Below are positions 1 to 64,000 of a DNA stretch of 64,000 nt, piece after piece. How positions within the stretch are numbered: position 1 is the stretch's first letter; each line of letters opens with the position of its first letter. The position numbers and the translations under genes are program-made. The stretch is from NCBI GenBank assembly GCA_913048525.1, contig CAJWWP010000003.1, positions 7,190 through 71,189 of the forward strand, written 5' to 3'. Under the pieces are notes generated by a model. The model ran no database searches. It worked only from the letters and a program-made list of their open reading frames with translations, and was not told where the DNA came from. The stretch is from an uncultured Chloroflexota bacterium (lineage in GTDB: Bacteria > Chloroflexota > Dehalococcoidia > Lucifugimonadales > UBA826).

Positions 1-1
1 C

Positions 2-1150
2 GTGGGTCCAGATGTTCCTGTAGGGCTTAGTGTGGATATGCATGCAAACATTTCCAAAAAAATGGTTGAGAACACTGACGTACTTACCGTTTACCGTACG
101 AACCCCCACTTAGATGCCAAGGAACGTTCACAAGAGTGTGCAGATCTTATAGTCAAAACAATTAATGGGCAGATAGAACCGGTCATGTGGCTGGAGACAC
201 CCCCTATGGTGATAAACATTGTTAAACAATATACCGGGGATGAACCGATGAGATCCATAATGTCCAACCTTCTGGCAGTTCTTGAAAAACCGGGTGTGAT
301 CCATGGTAGTGTCGCTGAAGGCTATCCATACGCGGATGTACCTGAAATGGGCATGGGGTTTCTTACAGTTGTGGACTCTAAAGAAATAGGGAAAGATGAA
401 GCTAACAAGACTGCAAGAGAAGGAGCCCAGTGGATGGCTACCAGGGCCTGGGCAAAACGAGAGGATTTTAACAATGACATCCCAGACCCCGACCAGGCGC
501 TTCTATTTGCAGATGCCCAACACAATCCTGGGGATGCCCCTATCGTACTAATGGATGTAGGAGACAATATTGGTGCAGGCAGTAGTGCAGATTCTACTCA
601 CATTCTGGCAGAAGCCCAGAGATTAGGTATAGAAGGCTATTTACAGACCTTGTACGACCCTGCATCCGTTCAGGAGTGCATAGAAGCCGGTGTAGGATCT
701 GATGTCTCACTCAAAGTAGGGGGGAAAACAGATCATCTGCACGGATCCCCTATATCAATTGAAGGCAAAGTACGAACCTTGTTCAATGGAAAATTTGAAG
801 ACCACCGACCCACACATGGCGGATTTCAATTTTATGATGGAGGCTTAACAGCCGTGGTAGACACAACTGACAGGCACACCATTGTCTTGACCTCTCTGAG
901 GTGTGGAAATACAAGTCTTGAGCAGATGTACTCAGCCGGAGTAGACCCCACCAAATACAGAATGGTTGTGGCCAAAGGAGTGGTGTCTCCAAGACCAGCC
1001 TACCAGCCTATTGCCAAGGAGATAATCTTGGTGAATACCCCAGGTGTTACAACATCGGACCTCGAATATTTCGAATATCGCCGGAGACGAGGAAGTTTAT
1101 TTCCCTTCGATAGAAACGCAGACTACCTCCCAAGCAGACAAAACCAATGA
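2..1150 (+). CDS. MlrC/M81-family metallopeptidase, 5'-truncated by window edge
   Basis: Motifs DMHAN, YRTNPHLD, D-x-GDN-x-G-x-G and C-terminal TPGVT typical of MlrC-like proteins. Confidence 0.85.
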   Translation: MGPDVPVGLSVDMHANISKKMVENTDVLTVYRTNPHLDAKERSQECADLIVKTINGQIEPVMWLETPPMVINIVKQYTGDEPMRSIMSNLLAVLEKPGVIHGSVAEGYPYADVPEMGMGFLTVVDSKEIGKDEANKTAREGAQWMATRAWAKREDFNNDIPDPDQALLFADAQHNPGDAPIVLMDVGDNIGAGSSADSTHILAEAQRLGIEGYLQTLYDPASVQECIEAGVGSDVSLKVGGKTDHLHGSPISIEGKVRTLFNGKFEDHRPTHGGFQFYDGGLTAVVDTTDRHTIVLTSLRCGNTSLEQMYSAGVDPTKYRMVVAKGVVSPRPAYQPIAKEIILVNTPGVTTSDLEYFEYRRRRGSLFPFDRNADYLPSRQNQ

Positions 1151-2754
1151 GATACGATTACATAGTGGTCGGTGCAGGTTCAGCAGGAGCAATAGTGGCC
1201 TCCCGACTATCAGAAGACCCAACAGTATCAGTTCTTCTTTTGGAGGGAGGGCCAGATTACCCGGACTTCGACAACCTTCCTGACGATGTTAAGTACGGAT
1301 ATTCGACCGGTACAGACCTGGCCGTTGAAGATCGGCACGACTGGGGGTACACGGCCAGAGTCTCAGATAATTATGAAGCCACTTCTTTACCCGAAACAGA
1401 AGAAAATCTAGAAGACCGCATGTTACGGATGCCCCGGGGGAAAATTACGGGTGGGACGAGTTCAATTAACGGGCAAATTTTTCTAAGGGGTCTAACCCAT
1501 GACTTCGAACTCTGGGAGAGCATGGGTATACAGGGTTGGGACTACGAAAGCGTCTTACCATACTTTCGAAAACTCGAAACTGACACGAACTTCGGTGGAG
1601 ATTTTCACGGCAAGGAGGGGCCTATCGTTGCTCACAGATTTCCAGAAAGTAAATGGACTGCCCCTCAAAAAGGATTTGAGGCCGCATGCCGCTCTCTCGG
1701 CTATCCTTACACAGCAGACCTTAATCTCCCCGATGCAAACGGTGTAGGTCCTTTCCCCTGTAACAATCCCCGTGGAATCCGAATGAGTACGGCTCTAGGC
1801 TACCTTGCTCCTGCAAGACATCGACTGAACCTCACGATAAAAGCAAACTGTAGGGTAGAGCGTTTCATACTGGACCGTTCCCGTATTTCCTCTGTCCAAG
1901 TGGAAAGCAACGGTGAATTATTCACCGCAGATAGTGAAATCTTTGTTCTGTCCGCAGGTTCGTTGGCAAATCCCCGAATACTGATGCACTCCGGCATAGG
2001 TCCTGCCGATCATCTCCAAGACCATGGCCTGACAACCCTGGTTAACCTTCCTGGAGTAGGGGATAACCTTCGTGATCATCCTCAGAACTTCGTTAACGCA
2101 ACTGTAACCGATGTTGAGTCACTCGACACAACCGCCCCTAGATTGCAGGTGGGACTTCGTTTCACAGCCACCGACTCAGATATGCCTGATGACATGCTCA
2201 TGTGGATGTGCTCCTATGCAACAGATGGAGACTACCGAGATTTAATTCCCTCGTTACAGCCGACGGAGATAGAAAAAAATATAACAGGAATCCAGATAAC
2301 TATTTCCCTTTATCTGGCAACAAGTAAAGGTAGCGTCCGACTACGTTCTTCGAATCCATCTGATATGCCAAATATTACGCTTAATCTTCTCAAAACAGAT
2401 ACAGACGTCGACAAAATGGCAGACGGAGTCCGGATTGCATCCTCAATCATGGATAACACAGAGCTTGCTGAAATAGTTCGCCAAAGGACGTCACCCACGG
2501 ATGAAATATTATCATCCGACAGATCTCTCTATTCGTGGCTGAGGGCTAACACAACTACGGGCAACCATCTAACAAGTACATGTGCTATGGGTTCAGATTC
2601 AAATCCTATGACAGTCGTTGATAACAGGTGCAAAGTTCTGGGTGTAGATAACCTTTATATCGCTGATGCGTCAGTTATGCCAGAATGTGTGAGGGCGAAC
2701 ACCAACACGACTACAATGATGGTAGGCGAAAGAGTAGCAAATTTTCTTAGTTAA
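1147..2754 (+). CDS. GMC family FAD oxidoreductase (choline dehydrogenase-like)
   Basis: YDYIVVGAGSAG Rossmann motif, GGTSSING, GDNLRDHP, C-terminal H...N catalytic pair (GNHLTSTCAMG, RANTN); ATGA overlap with upstream gene. Confidence 0.92.
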   Translation: MRYDYIVVGAGSAGAIVASRLSEDPTVSVLLLEGGPDYPDFDNLPDDVKYGYSTGTDLAVEDRHDWGYTARVSDNYEATSLPETEENLEDRMLRMPRGKITGGTSSINGQIFLRGLTHDFELWESMGIQGWDYESVLPYFRKLETDTNFGGDFHGKEGPIVAHRFPESKWTAPQKGFEAACRSLGYPYTADLNLPDANGVGPFPCNNPRGIRMSTALGYLAPARHRLNLTIKANCRVERFILDRSRISSVQVESNGELFTADSEIFVLSAGSLANPRILMHSGIGPADHLQDHGLTTLVNLPGVGDNLRDHPQNFVNATVTDVESLDTTAPRLQVGLRFTATDSDMPDDMLMWMCSYATDGDYRDLIPSLQPTEIEKNITGIQITISLYLATSKGSVRLRSSNPSDMPNITLNLLKTDTDVDKMADGVRIASSIMDNTELAEIVRQRTSPTDEILSSDRSLYSWLRANTTTGNHLTSTCAMGSDSNPMTVVDNRCKVLGVDNLYIADASVMPECVRANTNTTTMMVGERVANFLS

Positions 2755-2774
2755 CGAGAAAAAAGGAGTTTTAG

Positions 2775-3350
2775 ATGGCACAACGAACTGATGAAGACAT
2801 CAAGGAAAAATTCGATAACTCCTTCACGCGCAAATTCGGCTTCCCGATGAGAAGGCCGGTTGACAAAATTATGGATGAACTAAGACCCACACACATTGAG
2901 TTTATCCAGCAATCGCCATTTTGTGTCATGGCTACATCCGACACCACGGGTCGCTGTGACGCCTCACCAAAGGGAGGGTTACCGGGTTTTATAAAGGTTC
3001 TCAACACTCGCCAAATTCTAATTCCGGATGTTGCAGGAAACCGACTTTTCCAATCCTACCAAAACACTTCTGAAAATCCCCATATCGGTCTTATATTCTT
3101 TATTCCAGGGGTAAATGAAACCGTACGTGTGAATGGTTCCGTAGAAATTGTGTCTGAACAAGAATTAAAGCGACTCGAAATTGAGCTGGAAGTGCAAAAC
3201 CCAGATGAAAAGGCGAAGGTACTACAGGGTATGCTCGTCACAATCGGTGAAGCATACGGGCACTGCCCCAGAGCCTTTACATTTGCTGACCTCTGGGACA
3301 AAGACCAAATTGACGCAAACTCAGGAACACCCAAAAAACTTAACGACTGA
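2775..3350 (+). CDS. Pyridoxamine 5'-phosphate oxidase-like FMN-binding protein (MSMEG_1061-like)
   Basis: FIQQSPF, CDASPKGG-PGF, IPD-GNR, ETVRVNG, HCPRA motifs; AAGGAG RBS. Confidence 0.85.
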   Translation: MAQRTDEDIKEKFDNSFTRKFGFPMRRPVDKIMDELRPTHIEFIQQSPFCVMATSDTTGRCDASPKGGLPGFIKVLNTRQILIPDVAGNRLFQSYQNTSENPHIGLIFFIPGVNETVRVNGSVEIVSEQELKRLEIELEVQNPDEKAKVLQGMLVTIGEAYGHCPRAFTFADLWDKDQIDANSGTPKKLND

Positions 3351-3474
3351 GAGAGCAATCTTACAAAGAACTTTCCAATAGATGCACTGTACTGGTTCTC
3401 GCCAGTACTGCTATCCTGTAGAACCATGTTATTAACAACTCGAAATAGTCATAAGTAATGACGGAGATTCGACT

Positions 3475-4872
3475 ATGGTGCTAACTAAAGCGGACACCAA
3501 AATAGATCTAATGGCCCACCTTATGAGAAGAGCTGGTTTCGGTGCTTCTCGTGAAGAACTGGAAATGCGATCCCAAATCGGATACGAAAAAACTGTAGAG
3601 GAACTGCTCACCCCCTCTTCTCAAGATCCCGTCGATCGGTACCAGTTTCTCAGGTATTATCCTATGTGGTGGAAGCCTGGGACGATGGGAGGACTGGGAC
3701 AGGCGGAATGGGTATGGACCATGATCAGTACCCCAGCTCCATTGCAGGAAAAAATGTGTCTTTTCTACCACAATATCTTTGCTACAGGAGTGGCCAAAGT
3801 CGACCATTACGACGAAATCCAAGACATGATCGACATGTTCCGTCAAAAAGGTCTAGGAAACTATAAAGAAATTCTTATGGAGGTGGCGAAAAGCCCCGCC
3901 ATGATCTACTGGCTTGATAATAATGAGAATCACGCGGACTCTGTTAACGAAAACTGGGGTAGGGAACTTCTCGAATTATTCACCATGGGAGTCGGAAACT
4001 ATACAGAGGCTGATGTGCGTGAATGTTCCAGGGCATTCACCGGCTGGACACTTGAACATAAATTACCTCGATTCCACATGGGCAGGTGGGACTGGGAATT
4101 TAAATTCATCCCTGAAGACCACGATTACACTGAGAAGGAATTCTTGGGCCACTCTGGAAACTTCGATGGAGAGGAAGTCATCGACATCATTCTCTCAAAG
4201 CCAGCCACTGCTCAGTTCATCGCGCGTCACCTATACAGCTTTTTTGTCGCAGACGAACCTCAGGTACCAGCATGGTCTGTTATATCTCCAAATGATCCGG
4301 AAGCAGTAAACTTTCTTGCTGACGCTTTGATCACCTCCGACTACCACATGGGTACCGTACTTAAGAAACTTTTTAAAAGCGAATTCTTTAAAGAACAGCG
4401 ATTTTCCAGAGTCAAGAACCCAACAGAGGTGGTAATTAGCACCCTCAGACTAGTGGGAGGAACAGACAGACCTTCTCCAGAAACGTTGGACTGGACAGGA
4501 CAGATTGCCTACATGGGTCAAGACCTTTTAAATCCCCCTAGCGTTGAAGGCTGGCATAACGGTATTGAATGGATAAACAGTGGAACCCTGATGAAGAGAA
4601 CTAATTTCGTCTCAGAACTCATATCCGACACACTACGTCCGGGAGTGAGACAGATTATCGACCGTATAAAAATTGCCGGGACAAACCCAGCAGACATCGT
4701 AGACACATGCTTAGATATCATGGGCCCCATGGAAGTTTCCGACCAAACTCGATCAGAACTGGTTGACCACTCTGAGAAAGAGGGAGACTTCAGTTGGAAC
4801 ACCACTGGGGAGGAAAGATTAATAGAACTTCTCCAGCTGCTTGTCGCAACCCGTGAATATCAATTCGCTTAA
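3475..4872 (+). CDS. DUF1800 family protein
   Basis: AHLMRRAGFG, WLDN...NENWGRELLELFTMG, PPSVEGW motifs. Confidence 0.9.
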   Translation: MVLTKADTKIDLMAHLMRRAGFGASREELEMRSQIGYEKTVEELLTPSSQDPVDRYQFLRYYPMWWKPGTMGGLGQAEWVWTMISTPAPLQEKMCLFYHNIFATGVAKVDHYDEIQDMIDMFRQKGLGNYKEILMEVAKSPAMIYWLDNNENHADSVNENWGRELLELFTMGVGNYTEADVRECSRAFTGWTLEHKLPRFHMGRWDWEFKFIPEDHDYTEKEFLGHSGNFDGEEVIDIILSKPATAQFIARHLYSFFVADEPQVPAWSVISPNDPEAVNFLADALITSDYHMGTVLKKLFKSEFFKEQRFSRVKNPTEVVISTLRLVGGTDRPSPETLDWTGQIAYMGQDLLNPPSVEGWHNGIEWINSGTLMKRTNFVSELISDTLRPGVRQIIDRIKIAGTNPADIVDTCLDIMGPMEVSDQTRSELVDHSEKEGDFSWNTTGEERLIELLQLLVATREYQFA

Positions 4873-4937
4873 ACCTTATATACTTACAGGCCTTATAGGT
4901 TGAGTTTTGTAAAGTAACTCATTCAAGGAAGATATAT

Positions 4938-6065
4938 ATGACGGACTCCACCAAAGACCCGGTTATTGTTGTCCTGCAATTGAGCGGTGGCAATGACTAT
5001 ATGAATACCGTCGTTCCTCACTCCAATTCACAGTACAGAGACTATCGTCCGAACGTGAATATCGCTGAGCATGAAGTATTACGTCTTAATAACGAAATCG
5101 GATTTCATCCATCAATGACACCACTTGCAGAAATGTATCGGGAGGGAAACGTGGCGATTATCCACGGAGTTGGATATGAGAATTCTCCTCGTTCTCATTT
5201 TCGCTCGATGGATATATGGCACACATGCGAACCGGAAACCCTGGGCACCGAAGGATGGCTCGGTAGAGCTGTAAACCATATTGATCCAAACAAGGAAAAT
5301 GTAGTCACAGCGGTCAGTATGGGACCTTCTCTTTTTCGAGCGTTGGTTGCCCCCGGCGTGCCAGTCGCAACAGTAGAGAATCTTGACAATTACGGTCTCT
5401 TAACAGATATATCACCCGAGGAGAAAAGGGACCGCGTTCTGGATCGGTACAAGCGAATATACTCCCCAATGATAGGTTCTGGACCAGTCATGGATTTCCT
5501 GGGACAGACAGGTCTTGACGCACTGAAGGGGGCGGACATATTAAATATCGCACCAGAAAAGTACTCCTCAACTGTAGAATACGGAGATAGCTCCATATCG
5601 AAAAAATTAAGAAGTATCGCCCAAATTCATCTCGCAGAACTTGGAACACGCGTTTTTTACTGTGACCTAGGCAGTTTTGACACGCACGCTGACCAACTTG
5701 CAACGCATGACAAGCTATGGACAGCAGCCTCAGGCGCAATTCGTGACTTCTTTGACGATCTCGAGGAGCACAACGCAGCGGACAACGTAACGATGTTTTT
5801 ATTCTCGGAGTTTGGTCGTCGAGTCTATGATAACGGAGCAGGAACAGATCACGGTGCCGGAGGGGTCTGCCTAGCTATTGGAAAGCAAGTTAAGGGTGGA
5901 GAATACGGACGATACCCATCGATGAAAGAGTCAGATCTGGACCAGGGAGACCTCGTACCCAATCTGGATTTCCGTGGTGTTTATACCACATTAGTTGAAG
6001 ATTGGATGAAACTAGATCCTGTACCTATAGTTGGTGGTCAGTTTGAGAAGCCCACGTTTATATAG
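4938..6065 (+). CDS. DUF1501 family protein
   Basis: VVLQLSGGND, RSHFRS, FDTH, SEFGRR, GTDHG motifs; follows DUF1800 as usual. Confidence 0.9.
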   Translation: MTDSTKDPVIVVLQLSGGNDYMNTVVPHSNSQYRDYRPNVNIAEHEVLRLNNEIGFHPSMTPLAEMYREGNVAIIHGVGYENSPRSHFRSMDIWHTCEPETLGTEGWLGRAVNHIDPNKENVVTAVSMGPSLFRALVAPGVPVATVENLDNYGLLTDISPEEKRDRVLDRYKRIYSPMIGSGPVMDFLGQTGLDALKGADILNIAPEKYSSTVEYGDSSISKKLRSIAQIHLAELGTRVFYCDLGSFDTHADQLATHDKLWTAASGAIRDFFDDLEEHNAADNVTMFLFSEFGRRVYDNGAGTDHGAGGVCLAIGKQVKGGEYGRYPSMKESDLDQGDLVPNLDFRGVYTTLVEDWMKLDPVPIVGGQFEKPTFI

Positions 6066-6102
6066 CCGTTTAAATACATTGACCCGGTAGAGAAATAGCA
6101 AA

Positions 6103-7098
6103 ATGTTAACGACTTCAGTAAAGGGAAGAGCCCTAGATTACTCTCGAGTAGTCGGTGGAAGAGCTTTCCGTGGCATCGTATACGTAGAATTCGGCGACGG
6201 CGACGAGATTTACGTGGTTACTCGAGACTCATACGCTTCCGGGATAGCAAAAATCACCATAGGGCCCGAAATCGATGACGAGGAAGAAGTATTTACATTT
6301 GCCAATATCTCTGAGGGTATCTTCGACGATTCATGGCCGACTTGCGCTGTTTTTAATGGTGGGAAACTATATGTAACTGATGAATTGAAAAATTGCGTCC
6401 GGGTTTTTGACTCAGAAGGGAATCTCCTAACGGAGTTCGGGAAAGCAGGAGACAAACACGGTGAATTTGACCGCCCTTCTGGAATCACCAGCGATTCAAA
6501 CAACAACATATTTGTAAGCGACACTTTAAACCACAGAGTTCAAAAATTCTCCTCAGACGGCACTTTTATCACTGAGTTTGGTTCATACGGAGTTGGCCGA
6601 GGCCAACTCAACTCCCCCTGGGGGATGTCACTAGACAATTCGGGAAATTTGCTGGTAGCAGACCACCTCAATAACCGGGTTCAAAAATTCTCTCCTGATG
6701 GAAACCATATAAACACATTCGGGAATGATGGTACCGAAGCTGAAACACTAAACCACCCCTCAGACATCACTATTGACCCAGATGGTGACATTTATGTTTC
6801 AGACTGGGCAAACGACAGAGTCCAAGTATTTGACAGGGATGGCATCCATATAACCGCTGTCTACGGAGCCGCGTTCGAACTTTCAAAGTGGCAGCAGCAA
6901 TATGTCAGAGGTAACCCCGATGTGTACAAGGCTCGCCGCCGGGTTGCAACATTGGAGCCAGAGAAATGGTTTGCGCTACCCACAGGCGTAGCCTATGACG
7001 CTAAGAAGTCTAGATTACTGGTAGTCGATTCACAGCGATGGAGAATCCAAATCTTTGATAAGTTAACAAATTATTCGGATCCGCAGTTCAACATCTAG
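6103..7098 (+). CDS. NHL-repeat beta-propeller protein
   Basis: Repeated P-x-G/D-I...V-x-D-x-x-N-x-RVQ-x-F units. Confidence 0.88.
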   Translation: MLTTSVKGRALDYSRVVGGRAFRGIVYVEFGDGDEIYVVTRDSYASGIAKITIGPEIDDEEEVFTFANISEGIFDDSWPTCAVFNGGKLYVTDELKNCVRVFDSEGNLLTEFGKAGDKHGEFDRPSGITSDSNNNIFVSDTLNHRVQKFSSDGTFITEFGSYGVGRGQLNSPWGMSLDNSGNLLVADHLNNRVQKFSPDGNHINTFGNDGTEAETLNHPSDITIDPDGDIYVSDWANDRVQVFDRDGIHITAVYGAAFELSKWQQQYVRGNPDVYKARRRVATLEPEKWFALPTGVAYDAKKSRLLVVDSQRWRIQIFDKLTNYSDPQFNI

Positions 7099-7107
7099 TT
7101 CGTCCCG

Positions 7108-7488
7108 CTAGCAGTCTGCCTTTACAGATACAATCTCTCCCGTATCCTCGTAATACCGCCAGAAAGCACCAGACAGTTGATCCGTAACGGTCCATTCGTG
7201 ACCTTCCCTGTAGTGATGGTCATTCGTCCACGGCATTCGCATCCAAACCGCCTCAAACCGGTGAGCGTTTTTCAAATACATATCTCCATTAGAACATTCT
7301 TCTTCCAAAAATTTCCTTACCTGAAATAAGGCTTCGGAACGGGGTTTTCGAGGAGTATTTTCTGCTACAGCTGTGGCCTGAGTTTCCGCACTAGTTGCCA
7401 AGCTTATCTCTGTAAACGGAATTCTACCGTAGGAACCAACAAGTATAATTGCAACGGCTATTGCCCCTACGATGAACCATTTAAGCAA
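7108..7488 (-). CDS. Hypothetical protein with N-terminal signal/anchor
   Basis: 126-aa ORF with hydrophobic N-terminus, downstream of the ABC permeases on the same strand. Confidence 0.6.
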   Translation of the reverse strand: MLKWFIVGAIAVAIILVGSYGRIPFTEISLATSAETQATAVAENTPRKPRSEALFQVRKFLEEECSNGDMYLKNAHRFEAVWMRMPWTNDHHYREGHEWTVTDQLSGAFWRYYEDTGEIVSVKADC

Positions 7489-7603
7489 CCTATTTTACCA
7501 CCTCTGCTAAGCGGTTCTTTCATGCGATGGTGACTAAACAACTCTCTCCACAAAACAAAACCGCAGCGTTAAGAATCGACCAACAAAATTGTGGTCAAAA
7601 CAA

Positions 7604-8584
7604 TTATATCTGTCTCAGCCTCGGGTCCCAACGATCACGAAGCCAGTCCCCACAAAAGTTGAAGGACAGCACGGTCAGGAAAATAGCCATTCCTGGGAAG
7701 AAAGCGACCCACCAAGCGGAGCCGAGATACTCCCTTCCATTGGAAATATCAGCACCCCAGGATGGAGTTGGTGGAGGAACGCCTGCACCCAAAAACGATA
7801 GAATGCTCTCCGACAAAATGGTGTTGCCCACTTGCAACGTAGTCGCGACAATCACAGTGCTACTAACAGCAGGCAGTAAGTGCTTCAACATAAGCCTTGG
7901 TGTCGAAGCACCAGCAACACGTGCCAACGCGATGAAGTCAAAGCTCCTGACCTGCAATGTCTGCCCTCGCACCAAACGGGCTATCCCGGCCCATGCTCCC
8001 AGTGCCAAAACAAAGGCTACGACTGTAAAACTCTGTCCCAACACAAAGACGAGTGCTATTGCCAACAGTAGATAGGGAATAGCGTTAAACACATCGACAA
8101 TACGCATTATTACTTCATCGATAATGCCACCGTAGTAACCGGCAACTAGCCCCACCAAGGTGCCAAAAACGGTCCCAACACATATAGCTACTGCCGCAAG
8201 ACTGAGAGACAATCTGGCCCCGAAGATGATCCTGCTAAGAAGGTCACGGCCAAGCTGATCCGCACCCAAAAGGAAGTGGTAAACTTTTTCATCCCTTCCG
8301 AGTGGAACGCCATTTGTATTACAAGCTTCAAACTTATTTGATAATTGACCCTCCTCGCAGGGCTCCGCCCAGGCAGGGCTGGCCAAAACAGCCCTCAATT
8401 GATCTTTTTCTGGTTCATAAGGAGCAATCAACGGAGCGAAAATCGCACAGATAATCAAAGTACCAAGAATGATAAATGGAATTAGAGGCCATCGCCTAAG
8501 TACATAAATAGTTCTATTCAGGAAGGATTCCCTATTCACATCTTGCAATTCTTCCAGTGTTCGCTGGCCAGCAGGAGTTGTCAA
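7604..8584 (-). CDS. Peptide/nickel ABC transporter permease (DppC/OppC type)
   Basis: LLGADQLGRDLLSR, ESILSFLG-G-PPP-PSWG, GDWLRD motifs. Confidence 0.92.
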   Translation of the reverse strand: MTTPAGQRTLEELQDVNRESFLNRTIYVLRRWPLIPFIILGTLIICAIFAPLIAPYEPEKDQLRAVLASPAWAEPCEEGQLSNKFEACNTNGVPLGRDEKVYHFLLGADQLGRDLLSRIIFGARLSLSLAAVAICVGTVFGTLVGLVAGYYGGIIDEVIMRIVDVFNAIPYLLLAIALVFVLGQSFTVVAFVLALGAWAGIARLVRGQTLQVRSFDFIALARVAGASTPRLMLKHLLPAVSSTVIVATTLQVGNTILSESILSFLGAGVPPPTPSWGADISNGREYLGSAWWVAFFPGMAIFLTVLSFNFCGDWLRDRWDPRLRQI

Positions 8585-8593
8585 AATAAATCC

Positions 8594-9541
8594 TTAGTTA
8601 TACCGGATTCTTGGGTCAATAAAGGCATACAGAATATCTATTACAAAAACGGCAAAGACGTAAACAACGGTAAACACAAGAACTGCACCAGTCATGAGGG
8701 GGAAATCATTGTTTAAAATAGACGTATAAGTCATCATGCCAAGCCCTGGCCAGGCGAAAACGGTCTCGGTTACAACTGTTCCACCTATAAAGCCGACGAG
8801 AATCAAGGCGGAGAAAGTTAGTGGGGGAATAAGGGCATTTTTAAACGCGTGTTTCCAGATGACTGAAGTATTTCCAACACCTTTGGCGCGAGCTAATTTA
8901 ATAAATTCAGAGTCAAGAACGTCCAACATAGAAGATCTAACCAGTCGCATCAATCCCGCAGAGGCCAGCCACCCCAAAGTAACGGCCGGCATTATAAAGT
9001 GCTTGGTTTTCTCAAAAGCATTGGCCGCATCATGTCCACGCGTGCCCGACGGCAACCAGTCCAAATTTACCGAAAAAACGAGTATAAGCATTATTCCTAA
9101 CCAGAATGGAGGTAATGCCTGCCCAAAGACAGCAAAGGTCCTTCCGAATGCATCAAGAAGTGTCCCTCGCTTTACAGCTGACAAAATCCCGATCGGAATT
9201 CCAGTTATAAGAACGAATAGAGTCGCCGACAGCCCAAGTTGTATGCTAGCAGGTGCAAAATGTTTAACCATTTCCAGTACTGGTAGTCCAGTTTTCAGGG
9301 AAGTTCCAAAATCTCCCTGAAAAATCCCTTTGCCAATCCAAATCAAATACTGAACTACTACTGGCTTATCGAGATGAAAATCCTTTCCCCAGGCCTCCCA
9401 CTGCTCCGGCGAGACATATCCAACATTAAGCATTACATTACGGGGATCCCCCTGTAGACGGGAGAGAGCGAACACAATGAGCGTCGCAGCAAAGATCGCC
9501 AATATCAAAAAGACAAACCGGCGAATTATAAATCTTGTCAT
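8594..9541 (-). CDS. Peptide/nickel ABC transporter permease (DppB/OppB type)
   Basis: ARAKG EAA loop, KHAFKNA, ETVFAWPGLG, DPRIRY. Confidence 0.92.
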   Translation of the reverse strand: MTRFIIRRFVFLILAIFAATLIVFALSRLQGDPRNVMLNVGYVSPEQWEAWGKDFHLDKPVVVQYLIWIGKGIFQGDFGTSLKTGLPVLEMVKHFAPASIQLGLSATLFVLITGIPIGILSAVKRGTLLDAFGRTFAVFGQALPPFWLGIMLILVFSVNLDWLPSGTRGHDAANAFEKTKHFIMPAVTLGWLASAGLMRLVRSSMLDVLDSEFIKLARAKGVGNTSVIWKHAFKNALIPPLTFSALILVGFIGGTVVTETVFAWPGLGMMTYTSILNNDFPLMTGAVLVFTVVYVFAVFVIDILYAFIDPRIRYN

Positions 9542-9552
9542 CAACTATCCCT

Positions 9553-9639
9553 CGACAGGTACCGCTCGGAGACCTGTCGTTCTAATCAAACAACGCAACA
9601 TGTCGGCGCCCCTCCGCTCCGCGAAGGAAACGCCGACAT
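9553..9639 (-). terminator. Two intercistronic stem-loops between the binding-protein gene and the permeases (mRNA stabiliser or partial terminator)
   Basis: Inverted repeats CGACAGGT/ACCTGTCG (9553-9579) and ATGTCGGCG/CGCCGACAT (9600-9639). Confidence 0.55.
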
Positions 9640-9671
9640 ACTAATACCCTGCGCAGTGCAGGTAATTAAAT

Positions 9672-11930
9672 CTATTGTCTTGGAACTATTGTCTCGAACG
9701 AGTTGGGGAGATCATATGGACGAAGGTCCCAACCTCTTATGGTATCCGGGTTATATCCGATGAGAACCGGAACTTCCACGGTACCAATGGTCAGAGTCTT
9801 GTCAAAGTAGTCGTCCCACATTACCTCACGGGAGGCAAGGTTGTCAGCAGAGCCTTTCGCCTGCACTCTTGTTTCCTCACGGTTCGACCAGTACAAGTTG
9901 TCCTCAAGGCTTGGGTTCCATCCACCAGCCGGCAATGGCCAGAGACCACCACCTGCTGTGCCACCACCATCACCGAGACGACCCTGTTTGCTTGTTGGTC
10001 CCCAGCGAGTCATCCACGGTACGTGGAGCTCCCTGCCTAACATAGTCGGACGCCTGGATGAATACTGGGTGCTATCTATCCATGGCTCAAGTCCAAGGTG
10101 TTCCTTCCACTGCCCTACAACGGCCTCACAGACCTCCAAGGAGGTTCCGTTACCCTGCGAGCAGAAGAATTCAAATTCGAATCCGGGCTCCACTCCAGAT
10201 TCAGCCAGGTGTGCCCGGGCCGTGTCTGGATCAAAGGCATAGCTCCACCGGTCTTTATATTCAGGATGTAGCTGATGCAGTGACATACCTGGCTGCGCGC
10301 CACCATAAACAGCACCACCATACCCGCCTGTAACTGATGACGCGATGAGATCGCGTTCAATGGAGTAGGCCAGCGCCTTCCTGAAAGCCTTAGCGCTGTT
10401 CATTCTTGGGGTGTCATAAGAGAATCTGTCGGTATCTCTAAAGTCGAAACCAACCGAGTCATCCGTAAACTGAGCATCAAACCCATCGAAGGTAAAGTCG
10501 AAGTTAGCGACCGTACACCCTGCACCTGGCTCGTCTTGAATGCCAGAGGCTGCCCGGTCGATCCCCACGCATTCTAGGCGGGGGTCTCCAATCCAAGGGT
10601 ACTTGTCCGTCGGGATGAATCCCGGCCTTATCATCGGCGTTCCTGACAAATCCTTGTCAGGAAGTTTCGAGCCGGGCGGATAGGCAAAGGACCAGTTGTT
10701 CCCGGCAAAATACATGAAGTTACCGTTGATCGTGTCCAATCCTTCGTGGAAGCTAAAGCCGGCTTTATCAAGTCTGCCAACGTCCTGAATTGAGGCAGCC
10801 GCTATATCAGCCGCTCCAGTTTGGAGCATAGCCGAGCGCTGCTGGGCCTCATTTGCCTGCAAGAAAATGATCTTGTCAAAAGCAGGACTCTGCTTCCAGT
10901 GATCCACTCGAGACTGTGCCTCGATTCTCTCTGCGGCCATCCATTCTTCTACAACGAAGGGACCAGATCCATGCGGTACCCCAAACGTGGTTCCAAGCTC
11001 ATCATAGAGCGTCTTGGACTGCATCCAAACGGCGTCCTGACATATTGATGAAGCATCTTGAAGACCATCACCTATAAAGGCCCTGTTGGGGGCTTCGGCA
11101 ATGTACTTAGAAGGAGATGTCCATTTTTTATAGTATTCATACGCTTGAGAAGAGTTTGAGTGTGCGGACTCAATGTTGTCAGCTCCAGCGTCATTAAAGG
11201 ACCAGGCAAAGTCTTCGCCCGTCAGCTCACCAACATTTATCATGTCTCCATCTACGATCCTGTAGAAATCGATCCCCTCTCGTATATGGACCCGTATGGT
11301 GCCTTGTTCGTCCGGATCTGTCAGATCTGCCTGATCAAGTTCGGCAAGAGTTTTACCTTCCATGGTTAGCTCTCCGCCACCCTTCTTAGGCACAATCATT
11401 TCCCAACCGGTTGCCACATATCCTGCGTGACAGGCCCGATCGGTATTCACGATCGCATTACCCTGGTCGTCAAAAGTCGGCTCCCAACCTAAAGCAGGTT
11501 CCTGGAACCCAAAAAACCCGTGGAACATAACGTCCGGCCAGGTTCCCTTTCCGTTGAGGAACTGGGGGCTACCCACGTTATCAAGTACAACCGTCACGGT
11601 CGCACTAACCTGTTCAACAGGCTCCACTGTGAGAGACCCAGAAGAAGCGGTGCTTCCTGAACCCCCCGATGCTGCTGAGGTGCCTTGCACCGCGGCCAGC
11701 GCTGGAGCGGCTGCTGCAGGCGCTGCAGGCGCAGATGGCGCCGACGGAGCAGACCCAGCCGACGCGGCGGCCGCAGTACCTCCCCCTGCCGCTGCTGGAG
11801 CGGCTGCGGCTGCGGCTGCAGGCGCAGATGGCGCCGCAGCTTCCTCTGAAGATCCGCAGGCACTAACGGCCATTGCAAAAATAGCAACCAGCGCAAGTAC
11901 CAAGATCCCATACTTTCCTTTTAATATCAT
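9672..11930 (-). CDS. ABC transporter substrate-binding lipoprotein, family 5, unusually long, with Ala/Pro-rich linker
   Basis: Lipobox AVSAC, Ala/Pro/Ser linker, HGSGPF-V-EW, FRKALAYSIER, DPDTARAHLAESG; AGGAGG RBS; adjacent permeases. Confidence 0.85.
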   Translation of the reverse strand: MILKGKYGILVLALVAIFAMAVSACGSSEEAAAPSAPAAAAAAAPAAAGGGTAAAASAGSAPSAPSAPAAPAAAAPALAAVQGTSAASGGSGSTASSGSLTVEPVEQVSATVTVVLDNVGSPQFLNGKGTWPDVMFHGFFGFQEPALGWEPTFDDQGNAIVNTDRACHAGYVATGWEMIVPKKGGGELTMEGKTLAELDQADLTDPDEQGTIRVHIREGIDFYRIVDGDMINVGELTGEDFAWSFNDAGADNIESAHSNSSQAYEYYKKWTSPSKYIAEAPNRAFIGDGLQDASSICQDAVWMQSKTLYDELGTTFGVPHGSGPFVVEEWMAAERIEAQSRVDHWKQSPAFDKIIFLQANEAQQRSAMLQTGAADIAAASIQDVGRLDKAGFSFHEGLDTINGNFMYFAGNNWSFAYPPGSKLPDKDLSGTPMIRPGFIPTDKYPWIGDPRLECVGIDRAASGIQDEPGAGCTVANFDFTFDGFDAQFTDDSVGFDFRDTDRFSYDTPRMNSAKAFRKALAYSIERDLIASSVTGGYGGAVYGGAQPGMSLHQLHPEYKDRWSYAFDPDTARAHLAESGVEPGFEFEFFCSQGNGTSLEVCEAVVGQWKEHLGLEPWIDSTQYSSRRPTMLGRELHVPWMTRWGPTSKQGRLGDGGGTAGGGLWPLPAGGWNPSLEDNLYWSNREETRVQAKGSADNLASREVMWDDYFDKTLTIGTVEVPVLIGYNPDTIRGWDLRPYDLPNSFETIVPRQ

Positions 11931-11996
11931 CAAAATCCTCCTATATCCATAACCGAATATACAGATCTCAAACCTTCTGGTTTGACCTTCTCAGGC

Positions 11997-12040
11997 TTGG
12001 TCGGGGCACCCTTTTTTTGAAACGTGCGCATCCCGACCAA
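11997..12040 (-). promoter_or_regulatory. 5'-UTR stem-loop of the binding-protein mRNA
   Basis: Inverted repeat TTGGTCGGG/CCCGACCAA. Confidence 0.45.
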
Positions 12041-12065
12041 CTCTTTACGGTCTCTAATATGGTCT

Positions 12066-12093
12066 ATGGTAGAACGTAATTTCCCTATGTCAA
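12066..12093 (-). promoter_or_regulatory. Sigma70-type promoter for the ABC operon
   Basis: Minus-strand TTGACA-N16-TACCAT. Confidence 0.5.
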
Positions 12094-12355
12094 CGTCTTA
12101 TCCGAGTAAGAATAGATAAATTAAGCTGAATAATAGAACAGTGGTGGTCCGCATCCATTCTGAAGGCAGGAATCACTCCCTTTTTTCTTATTCCGAGAGA
12201 CATCAACCGCTTCGCCAAAGTATTCATGCCAGTTCTCTTAAATATCGCCTAAAGTTTACTGTCGCAACACCTGTCACTTTTCAGCTATGATGTGACGGAG
12301 TAGCAGCAACTTTTTAAGGCAATTCATCAGACCGGTAGAGGGAAGGATCAGGAAC

Positions 12356-13501
12356 ATGAAACTCGCATTGCAATATGAAATGCAGAGACCCACACTCGAC
12401 GATCACCTCGTCATTAAAGAAACAATGGAACAGTGTGTGCTCGCAGACCAGGCTGGTTTCGATTACGTGTGGTTCGTCGAGCACCACTTCCTTACAGGTT
12501 TCTCCGCATCACCTTGCCCCGACGTTTTTTATGGAGCCCTCAGTCAAAGAACAAAGAACATTCGCCTTGGGCTTGGTGTAGTCATCCTTCCTTACCACCA
12601 TCCCGTACGGGTCGCGGAACGTGTAGCAATGTTGGATCATCTTTCGGATGGGCGTGTCGATTTTGGCACAGGTCGATCGGCTCCCTACGAACTAACAGGA
12701 ATGGGCCTCGATCCGAGGGATAGCAGGGAAATGTGGGAAGAGTCTCTCTCCATGGTGCCTGAGATATGGAATTCAGACTGGTATTCTCATGAAGGAAAAT
12801 ATTGGCAAGTCCCAGAACGACAAGTTCTCCCAAAACCCTTCCAGGAGGATCATCCGCCGATATGGGTCGCCGCGCTTCAACCAGCCACTTATGAAATTGC
12901 TGCATCTAAAGGCATAGGAATTCTATCCTTTGGTTCTAGTGCTCCAGACTCACTCGCTCCCTACGTAAAAAAATATAAAGAGGATATTAAGAAGGCTTCT
13001 CCCGTTGGAAAACAGGTTAACAACCAGTGGGCAAGCTCTACCCTAGGGGTCTGTCTGAAGGATGGGAAGAAAGCTAGGGATATGGGTGCCGAATCATTGA
13101 AAAATTTCTTTGGTCCGGATCGTCCATACGTCCAAGGTCAAAAAGATATATACGCCCAGTTGCTTGAGAAATGGGGAGGAGTTCCCGACCATCTGAAACA
13201 GAACTTTTCAAGGTACGTTGAAGGAGACGAAGAACCCGAGTTGAATAGCGCCCTAGATTTCTCTGGAGGCGAGGCTATCGCACATAAAGTTTGGGAGGAT
13301 CTAGATTCTGACACACTTTGTGAAAGAGGCGTTGTGATAGCAGGAGACCCGGACGACTGCATACGAGCCCTGAAGAAACATGAAGAAACTGGCATCGATC
13401 AGATGATGGTTATGATGCAGACTGAAACCGTTCCTCATGCCGAAGTCATGGAATCTATTGAACTCTGGGGAAAATACATCATTCCAGAATTCAATAAATA
13501 A
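12356..13501 (+). CDS. Luciferase-like (LLM class) flavin-dependent oxidoreductase
   Basis: GFDYVWFVEHHF, HPVRVAERVAMLDHLSDGRV-FG-GR, PKP-Q-HPPIW. Confidence 0.92.
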   Translation: MKLALQYEMQRPTLDDHLVIKETMEQCVLADQAGFDYVWFVEHHFLTGFSASPCPDVFYGALSQRTKNIRLGLGVVILPYHHPVRVAERVAMLDHLSDGRVDFGTGRSAPYELTGMGLDPRDSREMWEESLSMVPEIWNSDWYSHEGKYWQVPERQVLPKPFQEDHPPIWVAALQPATYEIAASKGIGILSFGSSAPDSLAPYVKKYKEDIKKASPVGKQVNNQWASSTLGVCLKDGKKARDMGAESLKNFFGPDRPYVQGQKDIYAQLLEKWGGVPDHLKQNFSRYVEGDEEPELNSALDFSGGEAIAHKVWEDLDSDTLCERGVVIAGDPDDCIRALKKHEETGIDQMMVMMQTETVPHAEVMESIELWGKYIIPEFNK

Positions 13502-13536
13502 TTTAAATAACCGCCATTACCAGGCCACCAATGAAA

Positions 13537-14334
13537 CTACGACGCGGCGGCCTCTTTGTCCATATTTAGTGCTGTCTGTGACACTGTCTCCATACTTTCA
13601 AGCAAAATAGTGGGGTTTAGCCGACTGGCATGATCTGCATATCCGGCCTTTTCAAGCATGGGTCCCAATTTTCCGCCATTTAGTAGATCAAGAGCCCATT
13701 TAAGAGAATCTGGAGAAGCTGTTTGGTCAAGGTACATCCGTTGATTTTTTGCGCGTGGTCCATAGTGATAATGAGGTGCTCTCTTAAAGCAATCAAATGT
13801 GAGCAACTCAATTTCTTCACCGTTCACATCACCGAGAACGTGAATCGCCACTCCTTCGTCATTAGAGAGGTACCTATACTCAAGACCAAATCGTACGGGC
13901 CCTGCCTCGACAATAACATCCCCTCGGTCATGCATAACCGTTCTTCTTCCTGACACCGATAGGTGCTTTGCGGTTTCCGACACCTGGTCAATAACACCGG
14001 ACATATCCGTATTTTGGACATATTCAGATAGTTCCTGGTATCCAGCCCTTTCGATCATTTCAGGGAGACGACTATAGAATTTATTCAGAACCCAATCCAG
14101 CGAGTCACCCTCCGTCGTAGAGTCCAGCATCAAGCGCTTATTTTGTTTTTCAGGACCGTAATGATAATGGGGCTCATGATCGAAACAATCAAACCTCAGT
14201 AACTCGACTTCTTCGCCGTCTACCTCACCGAAAACATTAATGCACACACCCTGATCGGAAAGTAAATCCCTATACTCCAAACCAAACTTCACTTTGCCGG
14301 TGCCTATGATATTTACGTCAACCTCACTGTTCAT
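13537..14334 (-). CDS. Hypothetical protein built from two tandem copies of a ~130-aa domain (FDCF...PHYHYGP)
   Basis: Internal duplication visible in the translation; GGAGG RBS. Confidence 0.8.
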   Translation of the reverse strand: MNSEVDVNIIGTGKVKFGLEYRDLLSDQGVCINVFGEVDGEEVELLRFDCFDHEPHYHYGPEKQNKRLMLDSTTEGDSLDWVLNKFYSRLPEMIERAGYQELSEYVQNTDMSGVIDQVSETAKHLSVSGRRTVMHDRGDVIVEAGPVRFGLEYRYLSNDEGVAIHVLGDVNGEEIELLTFDCFKRAPHYHYGPRAKNQRMYLDQTASPDSLKWALDLLNGGKLGPMLEKAGYADHASRLNPTILLESMETVSQTALNMDKEAAAS

Positions 14335-14358
14335 ATCAAACCTCCATATCTGTTAATG

Positions 14359-14550
14359 CTACTTTCTCGGTTTATCCTTTTTATTCTCGTTTCCTCGACT
14401 ATTCGCCATTCTCCCAATAAATTCGAATGCATCCACTGACAAACTATCAGATGGCTCATCTACATATTGAGTTTCATCTTTGACTATTTCATGACTTTTA
14501 TCATCTGGCTGGGCCTGATCAGCATTGTTTTCCATGTTTTCTGTGGGCAT
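14359..14550 (-). CDS. Small acidic hypothetical protein
   Basis: 63-aa ATG ORF directly upstream of and co-oriented with the duplicated-domain gene. Confidence 0.45.
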   Translation of the reverse strand: MPTENMENNADQAQPDDKSHEIVKDETQYVDEPSDSLSVDAFEFIGRMANSRGNENKKDKPRK

Positions 14551-14968
14551 TAGAGACCTTCATTATCTATGAACTTCTTATAAACTACTTTGGGCGTTAC
14601 TTTAACCTATTTGTTCTAGGAGACAACCCTCACAGTCACGCTTTGCTAATCTCGCGGAATGGAAAACGACAGACAATCAATATATTGCAGGTTTTGCTTC
14701 ATCGAGGTTCAGAAATCATTTTCCTAATACGGATGATCTGCCAAAACAATAGAGAAGCAAACAAATAAGGTTCGAATCTCCCCTAACAAGTTTTGTCTAG
14801 GAACTGAAGTTCAATTCCTTACTGCTAATTAATGTTTCTATATGCCGAATCATGCCTAGAAATACTACTTTGAAGGAATATTAATACCGGCTCCACCACC
14901 CAATATCAGACCGTGTCGACAAAACCTACTTAAAGGCCTTTTCGTTATCTCATTACTCGATCTATTTA

Positions 14969-14994
14969 CTAAACAACGCTCAGGCACTGTTTAG
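14969..14994 (-). terminator. Stem-loop downstream of the tRNA-Thr / tRNA-Sec-fragment region
   Basis: Minus strand CTAAACAGTGC-CTGA-GCGTTGTTTAG, 11-bp stem with G-U pairs; no clear U-tract. Confidence 0.45.
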
Positions 14995-14997
14995 CTT

Positions 14998-15063
14998 TGG
15001 CAGGAGCACGAGGGAGTCGAACCCACCACACCAGTTGCGGGACTGCTGCCAACGGATTTGAAG
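14998..15063 (-). pseudogene. selC: 3' fragment of tRNA-Sec (selC remnant or att-site scar)
   Basis: Minus strand CTTCAAA (UCA anticodon loop)-TCCGTT, long variable arm, GGTTCGACTCC T-arm, 8-nt acceptor strand GTGCTCCT, GCCA end; 5' acceptor strand, D-arm and 5' anticodon stem are missing. Confidence 0.75.
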
Positions 15064-15093
15064 ATTGTTTGACTAGGAAGCATTAACTTAAAA

Positions 15094-15168
15094 TGGAGCC
15101 GACGGTCGGGTTCGAACCGACGACCTGCTGTTTACAAAACAGCTGCTCTACCACTGAGCTACATCGGC
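15094..15168 (-). tRNA. tRNA-Thr (anticodon TGT)
   Basis: GCCGATGTAGCTCAGTGGTAGAGCAGCTGTTTTGTAAACAGCAGGTCGTCGGTTCGAACCCGACCGTCGGCTCCA: full cloverleaf with encoded CCA; extended -10 TGATATAAT just upstream. Confidence 0.97.
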
Positions 15169-15234
15169 GCCGCCAAGAATTATATCAATGTGTAATACAT
15201 CTAGGATCATTTTGATTTACTTCAACCTTGTTGG

Positions 15235-16395
15235 TTACTCCCTGAATTGCGGTAAAACCTCTTTTCCAAACCATTCTAAATCTTTTCGTATAACACTTGG
15301 AGGGATGCCAAGGCCGCCTAACCCGACTGATATCCTTTCGATTTTTGGAAATCTCTCAATAATTCCAGCGATGTCCTGTTTTATCTTGTCAGGTGGACCA
15401 CAGATCCATGTTCCGTCAGCAACGGCATCTTGCAGGGTAGGTAATCCAACAAGCAAAGCTTTAGCGGGATCGGCCGTAGCCTCTATTTGCTCCTTCGACA
15501 AGTTTTTTACCATTCCTAAAGGTGCTAGCACTTTCAATTGCTCTTCGAAATAGGGCGTTGCTTGCTCAATAGCTTTTCTCTCCGAGTCGGCCATATGTAT
15601 CTGGACACCCAGAGCCAGTCCCTCACCTATAGCTGCTTCCTGACCGGCATTTACTAAAGTTTCTCTCCACCGTTGTGCGGTCTTCTCGGCTGAACCGCCT
15701 GGTGCAGTTCCACCTGCTATCACTCCTTTTATTCCGTGGCTGACCATGAACTCCATCCCTCTCTGACTGCCACTTGCGATTGGCTGCCAGAACTCCACCG
15801 GTCTGGTGAGAGGACGAGGAACAAGAGTAATCTCCCTCAATTCCTTGCCTCTATGTAATCCCTCCGCAGGTATCTCATAATGGGTACCATGATGGGAAAA
15901 AGAATCTTCTGTCCACGCCTTTATAATGATTTCCACTTGCTCCTCAAACAAGTCCCTATTTGCATGGTCATCTTCGAGAGGGGATCCCAAGGTTTCGACT
16001 TCTCTCAAAATATATCCCCTGCCTACCCCAAATCGCACTCTGCCACCTGTCATTACATCAGCTGACGCAAAATCCTCGGCAAGCCTAAGGGGATGCCATG
16101 CAGGAACCGTGTTAAAAAAACCGCCGAAATTCAAACTCTTTGTGTTTTCAGCGAGATAGACACACGTCATTGGAATATTAGGTATTCCTCCAAACCCTTC
16201 TGCCTGAAAGTGATGTTCAGACATCCAGAGAGTGTCAAAACCAAGAGGATCCATAATCTCTGCCATCGCCTTTGCTTCTGAGAAGGCTGAGGAGAGGGTT
16301 TCATTCGACAGATCTCTCTGATCAACAGGAGTCGCGGAAAACCCAGCATCCGGCATCTCAATATGACCGCCATAAAAATAATCAAATTTGACCAA
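15235..16395 (-). CDS. LLM class flavin-dependent oxidoreductase
   Basis: GFDTLWMSEHHF, WHPLRLAEDFA-D-GGRVRFGVGRG. Confidence 0.9.
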   Translation of the reverse strand: MVKFDYFYGGHIEMPDAGFSATPVDQRDLSNETLSSAFSEAKAMAEIMDPLGFDTLWMSEHHFQAEGFGGIPNIPMTCVYLAENTKSLNFGGFFNTVPAWHPLRLAEDFASADVMTGGRVRFGVGRGYILREVETLGSPLEDDHANRDLFEEQVEIIIKAWTEDSFSHHGTHYEIPAEGLHRGKELREITLVPRPLTRPVEFWQPIASGSQRGMEFMVSHGIKGVIAGGTAPGGSAEKTAQRWRETLVNAGQEAAIGEGLALGVQIHMADSERKAIEQATPYFEEQLKVLAPLGMVKNLSKEQIEATADPAKALLVGLPTLQDAVADGTWICGPPDKIKQDIAGIIERFPKIERISVGLGGLGIPPSVIRKDLEWFGKEVLPQFRE

Positions 16396-16455
16396 TGTCG
16401 CCTCCGTTCAAGACAAGTCCTAGGACAGAAATTTAAACAAAACTTGGGAATTATC

Positions 16456-17667
16456 CTAGATCGCTCCAATCTCTTTCAAGTTCGCTATGCTGTCAGGGTC
16501 GTATCCTAATTCTCCTAGAATTTGTTCATTATGCTCCCCCAATTTTGGAGCAAACCCTGGTTTACTTGGTGTTTCTGACATTTTCCATGGTGTCCCATGT
16601 ATCTTTACCTCTTCACCCAACTCGGGGTGCGTTACCGTTTTCACATATCCACTGTCAACAATATTCGGATCCTGAGAAGCCTCCAACATGGTGTTGACAG
16701 GAGCCGCGACTATGTCCGCAGACCGAAGGATATTTATCCAATTATCCCGAGTATTCGTTGCAAAAAGTTCCGCAAGCTTGTCTAGTATTGAATTCTTTTT
16801 TTCCTCCGACTCAAAGGCCATTCCCAGATCGGTCAGGTCTGCCTCCTCCATTGCCTCTAGAAATCCCAAACTTTCCAAGGCGGGCAACCAGTGCCTTGCA
16901 TCCAATTGCATAGCCAGAGGTCTTCCATCAGCATCGTTAAAACAAGCTGCTATCCCAGCTCTATCTCTCGTCCCATTTATGCGAGCACCGGTGATTGGTG
17001 GTTTGTTTTTCCACATGGTAGTTGCCATTGTCCAACCCATAAGGCGAAAAGCACTACCAACTAGAGAGGTCTCAATCTTTTGTCCAACGCCTGTTTCCCT
17101 TGCATGGATCAAAGCGGCGAGCACGCCGCCAAATGTAAGTATTCCGCAGGTTTCATCTGCTACTGAGGCGACACCTGTTCGCATTGGCTGTCCTGGTATT
17201 GAGAACGCTTCTGTAACTCCGCCTATTGCCTGTCCAACCGCGTCCGTTCCGGGAAGAGCCGCATCAGGTCCATCCGGTCCATAGCCAGACACAGATGCAT
17301 ACACAAGTGCCGGATTGATTTTTTTTAGTTCCTCATACCCAAAACCGTATCGTTCCGCAGCCCCAGGCCTAAAGTTTTGACCGAATATATCAGCCCTTTG
17401 GACCAGTTGATGGAGTATCTTCTTGGCTTCATCAGTCCGTAGGTTCAGGGTTAGGCTTTTTACTCCTCTGTTGTTAGTCTCAAAAAAAGAACTCACTTCA
17501 CCCTTCAGTTCTCCAGCTCTACGTGAATTATCTCCTCCGTTGGGAACCTCTATCTTTATTACTTCTGCACCTAGATCTGCCATCAACGAATAGGGTACCG
17601 TTCCTGCTTGCGCAGTCGAGCAGGCCACAACTTTCACGCCGGTTAGCGCGCCTTGCAATTTAGCCAT
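16456..17667 (-). CDS. Class III CoA-transferase (CaiB/BaiF family)
   Basis: ADLGAEVIKIE, NNRGVKSLTLNL, NFRPG, putative catalytic Asp in SVADET, APKLGEHN. Confidence 0.92.
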   Translation of the reverse strand: MAKLQGALTGVKVVACSTAQAGTVPYSLMADLGAEVIKIEVPNGGDNSRRAGELKGEVSSFFETNNRGVKSLTLNLRTDEAKKILHQLVQRADIFGQNFRPGAAERYGFGYEELKKINPALVYASVSGYGPDGPDAALPGTDAVGQAIGGVTEAFSIPGQPMRTGVASVADETCGILTFGGVLAALIHARETGVGQKIETSLVGSAFRLMGWTMATTMWKNKPPITGARINGTRDRAGIAACFNDADGRPLAMQLDARHWLPALESLGFLEAMEEADLTDLGMAFESEEKKNSILDKLAELFATNTRDNWINILRSADIVAAPVNTMLEASQDPNIVDSGYVKTVTHPELGEEVKIHGTPWKMSETPSKPGFAPKLGEHNEQILGELGYDPDSIANLKEIGAI

Positions 17668-17779
17668 TTCTCAGCCTCCTGAATGGTTTAGTCTTTTTTT
17701 CTCTGCCCCGTCGTCTTTTCGCGTTCAATGCTATCTGACATACCGGTGTATTTTCCCTTCAGTCGTTATTAGCGCATTA

Positions 17780-19243
17780 TTAAGCTCGCCGCCAAGCAAC
17801 AACAGACGCTATCAGAGCTCCAAGGGCTATAGCCGCAGCGGCGAAGTATACCAACTTAAACGCAGCCAGATAAGCAACAACTGATTCTGTTGTCGTTGAA
17901 GCGAGCAATATATCCACCCCATGGCCTCTAGAAGAATAAGCCTCTGTGAATAATCCTCCCAAAAGTGCAACGGCGACCACATTTCCGATTCCTCTCGTTA
18001 TTGACGAAAGAGCTCCACCTGTTCCTAGACTTGCTTTACCTGCACTACTCATAACTAAGTTGAGATTTGCACTTTGAAATAATCCCATACCAGCTCCGAT
18101 GATCGTCATTCGTACCGCTAGTGCCGTAACAGACACTCCTATCTCAACAGCCTGATAGGACAACAATCCAAAGATTATTAGTATCGTTCCCACTATGGTC
18201 ACCGGGCCAGGTGTGACACGGTCTGAAAAGTATCCCCCTAGAGGCGCACATAGAGCGAGTGCAAGTGAGTTAACAAGTAGCAAAATTGCCAGAGATGTCG
18301 CTGAGGCCCCCATTATTTCTGAGACGAAATACGGAAGTATAAAAACATTCACAAATGTCGACATGAACATGCAAAGGTTGGCTAGAAGACCCCCAGCCAC
18401 CACCATGTTCTTTAACACCCTCAAGTCAATTAAAGGCTGTTCAAATACGTTCTGACGCTTTATGAAAATCACCCAAATAATGGCTGATATCAACAAAATA
18501 AGAAAGGGTTGACCCCGAACCCAGCCGACCAGTGCCACGATGTTCAAGAATAGGACTATGGTGGTCATTGCAGCGAACACCAGGCCAGCCCCAAGCCAGT
18601 CAAATTTCTTGTTTTCTTCTACTCTTTCGCCGACCCCTCGTAAGAAAAATAAAGTCCCGGCTATTGCAATAAGACAAAAGGGTATCCTGAAAAGAAAAAT
18701 CCACCTCCAAGACGATATTTCTAGCAACGCACCAGCCGAGATAGTGCCTAATATCATTCCCAGGGTCCCTATCCCCGTCATTACTCCTAGAGCCCGTCCC
18801 CTGATTTCCCTTGGAAACATAGACGTAACCAATGCGGGAGCAATAGCCGCTAAAGACGCATTGCCGAGCGCTTGAAGCACCCTGAAGCCTATAACGGTGT
18901 TAATGGTAGGAGATAAACTGATAGCAACCATCGCTACCGTATAAACAAAAAGCCCTATTAAGAAAATCCGGCGAAGTCCGAAAGTATCTCCTGCACCCCC
19001 AATGCCCAACTGGAGACCTATAGTAGTTCCCAAATAGAACGTAATCATTAGATATACAATTCTGGGCTCAGCCGAAAAATAGTCAGATATTGCCGGTAAG
19101 GAGACGTTAACGGTGACATCAAGAGCGACTAGAAAAACCCCTGACGACACAACAACTAACTGTGCCCAAAGCCGCCACCCAACGCTGTTCTCTATCGGCT
19201 TAGAGCCTGACAGCTGGCGCAAATTAATCCCATTCCCATTCAA
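17780..19243 (-). CDS. MFS transporter (14-TM, DHA2/EmrB-like)
   Basis: LDVTVNVSLP, GDTFGLRR, WRWIF motifs, many TM segments; 20-nt overlap with obgE. Confidence 0.88.
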   Translation of the reverse strand: MNGNGINLRQLSGSKPIENSVGWRLWAQLVVVSSGVFLVALDVTVNVSLPAISDYFSAEPRIVYLMITFYLGTTIGLQLGIGGAGDTFGLRRIFLIGLFVYTVAMVAISLSPTINTVIGFRVLQALGNASLAAIAPALVTSMFPREIRGRALGVMTGIGTLGMILGTISAGALLEISSWRWIFLFRIPFCLIAIAGTLFFLRGVGERVEENKKFDWLGAGLVFAAMTTIVLFLNIVALVGWVRGQPFLILLISAIIWVIFIKRQNVFEQPLIDLRVLKNMVVAGGLLANLCMFMSTFVNVFILPYFVSEIMGASATSLAILLLVNSLALALCAPLGGYFSDRVTPGPVTIVGTILIIFGLLSYQAVEIGVSVTALAVRMTIIGAGMGLFQSANLNLVMSSAGKASLGTGGALSSITRGIGNVVAVALLGGLFTEAYSSRGHGVDILLASTTTESVVAYLAAFKLVYFAAAAIALGALIASVVAWRRA

Positions 19244-20570
19244 CGGTACCCAAACGAACCGTATCCCCCTGCTTTATCCCTGCCCCTTCTAGTGCCCTTA
19301 CAACACCAGTTTTTTGCATATGTCGATACAATTGCATACGAGCCATCCAGTCTTCGTAATCAATTCTTTCTGCGATACGTTCAACCCCGGGGGCATCGAC
19401 AACAAAAACATCATTTTCAATAAATATACCAACACCCTGTCTCTTTGGTATTGGCCTCAGTACCGGTACCTCTTTTTCCATATCTAGCGAGCCTATTTTG
19501 GGAAGATCTATAGCGGCTACGCCTGAAAGAACCTTGTCTTCGCCATCCTCCACCTGAACAACTACAGGGTTAAAGGGTCTTTCATCTCCAACTTTCTCAG
19601 GTTCAAGGGCCACCAAAACCGCATCAATTAACTTACTAATCCCTTCACCTGTTGCAGCAGAAACGACGTGTATGTCAGTCCCTTCGATATCCAAGGATTG
19701 GACTATTTCTTCCCTGAGTACTTTCACTTCCTCCAAGTCAGCCTTGTTTATGGCAATTATCTGAGGCTTTTCATCAAGCTTTTCATCAAACAAACGAAGC
19801 TCGTCATTAATCTGCCTAAAGGTTGACCCCGGGTCTTCGCCGGCACCGTCAACCATATGAATAAGCAATCGTGTTCGTTCAATGTGCCGAAGGAACTCAT
19901 GGCCCAAGCCAACTCCTTTGTGAGCACCTTCAATCAATCCTGGAATATCAACCATCACTATCGTCTTATCTCTATGCTCAACCACACCTAACACAGGCTC
20001 AAGTGTCGTAAATGGGTAGTCAGCTATCTTTGGAACCGCAGAGGTTAAGTAACTAATCAAGCTAGACTTCCCTGCGTTAGGGGCACCTATAATCCCTACA
20101 TCCGCTAGCATCTTTAATTCCAATTTTAGTTCTATTTCTTCACCCCTTTCCCCCGCCTGAGCAATAACCGGATACTGGTTTGTAGAGGATACGTATTTAA
20201 CATTTCCATAGCCCCCTGAGCCACCAGGAGCCGCAATAAATTCCTGATCATGCTCAGTCACATCAACGATAAGATCATTTCCATTCCATACCTGTGTTCC
20301 TACAGGCACATTAACGACTACATCGGCTCCATCTGATCCATGCTTCTTAACACTCCCCCCATTTCCGCCATTTTTTGCTTGAAAAACACGTCTATATCTA
20401 AACTGTAAAAGCGTGTTTTCATTAGAGTCTCCTTTGATGACAATGTTGCCGCCTCTTCCACCATCCCCACCATCTGGTCCTCCTCTTGGCACAAATTTCT
20501 CATGCCTCCCACTTATAGCGCCATCCCCACCAGAGCCACTTTTTATTTGAATTATTACTTCATCAATCAA
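19224..20570 (-). CDS. obgE: GTPase ObgE/CgtA
   Basis: Gly-rich Obg domain (GGPDGGDGGRGG), GAPNAGKSS, DYPFTT, DIPGLIEGA, NKAD, C-terminal OCT domain. Confidence 0.97.
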   Translation of the reverse strand: MIDEVIIQIKSGSGGDGAISGRHEKFVPRGGPDGGDGGRGGNIVIKGDSNENTLLQFRYRRVFQAKNGGNGGSVKKHGSDGADVVVNVPVGTQVWNGNDLIVDVTEHDQEFIAAPGGSGGYGNVKYVSSTNQYPVIAQAGERGEEIELKLELKMLADVGIIGAPNAGKSSLISYLTSAVPKIADYPFTTLEPVLGVVEHRDKTIVMVDIPGLIEGAHKGVGLGHEFLRHIERTRLLIHMVDGAGEDPGSTFRQINDELRLFDEKLDEKPQIIAINKADLEEVKVLREEIVQSLDIEGTDIHVVSAATGEGISKLIDAVLVALEPEKVGDERPFNPVVVQVEDGEDKVLSGVAAIDLPKIGSLDMEKEVPVLRPIPKRQGVGIFIENDVFVVDAPGVERIAERIDYEDWMARMQLYRHMQKTGVVRALEGAGIKQGDTVRLGTVEWEWD

Positions 20571-20594
20571 AGTTTTCTCCTTTTGGAGAAGTTT

Positions 20595-20830
20595 TAGAAG
20601 GGATAATAATAAGAATAATAATCCCGTGGATATTGTTGATTATGTTCCTGATAGGCGTGGGATTCAAACGAATATTAGCACGAATAATAGTGTAGATAAT
20701 GTGGATAAAATTATTATGGTTGTGGATATTTTTAATAATAGTCATAGGTTGTTGATAATTAGACAAACTTATACACAAATATTACAAGTTGATAACATTA
20801 AATTCTAAGATATCCACAGATTTATATAGA
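20595..20830. other. Probable chromosomal replication origin (oriC)
   Basis: AT-rich spacer with ~9 DnaA-box-like 9-mers (perfect TGTGGATAA 20700-20708; TTATACACA 20769-20777; 1-mismatch boxes at 20691, 20721, 20750, 20810), TAA trio run at ~20603-20622, and a visible change from C/A-rich to G/T-rich plus strand. Confidence 0.85.
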
Positions 20831-20862
20831 AAATCTAGCCATATATTATTTGGAGAAGTGCC

Positions 20863-22191
20863 ATGACTCAAAGTAAGGACTTTATATCTGATCTATTAAA
20901 CGAGAAGTCCATTTTTCAATCGTATCTTGATGTAGAAGCAGCACTTGCAAGAGCTCAGGCTGCACTGGGTGTAATTCCTCAATGGGCGGCGGACATAATA
21001 TCTGAAAAATCCAACTTGGAACTCTTGAATATGGAGAATGTTTATTCAGGTCTTGAAAAAACAGGACACCCACTAGTCCCTCTCATCTGGGAATTGGATA
21101 GAGTTTGTGGGCCACAGGCAGGAGGATATATTCACTGGGGAGCAACAACTCAAAATATCACACAGACGGGAAAACTATTATTGGTCAAACAATGCCATGC
21201 TTACTACAAACAGGAATTGGGAAAACTCCTACTCACACTGGCAGAACTTGCTGAGAGATCAAAAAATTATACGATGCCAGGACGAACCCATGGTCAGCAT
21301 GCTGTGCCAGCAACTTTTGGATATAAAGTTGCTGTTTGGATTGACGAGCTAATTAGACATACAGAGAGAATGACTAGCTGTGAAGATAGAGTGTTCGTAG
21401 CGATGCTTGGAGGGGGAGCAGGAACGATGGCTTCTGTTGGTTTAGAGGGACTGAAAACACAAGATCTTATAGCAGAGGAATTGGGAATTAGTTCAATGTC
21501 AATGCCCGCTAGAACAATAGGTGACCACCTGACGGAGTACATCACAATTTTGGCAATGCTGGCCGCAACATCAAGCAAGATGGCGCGGGAGGTCTATACC
21601 ATGATGAAGCAGGAGTTTGGTGAAGTGGAAGAGCCCGTTCCGGTCGGTGCGGTAGGCTCGTCTACGATGCCGCAGAAGCGCAACCCTCGTCTTAGTCAGG
21701 ATGTTGTGGCATGGGCTTCGGAAGTGCGCACCTATGTGCCTATGTCTTTAGAAGCTATGCAAACGGAGCATGAAGCCGATAAAACTACTAGCATGATGAT
21801 AAATACGGCAATCAATAGGGTTTGTTTTTTGACCGGCAAGATTATAGATGGATTGAATGAAATTTTCTCCGATATAAACCTGTTTCCGGAGAGAATGAGG
21901 AAAAATCTTGATCTGTCAGGTGGACTTATCATGTCTGAAAGAGTGATGCTTGAACTTGGGAAAGAGATAGGAAGGCAAAGAGCCCATGATGCCGTTTATG
22001 AAGCGGCTCAAAGGGCGGTTAATGAAGGAAGGGCATTTAGTGAAACTTTGGCGGAAGAAAAGGAAATAGCCTCGTTACTATCGACGGAACAGATTGACGA
22101 TCTTCTAGATCCTGAGCGATACACTGGTCTATGTGCTTACTTTGCCGAAACATTTGCAGAAAAAGCACGGGTGGTCTCAAGGGACCTGTAG
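20863..22191 (+). CDS. Adenylosuccinate lyase / 3-carboxy-cis,cis-muconate cycloisomerase family lyase
   Basis: HWGATTQN, GRTHGQHA, fumarate-lyase signature GSSTMPQKRNP. Confidence 0.88.
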   Translation: MTQSKDFISDLLNEKSIFQSYLDVEAALARAQAALGVIPQWAADIISEKSNLELLNMENVYSGLEKTGHPLVPLIWELDRVCGPQAGGYIHWGATTQNITQTGKLLLVKQCHAYYKQELGKLLLTLAELAERSKNYTMPGRTHGQHAVPATFGYKVAVWIDELIRHTERMTSCEDRVFVAMLGGGAGTMASVGLEGLKTQDLIAEELGISSMSMPARTIGDHLTEYITILAMLAATSSKMAREVYTMMKQEFGEVEEPVPVGAVGSSTMPQKRNPRLSQDVVAWASEVRTYVPMSLEAMQTEHEADKTTSMMINTAINRVCFLTGKIIDGLNEIFSDINLFPERMRKNLDLSGGLIMSERVMLELGKEIGRQRAHDAVYEAAQRAVNEGRAFSETLAEEKEIASLLSTEQIDDLLDPERYTGLCAYFAETFAEKARVVSRDL

Positions 22192-22210
22192 CTACGGGTT
22201 GATTTGGAAA

Positions 22211-23404
22211 CTATTTGAGGCCTATAGGCAAACTATTTGGGATAGTATCTGAAGCTCTCAGATTGGCTAATTCAGAGTCTGATATTCCGAAGCTTTTTAA
22301 AATGGCATTTGTGTCGCCGCCGAAAGAGGGAGGCTCAACCTCAACTAGATCACATTCAGACATGACGACGGGATTACCCGGCCAGGTTACGTCACCCCAA
22401 TGACGAGATCCTTTAATATTTTCTTCCTCATTATGAATATTTCCATAGGTTCGTTCAACGACAATTCCTCTTCTCCTATTTCCTTCCTCTCTATGAAGCT
22501 CGGAGGCGTATTTGTTTATTGCAACGGGAACTCCAGCAGAGGAGAGTAGAGAAACCCAGTGGGTACTTGTGTTAGTGAGAAATATGTCTTGCAGATGCTG
22601 ACTACTTGGATGACTATCCATATTAGCGAAAGAGGGAATAGATTGAAGTGCAAGCGATTCATCACTATTTGAAACAGAAAGAAAAATCCAAGAGTCGTCT
22701 GCACATTTATACAACTGGTTAAAGGAATCAGTTCCTCTTATTCCTGGACCCCCTAAATCGCGACGACTATATCCTGGATAATCAACATGATAAGGTCCGG
22801 TAATGGTCGCAGAAGTATAAGAAAGTGCGGCCTCTATTTTTTGCCCTCTTCCAGTTTTTTCCCGATCCAGCAAAGCAAGCATGACGGCATAAGCAGCGGA
22901 GATACCGGTTCCGTAGTCGTTCAAAGTGAAAGTAGCGGGACGAGGTCTTTGTGGCTGTTGGGGGTCAGAGACTCCAGCGTTGCGCAGTTGTATTCCCGTA
23001 GCGGCCTGCGCATTTTGCTCAAAGCCGGGTCGCATCTGCCAGGGGCCTTCCTGCCCGAAGCAGTTTATGGAGCCATAAATAATTTCCGGATTTAGATTCT
23101 TCAAAGCCTGGTATCCAATACCTAGTCTATCGGCAACACCTTTGCGAAATCCTTCCAACACTACGTCAGCCTTACCGGCCATAGTTAGGAAGGTGTCGAG
23201 TCCCCCAGGTTTTCCTAGGTTGAGTGCGATGCTTTGCTTTCCTCTCCCTACGTCAAGCCAGGGCGTGAGTTGAGGGGGGCGAAAGTCAGGATCTACCTTG
23301 ATTACATTGGCTCCATACTGAGCTAATGTACGCCCACATGTGGGCCCAGCAAGAACTATGCAAAGATCCAGCACAGTCACACCATCTAAAGGAAGGTCAT
23401 TCAT
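22211..23404 (-). CDS. Class III CoA-transferase subunit carrying the catalytic Asp
   Basis: PLDGVTVLDL, AGPTCGRTLA-YGA-VIKV, GFRKG, LNDYGTG; ATG at 23404 just after the upstream stop. Confidence 0.88.
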   Translation of the reverse strand: MNDLPLDGVTVLDLCIVLAGPTCGRTLAQYGANVIKVDPDFRPPQLTPWLDVGRGKQSIALNLGKPGGLDTFLTMAGKADVVLEGFRKGVADRLGIGYQALKNLNPEIIYGSINCFGQEGPWQMRPGFEQNAQAATGIQLRNAGVSDPQQPQRPRPATFTLNDYGTGISAAYAVMLALLDREKTGRGQKIEAALSYTSATITGPYHVDYPGYSRRDLGGPGIRGTDSFNQLYKCADDSWIFLSVSNSDESLALQSIPSFANMDSHPSSQHLQDIFLTNTSTHWVSLLSSAGVPVAINKYASELHREEGNRRRGIVVERTYGNIHNEEENIKGSRHWGDVTWPGNPVVMSECDLVEVEPPSFGGDTNAILKSFGISDSELANLRASDTIPNSLPIGLK

Positions 23405-23411
23405 ACTGAAG

Positions 23412-24497
23412 TTAATTATCTCCCGGCATCTCAGGAGCAGGTGTTTTGACCTGTCCAAGATTCCCGTGGGTTTTAACAAGTAATCCCGGTTGTTTCATCC
23501 TCCCGAATATTGGGTCATTTATCTGAACGACTGCACCCGAGTCTGAAGCCTGTGGTTCGTCTAGCCATTCATCCACTGTTCTGCAGGCAGTTCCGGGAAC
23601 TCCAATATGTTCCATAAAGGTTTCCCACTCAAGTGCTGTTCTCTCGCTCCATATTTCCTCGAACTTTTGGTTCCATTCTTCTAAAAGGTCGCCATCGGAA
23701 TTCAGCAGTTTATTATCAGTCAGGTGATCCAGCCAGTCGGGGTGTCCTATTGCTTCAAGAAAAGGTTCTAAAAATCGAGGAATTGCGATGTTTACATTGA
23801 TCCATCTGCCATCTCGGCATCGATAAAAACGAGCAATAACCGGATGCCCCTCCTGTTTACCATGCGGTCTTTGCGAGTGTCGCACTAGTGCAGTGCCCAT
23901 ACCTTGGTACATTGAGTCGTGGATAGGCACTGTTATTTGCTGCCCCTTTCCTGTTTTTCCTCGGTATAGCAATGCAGCTGTTACAGCGGGAGCCGCTGTT
24001 ATTGCGGCGAAGGTGCTGGCGTAATAAAGTTCATGGAAGGAAGGCCCCTCTTCTGGTACTGGGTCATCTCCGGATGGGTTAAGAGCATAAACACCGGAGC
24101 TGGCAGCCACCAGACCTTCACGTGCTGGTAACCAACCCAGTGGATGATCTTCTTGAAATGCTGGAATCGATACCACCACGGGCTCCTTATCAGCAGTTAT
24201 CTGGGAGAGGGAGGCAAATGTAAGACCAAGAGCGGTTTTCTCGGAAGCATCAAGACATTCGATGACTATATCAGCGCCATTGGCAAAATGAACGACTGTA
24301 TTCTTCGAGTAAGTGGACAAAGAGGAAAATTTTCCTCGATTCCACACTGCGAACTCTTCCGTACCCCTGGAAGGGTCTCCACCTAGAGGCTCTATCTTAT
24401 GAACGTCAGCTCCTTGGTCTGCTAAAAGCATCCCAAGTATAGATCCAGCCGGATAGCGGCTGAACTCGACTACCTTATATCCGGCTAAGACACCCAT
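23412..24497 (-). CDS. Class III CoA-transferase subunit, degenerate (no Asp at the catalytic position)
   Basis: LADQGADVHKIEP, WNRGK, YRCRDGRW; YYASTFAA in place of the Asp motif. Confidence 0.85.
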   Translation of the reverse strand: MGVLAGYKVVEFSRYPAGSILGMLLADQGADVHKIEPLGGDPSRGTEEFAVWNRGKFSSLSTYSKNTVVHFANGADIVIECLDASEKTALGLTFASLSQITADKEPVVVSIPAFQEDHPLGWLPAREGLVAASSGVYALNPSGDDPVPEEGPSFHELYYASTFAAITAAPAVTAALLYRGKTGKGQQITVPIHDSMYQGMGTALVRHSQRPHGKQEGHPVIARFYRCRDGRWINVNIAIPRFLEPFLEAIGHPDWLDHLTDNKLLNSDGDLLEEWNQKFEEIWSERTALEWETFMEHIGVPGTACRTVDEWLDEPQASDSGAVVQINDPIFGRMKQPGLLVKTHGNLGQVKTPAPEMPGDN

Positions 24498-24533
24498 AAG
24501 AAAAACTAAAGCTGGTAAGGGTTACCCCCTTAC

Positions 24534-26174
24534 TTACCTGTACTGATCTATCCCAATGGTTGCAGAAGATGGCCCCGACGGAAAAACTAAGGTTTTAGCT
24601 CGATCTGCGCCTACAACGACTATGTCTATATCGTCTGGGCTATGAAGCAATGGAACTTCGGTGGACAGAATTTCTTCTTCGGTCTGATTCCGTAGGTAGT
24701 GCCAATTTTCATGCACACGGGCATCTCCCAAAGGCATGTACTGGATCATTTTACCGAGGCTATTATTGGCATGCTTATGTATGAACTCTCTTGCATCTTT
24801 TTTGGAGAAACCTTCCCCACCTACGGGGCCAGCAACGTCCGGAGGCATGAAGATTAACCTTTCATGCCCTCCGGCACGACTTCCACCGAGGGTTGTGTTT
24901 CCAAAGGTGATTCCATAGGCTAAAGTTTTCAACAAACCTTCGGCTGAAGTGTTTCCTTGATCCTGTACGTCTAGCTCACCGTCGGTTACGAAAATTGATA
25001 TAGCACTTTCACTGGCTTTGAATCCACGATCTTCTGCATATGAAGGCCAAGGACTCATATCCTCATTTTCGCCTAAGCAGTGAACAAATTTTCGAGTCGT
25101 TCCGATCGTGTCCATATCCATCTTATTCGGATACCACATTCCTATGTTTTTAAGGCAAAGGTAAAAAGCTCTCCCGATTATGATGTTTATTTCATTATCT
25201 CGACCAGGACCCAGAGCTGATCTTGGATTGAGACCAACCTCTTTGGCAATAGGTCCGTTTACTACGAGAATAGGGGCATGAGGGCTTGTGGACATTAAAA
25301 GGGACTTTCCTCCATGTTCCCCCATTTCAGAAAGACATTTGACTGCAGCGATTATTATTGGCATGTGTTCAGGTTTGGCTCCTGCCAGAGCGGAATTTAT
25401 CGCTATTTTTTCCACTGTGGCAAGTCCAAATCCAGGGGGCATGTCGCACACTACGTGGTCAGATGGGAGGCTGGTACCGGATATTAGATCAGCAACTGCA
25501 GATTCTGTCGGAGGAAAAACAGGGAGAGCATCAGACCAATCCCTGCGAGTGTAGTCAGAGTTCATTTTCAGGATAGCGTCAAATCTGTCTTCACCCTCAT
25601 ATCTCAGTGTAGACTCTTGGTCTTCTGGGGTGGTGTCGTTGGTACTGTCGGCGGTGAGACACGAGATTAATTCATCCATTACCTCTTCTGTCTGAGTGAC
25701 ACATAGGTTGTCGGCGAGATTACGATATATTCTTGGGACGATCACAAACTGCAAATCAGGCATGCCAAAAGCTCGACTACTGGCCAGGGCGTCGTCTTCG
25801 AATCGCCCGGAAACGATTGGGACAGCTGGCTTACCCATTTTTTCTATTTCAATCATGTCGTGGCACATCCACGACGCGCATGTCCCTCAATCAGCCGTTG
25901 CACCTATTACGACATCACATTCCTCTCCTGCTTGTTTCACTATTGGAGGTGGGGTGGGGTAGTTTCCGCCCGTGTAAAAGTTAATACTTACATCGCTGAA
26001 ACGTTCTTGGATGATTTCGCCAGCACGATTTAAAGCTAGGTCACCACCGTGCGTGCCACTCCAGACAAGGCCAATAGTTAGACCGTCTAGAGATTTGGGT
26101 CTGGGGTTGGTTCTTAATATGTTCATCATCCCACGCTGTTGAGCGACAGGATTAGATACTTCCAGTAGGTGCAT
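24534..26174 (-). CDS. UGSC-family-like selenoprotein (U96 in a UGTC motif) with a large C-terminal domain, 546 aa with Sec readthrough
   Basis: ORFs 25887-26213 and 24534-25868 are in frame, separated by TGA plus 6 sense codons: ATAD-U-GTCASWMCHD; GGAGG RBS before ATG 26174; SECIS-like hairpin follows the UGA. Confidence 0.85.
25854..25882 (-). promoter_or_regulatory. Putative bacterial SECIS element
   Basis: mRNA UGA-GGGACAUGCGC-GUCGUGG-AUGUG-CCACGAC: perfect 7-bp stem starting 11 nt after the UGA, with GU in the loop. Confidence 0.7.
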
Positions 26175-26278
26175 TATTAACCTCCATTTGTTAGCGGTAA
26201 TGACTAGTGGCACCGATTATACAGACCAACGCCGTCAACTGCCGTTATAATTGAAAACCTAAAACTTAGGATAGGTAT

Positions 26279-26908
26279 GTGATGAATGACATGGAGCCAT
26301 GCGGGTTGCTCGTTGCCACTAGAAACGCTGCGAAGATGCAAGAATTAATGGTCCTTCTCGGGGACACCAGGTATAACCTGCTGTCCTTGAATGAGATGTC
26401 CATTGACCCGGGTTACGAGGTGGAGGAAACTGGCTCGACTTTTGAGGAAAACGCGATATTGAAAGCTGAGGGCTATGGTGCTATTTCGGGAATGATGACG
26501 CTTGCCGACGACTCTGGTCTTGAAGTTGATGCACTGGGTGGTGCCCCGGGGGTTTTATCTGCCCGGTATGGTGACGAAACATTAGATGATTTGGGCAGAA
26601 ATGAGCTGCTCCTCAAAAACGTGTATGGATTGCCAGAAGAGGAACTTACTGCCCGGTTTAGGTGTGTTGTGGCTATTTATACTCCGGGTGATGGGACAGT
26701 GACTTTTGATGGAAAGATTGAAGGCAATATCACACATAATCCTCGAGGTGGCAATGGGTTTGGGTATGACCCCTTATTTTTTTTCCCACCTAAGGCTAAA
26801 ACACTTGCGGAGATACCCTCCAGGGAAAAACATGAGGTATCACATAGAGGTACTGCGGTGAGGCAGGCAGCAAGCTACTTGCGAGAAAGAGGTGAGTCTG
26901 GATGTTGA
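26279..26908 (+). CDS. rdgB: Non-canonical purine NTP pyrophosphatase (RdgB/Ham1)
   Basis: ATRNAAK, ETGSTFEENA, ADDSGLEVDALGGAPGVLSARY, GFGYDP, SHRG. Confidence 0.95.
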   Translation: MMNDMEPCGLLVATRNAAKMQELMVLLGDTRYNLLSLNEMSIDPGYEVEETGSTFEENAILKAEGYGAISGMMTLADDSGLEVDALGGAPGVLSARYGDETLDDLGRNELLLKNVYGLPEEELTARFRCVVAIYTPGDGTVTFDGKIEGNITHNPRGGNGFGYDPLFFFPPKAKTLAEIPSREKHEVSHRGTAVRQAASYLRERGESGC

Positions 26909-27918
26909 AAGCTGAACCTCTAGATAAACTGTCCCGCCCTCTAAGGGATTTAAGGGTGTCTGTGACGGATCGTTGCAATTTTCGATGTCCTTACTGCATG
27001 CCCGCTGAAATTTTTGGCGAAAGATACGAGTTCCTCCCAAGAAATGACCTTTTGACGTTTGAAGAGATAACTCGAATCGTTCTGCTGTCAACTCAACTTG
27101 GTGTGAAGAAAGTCAGATTGACGGGGGGTGAACCTCTTATAAGACAGGATATCGTTGAGCTTGTATCAATGATAGCAAATATTGGTGCCATAGAAGATTT
27201 GGCTATGACAACCAACGCTTATCTTCTCTCTGGAATGGCAGAAAGCCTGAAAAAAGCAGGGTTGCAAAGGATAACAGTGAGTCTAGATTCTATTGACGAC
27301 GAAGTATTTCGTAAGATGAATGGCCGAGGATTCGGGACAGCAAAAGTTATGGATGGTATAGCTGCAGCGAAAGAGGCTGGTCTGGACCCAATTAAAATCA
27401 ATGCTGTTGTGCAAAAAGGTATTAATGACGACACATTGGTTGAACTAGCACGGTGGTGTCGAGATAACGGCTACACCCCGCGGTTCATTGAGTACATGGA
27501 TGTGGGTACATTAAATGACTGGAAGTTAGACGAGGTGCTCCCAGCGGCTGATATTGTGAGAATAATAGAGAGGGAATTTGCGATTGAACCTATTGAACCT
27601 TCCTACCAGGGAGAAGTTGCAAAAAGATATAGCTATAAGGATGGGAAAGGGGAGTTTGGGGTTATTTCGTCTGTGACGCAACCGTTTTGTGGTGACTGCA
27701 CTAGGCTGCGACTATCTCCAGAGGGACAAATTGTCACGTGCCTGTTTGCGGACGGAGGAACTGATCTTAGGGGACCCATGAGAGACAACATTACTGATAA
27801 GGATTTGCTGAATCTCATGTCAGGAACCTGGACAAATAGGGAGGATCGTTACTCAGAGATTCGTACGTCAATGACTAGCCCAAGAAAAAAGGTTGAGATG
27901 TACCACATAGGTGGCTAA
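26902..27918 (+). CDS. moaA: GTP 3',8-cyclase (radical SAM)
   Basis: LRVSVTDRCNFRCPYCMP, FC-C-RLR...CLF twitch domain, C-terminal IGG. Confidence 0.96.
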   Translation: MLKAEPLDKLSRPLRDLRVSVTDRCNFRCPYCMPAEIFGERYEFLPRNDLLTFEEITRIVLLSTQLGVKKVRLTGGEPLIRQDIVELVSMIANIGAIEDLAMTTNAYLLSGMAESLKKAGLQRITVSLDSIDDEVFRKMNGRGFGTAKVMDGIAAAKEAGLDPIKINAVVQKGINDDTLVELARWCRDNGYTPRFIEYMDVGTLNDWKLDEVLPAADIVRIIEREFAIEPIEPSYQGEVAKRYSYKDGKGEFGVISSVTQPFCGDCTRLRLSPEGQIVTCLFADGGTDLRGPMRDNITDKDLLNLMSGTWTNREDRYSEIRTSMTSPRKKVEMYHIGG

Positions 27919-27933
27919 GAAGAGGAAATTCTT

Positions 27934-28884
27934 TTGTCAATGATCACTATCTACACTGACGGGGCTTGCATAGGGAATCCTGGACCAGGAGGTTGGGGGG
28001 CTGTTATATCTGGTGACGGTCCCCAAAGGTCTCTTCATGGTAGAGACTCGGATACAACCAATAATCGTATGGAAATCCTCGCTGTAATTAGAGGCTTGGA
28101 AGATTTACCCGAAAATTCCGATATTACTGTTTATTCCGATTCTTCCTATGTCATTAACACCATGACGAAGAACTGGAAACGAAACAAAAATCAGGACCTC
28201 TGGAAAATCCTTGATGGAGAAGTCGGCAAGAGGAATGTCCAGTGGGTTTGGGTTAAAGGACACGCTGGGGATCCGCTAAACGAAGAGGCCGACCGTCTTG
28301 CGCATTCGGAGGCTGTTGGGAAGCCCGTTTCACCTGTTGGAGAAACATCACCAAATATAGTGGGAGGGGTAGCAATGGAGCAAAAAGAAGAAAAAGACTT
28401 ATTTGGTAAGGTTGATAAGTTAACCCATGTTGACGAGCATGGAGAAGCCAGAATGGTAGATGTTGGAAGTAAACCTGATACTGATCGGGTGGCGGTAGCA
28501 AAGGGGTTTGTGAAGATGAAAGCCCAGACGATCGAGTTAGTAAATGCAAATGGAGTTGAAAAAGGGGATGTTTTGGCTGTTGCTCGAGTCGCTGGAGTTA
28601 TGGCAGCGAAGCAGACTTCGAATCTTATTCCTCTCTGCCATCCATTGCCATTGACGCAAGTGACCATCGATTTTGATATTGATATAGAGACCTCAACTAT
28701 TTTAATAACAGGGATTGCAAAGACTAGAGGGAAAACCGGGGTGGAGATGGAAGCTTTAACAGCAACCTCTGTGGCTGCTTTGACCATATATGACATGTGT
28801 AAGTCCGTGGATCGAGGAATGAGTATGGGAGCACGTCTTTCCAGTAAGACCGGCGGACAATCAGGGGATGTTTTTTTAGACTAA
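27934..28884 (+). CDS. rnhA-moaC: Fusion of ribonuclease HI and cyclic pyranopterin monophosphate synthase MoaC
   Basis: N-half YTDGAC-GNPGPGGWG, TNNRME, SDS-Y, WVKGHAG...NEEAD; C-half LTH...MVDV, LIPLCHP, GVEMEAL, YDMCKSVD; no stop between them. Confidence 0.9.
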   Translation: MSMITIYTDGACIGNPGPGGWGAVISGDGPQRSLHGRDSDTTNNRMEILAVIRGLEDLPENSDITVYSDSSYVINTMTKNWKRNKNQDLWKILDGEVGKRNVQWVWVKGHAGDPLNEEADRLAHSEAVGKPVSPVGETSPNIVGGVAMEQKEEKDLFGKVDKLTHVDEHGEARMVDVGSKPDTDRVAVAKGFVKMKAQTIELVNANGVEKGDVLAVARVAGVMAAKQTSNLIPLCHPLPLTQVTIDFDIDIETSTILITGIAKTRGKTGVEMEALTATSVAALTIYDMCKSVDRGMSMGARLSSKTGGQSGDVFLD

Positions 28885-28891
28885 ATTGGCT

Positions 28892-29902
28892 CTATAGAGA
28901 TTTCTTTTTATTTGCTAAGGAACTTAAAATTTCCAGTATGACCCTGAGCGCTGCCTCGGCGGTAATGTTTGCTGGTCCTTCGTAGTCGGGAGCTACCTCA
29001 ACTACATCTGCAGCAATTGTTTCCACTGAGCCAACGATGGTTCTAACAGCTCGAAGTAATTCCACGGATGTAAGCCCTCCAGGCTCAGGAGTTCCGGTCG
29101 CAGGTGCAAATGCTGGGTCCAGTACGTCTATATCTACAGAAAGATAGATTAATTCGGGACCATCGAGAGCCTCTGATATTGCATCATCTAGTACAGGATC
29201 GAAGCCACGTGTTTCGATTTCCGACATCTGGTGCCATCTCATTCCCTGTTCTCGCATCCAGTCAAATAGGGTATGCGGTGGCCAGTAGCCGCGTAGCCCA
29301 ACTTGGACAAAATTTTTCCCTTGCACGATTCCATCTTCTATAAGTCGTCTCATAGGGCTGCTGTGTGATGCCAAGACGCCTCCGTAGGTGGCGGGGGCTG
29401 TGTCAGCATGAGCATCAAAGTGGACAATACCGACCTTGCCAGGTCCGTAATGGTTTGCAACTGCTGTTGCAGATGGGAGAGTGATCGAATGATCTCCCCC
29501 GACAACTATTGGAAGAGCGCCAGCTTTGAGGCACTGAGAGACTTTGGCTTGGATAGCTTCATGGCTTCGTTCAAGCGAACTAGGAGGACAATTGGCATCT
29601 CCAAAATCTGCCACTGAAAGAACATCGGTTGGATATACCTGTAGGCCCATGTGATACAAATCGTCATTTGGGGCACCAAAATACCCAGCCTGACGAATGG
29701 CTCTTGGACCGAACCTAGCGCCTGGCCGATTTACAACACCCATATCAAAAGGTGCTCCCATGATCGCAACTTCGACACCTTGTTCCTTTAACCCTTCAGG
29801 GGTTTGTATCAATGGGCTTTGTAGAAACGTTGAGACCCCAACAAAAGATGGCATATCTGCGTCTGAGTTTCTGTATATTGGATCATCTCCAGGTTTTCCC
29901 AA
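28892..29902 (-). CDS. speB: Agmatinase / ureohydrolase family protein
   Basis: GARFGPRAIR, GGDHS, DAHAD, SVDIDVLDPAFAP-TGTPEPGG. Confidence 0.85.
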   Translation of the reverse strand: MGKPGDDPIYRNSDADMPSFVGVSTFLQSPLIQTPEGLKEQGVEVAIMGAPFDMGVVNRPGARFGPRAIRQAGYFGAPNDDLYHMGLQVYPTDVLSVADFGDANCPPSSLERSHEAIQAKVSQCLKAGALPIVVGGDHSITLPSATAVANHYGPGKVGIVHFDAHADTAPATYGGVLASHSSPMRRLIEDGIVQGKNFVQVGLRGYWPPHTLFDWMREQGMRWHQMSEIETRGFDPVLDDAISEALDGPELIYLSVDIDVLDPAFAPATGTPEPGGLTSVELLRAVRTIVGSVETIAADVVEVAPDYEGPANITAEAALRVILEILSSLANKKKSL

Positions 29903-29994
29903 AGTCGTTCTCCTTGCTAACTATCGGTGTGCGTTTAGTAATCGTAGCATTCAAAGTTTTTCTGTTTGCCATCTGTATAGGTTAGAGTACGGTA

Positions 29995-31323
29995 ATGATT
30001 GCAGATTACCCAGAAGGCTGGACAACTAGAGTTCTTACACGTTTGCTTGGGCCGGCTATGGCCTTTCCTTCCTTCAGGGTATTCTGGTTCGGTACCCTTG
30101 CATCGGTATGTGGTTTCCAGGTGCTTAGTTTTGCACAGTTCTGGATTGTTCATCGTCTGACAGGTGACCCCTTGTTTTTAGGATGGGTTGGTCTTGCCAC
30201 CGCGGTTCCTGCGATTGTTTTGAATCTTTTTGGCGGAGTTTTGGCTGACAGGTTGGAGAGGCGAAAGCTTATCGCTGTGACTCAAACTGTGAACGGTTTA
30301 ATTATCTTAATCCTCGCAGCAGTGACGTTTACTGGGATAGTGCAAGCGTGGCATGTGATAGTGCTTGCCTTCTTTGCAGGAGCTGTGAATGCTTTTGATC
30401 AACCCGCAAGAATGGCTCTATATCCAATTCTGATCGATCGCTCTGTGATGATGAACGCAGTTTCTCTTAATAGTGCTATCTGGACGGGAACTAGGATTAT
30501 AGCTCCAGCAGTGGCGGGTTTGATTATTACGGTTGTGGGAGAAGGGTTCTCATTTCTTCTTTCGGCCATGGGCTTTTTCACCCTGGCTATGGTTGTTGTG
30601 CGTCTAAAAGTTCCAGATGGCATCAAGCCCGAGAGGCCGCAAAGAAAGTCTCGTTCGGATCTGATCGAGGGAATTAAATTTATCTTGGGGAATTCGATAT
30701 TTACTTTCTTGATAGCAATCACTTTTTTTAATAGCTTTTTTGGAATGTCTGTTATTCCGATGATGCCTGTGTTTGCAGTTGATATTCTGAAGGTCGGGGC
30801 AGATGGGCAGGGAGTCATGATGGGTGTTGGTGGGGTGGGGGCTTTTGCTATGACTCTAGGGCTGGGAAGGGTTGGGAATCTGAGGCATAGGGGAATGATG
30901 ATAGTGGTGGGATCCGCTGTGTTCGGACTGTCTCTAACATTGTTGGCGATAAGTTCGAAACAGCTTGGGAATTACCCTCTAGCGGTCTTTTTGATGTTTG
31001 TCATGGGCGCATTTAGCTCTGTTTACATGATTTCTATCATGAGTTCTCTCCAATTAATGGTGCCAGATCATATGAGAGGACGTGTTATGGGTTTTTATGG
31101 GATGACGTGGAGCATTATGCCTTTGGGTGCCATGTACACGGGAGCACTTGCCAAAGTGTTTGCTGACGCTGGCGAAGGTGTCCCGCTCGCTGTTGCTATT
31201 GGGGGAATCCTGGTCACACTGTTTGCTGTCGGTCCGATTGTAATGAATAAAGGAATACGCGATCTGGATGTAATCATCGAGGAAAGACAAAATATTAGGG
31301 AATCAACAGCTGGAGTAGCATAG
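29995..31323 (+). CDS. MFS transporter (DHA3/EntS-like)
   Basis: GGVLADRLERRK, FDQPAR, LQL-VPD-MRGRVMG; ~12 TM. Confidence 0.88.
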   Translation: MIADYPEGWTTRVLTRLLGPAMAFPSFRVFWFGTLASVCGFQVLSFAQFWIVHRLTGDPLFLGWVGLATAVPAIVLNLFGGVLADRLERRKLIAVTQTVNGLIILILAAVTFTGIVQAWHVIVLAFFAGAVNAFDQPARMALYPILIDRSVMMNAVSLNSAIWTGTRIIAPAVAGLIITVVGEGFSFLLSAMGFFTLAMVVVRLKVPDGIKPERPQRKSRSDLIEGIKFILGNSIFTFLIAITFFNSFFGMSVIPMMPVFAVDILKVGADGQGVMMGVGGVGAFAMTLGLGRVGNLRHRGMMIVVGSAVFGLSLTLLAISSKQLGNYPLAVFLMFVMGAFSSVYMISIMSSLQLMVPDHMRGRVMGFYGMTWSIMPLGAMYTGALAKVFADAGEGVPLAVAIGGILVTLFAVGPIVMNKGIRDLDVIIEERQNIRESTAGVA

Positions 31324-31395
31324 AGATAAATTGCAACACATCTTTATGAGCTCTGTTCGCTTTAGAGGATATAACTGCTGATCAAAGGAGAAAAA

Positions 31396-31920
31396 ATGGA
31401 CTTTAGAGAGGTACTGAAACTACAGCTTGAAGAATACCAAGGTGAGCTAAAACGCTTGATAAGTGGTTTAACAGATGAAGAAAGGCGAAAGATGCCCTCT
31501 GAGATGTCACACCATATTGATTTTGCCTTGTGGCATGCGACTCGCGCAGAGGATGTCCTGTTGAATTTTGGGGCTAAGGAAACAGATCAGCTTTGGGTGC
31601 AGGATGGTTGGCATGAAAGGTTCAATATACCGGCACGAGATGTAGGGGTTGGGTACTCAGCTGAGCAGGTTAGAGAAATGCCTTCTACACCGATTGAATT
31701 ATTGCTGGGATACCATGAGGCATGCAGGGAGCAAACGCTTGATTACATCTCCCATGTTGATCCTCTTGAATTGGACAAGCGATGTCCTTTCGAGGCACTT
31801 CATCGACAACTTCCGGACATCACTAAGGGTGGGGTACTCGCTCACATAGTGGTTGAAACGTCTCAGCATCTTGGTCAAATAGGATATATCCGAGGTATTC
31901 TGAGGGGTATAAACAGCTAA
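31396..31920 (+). CDS. DinB superfamily protein
   Basis: LWH...ED and H...QHLGQI metal-binding pattern; AAGGAG RBS. Confidence 0.85.
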   Translation: MDFREVLKLQLEEYQGELKRLISGLTDEERRKMPSEMSHHIDFALWHATRAEDVLLNFGAKETDQLWVQDGWHERFNIPARDVGVGYSAEQVREMPSTPIELLLGYHEACREQTLDYISHVDPLELDKRCPFEALHRQLPDITKGGVLAHIVVETSQHLGQIGYIRGILRGINS

Positions 31921-31948
31921 TTGACAACAGAATTGACTGGAAACCCCC

Positions 31949-32947
31949 TTAGTCGAATGCGCCTACAATCTCTTGTTCAATTCGCTCAAATTGCTCTATA
32001 TCTCCTGTTGGAATTCCACCAAACATTATCTCGTCAACCCCTGCTTCAACAAATTCCCCGATGCGTTGGATAACATAATCTTGGGAACCAGCAACAGAAC
32101 CGGAATCTTCCGGTGCCAGAAGTTTTCCGGCGTAATTCCCATGAGTGGGATCAGAGGCTCGGTATCCCAGTCGTCTTACAAAGTCATCGGCTTCTTTTTG
32201 ATTGTTGGTTATTTTTATGGGCATAAGCAACGAGTGTTTTATATCTGAAGGATCTCGATTGACATCCTCACAGTGGCGTTCCAGAACTTCCACCTTATGG
32301 TGGTATAGATCTAGGGACATCCCCCGACCAGACCATCCATCAATATTTAGGACGTCTCCATACTTTGCCAGTGTGCGGAGAGTTCTTTTTTCACCGGTTC
32401 CTCCCACTAATATGGGTACGTGAGGGTTGCGGTAGCATGGGGGAGATAAAGGGGCCTCTTCCAAACTGTAATATGTGCCTGAATAATTTACAGGTTCTTT
32501 GGATGTAAAAAGGAGCCTAATTAGTTCACAGGCCTCTTCAAAGCGATCAGATCTTTCCCGCATGGATGGAAATACCCAACCATAAGCCTCATGCTCCCGT
32601 GCGAACCATGCTGCTCCCAAGGACAAAATGAATCTCCCTTTGGAAGCTTGGTCTAGTGTTGAGGCCATTTTGGCGACCAGAGCCGGATTACGGTAGGTGT
32701 TTCCAAGGACGAGGTGTCCTATCTCTAATTTCTTTGTCATTCCAGCGGCGACCGAAGCCAGGGTGAAGCCTTCAAAGGCTGTGCCTTGCTCCTGATCACG
32801 TTGACCACCAGGTGACCCTGGAGAAGGTGGAAGAAAGTGATCCGCGAACCAGAGACTGTTCCAGCGGCCCCCTTCGAGAGTTTCAATTGATGATCTAATC
32901 TTCTCCCAGTCAGTGTTGTAGCAACTTACCTGCACTCCGAACTTCAT
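31949..32947 (-). CDS. LLM class, probably F420-dependent, oxidoreductase (Rv1855c-like)
   Basis: LWFADHF, GNTYRNPALVAKMA-TLD-S-GR, EH-AYG, VGGTGEKRTLR. Confidence 0.88.
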   Translation of the reverse strand: MKFGVQVSCYNTDWEKIRSSIETLEGGRWNSLWFADHFLPPSPGSPGGQRDQEQGTAFEGFTLASVAAGMTKKLEIGHLVLGNTYRNPALVAKMASTLDQASKGRFILSLGAAWFAREHEAYGWVFPSMRERSDRFEEACELIRLLFTSKEPVNYSGTYYSLEEAPLSPPCYRNPHVPILVGGTGEKRTLRTLAKYGDVLNIDGWSGRGMSLDLYHHKVEVLERHCEDVNRDPSDIKHSLLMPIKITNNQKEADDFVRRLGYRASDPTHGNYAGKLLAPEDSGSVAGSQDYVIQRIGEFVEAGVDEIMFGGIPTGDIEQFERIEQEIVGAFD

Positions 32948-33100
32948 ATTGTTTCCTTTCTCTGGATAATTAGTAGGTCTTGTCAGGTTTATGGTAGCAG
33001 TCTTCCTAATCAATGCTTGGTGATATTTCTAATGTTGAATGTTAGTATGCCTGGCCTAACAGCAAGAGCTTTGCAAATTGGAATAAAAGCGAGTGATTAA

Positions 33101-34087
33101 ATGTCTCAACGGATATTTCCCAATGATCCCAGAATCAAGTGGCTAGGTGCTATATCACTTGATTCTAATGATGAATATGTCATGCCGTGGAGAATTCCCT
33201 ATGAAGAGATAGATCTCTACAACATAGATCTTATGGGTAGAGCAGCCATGCCTGCAGGAGTTCGACTAACTTTTCAGAGTAATGCAGAGAAACTCCTATT
33301 TAGTTGCGAATCCTTGGAGGAGAGAAGCCCTGCAGATTTGTTTGTTGACGGGGAATATTTTGGGTCCGAAGCTACAGAAAATAGGGAAGCATTCGAATTT
33401 CATGGACTTTCACCTGGCAACAAGGAAATAGAGTTATGGCTACCACAATATGGAGAATTTAGATTTAAGGGATTAGAGATACCAGATGGAGCCTCACTGT
33501 ATGCTTCAACGCTGCCAAAACTTACAAAATGGGTCACTTACGGTAGTTCCATAACCCAATGTCGTCAGGCTGCTTCTCCAAGTTTGACCTGGCCATCTAT
33601 CGTATCTCGAAATCGTGGATCAGATCTTACCTGTCTTGGGTATGGCGGCCAGTGTCATCTCGATCCATTGATAGCCAGAGTTATCAGGGATAACGACGCA
33701 GATCTTATATCTCTCTGTGTTGGGATTAATGTATATACCAACCCCTCTATGAATGAGAGGACATTTGGTCCTAATATTGTGGCCTTTATAAAGATAATAC
33801 GAGAGAAGCATCCCTTAACACCTATTGCCATATTTTCTCCTATTTATTCCCCAGGGCGAGAAGATACAGCTAATGTTGTTGGATTTACGTTGAAGGGAAT
33901 GCGAGGCGAAATCAAAAGATCAGTTGATATTCTTATTAGTGTAGGGGATAAAAATCTTTATTATTTTGATGGTCTCGATATTCTGGATGCTGACGACGTT
34001 CATTTATTAGAGGATGGCCTGCATCCGAACACAGAAGGCTATGGATTAATGGCAAAAAATATAATTAAGATGTTGGATGTTATTTGA
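33101..34087 (+). CDS. SGNH/GDSL hydrolase family protein
   Basis: YGSSITQ, LGYGGQC, GIN, DGLHPN blocks. Confidence 0.88.
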   Translation: MSQRIFPNDPRIKWLGAISLDSNDEYVMPWRIPYEEIDLYNIDLMGRAAMPAGVRLTFQSNAEKLLFSCESLEERSPADLFVDGEYFGSEATENREAFEFHGLSPGNKEIELWLPQYGEFRFKGLEIPDGASLYASTLPKLTKWVTYGSSITQCRQAASPSLTWPSIVSRNRGSDLTCLGYGGQCHLDPLIARVIRDNDADLISLCVGINVYTNPSMNERTFGPNIVAFIKIIREKHPLTPIAIFSPIYSPGREDTANVVGFTLKGMRGEIKRSVDILISVGDKNLYYFDGLDILDADDVHLLEDGLHPNTEGYGLMAKNIIKMLDVI

Positions 34088-34134
34088 AGAGTACGCTGTT
34101 GGAATATAGGTGATAGTTTATTTACGACACGTGA

Positions 34135-36657
34135 TTATCTATTTCCTATAAGTTCTCGTGACGTGGCTCCGGATTTTTCTAGCTCATCAACTTCTGACTG
34201 CGAATATCCCAGTTCCGACAAAATAGTTTCATTGTGCTGACCAAAGCTAGGTCCGGAAAACTTTGGGAGCTTTGGACGTCTGGTTAGCCTCCATGTTGGC
34301 CGTGCGGTAAGGTGTTTTCCTTTAGCATCGTGTTTTACTGTAACGAAGTTCTCTCTTTCAACCGAATGAGGGTCTGTGAGCAATAATAATGCGGTTTGTA
34401 CAGGTGCCGCAGTTACACCGTTATTCTGCAAAGAATTTGCGATGTCATAGGAATCCTTTGTGACCGTCCATTCTGAGATGATGTCGTCTATAACCTTTTG
34501 GTTATCGAGCCTTCCCTCAACCGAAGAATAGGCGGAGTCAAAAAGTCTGGAATCTCCCACCACTTGAGTAAGTGACAGCCATTCTTTGTCTGATTGGCAA
34601 TTGATAGCAATCCATCGGTCCGTGACGGTATCGATGGTTTGGGTTTCAAGGTCCTCGTCGTCGTTTGGAAACACGCTCAGAATTGGCCTAGGTTCAGGAT
34701 CAGGCAGGCATGGATAAATTTCATGCGGAGCGTATCCACTGCGTTTATTGCCCGTTTTTGTTGGTATTCTGCAACCTAGAGCTTCAGCAATTATGTATTC
34801 GCCAATAAGGCCAGTTACTCCATCTCTTTGGGGTAATAGACAATAACAACCCTTTCCAGTGAGGGCCTTATGTATTAGGGCTGCTACTGCTGCTGCTGCA
34901 CACGTTGCTCCTGCGATGGGGTCACCATAAGATATTCCAGATTTGTGGGGAGCATCATTTTCATATCCTTGAAGTGCAACCAGACCACCCATTTGCTCTA
35001 TGGTTGGACCAAATCCTACTCGAGATGCATCGGAACCTTGGTGCCCAAACCCAGGCATCGATATGTAAATGATGTTGGGATTAAGCTTCCTTATGTCGTT
35101 ATATCCCAAACCATTTCGGTCGGCTACTCCAGAAGACCAGTTTTCTACGAATACATCTGCCGTTTTGATGAGCCGTTTTAGTGCTTGCATTCCAGGTTTT
35201 TTCTTAAAGTCTAGTGTAAGACTTCTCTTTCCCCGGTTATATTCATTGAAATAGCTTGAAAGGTTAATGGCGGGGGCTGTACGGCTTCCCCCTGCGGTCC
35301 TAACAGGGTCCGGAAAAGTTGGACCTTCTACCTTTATCACGTCAGCGCCCATATCTGCTAGAAAGCGCATTGCGTACGGCCCAGACCATACTTGTGTCAT
35401 ATCCACGACTTTTATGTTTTCAAGTGGAAGCGTTTTAGAGATAGAGGATATACCAGAGACAAGTGATTTTTTGGGCCCCTTGATGCGTATTGGTTCAGAA
35501 AAAATTTCATCATTATGTTGTCCAAGTAAAGGAGCTGTTGAAAAGTTGCCCTTATCGACTTTTGAGCTAGCATTTTCAGGGTTGAGGGTAAACCATATCG
35601 GTCCAGAGGGCACCGGGTGTTTTCCCAGAACTGGATGGGTTACCTCTTGCCAGAAATCTGTTTCCTTATGGTGAGGCCATTGAAGCAGTTCTGCCGGCGT
35701 AGGAATCATCGCGAAAGGCGCACGGTAGTCGTCAGCGATCTCAAATATTTCCTGGGCAGTATGTTTCATAGTGAAATTGGGAACTAAAATTCTCAGCAAT
35801 TCATCAGCATCCGGTGACCAGGCGCTGTTTGCGAATAGAGGATCTTTTTTCATATCCGATAGTCCCATGACGTCAAGAACCGAGTGAGTTTGTCTCGGCA
35901 TTGACGCGACACCGATCCAGCCATCCTTACAAGGATGAACTCCCCAAAGAGCTCTTGGATTGTTACCTCCTCGTTGTTGGTCGCCTCCATACCAGAGAGC
36001 AACCGGACCAGCTCCTTCCAGGGTGGCCGTCTGAACTTCTTGTATAGAGATATCTATGATGTCACCGACCCCTGTGTTAGTAGCAGCATATATCGCGGTC
36101 AGGAGCGCTCCAAACGCGTGGAGACTTGCTTGCATATGAGCTTGGTGCCCTGCAGTTAGCAGCGGGGGTTTATTTGCATCCCCAGTCAGATACATTTGTC
36201 CTCCAGATGCGTATGCTGTGAGAGCACTAGTTGTCCACTGGGAATAGGGCCCTGTTTGTCCGAAGGGAGTCACTTGGACAATTGATAGAGAGGGTTGTAT
36301 CTCGGAGAGAGCAACAAGATCAAGGCCCAAAGACGTGAGTTCTCCTGGCTTATATCCGTCAATGATTCCATCTGAACTCAAAACTAGTTCGGATGCTTTG
36401 GCCACGTCTGCAGGGTCTTCAAAGTTAAGTACAACAGAACGTTTTCCAGTGCCCAGATATGCAAAAAGTATACTGTTGTTAGGATCTAGTGGGTCACCCG
36501 TGTTGGGAGTGGGAGGCAGGTGACGGATGGGATGCCCACCGGGGGGTTCGACAGTTATTACATCGGCACCGTAAGCAGCGAATAACCTTCCGACGTTCGC
36601 AGTGGCTACATCAGTTCCTAATTCTACTATTCGCAGATTACTGAGAATTTGATTCAT
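34135..36657 (-). CDS. Double-domain class III CoA-transferase (two fused CaiB domains)
   Basis: Two CaiB units; the first lacks and the second has the catalytic Asp (SYGDPIAG). Confidence 0.9.
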   Translation of the reverse strand: MNQILSNLRIVELGTDVATANVGRLFAAYGADVITVEPPGGHPIRHLPPTPNTGDPLDPNNSILFAYLGTGKRSVVLNFEDPADVAKASELVLSSDGIIDGYKPGELTSLGLDLVALSEIQPSLSIVQVTPFGQTGPYSQWTTSALTAYASGGQMYLTGDANKPPLLTAGHQAHMQASLHAFGALLTAIYAATNTGVGDIIDISIQEVQTATLEGAGPVALWYGGDQQRGGNNPRALWGVHPCKDGWIGVASMPRQTHSVLDVMGLSDMKKDPLFANSAWSPDADELLRILVPNFTMKHTAQEIFEIADDYRAPFAMIPTPAELLQWPHHKETDFWQEVTHPVLGKHPVPSGPIWFTLNPENASSKVDKGNFSTAPLLGQHNDEIFSEPIRIKGPKKSLVSGISSISKTLPLENIKVVDMTQVWSGPYAMRFLADMGADVIKVEGPTFPDPVRTAGGSRTAPAINLSSYFNEYNRGKRSLTLDFKKKPGMQALKRLIKTADVFVENWSSGVADRNGLGYNDIRKLNPNIIYISMPGFGHQGSDASRVGFGPTIEQMGGLVALQGYENDAPHKSGISYGDPIAGATCAAAAVAALIHKALTGKGCYCLLPQRDGVTGLIGEYIIAEALGCRIPTKTGNKRSGYAPHEIYPCLPDPEPRPILSVFPNDDEDLETQTIDTVTDRWIAINCQSDKEWLSLTQVVGDSRLFDSAYSSVEGRLDNQKVIDDIISEWTVTKDSYDIANSLQNNGVTAAPVQTALLLLTDPHSVERENFVTVKHDAKGKHLTARPTWRLTRRPKLPKFSGPSFGQHNETILSELGYSQSEVDELEKSGATSRELIGNR

Positions 36658-36674
36658 TTTTCTGTTCTTACAAC

Positions 36675-37889
36675 TTAAAGGACTATTTTTTCTTCGTTGT
36701 GACTGTACTTTCTTTGAAAAATCTCTTTATCCACATTAAGTCCTAACCCTACTGCATCTGCAACCTCATAGCTTCCATTCTTAAATTTGAACTCATCCTC
36801 TTTGTATACATTCGGAGCTATCCGTTCATCCTCTAGTGATATAAAACCTTCGCACGAAGCTCCATAGATCAGGGCCGCTCGGGTTCCGAAGTTTCCATTT
36901 CCAAAGCAGTGAGGCTGAGACACGACTTTGGTACCTGAAAGTTGATCTTCAATCTGCTTCCACCGAGAAAATCCCTGGGAGACTATGTCGGGCTGATAAC
37001 CATCGAAGACTCCTTCCTCTGCCATATCCATGTACACGTAACTGATTGGATCCCTGTCGACTTCGCCACAAACCAGTAAAGCACCTGATCCTAAGCGTTC
37101 TTGTATTCGGCGGATTTCTTTATATTCTTCTAGTGAAGGAGGAATCATTTCTTCCAGCCAACCCAGATTTGCTGGCAGAGTTTCTTTTATAAAAAATTCC
37201 AGCAGATCTAGTCTGTTCTTGTACCCGAAATTCGCGTCTACATAGAGAATAGTTTCTGGGCCAACTGCTGCACGAATTGAATTGACCACATCAGCGTCTC
37301 TCTGTGCGCCGGATGCAGGGGACATCCATCTACCTCCCCGCCCAACTTTAATTTTCATTTGGCGCCATCCGAGGGAATGAGCCTCTTTAGCTTCATCGAC
37401 TATTGAGGCAATTCCATTATTTAAATGGTCCGGATTGCGAAGATCCTGAAAATATAAGGTAGTATCGTAAGCAGGTACTCTATCTCTAACCTTTCCACCA
37501 AGTAAGTCAATTGCGGAAACTCCCAATTCCCTTCCAGCCAGGTCATAGGCAAGAATGCTCATCCATCCATTCTGTCGGAAGGCCCGCCCAGAGTTAGGTT
37601 TTGGCTTAACCACCCTGCCATCCGAGATTTCCAAAAGGTCATCTATGCGAATTCCGAGAAAAACCTCTCTGAGTATTTTCATTAATTCCTCTACGGAATG
37701 CCCTCCGAGATTGGACATGAAAGCATTTGCAATTGTCAGACCTTCGATACCCCCTTCCGTTGTTGCACGTACCAGCCATTCAATACCAGATATTCCGTGG
37801 CCTGCATTTCTTGCGTTCCTGCCTATTTCGTGTGGGAAATAGGCAGGAATAGGAGTGACGCTTATCTCAGTTATCTTCTGAGAGACCAT
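36675..37889 (-). CDS. Mandelate racemase / enolase superfamily protein
   Basis: KIKVG KxK motif, VDAN, WLEE, GE metal ligands. Confidence 0.85.
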   Translation of the reverse strand: MVSQKITEISVTPIPAYFPHEIGRNARNAGHGISGIEWLVRATTEGGIEGLTIANAFMSNLGGHSVEELMKILREVFLGIRIDDLLEISDGRVVKPKPNSGRAFRQNGWMSILAYDLAGRELGVSAIDLLGGKVRDRVPAYDTTLYFQDLRNPDHLNNGIASIVDEAKEAHSLGWRQMKIKVGRGGRWMSPASGAQRDADVVNSIRAAVGPETILYVDANFGYKNRLDLLEFFIKETLPANLGWLEEMIPPSLEEYKEIRRIQERLGSGALLVCGEVDRDPISYVYMDMAEEGVFDGYQPDIVSQGFSRWKQIEDQLSGTKVVSQPHCFGNGNFGTRAALIYGASCEGFISLEDERIAPNVYKEDEFKFKNGSYEVADAVGLGLNVDKEIFQRKYSHNEEKIVL

Positions 37890-37998
37890 TATTTATCCTC
37901 GCTAGTTCATATCGTAATAATCTGCCCGATCCGTTGCTCATCTTCAAGATAGTGGAAGCAAGACCAATTGATTATCAGATAATTAATTTGAACAGTAG

Positions 37999-39054
37999 TT
38001 AGCAAAATTCGGGCATCACTCGCTTGGCGAATAAGCGCATTGATTCTTGGACTTCCTCGGTGGTTAATCTACCTCTTCGGTTGAATTCTAAAATGCATTG
38101 ATCAAGAGAGGGTATTTTTTCCTCGATTTCTTTAAGTTTATTTATGCAGCCCTCAGGGTCATCATAAATCGAATGAATGCAGGCCTCATCAAAGTTCCAT
38201 GTCCCCCAACCACCTGCTCCCGATGAAAAATCGTGTCTTCCTCCGCCGATCGCTGAAGAGTGTACGGGTGGGCCTTCCACTATGACGTCGCTGTCACGCC
38301 AGTTCCGAGACATGAGCCTATGGGCCTTATCTTGTGTTTCGGACACAAAGAGTGAAATTGCGATATGAAATGGCTGTGGGTTATGGGAGGATTTCTCCGA
38401 AGCTGAGGTGTTGCTAAACTGAACGGCGTGCCTTTCCAAGTTGGCGATAGGTTGACTAAAAGTGGTTCCTATTACACCCAAGCCTTCTCCGCCAGCGAAC
38501 GTGAAACTGGTGTCACTGTTGGCTGCCAGCAGTAGTGGTGGATGAGGTTGTTGCAGGGGAAGAGGAACTACGGGAACGTCTTCAAATTGCCAGTATTTAC
38601 CATCATAATCAAGTCTTTCGCTGCTCCAGGCTTTTCGAAGGATATCTGTAAATTCCGCCACCATTGCTCTGCTAATACTTTGGTCGATATCAGGGGGAAT
38701 TCCCATCACTTGGCTGGAAGCCCCTCCGTAACGTCCCCCTAGACATAAATCTAGCCTGCCGTTAGTCACAATGTCCGTGGTTGCAGCAGACGTTGCAAAA
38801 TCCAGCGGATGATGCAATGGAATCTGCGTGGCCAGGGTTCCAAAACGTATGTTTTGAGTGTGTTGAGCAGCGGCAGCGGCAACAATGAGAGGCTGTGACA
38901 TCGGCCTCGTAGGATAGAAAGGAGATTCGGCAAGCCAGGCTTCCGCAAACCCCAATTCATCCCCTAATGTTATTTCCTGGATTGTTTCGATGTGCCGGCG
39001 TGCTACTGTGGAGCCTTCATATCCGGGTACTTGCCAAAAAAGTCCAAATTTCAA
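37999..39054 (-). CDS. LLM class flavin-dependent oxidoreductase
   Basis: ELGFAEAWLAE, HHPL-A---AT-D---NGRL, P-P-QQPHPP; likely TTG start at 39054. Confidence 0.85.
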   Translation of the reverse strand: MKFGLFWQVPGYEGSTVARRHIETIQEITLGDELGFAEAWLAESPFYPTRPMSQPLIVAAAAAQHTQNIRFGTLATQIPLHHPLDFATSAATTDIVTNGRLDLCLGGRYGGASSQVMGIPPDIDQSISRAMVAEFTDILRKAWSSERLDYDGKYWQFEDVPVVPLPLQQPHPPLLLAANSDTSFTFAGGEGLGVIGTTFSQPIANLERHAVQFSNTSASEKSSHNPQPFHIAISLFVSETQDKAHRLMSRNWRDSDVIVEGPPVHSSAIGGGRHDFSSGAGGWGTWNFDEACIHSIYDDPEGCINKLKEIEEKIPSLDQCILEFNRRGRLTTEEVQESMRLFAKRVMPEFC

Positions 39055-39153
39055 GATAGTTCCCCTTGATCTTTTTTCTGAGAGCCGAAGGCATAGTAGC
39101 ACTCGCTGAGAAAAATATGGGAATTGCTAAATCTAGCGAATGTTCATAATGGC

Positions 39154-40797
39154 CTATTTGGAGTGTCGCCTTCTCTTGTGAAAATACCTCGGGCGACCGG
39201 TCTTTGATCGGCTATTCTGTCCGCTGGGCAGTTTAGGGTCCGTTGATTCCTCTTGGTCGAAAGGGATGTCAGAGGGTGGACCAGATTTTTGGGTTTTGCT
39301 TCCTTGAAAACCCATGAACCTTTTTCTTTTTCTTGGTTCTTCAGTTTTTAAACCTGAGTCACTCAATGAACTGAATCGATCACTGACAGGTTTCTTGGAA
39401 AAGCTTTGTTGTTCTCCTCTATGCTTATTATTCCTTGGAGAGAATTCTCTCGCAGAGGATCGATTTCCCTCCTGCCTATCGGAATTCCTTGTCCTATCCA
39501 TCGTCCTGGGAGACCGGCTGGTTCTGGGAGATCGGCTGGTTCTGGGAGATCTGTTGGTCCTGGGAGATCGGTTGGTTCTGGCAGATCCGTTGGTCCTGGG
39601 AGATCGGTTGGTTCTGGTATCAGTCGGTCCTCCCACTAGGTTTGGAGAAAAGCCGCCATAATCGAAATCGTCTAACTGACGTCGTTCTATCTGACCTCCA
39701 AGGATTTTTTCCACTTTGCGTATCAGTAATTCATCATCAGGTACCGAAAGGGTAAATGCCTCTCCGTTGCTTTCAGCCCTTCCGGTCCTTCCAATTCGAT
39801 GAATGTATGTGTCAACGGTATTGGGCATGTCAAAGTTAATTACATGGGTAATTTCTGTAACATCAATTCCCCGAGAGGCGATGTCAGTTGCTACGAGTAG
39901 GTCGTATTCTCCCTTTCGAAAGCCGTCTATTGCTCTGCGGCGCTTGTTTTGGGACATGTTTCCCTGAAGAGGGGCGACGCTGTATTTTGATTTTTCTAAG
40001 TCTGCTGCAAGAAATCGAGCGCGACGTTTCGTCCGAGTAAACACTAAGACCTGTCCGGTCGCAGTTTCACGAAGTAAATGAAGCAACATATTCTTTTTTA
40101 ATTTATCCGTAGTTGGATACAAAGTATGGCTTACCGTGTGAACAGGAGCTATCGTTCCTATTTGTACGGTCTCAGGATCCTTGAGAATACTTGAAGTTAA
40201 TTCTCGAATGTCATCTGGCATCGTGGCAGCGAAGAATAGGGTCTGCTTTCTTTTCGGCAGGTGCTTCAATATGCGTTTGATATCTGGTAGAAATCCCATG
40301 TCACACATTGTGTCCGCTTCATCCAATACCAGAGTTTCAACATGATTGAGATTGATTGTTCCCTCAGAAACGTGATCAAGGAGTCTCCCTGGACACGCGA
40401 CAGCGATATCTATGCCCCGTTTGAGTGATTTGTCCTGTGGGCTCTTATTCACTCCACCGTAGAGAGCTAAGCTCTTAAGGTTGGTTTTATAACCTAAATC
40501 GATAATCGCTTGATTTATTTGATCTGCCAACTCTCTTGTTGGCGCTACCACCAGGGCTTTTATCGGGCGATCACTTGTTGTAGCTTTTTTTTCCAGACTA
40601 TTTAGTAGTGGTAATACAAATGCGGCTGTCTTACCGGTTCCCGTTTGAGCCAGTCCAAGTACGTCTCTACCAGATATAGCTAAGGGTATGCATTGCTCCT
40701 GAATAGGCGTTGGTTCTTTATATCCTGCTTTCCTGACTCCATCGAGAACAGTAGCGCTAAGATTTAATTGATTGAATTCCAGTTTAAAACTCCTCAT
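39154..40797 (-). CDS. DEAD-box RNA helicase (RhlE/CshA-like) with basic repetitive tail
   Basis: Q motif, AQTGTGKT, PTRELA, DEAD, HRIGRTGRA; exact start uncertain. Confidence 0.95.
   Translation of the reverse strand: MRSFKLEFNQLNLSATVLDGVRKAGYKEPTPIQEQCIPLAISGRDVLGLAQTGTGKTAAFVLPLLNSLEKKATTSDRPIKALVVAPTRELADQINQAIIDLGYKTNLKSLALYGGVNKSPQDKSLKRGIDIAVACPGRLLDHVSEGTINLNHVETLVLDEADTMCDMGFLPDIKRILKHLPKRKQTLFFAATMPDDIRELTSSILKDPETVQIGTIAPVHTVSHTLYPTTDKLKKNMLLHLLRETATGQVLVFTRTKRRARFLAADLEKSKYSVAPLQGNMSQNKRRRAIDGFRKGEYDLLVATDIASRGIDVTEITHVINFDMPNTVDTYIHRIGRTGRAESNGEAFTLSVPDDELLIRKVEKILGGQIERRQLDDFDYGGFSPNLVGGPTDTRTNRSPRTNGSARTNRSPRTNRSPRTSRSPRTSRSPRTMDRTRNSDRQEGNRSSAREFSPRNNKHRGEQQSFSKKPVSDRFSSLSDSGLKTEEPRKRKRFMGFQGSKTQKSGPPSDIPFDQEESTDPKLPSGQNSRSKTGRPRYFHKRRRHSK
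39503..39610. repeat. 18-bp tandem repeat, 6 units, encoding RT(N/S)RSP in the helicase tail
   Basis: Units GT(C/T)CTGGGAGATCGG(C/T)TG and close variants. Confidence 0.9.
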
Positions 40798-40997
40798 TGA
40801 TTCGGTTTTGGGTTCTTCAAAAAACCGGTCTACCAAAAATGTAGACAGGTAGGAAGGCTAGTTACAAACAAGCTCGTATACAGGTGTTACTTTTAGAGAG
40901 AAGCTTTTCGATCGTGAGGACCTATATTAATTTCCTGGAGCTGTGTCAGTTTGAATCCAATATGTTTGAATCCATTAAAATTATACATTCTATTCTT

Positions 40998-42410
40998 TCA
41001 GGAATCATTGTGTTTTACTCTCTTTCCGTTAAGAAGCGTTCCTACTGGTGTGTATCTGACAAAGTAACGGTAGGATAGCAATCCCAAGGTTATGGTAAGA
41101 GAACATGACACCAAAAACTTGGACTCAGCCGTCCAATTCAACCCGGTATGAGTCAAGAGAAAACCAGAACGGTCGGCATGTGCTAGCCAGAAAGTAAAAA
41201 AGGCTACAACTGGTAGGTGCATTATGTATATCCAGTAGGAAGAATCCGCTAGCCACCGCTGCCATCTGCTGTTCCTTCCTGTCATTACGGCCTCAAATGT
41301 GCCCAGTAAAGCTATACTCAATAAAGCTGCAGAGAAGCCGTAGAATAGATTATTCAGTAGGCTAAAAAATTCTAATTGGCCAGTGTTTCCTGCTGCTTTT
41401 AGGCTGTCTGAAATGCCAGATAGTATCAAGTGTCCAAAATAGACTATGGTTGAAGAAATCCACAGTAATACAAGGGAACTTGAACGGGTTAGCAGGTTTA
41501 TCAAATCTCGTCGTTTCCACAAACCGAAACCATAAAAGAAAAATAGAGCGGTGTACATCAAGTCGGGTATGTTTACGGGCCAAATGGGCTTACTTTCGTT
41601 TTCCGCACGCAGGATAAGTAATATTACGGCTCCAAGTGCGAGGACGATTGGGATCCGTGAATATATTACGGCGCTAACATAATGAACGAAGGTAGGCCTG
41701 AATACTATTCTTATTAATCCTGTCGCAAACCCTGCTATTGTTATGAGAGCTGCGACCACGCCAGTAATAACTAACAGGCTAAAAGCTTTAAATATGCCTA
41801 TGCCTTCAAGTGGGCCTATTCCGTAAGCGTAGATTAATGCGCATAAAAATATGCACCAGGACATGAATATCAGTATCAACGAAGATTTCGCAGACCACAG
41901 TGATTTAGCGATAATAATCACTGAGTAGAGTAACAATAAGTAGTAGAGGAACCACAGATGGGCTATAAGGCCTCCACTGGATTTTAAATCTAGGCCTATA
42001 TCGCCAATGTTTTTAAGTGATTGTAGATCGAATGAACCAGTCCATCCATAGGCCCAGAGAAAAGGAACTAGTAGAGCCGTGGCAGTTCCAAAAATGAGCA
42101 AAGGTAATCCTATGTGGGTTACTCTGTTTAAAATCAAGGTTTTAAGCCCTCTTCGTTCCAAAAGCAGATGAGCAAAAAAGCCTGCTAGCAAAAAAAAGAG
42201 GGGCATTCGCCATACATGAATGAAGTCCATCATTAGCAGTAGAGGGACCGACTGGTCATCATCGGCTGGCCACATCCATTCAATGTTCAGGAGTTTTGAG
42301 AAGTAAGGAATGGATGCATGAAGTAGGATGCCTAGTAGCATCGCTATTCCTCGTAGTGCGTCGAGGCCTCTGTACCTTGGGTTTTTGTTCCCGACAGTTT
42401 CCCGTGACAT
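40998..42410 (-). CDS. Acyltransferase family 3 membrane protein (OpgC/MdoC-like)
   Basis: GLDALRG-AMLLG--LH, RMPLFF--AGFF, HLWFLYYL, SYWIY--HLP. Confidence 0.88.
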   Translation of the reverse strand: MSRETVGNKNPRYRGLDALRGIAMLLGILLHASIPYFSKLLNIEWMWPADDDQSVPLLLMMDFIHVWRMPLFFLLAGFFAHLLLERRGLKTLILNRVTHIGLPLLIFGTATALLVPFLWAYGWTGSFDLQSLKNIGDIGLDLKSSGGLIAHLWFLYYLLLLYSVIIIAKSLWSAKSSLILIFMSWCIFLCALIYAYGIGPLEGIGIFKAFSLLVITGVVAALITIAGFATGLIRIVFRPTFVHYVSAVIYSRIPIVLALGAVILLILRAENESKPIWPVNIPDLMYTALFFFYGFGLWKRRDLINLLTRSSSLVLLWISSTIVYFGHLILSGISDSLKAAGNTGQLEFFSLLNNLFYGFSAALLSIALLGTFEAVMTGRNSRWQRWLADSSYWIYIMHLPVVAFFTFWLAHADRSGFLLTHTGLNWTAESKFLVSCSLTITLGLLSYRYFVRYTPVGTLLNGKRVKHNDS

Positions 42411-42572
42411 TCTCACTACCATAACAACAATAAATAGATTTACGGCATATTCTAATTTAACCGGCTTCACAATGGTGCTAGAAAATCCGTTACACTGCGA
42501 CAAGTGTGTTGTGACACATACGATTCGACGCATACAAGGTGTCGATTCACATCTAAACTAAGGAGAATTCTC

Positions 42573-43562
42573 GTGGAATATCGTAGGTTTGGGAGGACTG
42601 ATATTAATGTATCAGTACTTGGATTTGGATGTGGTGCTGTGGGTGGTCTGATGGTTCGAGGTCAGCATGCAGATATGATTCGTTCTGTTGAGTACGCTCT
42701 GGAACATGGTGTTAACTATTTCGATACAGCAAGAATGTACGGAGATGGTCTTTCCGAAATTCATACGGGAGCTGTACTTCGAGAAATTGGAGCTGCCGAG
42801 GCAATAGTTGGTACCAAGGTTAAGTTGTCCCCAAGTGACTTTACTGATATTCCAAACGCCATTGCAACTCAGATTGAAAATAGCTTGGAACGACTCGGGC
42901 TTGATACTGTTGATATCGTGTATACCCACGATAGGTTAGGTATGAAGTCTTCTCCTGGCCAAGGCATAGTTTCTGAGCGGGAATTAGGACAAGTGGTTGA
43001 TGTCTTTGATAGATTCGTGAATGCCGGTAAAATCAGATATTGGGGTTTTAACGGATTAGGGGAAACTTCAGCTATAAAGACCTGCGTGGAGCAGTTTCGT
43101 CCAAGTGGAATACATACTTGCTTCAATATGCTAAACGCTTCTTCGGTGGAAGACGCCCCCCCTAGCTTTTCTTATCAGGATTACGAAAATCTATCCAGAG
43201 TAGCTTCCAATGTTGGTGCCGGGACCGTTGCTATTAGGGTGTTGGCCGCCGGAGCGTTAACTGGGACTCCGGAGAGGCATGAGATTGCCGCGCCAGCCGT
43301 TGCTCCAATAGCTACCGGTGAAACACTTGAGGAGGATTTTAATAGAGCCTCCGCTTTTAGTTTTCTTGTTGCGGAAGGCTATGTTTCCTCTATGGTAGAG
43401 GCTGCGGTAAGGTTCTCAATCAGTTTTGAAGAAATATCTACTTCTCTAGTTGGTCTGTCGTCATTTGATCATATTAAGCAAGCAATCTCTGCGGCCGAGA
43501 AAGGACCTTTGGATGGGGAAGTTTTAGAGCGGCTTAAAGGCCTTAGGACCACATTTATCTGA
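42573..43562 (+). CDS. Aldo/keto reductase
   Basis: YRRFGRT---VS-LGFG, GVNYFDTARMYG-G-SE, SLERLG-D-VD; AAGGAG RBS before GTG 42573. Confidence 0.9.
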   Translation: MEYRRFGRTDINVSVLGFGCGAVGGLMVRGQHADMIRSVEYALEHGVNYFDTARMYGDGLSEIHTGAVLREIGAAEAIVGTKVKLSPSDFTDIPNAIATQIENSLERLGLDTVDIVYTHDRLGMKSSPGQGIVSERELGQVVDVFDRFVNAGKIRYWGFNGLGETSAIKTCVEQFRPSGIHTCFNMLNASSVEDAPPSFSYQDYENLSRVASNVGAGTVAIRVLAAGALTGTPERHEIAAPAVAPIATGETLEEDFNRASAFSFLVAEGYVSSMVEAAVRFSISFEEISTSLVGLSSFDHIKQAISAAEKGPLDGEVLERLKGLRTTFI

Positions 43563-43628
43563 GACCCCTGAGCTCCAGACTATCTTCAGTAAGTTAAAGA
43601 CTAGTATCAACTTGAAGGAAAATGAATA

Positions 43629-44840
43629 ATGAAGATTACAGACATACAAACTTTTATCGTGGATGCAGGTTGGCGGCCTTGGATGTTTGTCAAAGTTGAG
43701 ACAGATGAGGGACTAGTGGGTTGGGGAGAGTGTTCGGATGGAAAGTCACCGCACGGCATTGAAGGGGTTATAAGAGATTTGAAACCCGTTTTGCTTGGGA
43801 AAGACCCACGGGCGTTTGAGATGCGTTTCAACGAAATGGCTATTAATACTCGGCAGAGTCGAGGGGGTGTTGCAGCCAAAGCACTTGCTGGTCTCGATTG
43901 CGCATTTATAGACATAAAAGCGAAGTATCATGGAATCTCTGTGGCTGAGCTATTTGGAGGGCCTACCCGCGATAAAGTTAGAGTGTATTGGTCTCACTGC
44001 GGCTCGAGCAGAATAAGACACGCCGATATACTGGGAACTCCTCCTATCGAATCTTGGTCAGATGTAACAGCGTTAGGAAAAGAGGTGAAAAGTAGAGGAT
44101 TTACTGCGCTGAAGACAAATGTTCTCTTACCTGGCGAGAATGCTACATTTGGAGGGGGATCAGTTGGAGGCTCGGGAACAACCGACCAGATTGCTCCCAA
44201 ATGGCTTGTTCCTCATATAGAGACCTTAATTGGAACGTTCAGGGATGCCGTGGGAGAGGATATTGATCTTAATCTTGATTTGAACTTTCACTTTAAAACT
44301 GAGGGGTGTCTTCGAATAGCGAAGGTTTTGGAACAATTCGATATGTTGTGGCTAGAGATAGACATGTATGACCCTCATAGCCTGCGTCAAATAAAGGACT
44401 CAACATCAACTAGGATATGCACGGGTGAAAATCTTTTTTACATGGAACAATACTTGCCATATTTTGAAAACCATTCTGCAGATATGTTCATGATTGACGT
44501 TCCATGGAACGGATTTAGCCAATCGAAAAAGATTGGTGATTTGGCTGAAGTTTTTCAACATAACGTAGCGCCTCATAATTACTATAGTCATTTGTCTAGC
44601 TATGTAAGCGCATCGTTATGCGCGTCACTCCCGAATGTCAGAATAATGGAAATAGATATTGATGATGTGCCGTGGAAGGATGACTTAACTACAAACACAC
44701 CTGAAATTGTGGATGGTTACATGACAGTTCCTACTTCTCCAGGCTGGGGTGCTGACATAAATGAGGATGTTGCAAAAGAGCATCCATGGGATGAAAACAA
44801 GCTCGTGTCGGTGACCTCACATGGGTACAAGGTTATATAG
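43629..44840 (+). CDS. Mandelate racemase family dehydratase (galactonate dehydratase-like)
   Basis: FVKVETDEGL-GWGE, ALKT, DLN, WLE, TGEN, APHN. Confidence 0.88.
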   Translation: MKITDIQTFIVDAGWRPWMFVKVETDEGLVGWGECSDGKSPHGIEGVIRDLKPVLLGKDPRAFEMRFNEMAINTRQSRGGVAAKALAGLDCAFIDIKAKYHGISVAELFGGPTRDKVRVYWSHCGSSRIRHADILGTPPIESWSDVTALGKEVKSRGFTALKTNVLLPGENATFGGGSVGGSGTTDQIAPKWLVPHIETLIGTFRDAVGEDIDLNLDLNFHFKTEGCLRIAKVLEQFDMLWLEIDMYDPHSLRQIKDSTSTRICTGENLFYMEQYLPYFENHSADMFMIDVPWNGFSQSKKIGDLAEVFQHNVAPHNYYSHLSSYVSASLCASLPNVRIMEIDIDDVPWKDDLTTNTPEIVDGYMTVPTSPGWGADINEDVAKEHPWDENKLVSVTSHGYKVI

Positions 44841-44851
44841 GCCATGAATTT

Positions 44852-46114
44852 GTGGTGGGTATGGTAGAGGATCTTTCATCAACATCCCCTAATGAAGATT
44901 TAGAAGGAACAATTCCAGAGGCCGGCTCTTACCGGTGGGTGGTTTTCTCCGCGTTTGTCGCTTGCAACACTGCAGGATTCTTGATTGCAAATACTATTGG
45001 AATTTTGCTTCCATCAATAACCGACGATATTTCACTGTCACCGACAGAGCAGGGGATTCTAAGTTCGGCTCCTTTTTGGGCTAATCTCACACTGATGATC
45101 GCGGTCAGCTGGTGGACCTCAAGATACCGACCGAAGATTTTAGTTTCGGTAACGATGTTATTGGGAGCTTTATTTCTATTTGTTCAAGGTTGGGCTCCCA
45201 CCTTCCTAGCCCTATTCTTCGGAAGACTAGCTTTTGGGGTAACTATGATTGCTAGGGAGCCAGCTCGGTCTCTGCTTATAAAGCAATGGCTTCCCCAAAG
45301 GGAAACAAATATGTCGGGGGGAATATCTAATCTTTTTTTTGGGATTATCGTTAGTGGGGGACTTCTGCTGACGCCGGCCATATTGAATTATTTTGATGGT
45401 AACTGGCGGCCAACCATGAATACATTCGGAGTTTTTTTCTTAGTTCTTGGTGTTATGTGGCAGATTCTAGGAAAAGAGAGAAATACCGCAAAAACCCTTG
45501 TAACTGATCCTGTCAGTACATCAGTAAGTGAGTTCTCCTTGGTAAAAAAAGCCTTTTCATTTAGGGAGATCTGGATAGCCGGAATCGGTTTTACTGGAGC
45601 AATGATGGCATTTTCTTCCTTCAACAGCTTTTTCCCTACTATGGCTTTAAATTTTTACGATGTTTCGTTAAGCGGTTCTGGATTGATCTCCGCAATGTAT
45701 GTATTGCCAGGAGGATTTTCTGGCGTTATTGTGGCTTATTACTTAAAAGGTGTCAGGGGTAGAGCACCTATTTTGGCCCTTGCAGGGATTGCTATGGCCG
45801 GCACTTACTGTGCGATGACAGTAACCGATTCATATCCCCTGCTTATTATTGTTGCTATTTTGAATGGTATTGGTTGGGGGTTTTTCCCTATTCTGTACAT
45901 GGTTCCCTTTCATCTCAAGGGTGTTCAGCCTCGAGAAATTGCTATCGCAGTCGCAGTAGTAATGTCTATGGCGCACTTGGGCTCCTCCGTTGGGCCGGCG
46001 TTAACGGGTTATATGCAGGAATCTTTGGGAAGCTTGCAAGTGTCTTTAAGAATGATTTCTTTAGCACCTTTGACGTTAGTTATTGCAGCGGTACTTCTCG
46101 GGAAAAAGCAATAG
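44852..46114 (+). CDS. MFS transporter
   Basis: ~12 TM segments in MFS spacing, co-oriented with the dehydratase. Confidence 0.82.
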   Translation: MVGMVEDLSSTSPNEDLEGTIPEAGSYRWVVFSAFVACNTAGFLIANTIGILLPSITDDISLSPTEQGILSSAPFWANLTLMIAVSWWTSRYRPKILVSVTMLLGALFLFVQGWAPTFLALFFGRLAFGVTMIAREPARSLLIKQWLPQRETNMSGGISNLFFGIIVSGGLLLTPAILNYFDGNWRPTMNTFGVFFLVLGVMWQILGKERNTAKTLVTDPVSTSVSEFSLVKKAFSFREIWIAGIGFTGAMMAFSSFNSFFPTMALNFYDVSLSGSGLISAMYVLPGGFSGVIVAYYLKGVRGRAPILALAGIAMAGTYCAMTVTDSYPLLIIVAILNGIGWGFFPILYMVPFHLKGVQPREIAIAVAVVMSMAHLGSSVGPALTGYMQESLGSLQVSLRMISLAPLTLVIAAVLLGKKQ

Positions 46115-46392
46115 CATGTCTCCGAATAGTCCGAATTGGCACGAGTAAAATCTGATGCCGGTCACCTGAGTTTATACGAAGACCGGAACTCATGGTAGGC
46201 CTATATGTCGGTAGAGATTTCTGAATAAAATACCGTTTAGAGCAGTGCCGATGCGGCAAAAACCTCAAGATGTAGTGTTGTCTAGCCACCGGAAAATAAC
46301 CCATGTTCACCGGAGTGTGGTAGAATCTAACCTCATATTTAAGTAGGCTGGGGGCAGAGAATGTTACCTGGCGGTTCGGAGTTGAGTAGAAC

Positions 46393-46644
46393 GTGAATAT
46401 CTATTGTGGAAATATAGCCTATACAACAACAGAAGATGATCTTAGGGATCTTTTCTCCCAGCATGGAGAAGTCTCGGCGGTGCGTGTTATAACCGACAGA
46501 GATACTGGAAGATCTAAGGGTTTTGGATTTGTTGAAATGGTGGACGATGGTCAGGCCAAGGAGGCTATTGAAGCCTTAGATGGTAAAGACTTTATGGGTC
46601 GAGATGTCAGGATAAACGAGGCCAGACCCAGAGAACCTAGGTAG
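46393..46644 (+). CDS. RRM (RNP-1) RNA-binding protein
   Basis: IYCGNI (RNP2), RSKGFGFVEM (RNP1), NEARPR. Confidence 0.93.
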   Translation: MNIYCGNIAYTTTEDDLRDLFSQHGEVSAVRVITDRDTGRSKGFGFVEMVDDGQAKEAIEALDGKDFMGRDVRINEARPREPR

Positions 46645-46657
46645 ATTCAGTTCTATG

Positions 46658-46691
46658 GGTTAACCCTCAACAGAATGTTTGAGAGTTAACC
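46658..46691. terminator. Stem-loop between the convergent RRM and amidohydrolase genes
   Basis: GGTTAAC-CTCAA / TTGAG-GTTAACC inverted repeat. Confidence 0.5.
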
Positions 46692-46744
46692 GAGAGGTTT
46701 CTTGTAAATATGTGACTTGGTGTCACAGAAAGTACTTTCGTGTT

Positions 46745-47767
46745 TCATTCCAGAGCGTAAACACGCTTGGCATTCTTGCAAAACATGTCAGCCCGTTCAG
46801 CATCTGAATAGTTAACTGACAGTTTTTTAAACGCGTTATACATTACGTGGTAAGAAAAGGACACTTTATCAACCGGAAAATTACTTTCGAACATTGATCT
46901 GGTCGTTCCAAATTTGTCGATGCAATAATTGATAAAAGGTTCCATGTCGTGTGCCAATTCATCCGAACCAATTGGGATATCTCTCAAATACCAATCGAAG
47001 CCCATAATTGGCATTCCCATTCCTCCTAGCTTCACCACAACATTTTCACATTCACCTACTGCCTCTATTCCTTCTTTCCAGGCCGGAATGGTTTCTTTGT
47101 CTTTTCCCTGATATGGGCCGATGCGTAGAAGACCACCTATGTGATTTAAAATAATAGTTAGGTCAGGTAAGGCCCTAGCGAATTCTGCAAGTTCGAGAAG
47201 TTGATGATGATAAAGCCATGCTTCGAAAGTCATTCCCATTTCAGACAGAGCTGCTGCGCCCTCCCTGAATGTGGGCTGAGACATTTGATGAGGGGTTCCC
47301 ATGGATGATGTTGATGCTAGTTCGGGATTTGGATCAGAGGTCAGACGATGTCTTATTCCTCTGAATCTGTTTGGACTGGCTATCCTTAAAGCCTCTAATA
47401 TAGGTTTAACCCGTTCCCCAAGGTTAAGGTTTGCTGAGCCGACTATGCCAGCCGCTATTTGGTGGTCACCATAGATACCACTAGCACTCGCCGCCGCTGT
47501 GCCTTGAACAAATTCAACTTCCCCTATGGAGCGTAATTCTGCCGGTCCGGAGGATCTCAGCATAGCCTCTGCTTCAATAAATACCGTAGAGCGTATATTG
47601 TGGCCAGAATCTATGTCTTGCAACAGTTCTTCTAGCAGATATCGGTGATGTGGGATTCTCTCTAATCTTTTATCCCATAGGTGGTGGTGAGGATCGCAAA
47701 TTTCTATATTTGGCTCCACAATGTCCTCGATTGTGAGACTTAACCAGTCGTTTCCCCCGTATGGCAT
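46745..47767 (-). CDS. Amidohydrolase (Amidohydro_2, lactonase-like)
   Basis: DPHHHLW, RFRGIRH, LNHIGG, MFESNFPVDK. Confidence 0.9.
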   Translation of the reverse strand: MPYGGNDWLSLTIEDIVEPNIEICDPHHHLWDKRLERIPHHRYLLEELLQDIDSGHNIRSTVFIEAEAMLRSSGPAELRSIGEVEFVQGTAAASASGIYGDHQIAAGIVGSANLNLGERVKPILEALRIASPNRFRGIRHRLTSDPNPELASTSSMGTPHQMSQPTFREGAAALSEMGMTFEAWLYHHQLLELAEFARALPDLTIILNHIGGLLRIGPYQGKDKETIPAWKEGIEAVGECENVVVKLGGMGMPIMGFDWYLRDIPIGSDELAHDMEPFINYCIDKFGTTRSMFESNFPVDKVSFSYHVMYNAFKKLSVNYSDAERADMFCKNAKRVYALE

Positions 47768-47817
47768 ACCTTTTCTCCCTTACTTGAGACGATGGATAGA
47801 TGTGTAAACTTTTCTTT

Positions 47818-47933
47818 CAGGGTTGGTCTTTCCCTCTCTTCAAGAGAGAACCATTGTACTCGGCGGTCTCCACCTATGTGTAAGCTGCTGATCCAATGCT
47901 CTTGCTTGAGTAATCTGGAACCAGGCCAATCTG
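47818..47933 (+). ncRNA. Candidate structured RNA (long interrupted hairpin), family unknown
   Basis: Nested complementary blocks with several G-U pairs on the plus strand. Confidence 0.35.
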
Positions 47934-48162
47934 TTCTCTTATACCTAGGATGAACGGGGTGAATTTTTCGCGTGTTTAATAAAAGCTAATTAAAAAATAA
48001 ATGTAATAAATTGAGATGATTTTTGATATTTAAATATAAGATTAATAGCTTGTTTACTTGATGTTTGAAGTCATATAAAGCACAATTATTTGCATAAAAG
48101 TTGGATAAAAAGTCATAAATCTATATTTAAATATCATATTTATCAATTGGAAGGAGGCTAGG

Positions 48163-48366
48163 ATGGTTTCAAGTGACTTAATGACTACCAAGGAACTATC
48201 AGAATATTTGCAGCTAGATCGCATGACAATTTATAAGTTGCTTAAGGCTGGTGACATACCTGCCAATAGGGTGGGGCATCAGTGGCGGTTCTTCCGGAAG
48301 GATATAGATGACTGGATACGATCAAAACAGGTTCGCCCTGGGTCTCCAGAAAGACTTTCAGATTAA
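48163..48366 (+). CDS. Excisionase-family (HTH_17) DNA-binding protein
   Basis: MTTKEL-EYL-L---TIY------IPA-RVG-QWRF---ID-W; AAGGAGG RBS. Confidence 0.88.
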   Translation: MVSSDLMTTKELSEYLQLDRMTIYKLLKAGDIPANRVGHQWRFFRKDIDDWIRSKQVRPGSPERLSD

Positions 48367-48400
48367 TCGCTGGTAATCGATTAATGAATAGTGAGGGTTT

Positions 48401-49882
48401 TCATTGCTCTAATTTTATGGTGGGAGTTACTGCATGGGCGAAAGTCGATACAATTTGTAATGTTCCCATCGTAAAAAACACTATTCTCATTCCCGATATG
48501 AATAAAGATATCAATTCGCTCTGAGGGTCGGCGTTGAGCACTTGGGCCACATCCGACGAATAGCCACCTGACATCATTGTTTGGGCCACTATAGCCGTGG
48601 CGAAGGCGATACCTGTAACATTTCCCGAATTTCGGGAAAGATTTACTAGTGCTGAGACAACGCCGTGCCTATGATTGGCTGAACTCAGGAATATTCCAGC
48701 GCTATTTGGTGACATAAAGATTCCCGAGCCGCAACTGAAGACGATGATCGCGAACATCGTATATGTCAGTGATGATGTCGGTACCATAAATCCCATCATG
48801 TATAGTCCTACCCCGCAAAGGAAGAGCCCGAAAGTAGTGAAGGGTTTAATACCGTATCGGTCCGATAGATATCCTGTTAATGGTCCCAATATAATCCTAC
48901 TAATCGCATTGGGAATAAGGACGTAAGCTACCTGAGCCGGGGTTAACTTGAAAACTGCCTGGAGAAAGAATGGAATTATGAATCTGAATGAGGTCACACC
49001 CAGAAACGAAAGGTAGTTCGATACTATTCCCACCGTGAAGTGCTGTTGGCGAAATAGAGTTAGGTCAAGCATAGGTTCTTTTGATTTTGATTCCCACCAT
49101 ATGAATCCGACAACAGAGACTATAAACACCAGAGCACCGACCAAAATGGGTAATGAGAGCCATCCAACACTGGACCCATTCGAAAGAGTGAATAGAAAAA
49201 CCATTATTATTGATGTCGACAGCCCTGCACCAACCCAGTCGAATGAGCTATTTTTCTCATCTTTTTTACTAAATCGTGATGGATCTAAAAAGATAATTGC
49301 TCCCACTAGGGCTATTGAGGACAGGGGCACGTTTATCCAAAATACCCATTCCCATCCTGCGTAAGTGACTAAGAGGCCTCCTAGTATGGGTCCAATTATT
49401 CCACCGGTCCCGATGACACTACCGTGTGCACCGAGGCCTTTGCCTCGTTCATTATTTGCGAAAACAGAGGTCACCATCGCCATTCCCGTGGCCTGTGTCA
49501 TGGCGGCGCCTATTCCCTGTAAAATCCGGAAAAATATCATGCAAACAATAGGATCTAATGAACCTATTGAATTGCTTAGCCAGGGTGAGAGGCCTGAAAA
49601 AAAGGCCATAGTTCCAAAAAGGAAAAGACCGATTAAATGGATTGGTTTTCTACCGACTTGGTCAGATAGTCTACCCATGGGTAGCAACATAGCGCTTATT
49701 GCAAGAGATTCTGCCAGAATGATCCACTGAACAGTAGTGAGCGAAACAGAGAGATTCTGTGCAATTGTTGGTAAAGCAATGCTCACACCACCATGATGTG
49801 TGACATTAGTGATTGAACCCAGAGCAACCGTCGCAAATACAATCCATTTGTAATTTGTGGATCTATAAAGGGCCGTCCGCAT
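48401..49882 (-). CDS. MFS transporter (14-TM, DHA2-like)
   Basis: GRLSDQVGRK, RILQGIGAA, WVFWINVP. Confidence 0.9.
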   Translation of the reverse strand: MRTALYRSTNYKWIVFATVALGSITNVTHHGGVSIALPTIAQNLSVSLTTVQWIILAESLAISAMLLPMGRLSDQVGRKPIHLIGLFLFGTMAFFSGLSPWLSNSIGSLDPIVCMIFFRILQGIGAAMTQATGMAMVTSVFANNERGKGLGAHGSVIGTGGIIGPILGGLLVTYAGWEWVFWINVPLSSIALVGAIIFLDPSRFSKKDEKNSSFDWVGAGLSTSIIMVFLFTLSNGSSVGWLSLPILVGALVFIVSVVGFIWWESKSKEPMLDLTLFRQQHFTVGIVSNYLSFLGVTSFRFIIPFFLQAVFKLTPAQVAYVLIPNAISRIILGPLTGYLSDRYGIKPFTTFGLFLCGVGLYMMGFMVPTSSLTYTMFAIIVFSCGSGIFMSPNSAGIFLSSANHRHGVVSALVNLSRNSGNVTGIAFATAIVAQTMMSGGYSSDVAQVLNADPQSELISLFISGMRIVFFTMGTLQIVSTFAHAVTPTIKLEQ

Positions 49883-49974
49883 GACTTAATACTACTATGC
49901 AAACTTCAGATATACTGGCTCCGGAATCAAAGACCCATATTGAGTAACTTAATCTAATAGTGAGGCGAAATCGG

Positions 49975-51708
49975 ATGAATACAAGGCAAATTACGGGAAC
50001 TCCCTCTGAGATACTTGTTGAGCAGTTGGTTGCTTCTGGCGTCAAATATGTTTTTTATAACTCAGGCTCTCGGGAGGCCCTATTTTTTGATGCCTTACAC
50101 GGCAATCCAAACATCCATGGGATATTAGCTCTACATGAGGGAAGTGTTACGTCCATGGCAGGTGGATATTCCCAAGTTCATAACGATCCAGCAGTGATGG
50201 TCGTGCATCTTGGTGCAGGTTTAGCACAATGTATGGGCCAACTAATAAACGTCTGGTTTGGTGGCTTGCCCGTTGTAGTCATAACTTTTGCTGGAGATAC
50301 CGGAAGCTGGGTAGATAGGATCAATTTAGATTTGGACCATTCTTTTGGCCCATCTTCTATATCTGCTCCTATGGTTAAAGCCAACTGGACAGTAATAGAT
50401 CCTGAAGGATTGCCTTCGGCTGTTGAAAGAGCCTTACAAGTTGCTAGGACACCTCCATATGGTCCTGTTCATCTCGCCGTATATGACACGATGTTGGGTA
50501 AGCAACAGATCACAGCCGATATAATTGAAGGCTCGAAATCTGGGTTACGGTCGGGCAATGCATCTGACGAAGACCTCGTAAGGGTCTTAGGTGTATTAGA
50601 CGAGTCGAAGAAGCCAATGATATATGCGGGGGATGGCATATGGAAAAGTGGTGGTGAAAAACTCGCAGCTCAGCTTGCAACTCATTTTGGTGCCGCTGTA
50701 GCTAACAGCCATACCGATTATCGGGGTATTTCTATTAAGCATCCACAACACATTGGTCAATTTGACCAGGCCTCAGCAGCGTATGAGCCCGACTTTATCT
50801 TATCTATTGGGGCTAGACATCAAGGGTCCGGTTACTCCAGTGACCACATTCCTTTCAAACGATTGTCCAATACCGGAGGAACGCATATAGCCCTCGGTTC
50901 TGATTTGGAGTATGTAACAAATTACCCAGGTTTAGACTTGGCTATTATCGGAGATGAAAAAAATGCCTTGGAAAGGCTGTTATCCGTTGCTATGGATGAT
51001 TTTCCCTCAACAAGGTATAACTTGAAGAGAGAGAAAGCTTTAGAAGCAGGTACGTTATGGCGTAGCGCACGACGAAAGTCGATGAGGCCTGATCTGGAAA
51101 ATGGTTTGGTTAGGCCAGGGGTAGTAGCCGATGTCGTTGATGCTGAACTGGAGGCGATTGGTGGTGGATTTGTAACGAATGAACAGTTTGCTGTGTCCCA
51201 TGAGTCAATTCCGTCAGGGCTTGGAGAGAAAAATAATGTTTATTTGAGACCTCCTGGTGGATCGGAGGGTTGGGGGGTTGGAGCCGCTATTGGGGCTAAG
51301 CTTGCAGCAGTCGACCAACCTGTAGTGGGATTTGTAGGCGATGGGTCGCTCTATTATGCTGACTCTGGCATTTGGACGGCGGTTCATCATAATATCCCAG
51401 TCCTTTATATCATTACCAATAATAGGGCATATGGCATTGTGGCTGGATTCTTTGAGGAGGCAGACGGTCGAATGAGCGATACTGGAAAATATGGAGGTGT
51501 TGTTTTAGAGGGGATGGAGCCAGTGAAAATCGCTGAAGCATTTGGGATGGAAGCTGAGTCAGTTGATGACGAGTCTAAAGTGGTGGATGCTGTGCGTAGA
51601 GGATTGACTATAGTCAATAAAGAAAACCGACCTTATCTAATAGAATTTAAGTTACCTATTGGTCTTCCTGAAGGAGGGGTCGCTGATCAACAGTACCGAA
51701 TGCGCTAA
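49975..51708 (+). CDS. Thiamine diphosphate-dependent enzyme (benzoylformate decarboxylase / ALS-like)
   Basis: LHE catalytic Glu, GPVHL, GDGS...NN ThDP-binding motif. Confidence 0.88.
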   Translation: MNTRQITGTPSEILVEQLVASGVKYVFYNSGSREALFFDALHGNPNIHGILALHEGSVTSMAGGYSQVHNDPAVMVVHLGAGLAQCMGQLINVWFGGLPVVVITFAGDTGSWVDRINLDLDHSFGPSSISAPMVKANWTVIDPEGLPSAVERALQVARTPPYGPVHLAVYDTMLGKQQITADIIEGSKSGLRSGNASDEDLVRVLGVLDESKKPMIYAGDGIWKSGGEKLAAQLATHFGAAVANSHTDYRGISIKHPQHIGQFDQASAAYEPDFILSIGARHQGSGYSSDHIPFKRLSNTGGTHIALGSDLEYVTNYPGLDLAIIGDEKNALERLLSVAMDDFPSTRYNLKREKALEAGTLWRSARRKSMRPDLENGLVRPGVVADVVDAELEAIGGGFVTNEQFAVSHESIPSGLGEKNNVYLRPPGGSEGWGVGAAIGAKLAAVDQPVVGFVGDGSLYYADSGIWTAVHHNIPVLYIITNNRAYGIVAGFFEEADGRMSDTGKYGGVVLEGMEPVKIAEAFGMEAESVDDESKVVDAVRRGLTIVNKENRPYLIEFKLPIGLPEGGVADQQYRMR

Positions 51709-51807
51709 AGTAGCTAAGCCGCTACCTGTTTCCGATAACTATTGAGCTTGGAGCGTCTAGTTGGTTGGGAAACAAAGAGTATTTGGCTCATTTTAAAGGA
51801 TTGGCTA

Positions 51808-52317
51808 TTGGCTAAGCTGACTCGAGAAGAAGTTATATTCGTTGCCACTACTAGTAGATTATTTGCCGGGTTGGATTTATCTGGACTTGATCTGTCCAGA
51901 TGCAACTTGTCTAGATGTAATTTCCAAACCGCAAATCTTAGTAACTGTAACCTTTCAAGGTCGAACTTACGTGGATGCATTTTAGATCAAGCAAACCTCG
52001 AGAAAGCTGATATCTCCAGGTCTAACCTATCTGTGGCGGAAATGAAGGGTGCTAATTTGAAAAATGCAGACCTAAGAGGGTCTAATCTAAGTGGAGCCGC
52101 CTCCACCTCACAGCAGACAACTTCTAGGATTATTGGAGCAAATTTACAAAGTGCGGATTTAAGAGATGCTGATCTAAGAAAGTCTGTACTGGTTAGGGTT
52201 AAGTTCGATTATGCCGATCTTAGGGGAGCGAACTTTGCTGGAGCAAATATGACTAGAGTTTCCCTGATGGGGAGCAGATATGACGTGGCCGCTTTTGATG
52301 AAGCGATAAATGTCTAA
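51808..52317 (+). CDS. Pentapeptide repeat protein
   Basis: Tandem A(D/N)Lxx repeats; AAGGA RBS before TTG 51808. Confidence 0.88.
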   Translation: MAKLTREEVIFVATTSRLFAGLDLSGLDLSRCNLSRCNFQTANLSNCNLSRSNLRGCILDQANLEKADISRSNLSVAEMKGANLKNADLRGSNLSGAASTSQQTTSRIIGANLQSADLRDADLRKSVLVRVKFDYADLRGANFAGANMTRVSLMGSRYDVAAFDEAINV

Positions 52318-52393
52318 ATTTGGCACTTATTTAGGCTTGGTAAACTGATATCTAACTACTCTTGGATGTGGAGAAAAATTATGCAATTCTCAT

Positions 52394-53026
52394 ATGGGGT
52401 CTATCTGGGGGATTAGATTGGAATACATCAAGAATTTGTTTAGAGGGCATAAAGTTAATTTGAAACCGGAACTCATAGTAGTGGGAATGGGAAACCCTGG
52501 TCCAGATTACGCGGCTAGCCGGCATAATGTAGGATTTTGGCTTATAGATTCTCTAGCTGAGAAAGCAGGTGTACGTCTTTCTCGAACCCATAAAACGACT
52601 TATTCAACCCATGTAGAGATACATGAAAAATTGGTAGTCCTTGCACGCCCAAGAACCTATGTAAACAGAACTGGGGAAGCTATTAGTTATCTACTTAATC
52701 GTTACGGAGTTCGTCCAACTCAATTAGTGATTGTATATGACGATATACATCTGCCTGTGGGGAAACTTCGTATTAGGGCAAAGGGCAGTGCCGGCGGTCA
52801 TAATGGAATACGCTCGGTTATATGTGCTTTAGATAGTAACCAGTTTCCTAGAATTCGTATCGGTGTTGGCAGTCCTGAACCTGAAGACGATCAAATAGGG
52901 TATGTTTTGGGAGTACCAGATGATGAGGATAGATCAGCAATAGAACATTCCATATCAGTGGGAATACAAGCAATATCAACTTTGTTGTGCAAAAGTGTTG
53001 ACACCGCGATGAGCGAATACAATTGA
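52394..53026 (+). CDS. pth: Peptidyl-tRNA hydrolase
   Basis: GMGNPG--Y---RHNVGF, P-TY-N, YDD, GSAGGHNG, RIRIGVG; the true start may be later. Confidence 0.95.
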   Translation: MGSIWGIRLEYIKNLFRGHKVNLKPELIVVGMGNPGPDYAASRHNVGFWLIDSLAEKAGVRLSRTHKTTYSTHVEIHEKLVVLARPRTYVNRTGEAISYLLNRYGVRPTQLVIVYDDIHLPVGKLRIRAKGSAGGHNGIRSVICALDSNQFPRIRIGVGSPEPEDDQIGYVLGVPDDEDRSAIEHSISVGIQAISTLLCKSVDTAMSEYN

Positions 53027-53048
53027 GCATTCCTAACAAATTCATAAT

Positions 53049-54542
53049 TTGACCGGTATCTTTGGCAATATCACAGCCAAATCTTCATATAAGTGGTTGG
53101 TTTACTCATCCGTAGGGATGGCTGCTTTTGTAACTGTTTCAGATCAGACAGGAACGACGCTTGCCTTGCCCAGAATTGGTCATGAATTTGGTGCTGATAT
53201 ACCAACGGTCCAATGGCTGTACCTCGTCTACACTCTCTTTATTAGCGCGCTTTTATTGCCTATGGGTAAGCTGTCCGACATTCTAGGCAGGAGACGCATT
53301 TACATATTGGGACTTACTGTATTTTCGGCCGGAGCAGTTATGGCTTATTTTGGTCAAGAGCTTCACCTTCTATTAGTTGCTAAGGCTATTCAGGGCATTG
53401 GCGCAGCTATGATCCAGGCTAATGGTTTGGCACTCATGGCTGAAGCCTTTCCAGATAGACAACGTGCCAGTGCGATCGGGTTGTACATGGCTGCCATTGG
53501 AACAGGTGCAGTGATGGGACCGGTAATAGGTGGATTTATGATCGATGCTTGGGGTTGGAGGTCCATGTACTTGGGCGTTGCGGTTATCGGTGCGATGGAG
53601 CTGCTTTTGTCCGTCTATGTGATACGCGATCGAGCTAGATCCACTAACCAAAATAGAGAATCCAGAGGGATCAGGTCGTTTGATTGGATTGGTGCGGCTC
53701 TCTCTGCAGGGGTTTTAAGTCTTCTTCTTCTTTCACTTACTTACTCATACAGGCTCGGGTGGACCAACCAGCTGGTCCTTACCGGTCTATCCATGTCGGT
53801 GTTACTTTTAGTGGGCTTTGTAGTGAGGGAACTTCGGTGTGAAGATCCAATGATTGATCTAAGGCTCTTTAAGATTCCTGTGTTTTCGATTGGTATAGTC
53901 GCTAGATTTTTAGCATTCATGTCGGGGTCTCCTGCATATTTTCTTATGCCTTTTTATCTTGTTCAAATTTTAGAAATTACTGAGTCAAAAGCAGCCTTGT
54001 TCCTAGTACCTTCCTCTGTAATGATGGCTGTAGCTAGCCCACTTAGTGGGAAACTTTCTGACAAATGGGGAACAAAGTGGCTATCCGTAATAGGTCTTTT
54101 GTGTTGGACACTCGGTGTCACAACATTCACAAGACTTGAAGTGAGTTCAAGTCCTATTTTAGTTTCTGTAGGAATGATTTTGCTTGGGGCTGGTAATGGC
54201 ATCTTCGGAGCTCCCAATACTACTGCTGTCATGGGTGTGGCTGGTCAACATCGATATGGTGTTGTTTCCGCACTAGTGAATATGGTTAGAACTTCGGGGA
54301 ATTTAAGTGGGATAGCGATAGGAACGACAATGGTTGTGCTTACTATGACTTCGATGGGATTTGACCCGGATCTCTCCGTTCTGCTGAGTTCAGATTCGAC
54401 AAATACACTTCCTCAAGAAAGAATGGAATTGATGGGTTCATTTGTTGAAGGAATCAAAAGAGCTTTTACTTTAGGAGTAGGTTTGGTGGGATTTGCAGCC
54501 GTCATTACGATTTTTCGCCCGAATTTATCGGTAGAAAGCTAA
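53049..54542 (+). CDS. MFS transporter (14-TM, DHA2-like)
   Basis: GKLSDILGRRR, QGIGAA, GWRS; paralogue of 48401-49882. Confidence 0.9.
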   Translation: MTGIFGNITAKSSYKWLVYSSVGMAAFVTVSDQTGTTLALPRIGHEFGADIPTVQWLYLVYTLFISALLLPMGKLSDILGRRRIYILGLTVFSAGAVMAYFGQELHLLLVAKAIQGIGAAMIQANGLALMAEAFPDRQRASAIGLYMAAIGTGAVMGPVIGGFMIDAWGWRSMYLGVAVIGAMELLLSVYVIRDRARSTNQNRESRGIRSFDWIGAALSAGVLSLLLLSLTYSYRLGWTNQLVLTGLSMSVLLLVGFVVRELRCEDPMIDLRLFKIPVFSIGIVARFLAFMSGSPAYFLMPFYLVQILEITESKAALFLVPSSVMMAVASPLSGKLSDKWGTKWLSVIGLLCWTLGVTTFTRLEVSSSPILVSVGMILLGAGNGIFGAPNTTAVMGVAGQHRYGVVSALVNMVRTSGNLSGIAIGTTMVVLTMTSMGFDPDLSVLLSSDSTNTLPQERMELMGSFVEGIKRAFTLGVGLVGFAAVITIFRPNLSVES

Positions 54543-54682
54543 TGCAGCGAGGTATATCTAGAAGATGGGAGGGTAATTGGAGACGTCTGTAATGCGTGCT
54601 TCTAGAGGATTATGTGATATATAATGCACCAACAGGTTGACTTCACCGAGGGCAATAAGGTGGAGCATTTGGGGCAATCATT

Positions 54683-55501
54683 ATGACTGGCAGTGAATTT
54701 ACCTTCGCGACTTTTTCAAAAAATGAATTTTATTCTACTCTCAATGCGCGTCTTATAGACATGGCTGATGTGGGTTCAGACAGAAGGGTTGTTGATCTTG
54801 CCTGTGGTGCAGGTGGGGTTACCAGACTGATTCTCGAGAGAATTAATCGTACTCGAGACACTGCAGTTATCGCCTTGGATCATTCTTCTGTTGCGCTAAA
54901 AACAGCTATGGAAGAGTTAAAAGATATCTCAAATAACGTCGTGAAGTACGTTCAGTTAGGTGTTGAGAATGTTTCGGATGCTGTAAAGGAATCTGTGGAT
55001 ACAGTAGTTTTTTGCAATGCTATCCACTATGTTCCAGACAAAGATGCCGTTGTTTCAGATATTGCCAACTCGCTCAGGACTGGAGGCAAATTTGCCTTCA
55101 ATACTTCATTTTATGACGGAGGTCAGCATAAAGATTCACTGGCTTTCTACAGTAAATGGATGTTCAAGGCAATGCGAATATTGAGAAGAGAATACGGTCT
55201 TAAACCACAGAGATCAGATAAAGTTCAATCTAGGAAGCAGTTAACTCCTCAGGATTATAGTGGTCTTATGGAAAGGAATGGTTTGACCATAATAAGACAA
55301 GAGATAGACACCGTACCTGTTCCTATAGAGGGTTGGCTGGATATTAGTGGATTTTCAGATTTTATTGAAGGTACTATGCCAGGGGTTCCCATGGAAGAGG
55401 CATCTGCCTCGTTGCAAGAGGGTGTCAGGCGCACTTTTGAGGAGATGGGAATAACATACGTCTCTCGTAACTGGCTGGATATAATAGCGGTTAAGAAATA
55501 G
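54683..55501 (+). CDS. Class I SAM-dependent methyltransferase
   Basis: VVDLACGAG motif I, D-V-C-AIH, L--GG. Confidence 0.88.
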   Translation: MTGSEFTFATFSKNEFYSTLNARLIDMADVGSDRRVVDLACGAGGVTRLILERINRTRDTAVIALDHSSVALKTAMEELKDISNNVVKYVQLGVENVSDAVKESVDTVVFCNAIHYVPDKDAVVSDIANSLRTGGKFAFNTSFYDGGQHKDSLAFYSKWMFKAMRILRREYGLKPQRSDKVQSRKQLTPQDYSGLMERNGLTIIRQEIDTVPVPIEGWLDISGFSDFIEGTMPGVPMEEASASLQEGVRRTFEEMGITYVSRNWLDIIAVKK

Positions 55502-55695
55502 GTATCTGATTTCCAAAATCTGAATGTTGTAGCCAACTTTGAAAACTATATTCATCGAGATATATGTTTGATTTTAGTCGGCCGATTGTGTCGCTTCGTT
55601 AATTTGTTTTGTACCTAGTATGTTATGAACATATAATTAGAGATGGTTTCTATTACCTAAGGAGCGGTCCAATTATTCTCGGAAGAAATATTTGA

Positions 55696-56898
55696 ATGGT
55701 GACTAGACAAGATTTGCCAGATGAATTAGGGCGATACGGGGATTATGGGGGCCAGTTTGTCCCTGAGACCCTTATGCCGGCAATACATCAATTAGAAATA
55801 GCCTACAAGGAATCTATAGAAGATGAGGATTTTCAAAGCGAACTTTCTTCACTTTTGAATAGTTTTGTTGGGCGACCAACAGACCTTTATTTTGCCGAGA
55901 ACCTAACCAAAAAACTTGGTGGGGCAAAGATCTATATTAAAAGGGAAGATCTTGCCCACACAGGTGCTCATAAGATTAACAATGCTCTCGGACAGGGTTT
56001 GCTAGCCAAGCGGATGGGTAAGCAACGTATTATTGCTGAAACTGGAGCCGGCCAACATGGAGTTGCTACTGCCACCGTTTGTGCAATGCTAGGCCTTGAT
56101 TGCATCGTATACATGGGAGAGGAGGATATCCGAAGACAAGCTTTAAACGTATTTCGGATGAAACTTTTAGGAGCGGAAGTGCGATCAGTGGATTCTGGGA
56201 GCCGAACCCTCAAGGATGCTATAAATGAGGCTATACGAGATTGGGTGACTAATGTCGAGTCTACATATTATTTAATTGGAAGCGTCGTTGGACCGCACCC
56301 GTATCCCATGATTGTTAGGGATTATCAACGTGTTATCGGTCGTGAGGCTCGAGAACAAATACTTTCTCATGCAGGGCGACTCCCTGACTATGCAGTTGCT
56401 TGTGTAGGGGGCGGTAGTAATGCAATGGGTCTTTTCTATGACTTTATACCTGATGAACAGGTCAAACTAGTTGGCGTAGAGGCGGGTGGTGATGGTGTGG
56501 AAACTGGGAGACATTCCGCCACTATTACGACTGGGGAAGTTGGAGTGCTGCACGGGAGTATGTCTTATCTTATTCAGGATGAACATGGTCAGATAATTGA
56601 AACTCACAGCATCTCTGCTGGGCTAGATTACCCAGGCGTTGGCCCTGAACACAGCTGGCTTAATGACGCTGGTAGAGCAGAATATGTGAGCGTCACAGAT
56701 GTTCAGGCACTTGAAGGTTTCAAGTTGCTTTGTGAAACGGAGGGTATTATTCCAGCTCTTGAGCCTTCTCATGCTGTTCATTACATATCTACTTTGGCTC
56801 CTAACCTCGACAAAGATAAAATAATTTTGTTGGGATTGTCAGGTAGAGGAGATAAGGATATGGAGACGGTGGCAGGTGCGTTAGGTGTCGAAGTATAG
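55696..56898 (+). CDS. trpB: Tryptophan synthase beta chain
   Basis: [15 protein letters not shown] (PLP Lys), [34 protein letters not shown]. Confidence 0.97.
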
Positions 56899-56985
56899 TT
56901 TCCTAGGGCGTTTATATTTTTTGATCTGTAATGTCGGCTGTTCACATTGGGCCAAGGCATGTCGTGGCTTATAATAGAGCCTAGT

Positions 56986-57399
56986 ATGGCTCACTCATTT
57001 TTATGGCGCATTCCGACTCTTATGATTGTCTTGTCGGTATTGAGTACTTCGGTATGGATTTCATTCGATCACCATCATCTTGATTGGCATCCAGGACATG
57101 AACATCTGTTTGTGACATCTGGCCACATTCACGAATATGGCAGCATGGATCTTTCTGCTGCTTATCCTCATCACGAGACTAAAAAAATAGATACTATTGA
57201 CGAAGTAAATCAAACTTATGCGGGCTCATTTTTTGATAGGGATGCGGGAACTGCGGTTGCTGTTTTGTCGATCGATGTATTTGATAAAGAATTATTGAGT
57301 CGGATGAAATACAGTTCTAACCAGTCGATAGCTGAAAGTCCGAAAACTTTTCCATTAGGCATTCAAACAGAGGTACTAACTCGGCCCCCAATTACGTAG
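56986..57399 (+). CDS. His-rich exported or membrane-anchored hypothetical protein
   Basis: N-terminal hydrophobic segment then DHHH--WHPGHEH...GHIHEY; C-terminal RPP. Confidence 0.6.
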   Translation: MAHSFLWRIPTLMIVLSVLSTSVWISFDHHHLDWHPGHEHLFVTSGHIHEYGSMDLSAAYPHHETKKIDTIDEVNQTYAGSFFDRDAGTAVAVLSIDVFDKELLSRMKYSSNQSIAESPKTFPLGIQTEVLTRPPIT

Positions 57400-57469
57400 A
57401 GATATTTCCAAAAGGTAAAACCTTACTTCGCTGGTTCAAGAATTCAGGTGTGAAGGTACAGGGGCTAGA

Positions 57470-58063
57470 GTGTTATCAAGTATCACTGCTGCGTCAAAGT
57501 TGCAAGTTGGAATTCGTATTAGACCAATCATCGTTTTTGTAATTGTGGCTACTTTACAAGGACTATGGTTTGGGTTGTCGTTGCCTTCCCTCGAGGCCAA
57601 TGGCGCCGTCAGAGAATATCAAAAAAGCCTAGCGGATCATTATGAAATTGGTATTGGCACTGTCCCCTATTCTCCCTCGCCCGGAGTAGTACATTTTGCC
57701 GTCTACGTTGAAGATCGTGATAGTAAACTTCGTTACTCAAACGCAGAGGTATTATTGACTGGGGTAGGACCCGTTACGGATGGAAAATCCCGGGCCGACA
57801 TTGAGCCCACTTCCATGAATAATGCGGTTTTAGATCCAACATCCTATGAGGTTAACGTTCCTCTTAATCAGGAAGGTGTTTGGACTATAACTATAGAGGT
57901 TACAGCTGAGAAAGGGTCGGCTCAGTCTGTGTTTGAGATTGAAGTTCAAGAAACTGATCCAGTCGTCCCGACACTAACACTTCTAACGCTTATAGGCTTT
58001 CTGATCATTCTTGGTATGTCCGCTAGAGCTTGGGTTAAAGAGTACAGAAAAAAACGGCCCTAG
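57470..58063 (+). CDS. Exported Ig-like protein (YtkA/FixH-like) with C-terminal membrane anchor
   Basis: Signal-like N-terminus (LEA-NG), YEV-V-L---G-W-I-I-V pattern, C-terminal TM with basic tail. Confidence 0.6.
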   Translation: MLSSITAASKLQVGIRIRPIIVFVIVATLQGLWFGLSLPSLEANGAVREYQKSLADHYEIGIGTVPYSPSPGVVHFAVYVEDRDSKLRYSNAEVLLTGVGPVTDGKSRADIEPTSMNNAVLDPTSYEVNVPLNQEGVWTITIEVTAEKGSAQSVFEIEVQETDPVVPTLTLLTLIGFLIILGMSARAWVKEYRKKRP

Positions 58064-58111
58064 AGTGGTAAAAATGCTATCTCTCAGGCAGCTAAAGTTT
58101 GAGGATCAAAG

Positions 58112-58858
58112 ATGAAATTTATAGGGAATATTTTTTTAGCGAGTGTAATTTTGTTGACACTTATATCCCTTGGTTGTGGGGATAGTTCTACGGGAGAGCG
58201 AAACGAAAATGAGATATTAATTTCCATCAAAAATGGAAACGTCCAAGGACATGAAATAGTTGGAGTAAAGAAGGGCCAACAGGTGAAACTTAATTTCACA
58301 TCAGATCAAAGGATGTCTATTCACCTCCACGGTTACGATATAGAAGCGGAAATCCCTATGGATAAAAGTGAAACGATTGAGTTTGAGGCTCATGCTACGG
58401 GTCGATTTTCCGTAACAACGCATATTTCTGATGATAACCATTCATCACATGGGTCCCAGGAAATACATGCCAAACTGTTTGAATCACCGACACTTTTGGA
58501 AGGAGATACGTACTCATACACAGTAGATATTGGTATGAATCCTGGCGTAATTCCTTACCATGATCACATGTCACACGATATCTTGGGTGTGATTGTCACT
58601 TCATTGGATGCGTCGGAAGATGATGTGTCCATAATAATCAAAGGGGACGAGCAGCTCTTCCACCCGAATGAGGTAATGGTTAGACCAGGGGCCACTATCA
58701 AGTGGATTTCAAAAAATCCTGATAAGGTGCGTATAACTAGTGGGAATCCCCCTACAGACTTACAGTCGGGCCTAAATGCGGTTACTCACGGAGCTGGAAA
58801 TGGAGAACATGCCAGTGGAGGGGAACGAACGCTGCTTACTGTGGAAGTTCACCCATAG
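58112..58858 (+). CDS. Cupredoxin-like His-rich lipoprotein
   Basis: Lipobox SLGC, VKKGQ-V-L---SD----HLHGYD...F-A--TGRF, YHDH, F-P--V-V-PG-T--W. Confidence 0.65.
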   Translation: MKFIGNIFLASVILLTLISLGCGDSSTGERNENEILISIKNGNVQGHEIVGVKKGQQVKLNFTSDQRMSIHLHGYDIEAEIPMDKSETIEFEAHATGRFSVTTHISDDNHSSHGSQEIHAKLFESPTLLEGDTYSYTVDIGMNPGVIPYHDHMSHDILGVIVTSLDASEDDVSIIIKGDEQLFHPNEVMVRPGATIKWISKNPDKVRITSGNPPTDLQSGLNAVTHGAGNGEHASGGERTLLTVEVHP

Positions 58859-58896
58859 AGGATGATAATGAGTCGTCGCTCTAGGCGAATGGATTA

Positions 58897-60534
58897 TTGG
58901 GTGCAAGCCTTAAGAAATTTAAGAGTTTTATTGTTCTCAGCGTTCAAAGTTTCAAAGCTTTATATATGAATACCTTTTTGCCGGTCCAAATGAAAATAGT
59001 TATTTCTTTGTTGGTTGTGCTCCTTGGATTCAGCATGTTTGTCCCATCTGTGTTCGCCCATGGTTTTGGTGAGCGATATGATCTGCCTATTCCTTTACAT
59101 TATTTCTTAGTCGGCGCATCAGCTACGGTGGCCCTCTCATTTGTGGTCATAGGTTGGGTTATTCGGCAAGGAGGAACTACATCCGAATATCCCCGGTTAA
59201 ATTTATGGGAAAATTTTGTTTTTAGAGTTATTGCTCGATGTTTCTCGATGTTCGTGGGAATATTGTCTGTGTTCCTTCTGGTCTTGACGGTTGTGTCAGG
59301 TATATATGGCACGGAAGATGCTCTAGAAAACTTCTCTCCCACATTCGTGTGGATAATCTGGTGGGTTGGTATAGGGTATTTGGTCGCATTCATGGGTAAT
59401 GTTTGGGCAATTGCGAATCCCTGGCAACTGATTTTTACATGGTTGGAAGCGATCCTAGGTGTGAAGGGGTCTCCAAAGTTCCGATGGCCGAGTTGGTTGG
59501 ATGCTTGGCCTGCATTGCTGGGGTTCTTTTTCTTTGTGTGGATAGAGAATGTCTTTCCTGGAGGGTCTAGGCCAAACTCACTGGCCTGGATTATTGTGAC
59601 TTACTCTTTTACCACGTGGATGGGGATGCTTCTATTCGGGAAATATGTATGGCTGAAACGAGGAGACCCTTTTTCTGTTTTGTTCGCTCTCTTTGCTCGC
59701 TTTTCTCCCACTGAAGTTAGAGTTGCGATGGGTGGTAATAAAAATGTTTGTGTTATTTGTAATTCGGGATGTTCTGCGAATGCCGGCGAAAAATCTGACC
59801 TTCAAGGATGTGTTGACTGCTATGAATGTTGGGAGTTGGCTGATGACGCCCACAAGGAGTTCTCTATTCGCCCTTGGGCCGTTGGATTATCAAGGGGTGA
59901 GAGGGTGTCCCCAGCGGTGGTGGCCTTTCATATCACGGCCCTAGCCTCTGTCACATTCGACGGATTTTCGGAAACTTCCGGGTGGGTTGCGATCCAAACA
60001 TTATTATGGCCCTTCGTGGATCCTATTCCCGGCTCAGCTATTCAAACGATTGAATCTCTAGGTATTTTATTGGTTCCTCTACTGTTTGCTTCTGTCTACA
60101 TACTTCTTTGTGGCAGAGTTTCTCGCCTTTCTGGGGATGAAATGCCGGAAGGGGAGGTGATACGGAGTTTTGTATTCTCATTGGTTCCGATAGCACTGGC
60201 ATATAATCTTTCTCATTATTTGTCATTTATTATGATCTCCGGCCAACAGATAATTCCCCTAGTATCGGACCCACTGGGTACGGGGCTTAATATTTTGGGG
60301 ACTGCGGAATATGTTCCCAATATAGGAATAATAGATGCGCGATTAGCCTGGATTGTTTCTGTAACTTCATTGGTGGCGGGTCATATAGTTTCGGTTTATG
60401 TCGCGCATACAATTTCACTAAGAAGAACTAGTAGTCATATTAAGGCTGTGAAAAGTCAGTATCCCATGCTGGTGTTGATGGTTTTTTACACGGCGATCAG
60501 TCTTTGGATCGTCGCACAACCTCTGGTAAATTAG
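58897..60534 (+). CDS. Polytopic membrane protein with Cys-rich loop (FedB-like hypothetical family)
   Basis: AHGFG-RYDLPIP, many TM segments, SLVPIALAY-L-HY, GH---V--AH, QYPMLVLMV-YT; start uncertain. Confidence 0.7.
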   Translation: MGASLKKFKSFIVLSVQSFKALYMNTFLPVQMKIVISLLVVLLGFSMFVPSVFAHGFGERYDLPIPLHYFLVGASATVALSFVVIGWVIRQGGTTSEYPRLNLWENFVFRVIARCFSMFVGILSVFLLVLTVVSGIYGTEDALENFSPTFVWIIWWVGIGYLVAFMGNVWAIANPWQLIFTWLEAILGVKGSPKFRWPSWLDAWPALLGFFFFVWIENVFPGGSRPNSLAWIIVTYSFTTWMGMLLFGKYVWLKRGDPFSVLFALFARFSPTEVRVAMGGNKNVCVICNSGCSANAGEKSDLQGCVDCYECWELADDAHKEFSIRPWAVGLSRGERVSPAVVAFHITALASVTFDGFSETSGWVAIQTLLWPFVDPIPGSAIQTIESLGILLVPLLFASVYILLCGRVSRLSGDEMPEGEVIRSFVFSLVPIALAYNLSHYLSFIMISGQQIIPLVSDPLGTGLNILGTAEYVPNIGIIDARLAWIVSVTSLVAGHIVSVYVAHTISLRRTSSHIKAVKSQYPMLVLMVFYTAISLWIVAQPLVN

Positions 60535-60802
60535 TGCTTGTTCTAGGAAGAGGAATAATTTGCCGTTTTGGCCAATTGCCCTAGTGACATCAGTTTCAAA
60601 AAAGATCAGTGCCCAGAAATCTCAGTATTAAAGAACGGCTTAAAGTTCGTCTGAAAAGAATATAACAATAAAAAATGATTCGTTGAGGGAAACGGATCGA
60701 AAGGGATCATTGCCACATCAAGGATCAACCAAATTTATCTTATTACCCCCCCATAGAACAGGGTAAACTGGCCATATTAGGTTATAAAGGGAGGATGTTA
60801 AC

Positions 60803-61030
60803 TTGCAAAATGAACCGGAAACTATAAATCAGTATCAGTGTCCCAAGTGTCAGAATGAATCTTATGAAACGGGAGAAATACGAACTACTGGTGGAGGCTT
60901 ATCAAGATTTCTTGATGTTCAGAATCAGAAATTTATACATATAACCTGCGAAAATTGCGGATACACTGAGTTTTTTAAACGCCGAAGTGGCAAGATGGGA
61001 AATATTCTTGATATGTTCATAGGTGGCTAG
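60803..61030 (+). CDS. Zinc-ribbon protein (DUF2082-like)
   Basis: CPKC...LSRFLDVQ...CENCGYTEF; GGGAGG RBS. Confidence 0.85.
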   Translation: MQNEPETINQYQCPKCQNESYETGEIRTTGGGLSRFLDVQNQKFIHITCENCGYTEFFKRRSGKMGNILDMFIGG

Positions 61031-61056
61031 GGCCGCAACAAAGTGAGGGAAATCTA

Positions 61057-62148
61057 ATGTCAGGTAGAAAAGTCACAATCATGGGAGGAGGTAATACTGC
61101 TTTCTCAGTCGCTGCACGTCTTAGTCATATAGGAAATGAAATTTGTATTCTCGAGCATCCCGAATTTGCGGAGAGTGTAGATCAAATTTCAAGGACCGGG
61201 CATATCACTCTTGAGGGTGTTATGGAGAATGGACCAGCAGCTATATCCCTTGTGACTCTTGATCCATCTGAAGCCCTCGCGTTCTCTGACTTATTACTTT
61301 TGATAGTTCCGGCCTATGCTCATAGACCTTTTGCGGAGTTCACTGGTCCTTATCTCACTTCTGACCATACAGTAGTGGTTATGCCAGGGACTTTGGGATC
61401 TTTGGAATTTTCAGCACTTGCTGCGGAGTTTGGAGTTTCTGACATAACTGTGGCCGAGGTTGATACAGCTCCCTACGTGTGCCGCAAAACCTCTGAAGGG
61501 AGCGCGATTATATGGGGGGAAGTATCCTCTCTGGGATTGGGAGTTTTTCCATCAGCGAGGACGAGTAACGTCGTTTCTGATTTGAAACCTCTTTTTCCGG
61601 GAATTTCACCATATGAAGATGCACTGCAATGTGGATTGTCTTCAATGAATCCAGTTGTTCATCCGGCGGGGGTGTTGATGAATGCTGGGAGGGTTGAATA
61701 TTCGAGGGGAGAATTCTATTTTTATGAGGAGGGCGTTTCAGAGAGTGTTGCAAAGGTTATAGAGGCTGTTGATGAAGAAAGGATGACTGTGGGCAGAGAA
61801 CTAGGGTACGAGTTGACACCTGTCGGAAAAGCTTTCCACGAGGCTGGTTTTGGGCCACAAGGAACTCTGTGGGAGGCTATTAATGGAAGCCATATGTTGA
61901 CTAGGCTCAAGGCACCTGGAACTCTGGAAAGTCGCTGGTTGACAGAGGATATTCCCTATGGAATAGCGGCATGGAGCAAACTGGGAACTCAATATGGAGT
62001 CCAAACACCCGTCATAGACGCCTTCGTTGGTATTGGCAGTATTGTTATGGGAATTGACGCTTGGTCAGAAGGTAGAGGGCCGAAGCAACTGGGTCTTGAA
62101 GGAATGACAAAGAAAGAGCTTAAGGAATATCTCAATACAGGTAAATGA
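61057..62148 (+). CDS. NAD/NADP octopine/nopaline (opine) dehydrogenase family protein
   Basis: GGGN Rossmann variant, N---HP, FY-EG, D-ER, R-LTEDIPYG. Confidence 0.88.
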   Translation: MSGRKVTIMGGGNTAFSVAARLSHIGNEICILEHPEFAESVDQISRTGHITLEGVMENGPAAISLVTLDPSEALAFSDLLLLIVPAYAHRPFAEFTGPYLTSDHTVVVMPGTLGSLEFSALAAEFGVSDITVAEVDTAPYVCRKTSEGSAIIWGEVSSLGLGVFPSARTSNVVSDLKPLFPGISPYEDALQCGLSSMNPVVHPAGVLMNAGRVEYSRGEFYFYEEGVSESVAKVIEAVDEERMTVGRELGYELTPVGKAFHEAGFGPQGTLWEAINGSHMLTRLKAPGTLESRWLTEDIPYGIAAWSKLGTQYGVQTPVIDAFVGIGSIVMGIDAWSEGRGPKQLGLEGMTKKELKEYLNTGK

Positions 62149-62388
62149 GAGAAATTTATGCTGGTATATCTGAGGATTGAGAACTGATCTTCCGGATTTG
62201 TATGCATTTATCGTTTGACCCCTATTTATGGCGGACATATAATCTGGTCTGTAGTACGAAGGGTGCATTCGTAGGTCCGTGAGGTAGGTTTTGACTAACC
62301 AGATCACCAACTGGGAGATGGTTTAATTATCCCCGAAGGCCATTATTCAGACCAACATAGGACTCAGAGTCCGATTCCCAATAGAAAA

Positions 62389-63855
62389 GTGGGAGAGACC
62401 TTCGCATCCCCGAATATCCCTGCAGACAATACTCCAATAGAGATTTCCTTGGATGAATATGATGACTCAGCACGAGAGGCGTGTGGAGTGGTGGGTGTGT
62501 ATGCCAGGGGGGAAGAGGCGGCCCGAGCTGTGTTCTTCGGTCTTTATGCTTTGCAGCACAGGGGACAAGAGAGCGCTGGTATAGCTACCAGTGATGGTAG
62601 ATCGATACGAGCTCATACAGAAATGGGTTTAGTCGGACAGGCTTTTCAAGAATACGACCTGTCTAGGTTGCCGGGTTACATGTCTATAGGGCACACACGA
62701 TACTCTACCACCGGCTCGAGTAATATCAGTAATGCCCAGCCCATTATTTCAAAGGGTACAGGTGTGGAGATAGCTCTTGGGCACAATGGGAATGTGATCA
62801 ACGCCTTAGAACTAAGAGAGGAGTTATTTGATTGGGGACTCTCATTTGAATCCACGGCAGATTCTGAAATAATTGCTCATTTAATATCTAATGCTCCTGC
62901 GGATAATTGGTCTGATCGAGCAGCGTATGCGATGCGTAGACTTCAGGGGGCATATTCACTGGTTATTATGACTGTTGATAAACTTGTCGGAATACGAGAT
63001 CCGCTGGGAGTAAGGCCTTTATGCATAGGGCGTTTAAATGGGGGTTGGGTGTTGGCTTCTGAATCTTGTGCTCTTGATCATATAGGGGCGGATTATGTCC
63101 GTGAAGTGGAGCCTGGCGAAGCTGTAGTTATTGATGATGATGGGCTTAAGTCTGTGTACAAGAAGTCATCAAATGGATCTTTTGGCAATTGCGTCTTTGA
63201 GCAAATTTATTTTGCTAGGCCTGACAGCATTCTGGATGGTTCCCTCGTGTATTCAAGCAGGATGGCGATGGGGGCGGAACTGGCGAAAGAATTTCCAGTG
63301 GACGCTGATGTTGTTATTGGTGTCCCCGACTCGGCTACCGCTGGAGCGGTAGGTTATTCCCAGGAATCTGGAATCCCGTTCACTGAAGGTCTTGTGAAGA
63401 ACAGGTATGTAGGACGCACCTTTATATTACCTGACCAGCGACTCCGTGAATTGGGTGTTCGGCGTAAGTTAAACTACTTGCCTCAAATTCTGGAGGGAAA
63501 GAAAGTTGTGGTCGTAGACGACAGTATCGTTCGGGGTACAACGACACCTCACGTTGTTAAACTATTGAGAAAGGGGGGAGCGAAGGAAATCCATTTGCGT
63601 ATCTGCGCCCCTCCGATTATATCCCCCTGTCATTTTGGGGTTGATCTAGCCACTAAGGATGAGCTTCTGGCAGCCAACATGTCAGTGGATGAAATGTGTG
63701 ATTTTTTAGAGGCCGACTCATTGGGGTTTTTGAGCCCGGAGGGTTTGATGAAATCGGTTTCTGGGAATAGAAACAAGTATTGTATGGGGTGTTTTACGGG
63801 AGAATATCCAATACCTGTTCAACTCGAAATGGATAAGTTAGTTTTAGAAGCCTGA
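62389..63855 (+). CDS. purF: Amidophosphoribosyltransferase (propeptide, Fe-S type)
   Basis: EACGVVG, LQHRGQESAG, GHTRYST, VDDSIVRGTT, C-terminal C--CF-G-YP. Confidence 0.97.
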   Translation: MGETFASPNIPADNTPIEISLDEYDDSAREACGVVGVYARGEEAARAVFFGLYALQHRGQESAGIATSDGRSIRAHTEMGLVGQAFQEYDLSRLPGYMSIGHTRYSTTGSSNISNAQPIISKGTGVEIALGHNGNVINALELREELFDWGLSFESTADSEIIAHLISNAPADNWSDRAAYAMRRLQGAYSLVIMTVDKLVGIRDPLGVRPLCIGRLNGGWVLASESCALDHIGADYVREVEPGEAVVIDDDGLKSVYKKSSNGSFGNCVFEQIYFARPDSILDGSLVYSSRMAMGAELAKEFPVDADVVIGVPDSATAGAVGYSQESGIPFTEGLVKNRYVGRTFILPDQRLRELGVRRKLNYLPQILEGKKVVVVDDSIVRGTTTPHVVKLLRKGGAKEIHLRICAPPIISPCHFGVDLATKDELLAANMSVDEMCDFLEADSLGFLSPEGLMKSVSGNRNKYCMGCFTGEYPIPVQLEMDKLVLEA

Positions 63856-63875
63856 GCCTTTAGGATTTAGCAAGA

Positions 63876-64000
63876 TTGCCAGATTTTTCTCAGGGTCCTA
63901 TAAATTTAGGGATAATGGCTTCTCATGGGGGAACGAACCTTCAAGCCATAATGGATGCTTGTGCGACCGGGGGTATTTACGGGAGTGTAAGAGTTGTTGT
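63876..64000 (+). CDS. purN: Phosphoribosylglycinamide formyltransferase, N-terminus only (cut by window edge)
   Basis: Not in the ORF track; translates MPDFSQGPINLGIMASHGGTNLQAIMDAC..., the PurN S-x-G-T/S-N-L-QA motif, 20 nt after purF. Confidence 0.8.
   Translation, partial: MPDFSQGPINLGIMASHGGTNLQAIMDACATGGIYGSVRVV

Follow-up and report, generated by a model that had tools for sequence, protein, structure and literature searches.

A predicted UGSC/Unknown_1 selenoprotein, remotely related to GrdB and PrdB, beside a two-gene class III CoA-transferase in a marine SAR202 genome

The analysed stretch of DNA, 64,000 nt in full length (the window), carries a selenoprotein gene followed by two CaiB-fold genes, A and B. 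All three lie on the minus strand, with gaps of 36 and 7 nt, as had been read from the open reading frames in the initial annotation. The locus is probably best described as two independent enzymes whose adjacency is inherited: a self-contained, GrdB/PrdB-like selenoreductase and a two-gene class III CoA-transferase. Of the earlier reading, the selenoprotein, the split CoA-transferase and the relation to GrdB are retained; the three-gene pathway is not, its linkage being limited to one family. The useful lead is that UGSC, an abundant selenoprotein family without an assigned function, appears to be distant kin of a glycine/proline reductase subunit.

The 546-aa product (24534..26174, minus strand) is a predicted selenoprotein and, by its domain matches, a fusion of the known UGSC/Unknown_1 type. 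The UGSC (Sec) domain occupies about residues 1–180 (25635..26174, minus strand), and the Unknown_1 domain about residues 184–546 (24534..25625, minus strand). The single in-frame TGA is codon 96 (25887..25889, minus strand), read as Sec96 in the context A-D-U-G-T-C, with Cys99 closing the U-G-T-C motif. A bacterial SECIS-type stem-loop (25857..25875, minus strand) starts 11 nt 3' of the TGA, with a stem of 7 bp and a z-score of −2.6 (5 of 200 shuffles equally good). Among 80 related loci, two of them cut at the TGA site, the TGA is kept in all 78 that cover it, which rules out sequencing error as its source. The stem is near-invariant across these loci; in two of them a G-C pair is replaced by A-U, a compensatory change. 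The host genome encodes SelA, SelB, and SelD with a TGA of its own. No tRNA-Sec was identified in this genome, which is 87% complete; a match above the family cut-off is present in 14 of the 21 genomes searched, a congener among them. The motif, the SECIS hairpin, the conserved TGA and the Sec machinery genes bear out the selenoprotein as first annotated.

The selenoprotein matches PF24696 (E 1.4e-27; domain score 97.4 bits, cut-off 25) and shares the UxxC motif with the UGSC family; against the NF041046 equivalog it scores 86.1 bits, below the cut-off of 125, and its motif is U-G-T-C. The C-terminal domain has the same Unknown_1 motif as the UGSC/Unknown_1 fusion in PMC2398784 (Fig. S1A), but Ala takes the place of the Cys that many Unknown_1 domains conserve (AVMAGC). 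In ocean and freshwater metagenomes, according to the same source, UGSC proteins rank among the most numerous selenoproteins, with 255 sequences in 37 samples. A 2026 review still lists them without known function. The guess published in 2008 (PMC2398784) is a thioredoxin-like redox protein with a thioredoxin-like fold, whereas the fold predicted here is flavodoxin-like.

Profile comparison supports a remote homology between the UGSC Sec domain and the Sec region of GrdB/PrdB. HHalign gives 96.8% against the GrdB profile, with Sec aligned on Sec, and 94.8% with Cys masked; the match spans just 82 columns and is to a shallow GrdB profile. Against a thioredoxin profile the value is 4.7%. The GrdB relation proposed at the outset thus stands as remote homology of the Sec domain to GrdB/PrdB. 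The predicted model of the UGSC domain has a beta-alpha x5 topology, its top structural matches are of flavodoxin/Rossmann type, and no thioredoxin is among the best 50 matches listed. Shared with GrdB/F/H (glycine/sarcosine/betaine reductase) and with PrdB (D-proline reductase) is the 82-column Sec region with UxxC/S; in contrast to these proteins, the remainder of GrdB is lacking and Unknown_1 is fused instead. The full GRDB domain (PF07355, TIGR01917/01918) is not matched in the selenoprotein, and matches in its homologues are weak. Sequence searches of solved structures returned nothing for the selenoprotein, nothing for a GrdB query, and no solved GrdB/PrdB relative for fold comparison. 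No statement of a UGSC–GrdB/PrdB relation was found in the accessible literature on UGSC, subscription papers lying mostly outside the search.

With the same arrangement of two enzymes, a selenoprotein acting as thiol-disulfide or peroxide reductase instead of cleaving a C–X bond is possible yet doubtful: the model is not thioredoxin-like and the profile values favour GrdB over thioredoxin, though fold does not determine chemistry. Placement with GrdB/PrdB and not with thioredoxins makes selenol attack on a carbon bearing a leaving group the activity to seek and, by analogy, Unknown_1 the candidate substrate-binding part. The selenoprotein would then probably be a stand-alone, GrdB-like selenoreductase recycled by thioredoxin; every chemical step and the electron donor are modelled on those of glycine and D-proline reductase. 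Unknown_1 would bind or activate a small substrate, in the role of GrdE/PrdA. The Sec96 selenolate would attack the substrate and displace the leaving group (C–N or C–S cleavage), Cys99 would resolve the selenoether to a selenenylsulfide, and thioredoxin would re-reduce the latter. No thioredoxin gene adjoins the locus. The betaine-, thetin- or DMSP-like substrate of the initial annotation is rejected; neither neighbouring genes nor family matches point to it.

GrdE/PrdA (PF09338) is absent from the locus and gives no match in the 87%-complete genome; all four GrdB-bearing control genomes are positive. A search for the GrdA acceptor gave no match in the genome, and none in the control genomes. 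The genome carries a separate PrdB-like selenoprotein. Unknown_1 is without a Pfam or NCBIfam model and is the constant partner of the UGSC domain, which is present in 38 of 46 Unknown_1 metagenome loci with enough flank. An atlas search with this C-terminal domain matched unnamed clusters only. It does not resemble a 4-sequence GrdE/PrdA profile (0.05–0.4%), so that, with no GrdE/PrdA match in the genome, the role proposed for Unknown_1 is without direct support. Against the same 4-sequence profile the UGSC domain gives an unexplained 47.7% (E 2e-4). Counting against the GrdB-like cycle are the short match to a shallow profile, the GrdE/PrdA that was not found, Ala in place of the AVMAGC Cys, and the lack of an adjoining thioredoxin gene. 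A wider proposal, that UGSC/Unknown_1 proteins form a GrdE-independent branch of the glycine/proline reductases cleaving C–N and C–S bonds of marine DOM, with the split CoA-transferase recruited in the SAR202 family, is speculative and rather unlikely.

Class III CoA-transferases use a catalytic Asp that forms an aspartyl-CoA intermediate. In BbsEF, SptAB and IaaL one half is inactive; DddD and IaaL are double-domain enzymes. Subunit A (361 aa; 23412..24497, minus strand) and subunit B (397 aa; 22211..23404, minus strand) both match PF02515, at 195 and 228.5 bits. The catalytic position reads LND163YG in B and YYA160S161TF in A, without Asp. Asp is present at the B site in 20 of 21 aligned orthologues (one unreadable) and at the A site in none of the 19 that cover the column. 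A and B correspond to the N- and C-terminal halves, respectively, of the common double-domain enzyme in 120 of 120 long (fused) homologues, and they are fused in one relative; a heterodimer with one active site is predicted because of these fusions. In it, Asp163 of B would form the aspartyl-CoA intermediate, and A would complete an interlocked dimer with B and shape the pocket. The Asp pattern and the fused homologues argue for the two-subunit enzyme, one subunit inactive and one active, that had been annotated. With BbsEF, SptAB, IaaL and DddD the pair shares the PF02515 fold, two unlike halves and one Asp; B matches the solved BbsEF chains remotely only (E 1e-18 and 1e-14), and the pair falls well short of all NCBIfam equivalog cut-offs. 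Two-subunit or double-domain enzymes of this class are named in PMC10818641 and PMC11659651 (BbsEF, SptAB, IaaL) and in PMC5395668 (DddD). No passage on an inactive subunit of heterodimeric class III transferases was found in the literature searched. PMC5395668 describes an expansion of CaiB/BaiF paralogues in SAR202, 62 in five single-cell genomes; the present genome is likewise rich, with 22 CaiB-family ORFs among 1705. No discussion of a split pair of the A/B type was found in the portion of that paper available, and the word 'seleno' is absent from its main text.

Co-transcription of the selenoprotein gene, A and B is inferred. Gaps within the trio are just 3–8 nt in 5 of 12 genomes, by start calls made here, which fits co-transcription. 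In the window, a hairpin with a T-rich tract fills part of the 36-nt gap (24515..24533, minus strand), a putative terminator or RNA-processing site; it is absent from the terminator-scan list. Neither this hairpin nor the CaiB-family count of the genome figures in the initial annotation. Metatranscriptome contigs from four RNA runs, at 85% likeness, cover the selenoprotein gene partly in all four; the data are contigs only, from runs chosen through matches to this stretch. The contigs end at 24472–24493, just inside the start of A, in three of the four runs. The body of A is covered in none, and the 3' part of B in one. Promoter-like sites in the scan number 10, against 9.4 expected, which is chance level.

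Twelve genomes from 6 genera, all of one marine SAR202 family, keep the three genes side by side, an order that is probably ancestral there. It is broken repeatedly within the family: the selenoprotein without A/B and A/B without the selenoprotein both occur, including in 96–97% complete genomes. Outside the family, CaiB is the next gene downstream in 0 of 53 orthologue loci (selenoproteins of 61–73% identity), and any CaiB lies within 6 kb in 1 of 65. A cultured SAR202 relative has an orthologue of the selenoprotein and no CaiB inside 6 kb of it. The three-gene pathway is therefore not upheld: loss of the linkage outside one family is the first outcome that the initial annotation named as refuting it. 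A pathway limited to that family, in which A and B would make the CoA ester of a heteroatom-substituted acid and the selenoenzyme would reductively cleave its C2–heteroatom bond, would suit the shared, probably ancestral order, the short gaps and the GrdB homology, and CoA activation could stand in for the missing carbonyl activation by GrdE/PrdA. It is improbable, given the separate occurrence of its parts, the orthologues elsewhere without CaiB, and the backbone: Ham1, MoaA and the lyase stay with the selenoprotein about as well as A/B do, so that ordinary synteny suffices. Independence of the selenoprotein and the CoA-transferase is therefore probable, and their linkage probably reflects gene order passed down in a transferase-rich genome. 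Counting against two independent enzymes are the ancestral-looking trio, kept in 12 genomes, and a second CaiB adjacency in 4.

The latter four family genomes carry a relocated selenoprotein, directly followed in each by a different CaiB, apparently one further, independent adjacency. This could suggest that, across the UGSC/Unknown_1 enzymes, the substrates are CoA-linked and the class III transferases used are interchangeable and not necessarily adjacent. Of 12 plasmid loci read, 3 have CaiB within 6 kb of the module (Natrinema, Halorientalis and Roseovarius; one in the same apparent operon), against 1.7 expected (P 0.24), and the Natrinema CaiB is 45% identical to one near a SAR202 paralogue. 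Such generality has a slim chance of being correct. CoA-transferases occur in 4 of 178 flanks of distant homologues (2.2%, background 2.1%), with no CaiB excess at 6 kb or 1.5 kb, contrary to the recurrent partnership expected from the initial annotation; nearby CaiBs share, for the most part, just 28–36% identity, and A or B is among the four best genome matches in 0 of 9 tested. A class-wide search found close orthologues in 5 of 401 genomes, and neighbours were read for 2 of these 5. The selenoprotein sits in a variable slot. Ham1, MoaA and RNase H-MoaC (26279..28884, plus strand), which belong to the backbone and run divergently from it, flank this slot. The convergent neighbour, an adenylosuccinate-lyase-family paralogue (20863..22191, plus strand), also belongs to the conserved backbone; contig C24 carries another, more PurB-like copy, with which it shares 28% identity.

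The three minus-strand genes of the initial annotation are present as described, with gaps of 36 and 7 nt: a UGSC/Unknown_1 fusion selenoprotein (26174-24534), followed by two genes of the CaiB type (class III CoA-transferase, PF02515), A (24497-23412) and B (23404-22211). The genes are real and their families known; the claim of a joint pathway is not supported. The selenoprotein comprises 546 residues when TGA is read as Sec, with a single recoded codon (U96, 25889-25887, minus strand, context A-D-U-G-T-C). A stem-loop with 7 bp in the stem and a G in the loop begins 11 nt downstream of the TGA. Of 187 related loci in the genome collection, the best 80 were compared: 78 of them cover this codon, every one with TGA, and the stem hardly varies, two loci sharing one compensatory change. 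SelA, SelB and SelD are encoded in the source genome, the SelD gene with its own TGA. A tRNA-Sec was not found in that genome (87% complete); it is present in a congener and other relatives. In two relatives the gene for tRNA-Sec (genome:contig:positions G007:C2:115225-115318 and G004:C96:84248-84341) has a split UGSC paralogue 1-2.5 kb away, and a Paracoccus plasmid carries selB near a UGSC/Unknown_1 module. Positions 22192-22252, between the lyase gene and B, resemble a tRNA-Sec query in blastn (87% over 61 nt), and so does part of contig C76; flanking or repeat DNA may have been included in the query.

Pfam UGSC covers residues 8-174; no Pfam or NCBIfam model matched the remainder. The C-terminal domain corresponds to Unknown_1 of the UGSC/Unknown_1 fusion in the available text of PMC2398784, with the same motif in both. 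The two domains travel together, both being present in 38 of the 46 metagenome loci with enough flank and in all 12 plasmid loci examined (12 of 24 matches). Two more copies occur in the source genome (G000); both are split and carry a TGA of their own within U-G-S-C (G000:C31:10761-12420 and G000:C88:1920-3620).

The proposed relation to GrdB is supported for the selenoprotein at the level of ancestry, and it is the useful lead here. In glycine and D-proline reductase, according to the available parts of PMC10298544 and PMC13188914, the amino acid is carbonyl-activated and its alpha carbon is the target of the selenolate; breakage of the selenoether comes next, with a selenenylsulfide as product. 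By analogy in all its chemical steps, the cycle of this selenoenzyme would have Unknown_1 bind or activate the substrate, Sec96 attack it, Cys99 resolve and thioredoxin recycle the enzyme. Thioredoxin as recycling partner has indirect support: in 3 of 12 plasmid loci trxB adjoins the UGSC/Unknown_1 module, and N-terminal CxxC extensions occur in 4 of 79 metagenome loci. The source genome also encodes a PrdB-like selenoprotein of 397 aa with U-P-A-C and an extra C-terminal domain (G000:C9:44635-45828; L171:1453-2646); many relatives hold similar matches. GrdE/PrdA was not found in the source genome, despite this PrdB-like selenoprotein. True GrdB-type genes adjoin GrdE/PrdA in two SAR202 relatives (G010:C9 and G028:C1:1981866-1985579), that of G028 with U-x-x-S instead of U-x-x-C.

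A (361 aa) and B (397 aa) both have the class III CoA-transferase fold. The sequences support the description of one inactive and one active subunit: B has Asp163, A has Ala-Ser at the equivalent place. In the best 120 of 566 long homologues of B, A corresponds to the N-half and B to the C-half in 120/120, with Asp in all C-halves and in none of the N-halves. The pair is fused in one relative; by these matches and this fusion, the sequences identify A+B as a split double-domain transferase, most likely forming a heterodimer. One half is inactive in BbsEF, SptAB and IaaL. The reaction cycle of class III CoA-transferases is established. A fused double-domain enzyme of 840 aa (34135-36657, minus strand) is one of four such in the source genome. 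CaiB-family ORFs number 22 among 1705 there, in line with the CaiB expansion reported for SAR202 in the available text of PMC5395668.

Within the family of marine SAR202 bacteria that includes the source genome (25 genomes surveyed), gene order is conserved as Obg, lyase, B, A, a variable slot, Ham1, MoaA, MoaC. The selenoprotein occupies the slot adjoining A+B in 12 genomes; both parts are encoded apart in four; A+B occur without a selenoprotein orthologue in four, three of them (97, 94 and 78% complete) having no UGSC-family match; two (96 and 70% complete) have the selenoprotein in the slot and no A+B; neither part was seen in two, and one is not assignable. The slot holds nothing in five genomes and FBPase in two. 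On a FastTree phylogeny from four backbone proteins of 22 genomes, the linked trio occurs on most branches and breaks on at least four; it therefore looks ancestral in the family but dispensable. By the start calls used here, the gap from selenoprotein to A ranges from 3-8 nt (five genomes) through 34-36 (three) and 95-96 (two) to about 275 (one); in one more genome it is not clear. The relocated copies of the selenoprotein, four in all, group in a clade of their own (support 0.998), and each is directly followed by another CaiB gene, the orthologue of the class III CoA-transferase at 16456-17667 (minus strand). This second CaiB adjacency and the shortest gaps count against independence of selenoprotein and A+B. 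The lyase gene (20863-22191, plus strand) encodes a paralogue of the adenylosuccinate-lyase family that reaches none of the NCBIfam cut-offs (highest scores PRK08937, 383 of 626 bits, and XcbD, 366 of 600); a second copy, closer to PurB, is on contig C24. The copy at 20863-22191 adjoins B in 19 of 20 scorable A/B-bearing genomes, yet is convergent. UGSC genes on a Natrinema plasmid have as neighbours a lyase of this kind (33% identical), a phosphosulfolactate synthase and a CoA-transferase. At 27934-28884 (plus strand) RNase H is fused to MoaC; several relatives encode the two as distinct ORFs.

Outside the family (65 loci, 61-73% identity; 15 loci at 76% or more counted as family), CaiB is the next gene in 0/53 loci with at least 2.5 kb downstream and lies within 6 kb in 1/65. 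With the breaks inside the family, this speaks against a three-gene pathway. Neighbours at these loci are a mix of unrelated families, often convergent. Nor did the suggested survey of UGSC homologues reveal recurrent CaiB partners: densities within 6 kb were 9.4 per Mb at 40 SAR202 paralogue loci (P of reaching the count 0.74), 7.0 at 79 metagenome loci (0.87) and 20.9 at 12 plasmid loci (0.24) vs 11.7 in the source genome, a rough test with that genome as sole background and the SAR202 paralogue loci being kin. CaiB lies within 1.5 kb of distant homologues in 4/178 flanks vs 61/2924 for the source-genome background, a comparison just as rough. A+B probably work apart from the selenoprotein, one among the many CoA-transferases of SAR202. 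Against independent enzymes counts CaiB within 3 kb in three plasmid loci, one in the same apparent operon. Neither A nor B was among the four best source-genome matches of any of nine distant CaiBs found near UGSC genes. That UGSC/Unknown_1 is a GrdE-independent branch of glycine/proline reductases cleaving C-N or C-S bonds in marine dissolved organic matter, with the split CoA-transferase recruited in this SAR202 family for CoA-ester activation, is improbable. Literature coverage was available text of PMC2398784 (with its four supplements), PMC13188914, PMC1976440, PMC9312934, PMC5395668, PMC11659651, PMC10818641 and PMC10298544; in the four papers on UGSC, no link of UGSC to GrdB or to CoA-transferases was found. 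In another SAR202 lineage (loci L099, L102-L104, L107, L143, L145-L147) the gene after the selenoprotein orthologue belongs to the AroM family; on contigs that extend far enough, a TPP-dependent enzyme comes next. This makes a second neighbourhood specific to one lineage.

Follow-up and report, generated by a model that had tools for sequence, protein, structure and literature searches.

At this locus, on the minus strand of a 64,000-nucleotide stretch from an uncultured Chloroflexota bacterium (the window), a 108-aa ORF (from GTG 26213) and a 444-aa ORF share one frame, which raises the question of whether they are two genes or a single selenoprotein gene and, if the latter, what kind of enzyme the gene encodes. 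Reading of the sequence confirmed the hidden frame that had been proposed in the original prediction: a single frame of 546 aa runs from 26174 to 24534 with one in-frame TGA at 25889-25887, so that 95 codons run from ATG 26174 up to the UGA, and the minus-strand translation places U96 in the context VIGATAD-U-GTCASWMCHDMIEIEKMGKPAV. The GGAGG that was said to precede ATG 26174 is likewise present, and in 67 of 74 relatives the start codon follows an RBS-like word. The features of the gene, several of them predicted, are the following:

24534..26174, minus strand: full gene, 546 aa with the putative Sec96, a UGSC module fused to a partner domain
26181..26185, minus strand: GGAGG, candidate ribosome-binding site, 6 nt before ATG 26174
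25653..26153, minus strand: UGSC module, residues 8-174 (Pfam PF24696), predicted flavodoxin-like alpha/beta/alpha fold, probable remote GrdB/PrdB homologue
25887..25889, minus strand: in-frame UGA, codon 96, read as selenocysteine on the basis of TGA in relatives and Cys in distant homologues
25878..25880, minus strand: Cys99, second residue of UxxC, Cys in 80/80 covering sequences, window included
25857..25875, minus strand: putative SECIS hairpin, 7-bp stem and 5-nt loop, with the loop 18 nt from the UGA
24537..25619, minus strand: partner domain, residues 186-546, "Unknown_1" of PMC2398784 by motif comparison
25377..25379, minus strand: Ala266, at the position of the AGC-motif Cys conserved in most members, by row comparison

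Comparison with relatives indicates that the two apparent genes are almost certainly one, with the internal UGA encoding selenocysteine. Among the best 80 of 187 confirmed loci, 78 cover codon 96 (2 do not), and all 78 have TGA at this codon and the literal motif UGTC, retaining UxxC, while their terminal stops vary (TAG 38, TAA 21, TGA 18, contig end 1). These loci are not independent of each other, since one of the six seed peptides adjoined the UGA and the loci are related. The 18 nt from the UGA to the second ATG occur in 15 DNA variants, every one encoding GTCASW, indicating that the stretch after the UGA is translated. Furthermore, crude counts over 78 pairs point to purifying selection on both sides of the UGA, with a median pN/pS of 0.16/0.92 upstream and 0.20/0.97 downstream. 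In the distant set (56 sequences that align across the site, from 150 listed representatives of 4,070 at E 0.001 or better), full-length homologues have Cys at position 96 in 43/56 and CxxC in 36/56; thus the comparison of residue 96 that had been suggested beforehand returned TGA in the relatives and mostly Cys at greater distance, in support of Sec read-through. Cys at position 96 is absent from 13 of the 56 distant fusions and CxxC from 20, so that some family members may be non-redox. The expectation that standard annotation would split the gene was also borne out: each of the 120 database homologues listed measures 407-450 aa, covers 75-81% of the query and comes without the catalytic N-terminus, and gene callers split the gene wherever it was looked at. 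RNA-run contigs from 4 of 24 listed runs span both sides of the UGA, one of them bridging it, and are not counted as expression evidence because DNA carry-over is possible; promoter and terminator scans gave chance-level results only.

The hairpin downstream of the UGA is as originally described, with a perfect 7-bp stem (GUCGUGG/CCACGAC) that begins 11 nt after the UGA, a loop AUGUG, and the ATG of the second ORF (25868) forming the AUG of that loop. The 11-nt spacing is that of the E. coli fdhF SECIS. A 60-nt fold reaches -14.6 kcal/mol (z -2.64), which 2 of 200 shuffles equal, and a perfect stem of at least 7 bp starting 9-13 nt past a TGA follows just 2 of the genome's 476 long frames that end in TGA and, by the same rule genome-wide, 180 of 71,268 TGA triplets, so that the hairpin is beyond chance. 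At four stem wobble positions, synonymous constraint is stronger than anywhere else in the gene: those of A100 (79/80) and S101 (78/80) compare with a median of 0.46 over 115 four-fold sites, and those of D106 (79/80) and H105 (68/70) with 0.70 over 85 two-fold sites. All seven stem pairs are intact in 77/78 loci, and 99.7% of cells pair on 51 of the 79 sequences (43 distinct). Compensatory change is seen at one pair, G-C to A-U in 2 related genomes, and 47 of 500 shuffles also reach one such pair. With a loop of 5 nt, a stem of 7 bp, a distance of 18 nt and -14.6 kcal/mol, the hairpin fits the bacterial SECIS rules on geometry (loop 3-9 nt, stem 4-16 bp, loop 16-37 nt from the UGA) and energy (MFE -7.5 or lower) (PMC13188914). 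The bacterial consensus has a G within the first two loop positions (PMC13188914); the G of AUGUG is third, and in 46/78 relatives (AUGGU, AUGAU) an A-U closing pair would make it second. Taken together, wobble constraint, pair conservation and agreement in size, distance and energy support the SECIS function that had been predicted.

The genome (1.88 Mb, 87% complete) was expected to carry the Sec machinery, and in large part it does: selA, selB and selD were found, each above its curated cut-off, and selD itself carries an in-frame TGA. An intact selC did not emerge, a full tRNA-Sec not exceeding the Rfam cut-off in this genome; only the 5' half is present, on contig C76, which ends after the first 47 nt including the UCA anticodon, and these are identical (47/47 nt) to a relative's full tRNA-Sec. 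As a separate observation, the window holds the 3' two-thirds of a tRNA-Sec, from the anticodon loop on (14991-15063, minus strand), which is 92-95% identical to relatives' selC and lies about 30 nt behind tRNA-Thr(TGT), the sole Rfam match in window 12000-30000; three relatives that match this piece show just their full selC. The piece looks like an integration-site remnant, which may account for the assembly break inside selC. Among same-family genomes, 22/28 carry the orthologue as a fusion containing one TGA (in one case truncated at a contig end), and selA is found in 20 of these 22, the remaining two being 86-87% complete; the 28 genomes probably overlap with the set of relatives' loci. 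Of 151 genomes sampled across the phylum (a tally that includes genome G043), 16 contain a homologue at E 1e-10 or better, in many cases as a fusion with one TGA. The closest loci, at 94-97% protein identity, are labelled SAR202 or Dehalococcoidia, and a cultured carrier is Candidatus Lucifugimonas marina JH545, whose locus is 67% identical and which has a tRNA-Sec. Genes for luciferase-like monooxygenases, class III CoA-transferases and enolase-family proteins are plentiful in the window, a content that suits SAR202. Elsewhere in the genome, on the plus strand of contig C7 near 17738, reading by eye showed an in-frame TGA within a U-P-Y-C motif of thioredoxin-like type, and this candidate presumably resembles AhpF N-terminal-domain selenoproteins.

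The window protein is a variant of a known, uncharacterised selenoprotein family. Residues 8-174 match Pfam PF24696 (UGSC) with 97.4 bits against a gathering cut-off of 25, and the UxxC sits where the genome's own NF041046 member has its UxxC, the window motif being UGTC rather than a literal UGSC. The match to NCBIfam NF041046 (86.1) is below the curated cut-off of 125, as it is for three other fused members, while two stand-alone paralogues pass. As the original prediction stated, UGSC selenoproteins are described from marine metagenomes, and they rank among the most abundant selenoproteins of ocean surveys (255 sequences, 37 samples; PMC2398784, Table 2), and both the family and the UGSC/Unknown_1 fusion are already described, the latter in 2008 (PMC2398784, Fig. 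S1A and Dataset S1). By eye, the domain order and the C-terminal domain motifs match the Fig. S1A alignment and two Dataset S1 reads from GOS, so that the architecture is known; a term search of Dataset S1 returned 0 occurrences of UGTCASW and DUGTC (PMC2398784). The partner domain of the window differs from these fusions in having Val in PxHA and Ala in place of the conserved Cys highlighted in the 2008 figure (PMC2398784). Indeed, position 266 is Ala in 29/29 rows of the clade to which the window gene belongs, compared with Cys in 95/114 other rows, and by this comparison the clade has lost the partner's conserved Cys. The clade is distinct (29 of 78 rows, FastTree support 100) and consists mostly of SAR202/Dehalococcoidia, with Entotheonella/Tectomicrobia copies (L029-L033) nested inside, a hint of possible transfer.

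The UGSC and partner modules occur together, either fused or adjacent. In relatives, stand-alone UGSC matches adjoin a partner gene in 39 of 46 cases (34 with the partner first, 5 with UGSC first), while only 39 of 66 stand-alone partner matches lie beside a listed UGSC match, a count in which 9 matches are unlisted and many contigs are short. Fusions in reverse order also exist, cut at the UGA position (P0227, P0249), and this genome has two further loci with partner and UGSC as separate adjacent genes, each UGSC with a TGA. In these split pairs (L013:376-2007 on contig C31 and L014:358-2013 on contig C88) the partner gene comes first, and both UGSC proteins pass NF041046 and have an extra Cys of the UGSCSxC type. 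Four proteins of 713-741 aa (P0243, P0244, P0247, P0268) show two partner-domain matches, with the UGSC module absent. The surroundings are less constant: neighbouring CoA-transferase, lyase and Moa genes were considered as functional partners and rejected, because they recur in just 12-14 of 81 loci, nearly all close relatives, and across the 81 loci no conserved neighbour names a substrate. Close by, RNase HI and MoaC domains are combined in a single ORF (window 27934-28884); relatives have them either fused or separate.

The full-length AlphaFold2 model is a confident two-domain model (pLDDT 95.4, pTM 0.94). In its N-terminal module, strands and helices alternate through five units, and residue 96 falls between strand 3 and helix 3. 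The structural matches listed for this module are sandwiches of a generic flavodoxin- or Rossmann-like type, the best being a designed protein (Z 11.9, rmsd 2.8, 124 residues); thioredoxin-titled entries are absent from the matches listed and may exist beyond them. The Sec module is thus predicted to be flavodoxin-like rather than thioredoxin-like, with Sec96 at the start of helix 3, which differs from the Trx-like fold or role suggested for UGSC in PMC2398784 and repeated in PMC13188914. The resemblance to GrdB noted at the outset holds as remote homology, and on profile evidence the UGSC module is very probably a remote homologue of GrdB and PrdB. In hhalign, the module (84 of 144 rows) matched 25 GrdB/PrdB-like proteins, which are read-through products from Chloroflexota, with 94% probability and E 1.4e-7 and with Sec in register, over 58-84 columns only and with Cys standing for UGA in both profiles. 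Four GrdB-like proteins alone gave 93%, compared with at most 4.6% for 30 control families and 0.2% for a reversed profile; the GrdB/PrdB profile itself reached 19.8% against one control. The genome's stand-alone UGSC paralogue matches TIGR01917 GrdB over residues 333-412 (E 2.3e-4). The window protein itself gave no GrdB/PrdB match in NCBIfam (to E 0.01) or Pfam (to E 10), of which only the NCBIfam test is a fair one, since Pfam GRDB matches stop just before the Sec. A1 against a single PrdB-like protein gave E 0.19, which is not significant, and PDB sequence searches with the window protein, its profile and a PrdB-like protein returned nothing significant. In GrdB (TIGR01917/TIGR01918) and PrdB (TIGR04483), too, the UxxC comes behind a strand and leads into a helix that ends in E-x-x-G-x-P, but these proteins are 240-430 residues long, compared with about 175 for the window module. 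The relationship between UGSC and GrdB/PrdB was not found in the literature searched, which was largely open-access.

The partner domain has no Pfam or NCBIfam match. Modelled alone it folds confidently (pLDDT 94.8), without a Foldseek match at E 0.001 or better, and its best VIA result among 48,161 chains has Z 5.9 across 82 residues, from which neither a new fold nor the lack of one follows. Conserved residues include D215, N330, R335 and E369. The partners of GrdB and PrdB, GrdE and PrdA, are unrelated to it by profile, and assignment as GrdE/PrdA was not supported in a comparison with 3 GrdE-like proteins (0.1%); profile comparison supported neither an internal repeat nor a second UGSC-like module. 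Moreover, grd and prd genes are absent from the recurring neighbours of the relatives' loci, and PF09338 and PF04723 (the GrdE/PrdA and GrdA families) were not found in the 87% complete genome, where the controls were silent too. On contig C9 of the same genome (L101:1453-2646) there is a 397-aa PrdB-like selenoprotein candidate with an in-frame TGA in UxxC, which matches TIGR04483 at E 2e-44, under the cut-off, and continues for about 160 further residues at its C-terminus; the genome that holds it gave no match to the PrdA/GrdE family.

In D-proline reductase the Sec of PrdB attacks the substrate held by PrdA (PMC11229817, Fig. 1 legend), the U151C exchange in PrdB abolishes activity, and Sec has been inserted into PrdB by amber suppression (PMC11229817). 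The window protein is likely a selenol-dependent small-molecule reductase in which a GrdB/PrdB-type Sec module works with a partner that holds the substrate, a mechanism which as a whole is proposed tentatively, at somewhat less than an even chance. The partner domain is predicted to hold a small organic substrate, and by analogy with D-proline reductase Sec96 would attack a C-N, C-S or oxidised-sulfur bond of the bound molecule. The adduct would then be resolved by Cys99, leaving a selenenylsulfide for a protein of thioredoxin type to re-reduce; the thioredoxin-like UxxC candidate on contig C7 speaks in favour of this scheme. Since the partner does not appear to be PrdA or GrdE, substrate activation would not use a pyruvoyl group.

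Alternatively, the selenoprotein could be a general thiol-disulfide or peroxide oxidoreductase, whose UxxC module services the partner, as the real enzyme or a scaffold, or other proteins. This is unlikely, although UxxC is a common redox motif, a Trx-like role is assumed in PMC2398784, the conserved Cys of most partners could need reduction, and in P0266 the partner is fused to a peroxiredoxin/thioredoxin-like (AhpC/TSA-thioredoxin-like) domain instead of UGSC; the predicted flavodoxin-like fold argues against it, as does the clade without the partner Cys266, which still keeps its Sec in 78/78 loci. A second possibility starts from the partner model, for which the best Foldseek rows are class I (iron-sulfur) fumarate hydratases (7xky_A, E 1.1e-3, TM 0.23), which also align over the greatest length in VIA (176 and 184 residues): the partner would be a metal or iron-sulfur enzyme distantly like these, with the Sec module acting as a ligand or keeping the centre reduced. 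Cys243, Cys340 and Cys366 are indeed invariant in 81/81 clade sequences, but Cys243 and Cys340 are mostly other residues outside the clade, and the structural alignment to the fumarase alpha subunit is long but weak, with scores within background (VIA Z only 4.0-4.3, rmsd 5.8-6.2) and with profile support absent (hhalign against 18 fumarase alpha sequences, 1.8%), so that a class I fumarase is not supported and the wider metal-centre reading is improbable. About equally improbable is a Sec module that carries selenium, sulfur or a soft metal, or senses redox state, and turns over no organic substrate; the members that lack one or both Cys (20/56 without CxxC) and a gene that stands alone with no pathway around it would suit such a role, whereas the homologues GrdB and PrdB are catalytic and the partner has many near-invariant polar residues of active-site-like character. 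Finally, that the UGA is a real stop, in two translationally coupled genes or a pseudogene, or is recoded otherwise, for example as Trp, is very improbable: the 444-aa ORF has its own entries in databases, the assembly of this genome contains no complete selC and a GAGG is present about 16 nt upstream of the second ATG, but codon 96 is never other than TGA, the protein sequence encoded between it and the second ATG is maintained, as is the hairpin, homologues with Cys run through the site uninterrupted, TGA normally terminates genes here (10 of 44 window genes end with it), and a full tRNA-Sec(UCA) is present in 4/5 relatives tested.

The reading as a selenol-dependent reductase can be extended to a wider one, which is speculative and, taken as a whole, rather unlikely: UGSC and its partner would form a third, widespread branch of GrdB/PrdB Sec-reductases with no pyruvoyl subunit and with a partner of undescribed fold, the several paralogues carried by SAR202 would reductively cleave C-N or C-S bonds in marine dissolved organic matter, and the window clade would run on Sec96/Cys99 alone. 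New in this analysis are the probable link to GrdB/PrdB, the predicted non-thioredoxin fold and the clade's apparent loss of the partner Cys. As the 120 listed database homologues come without the catalytic N-terminus, SAR202 annotations miss the active site of the gene. With the module placed alongside GrdB and PrdB and tied to one partner, an orphan family becomes a testable two-module enzyme.
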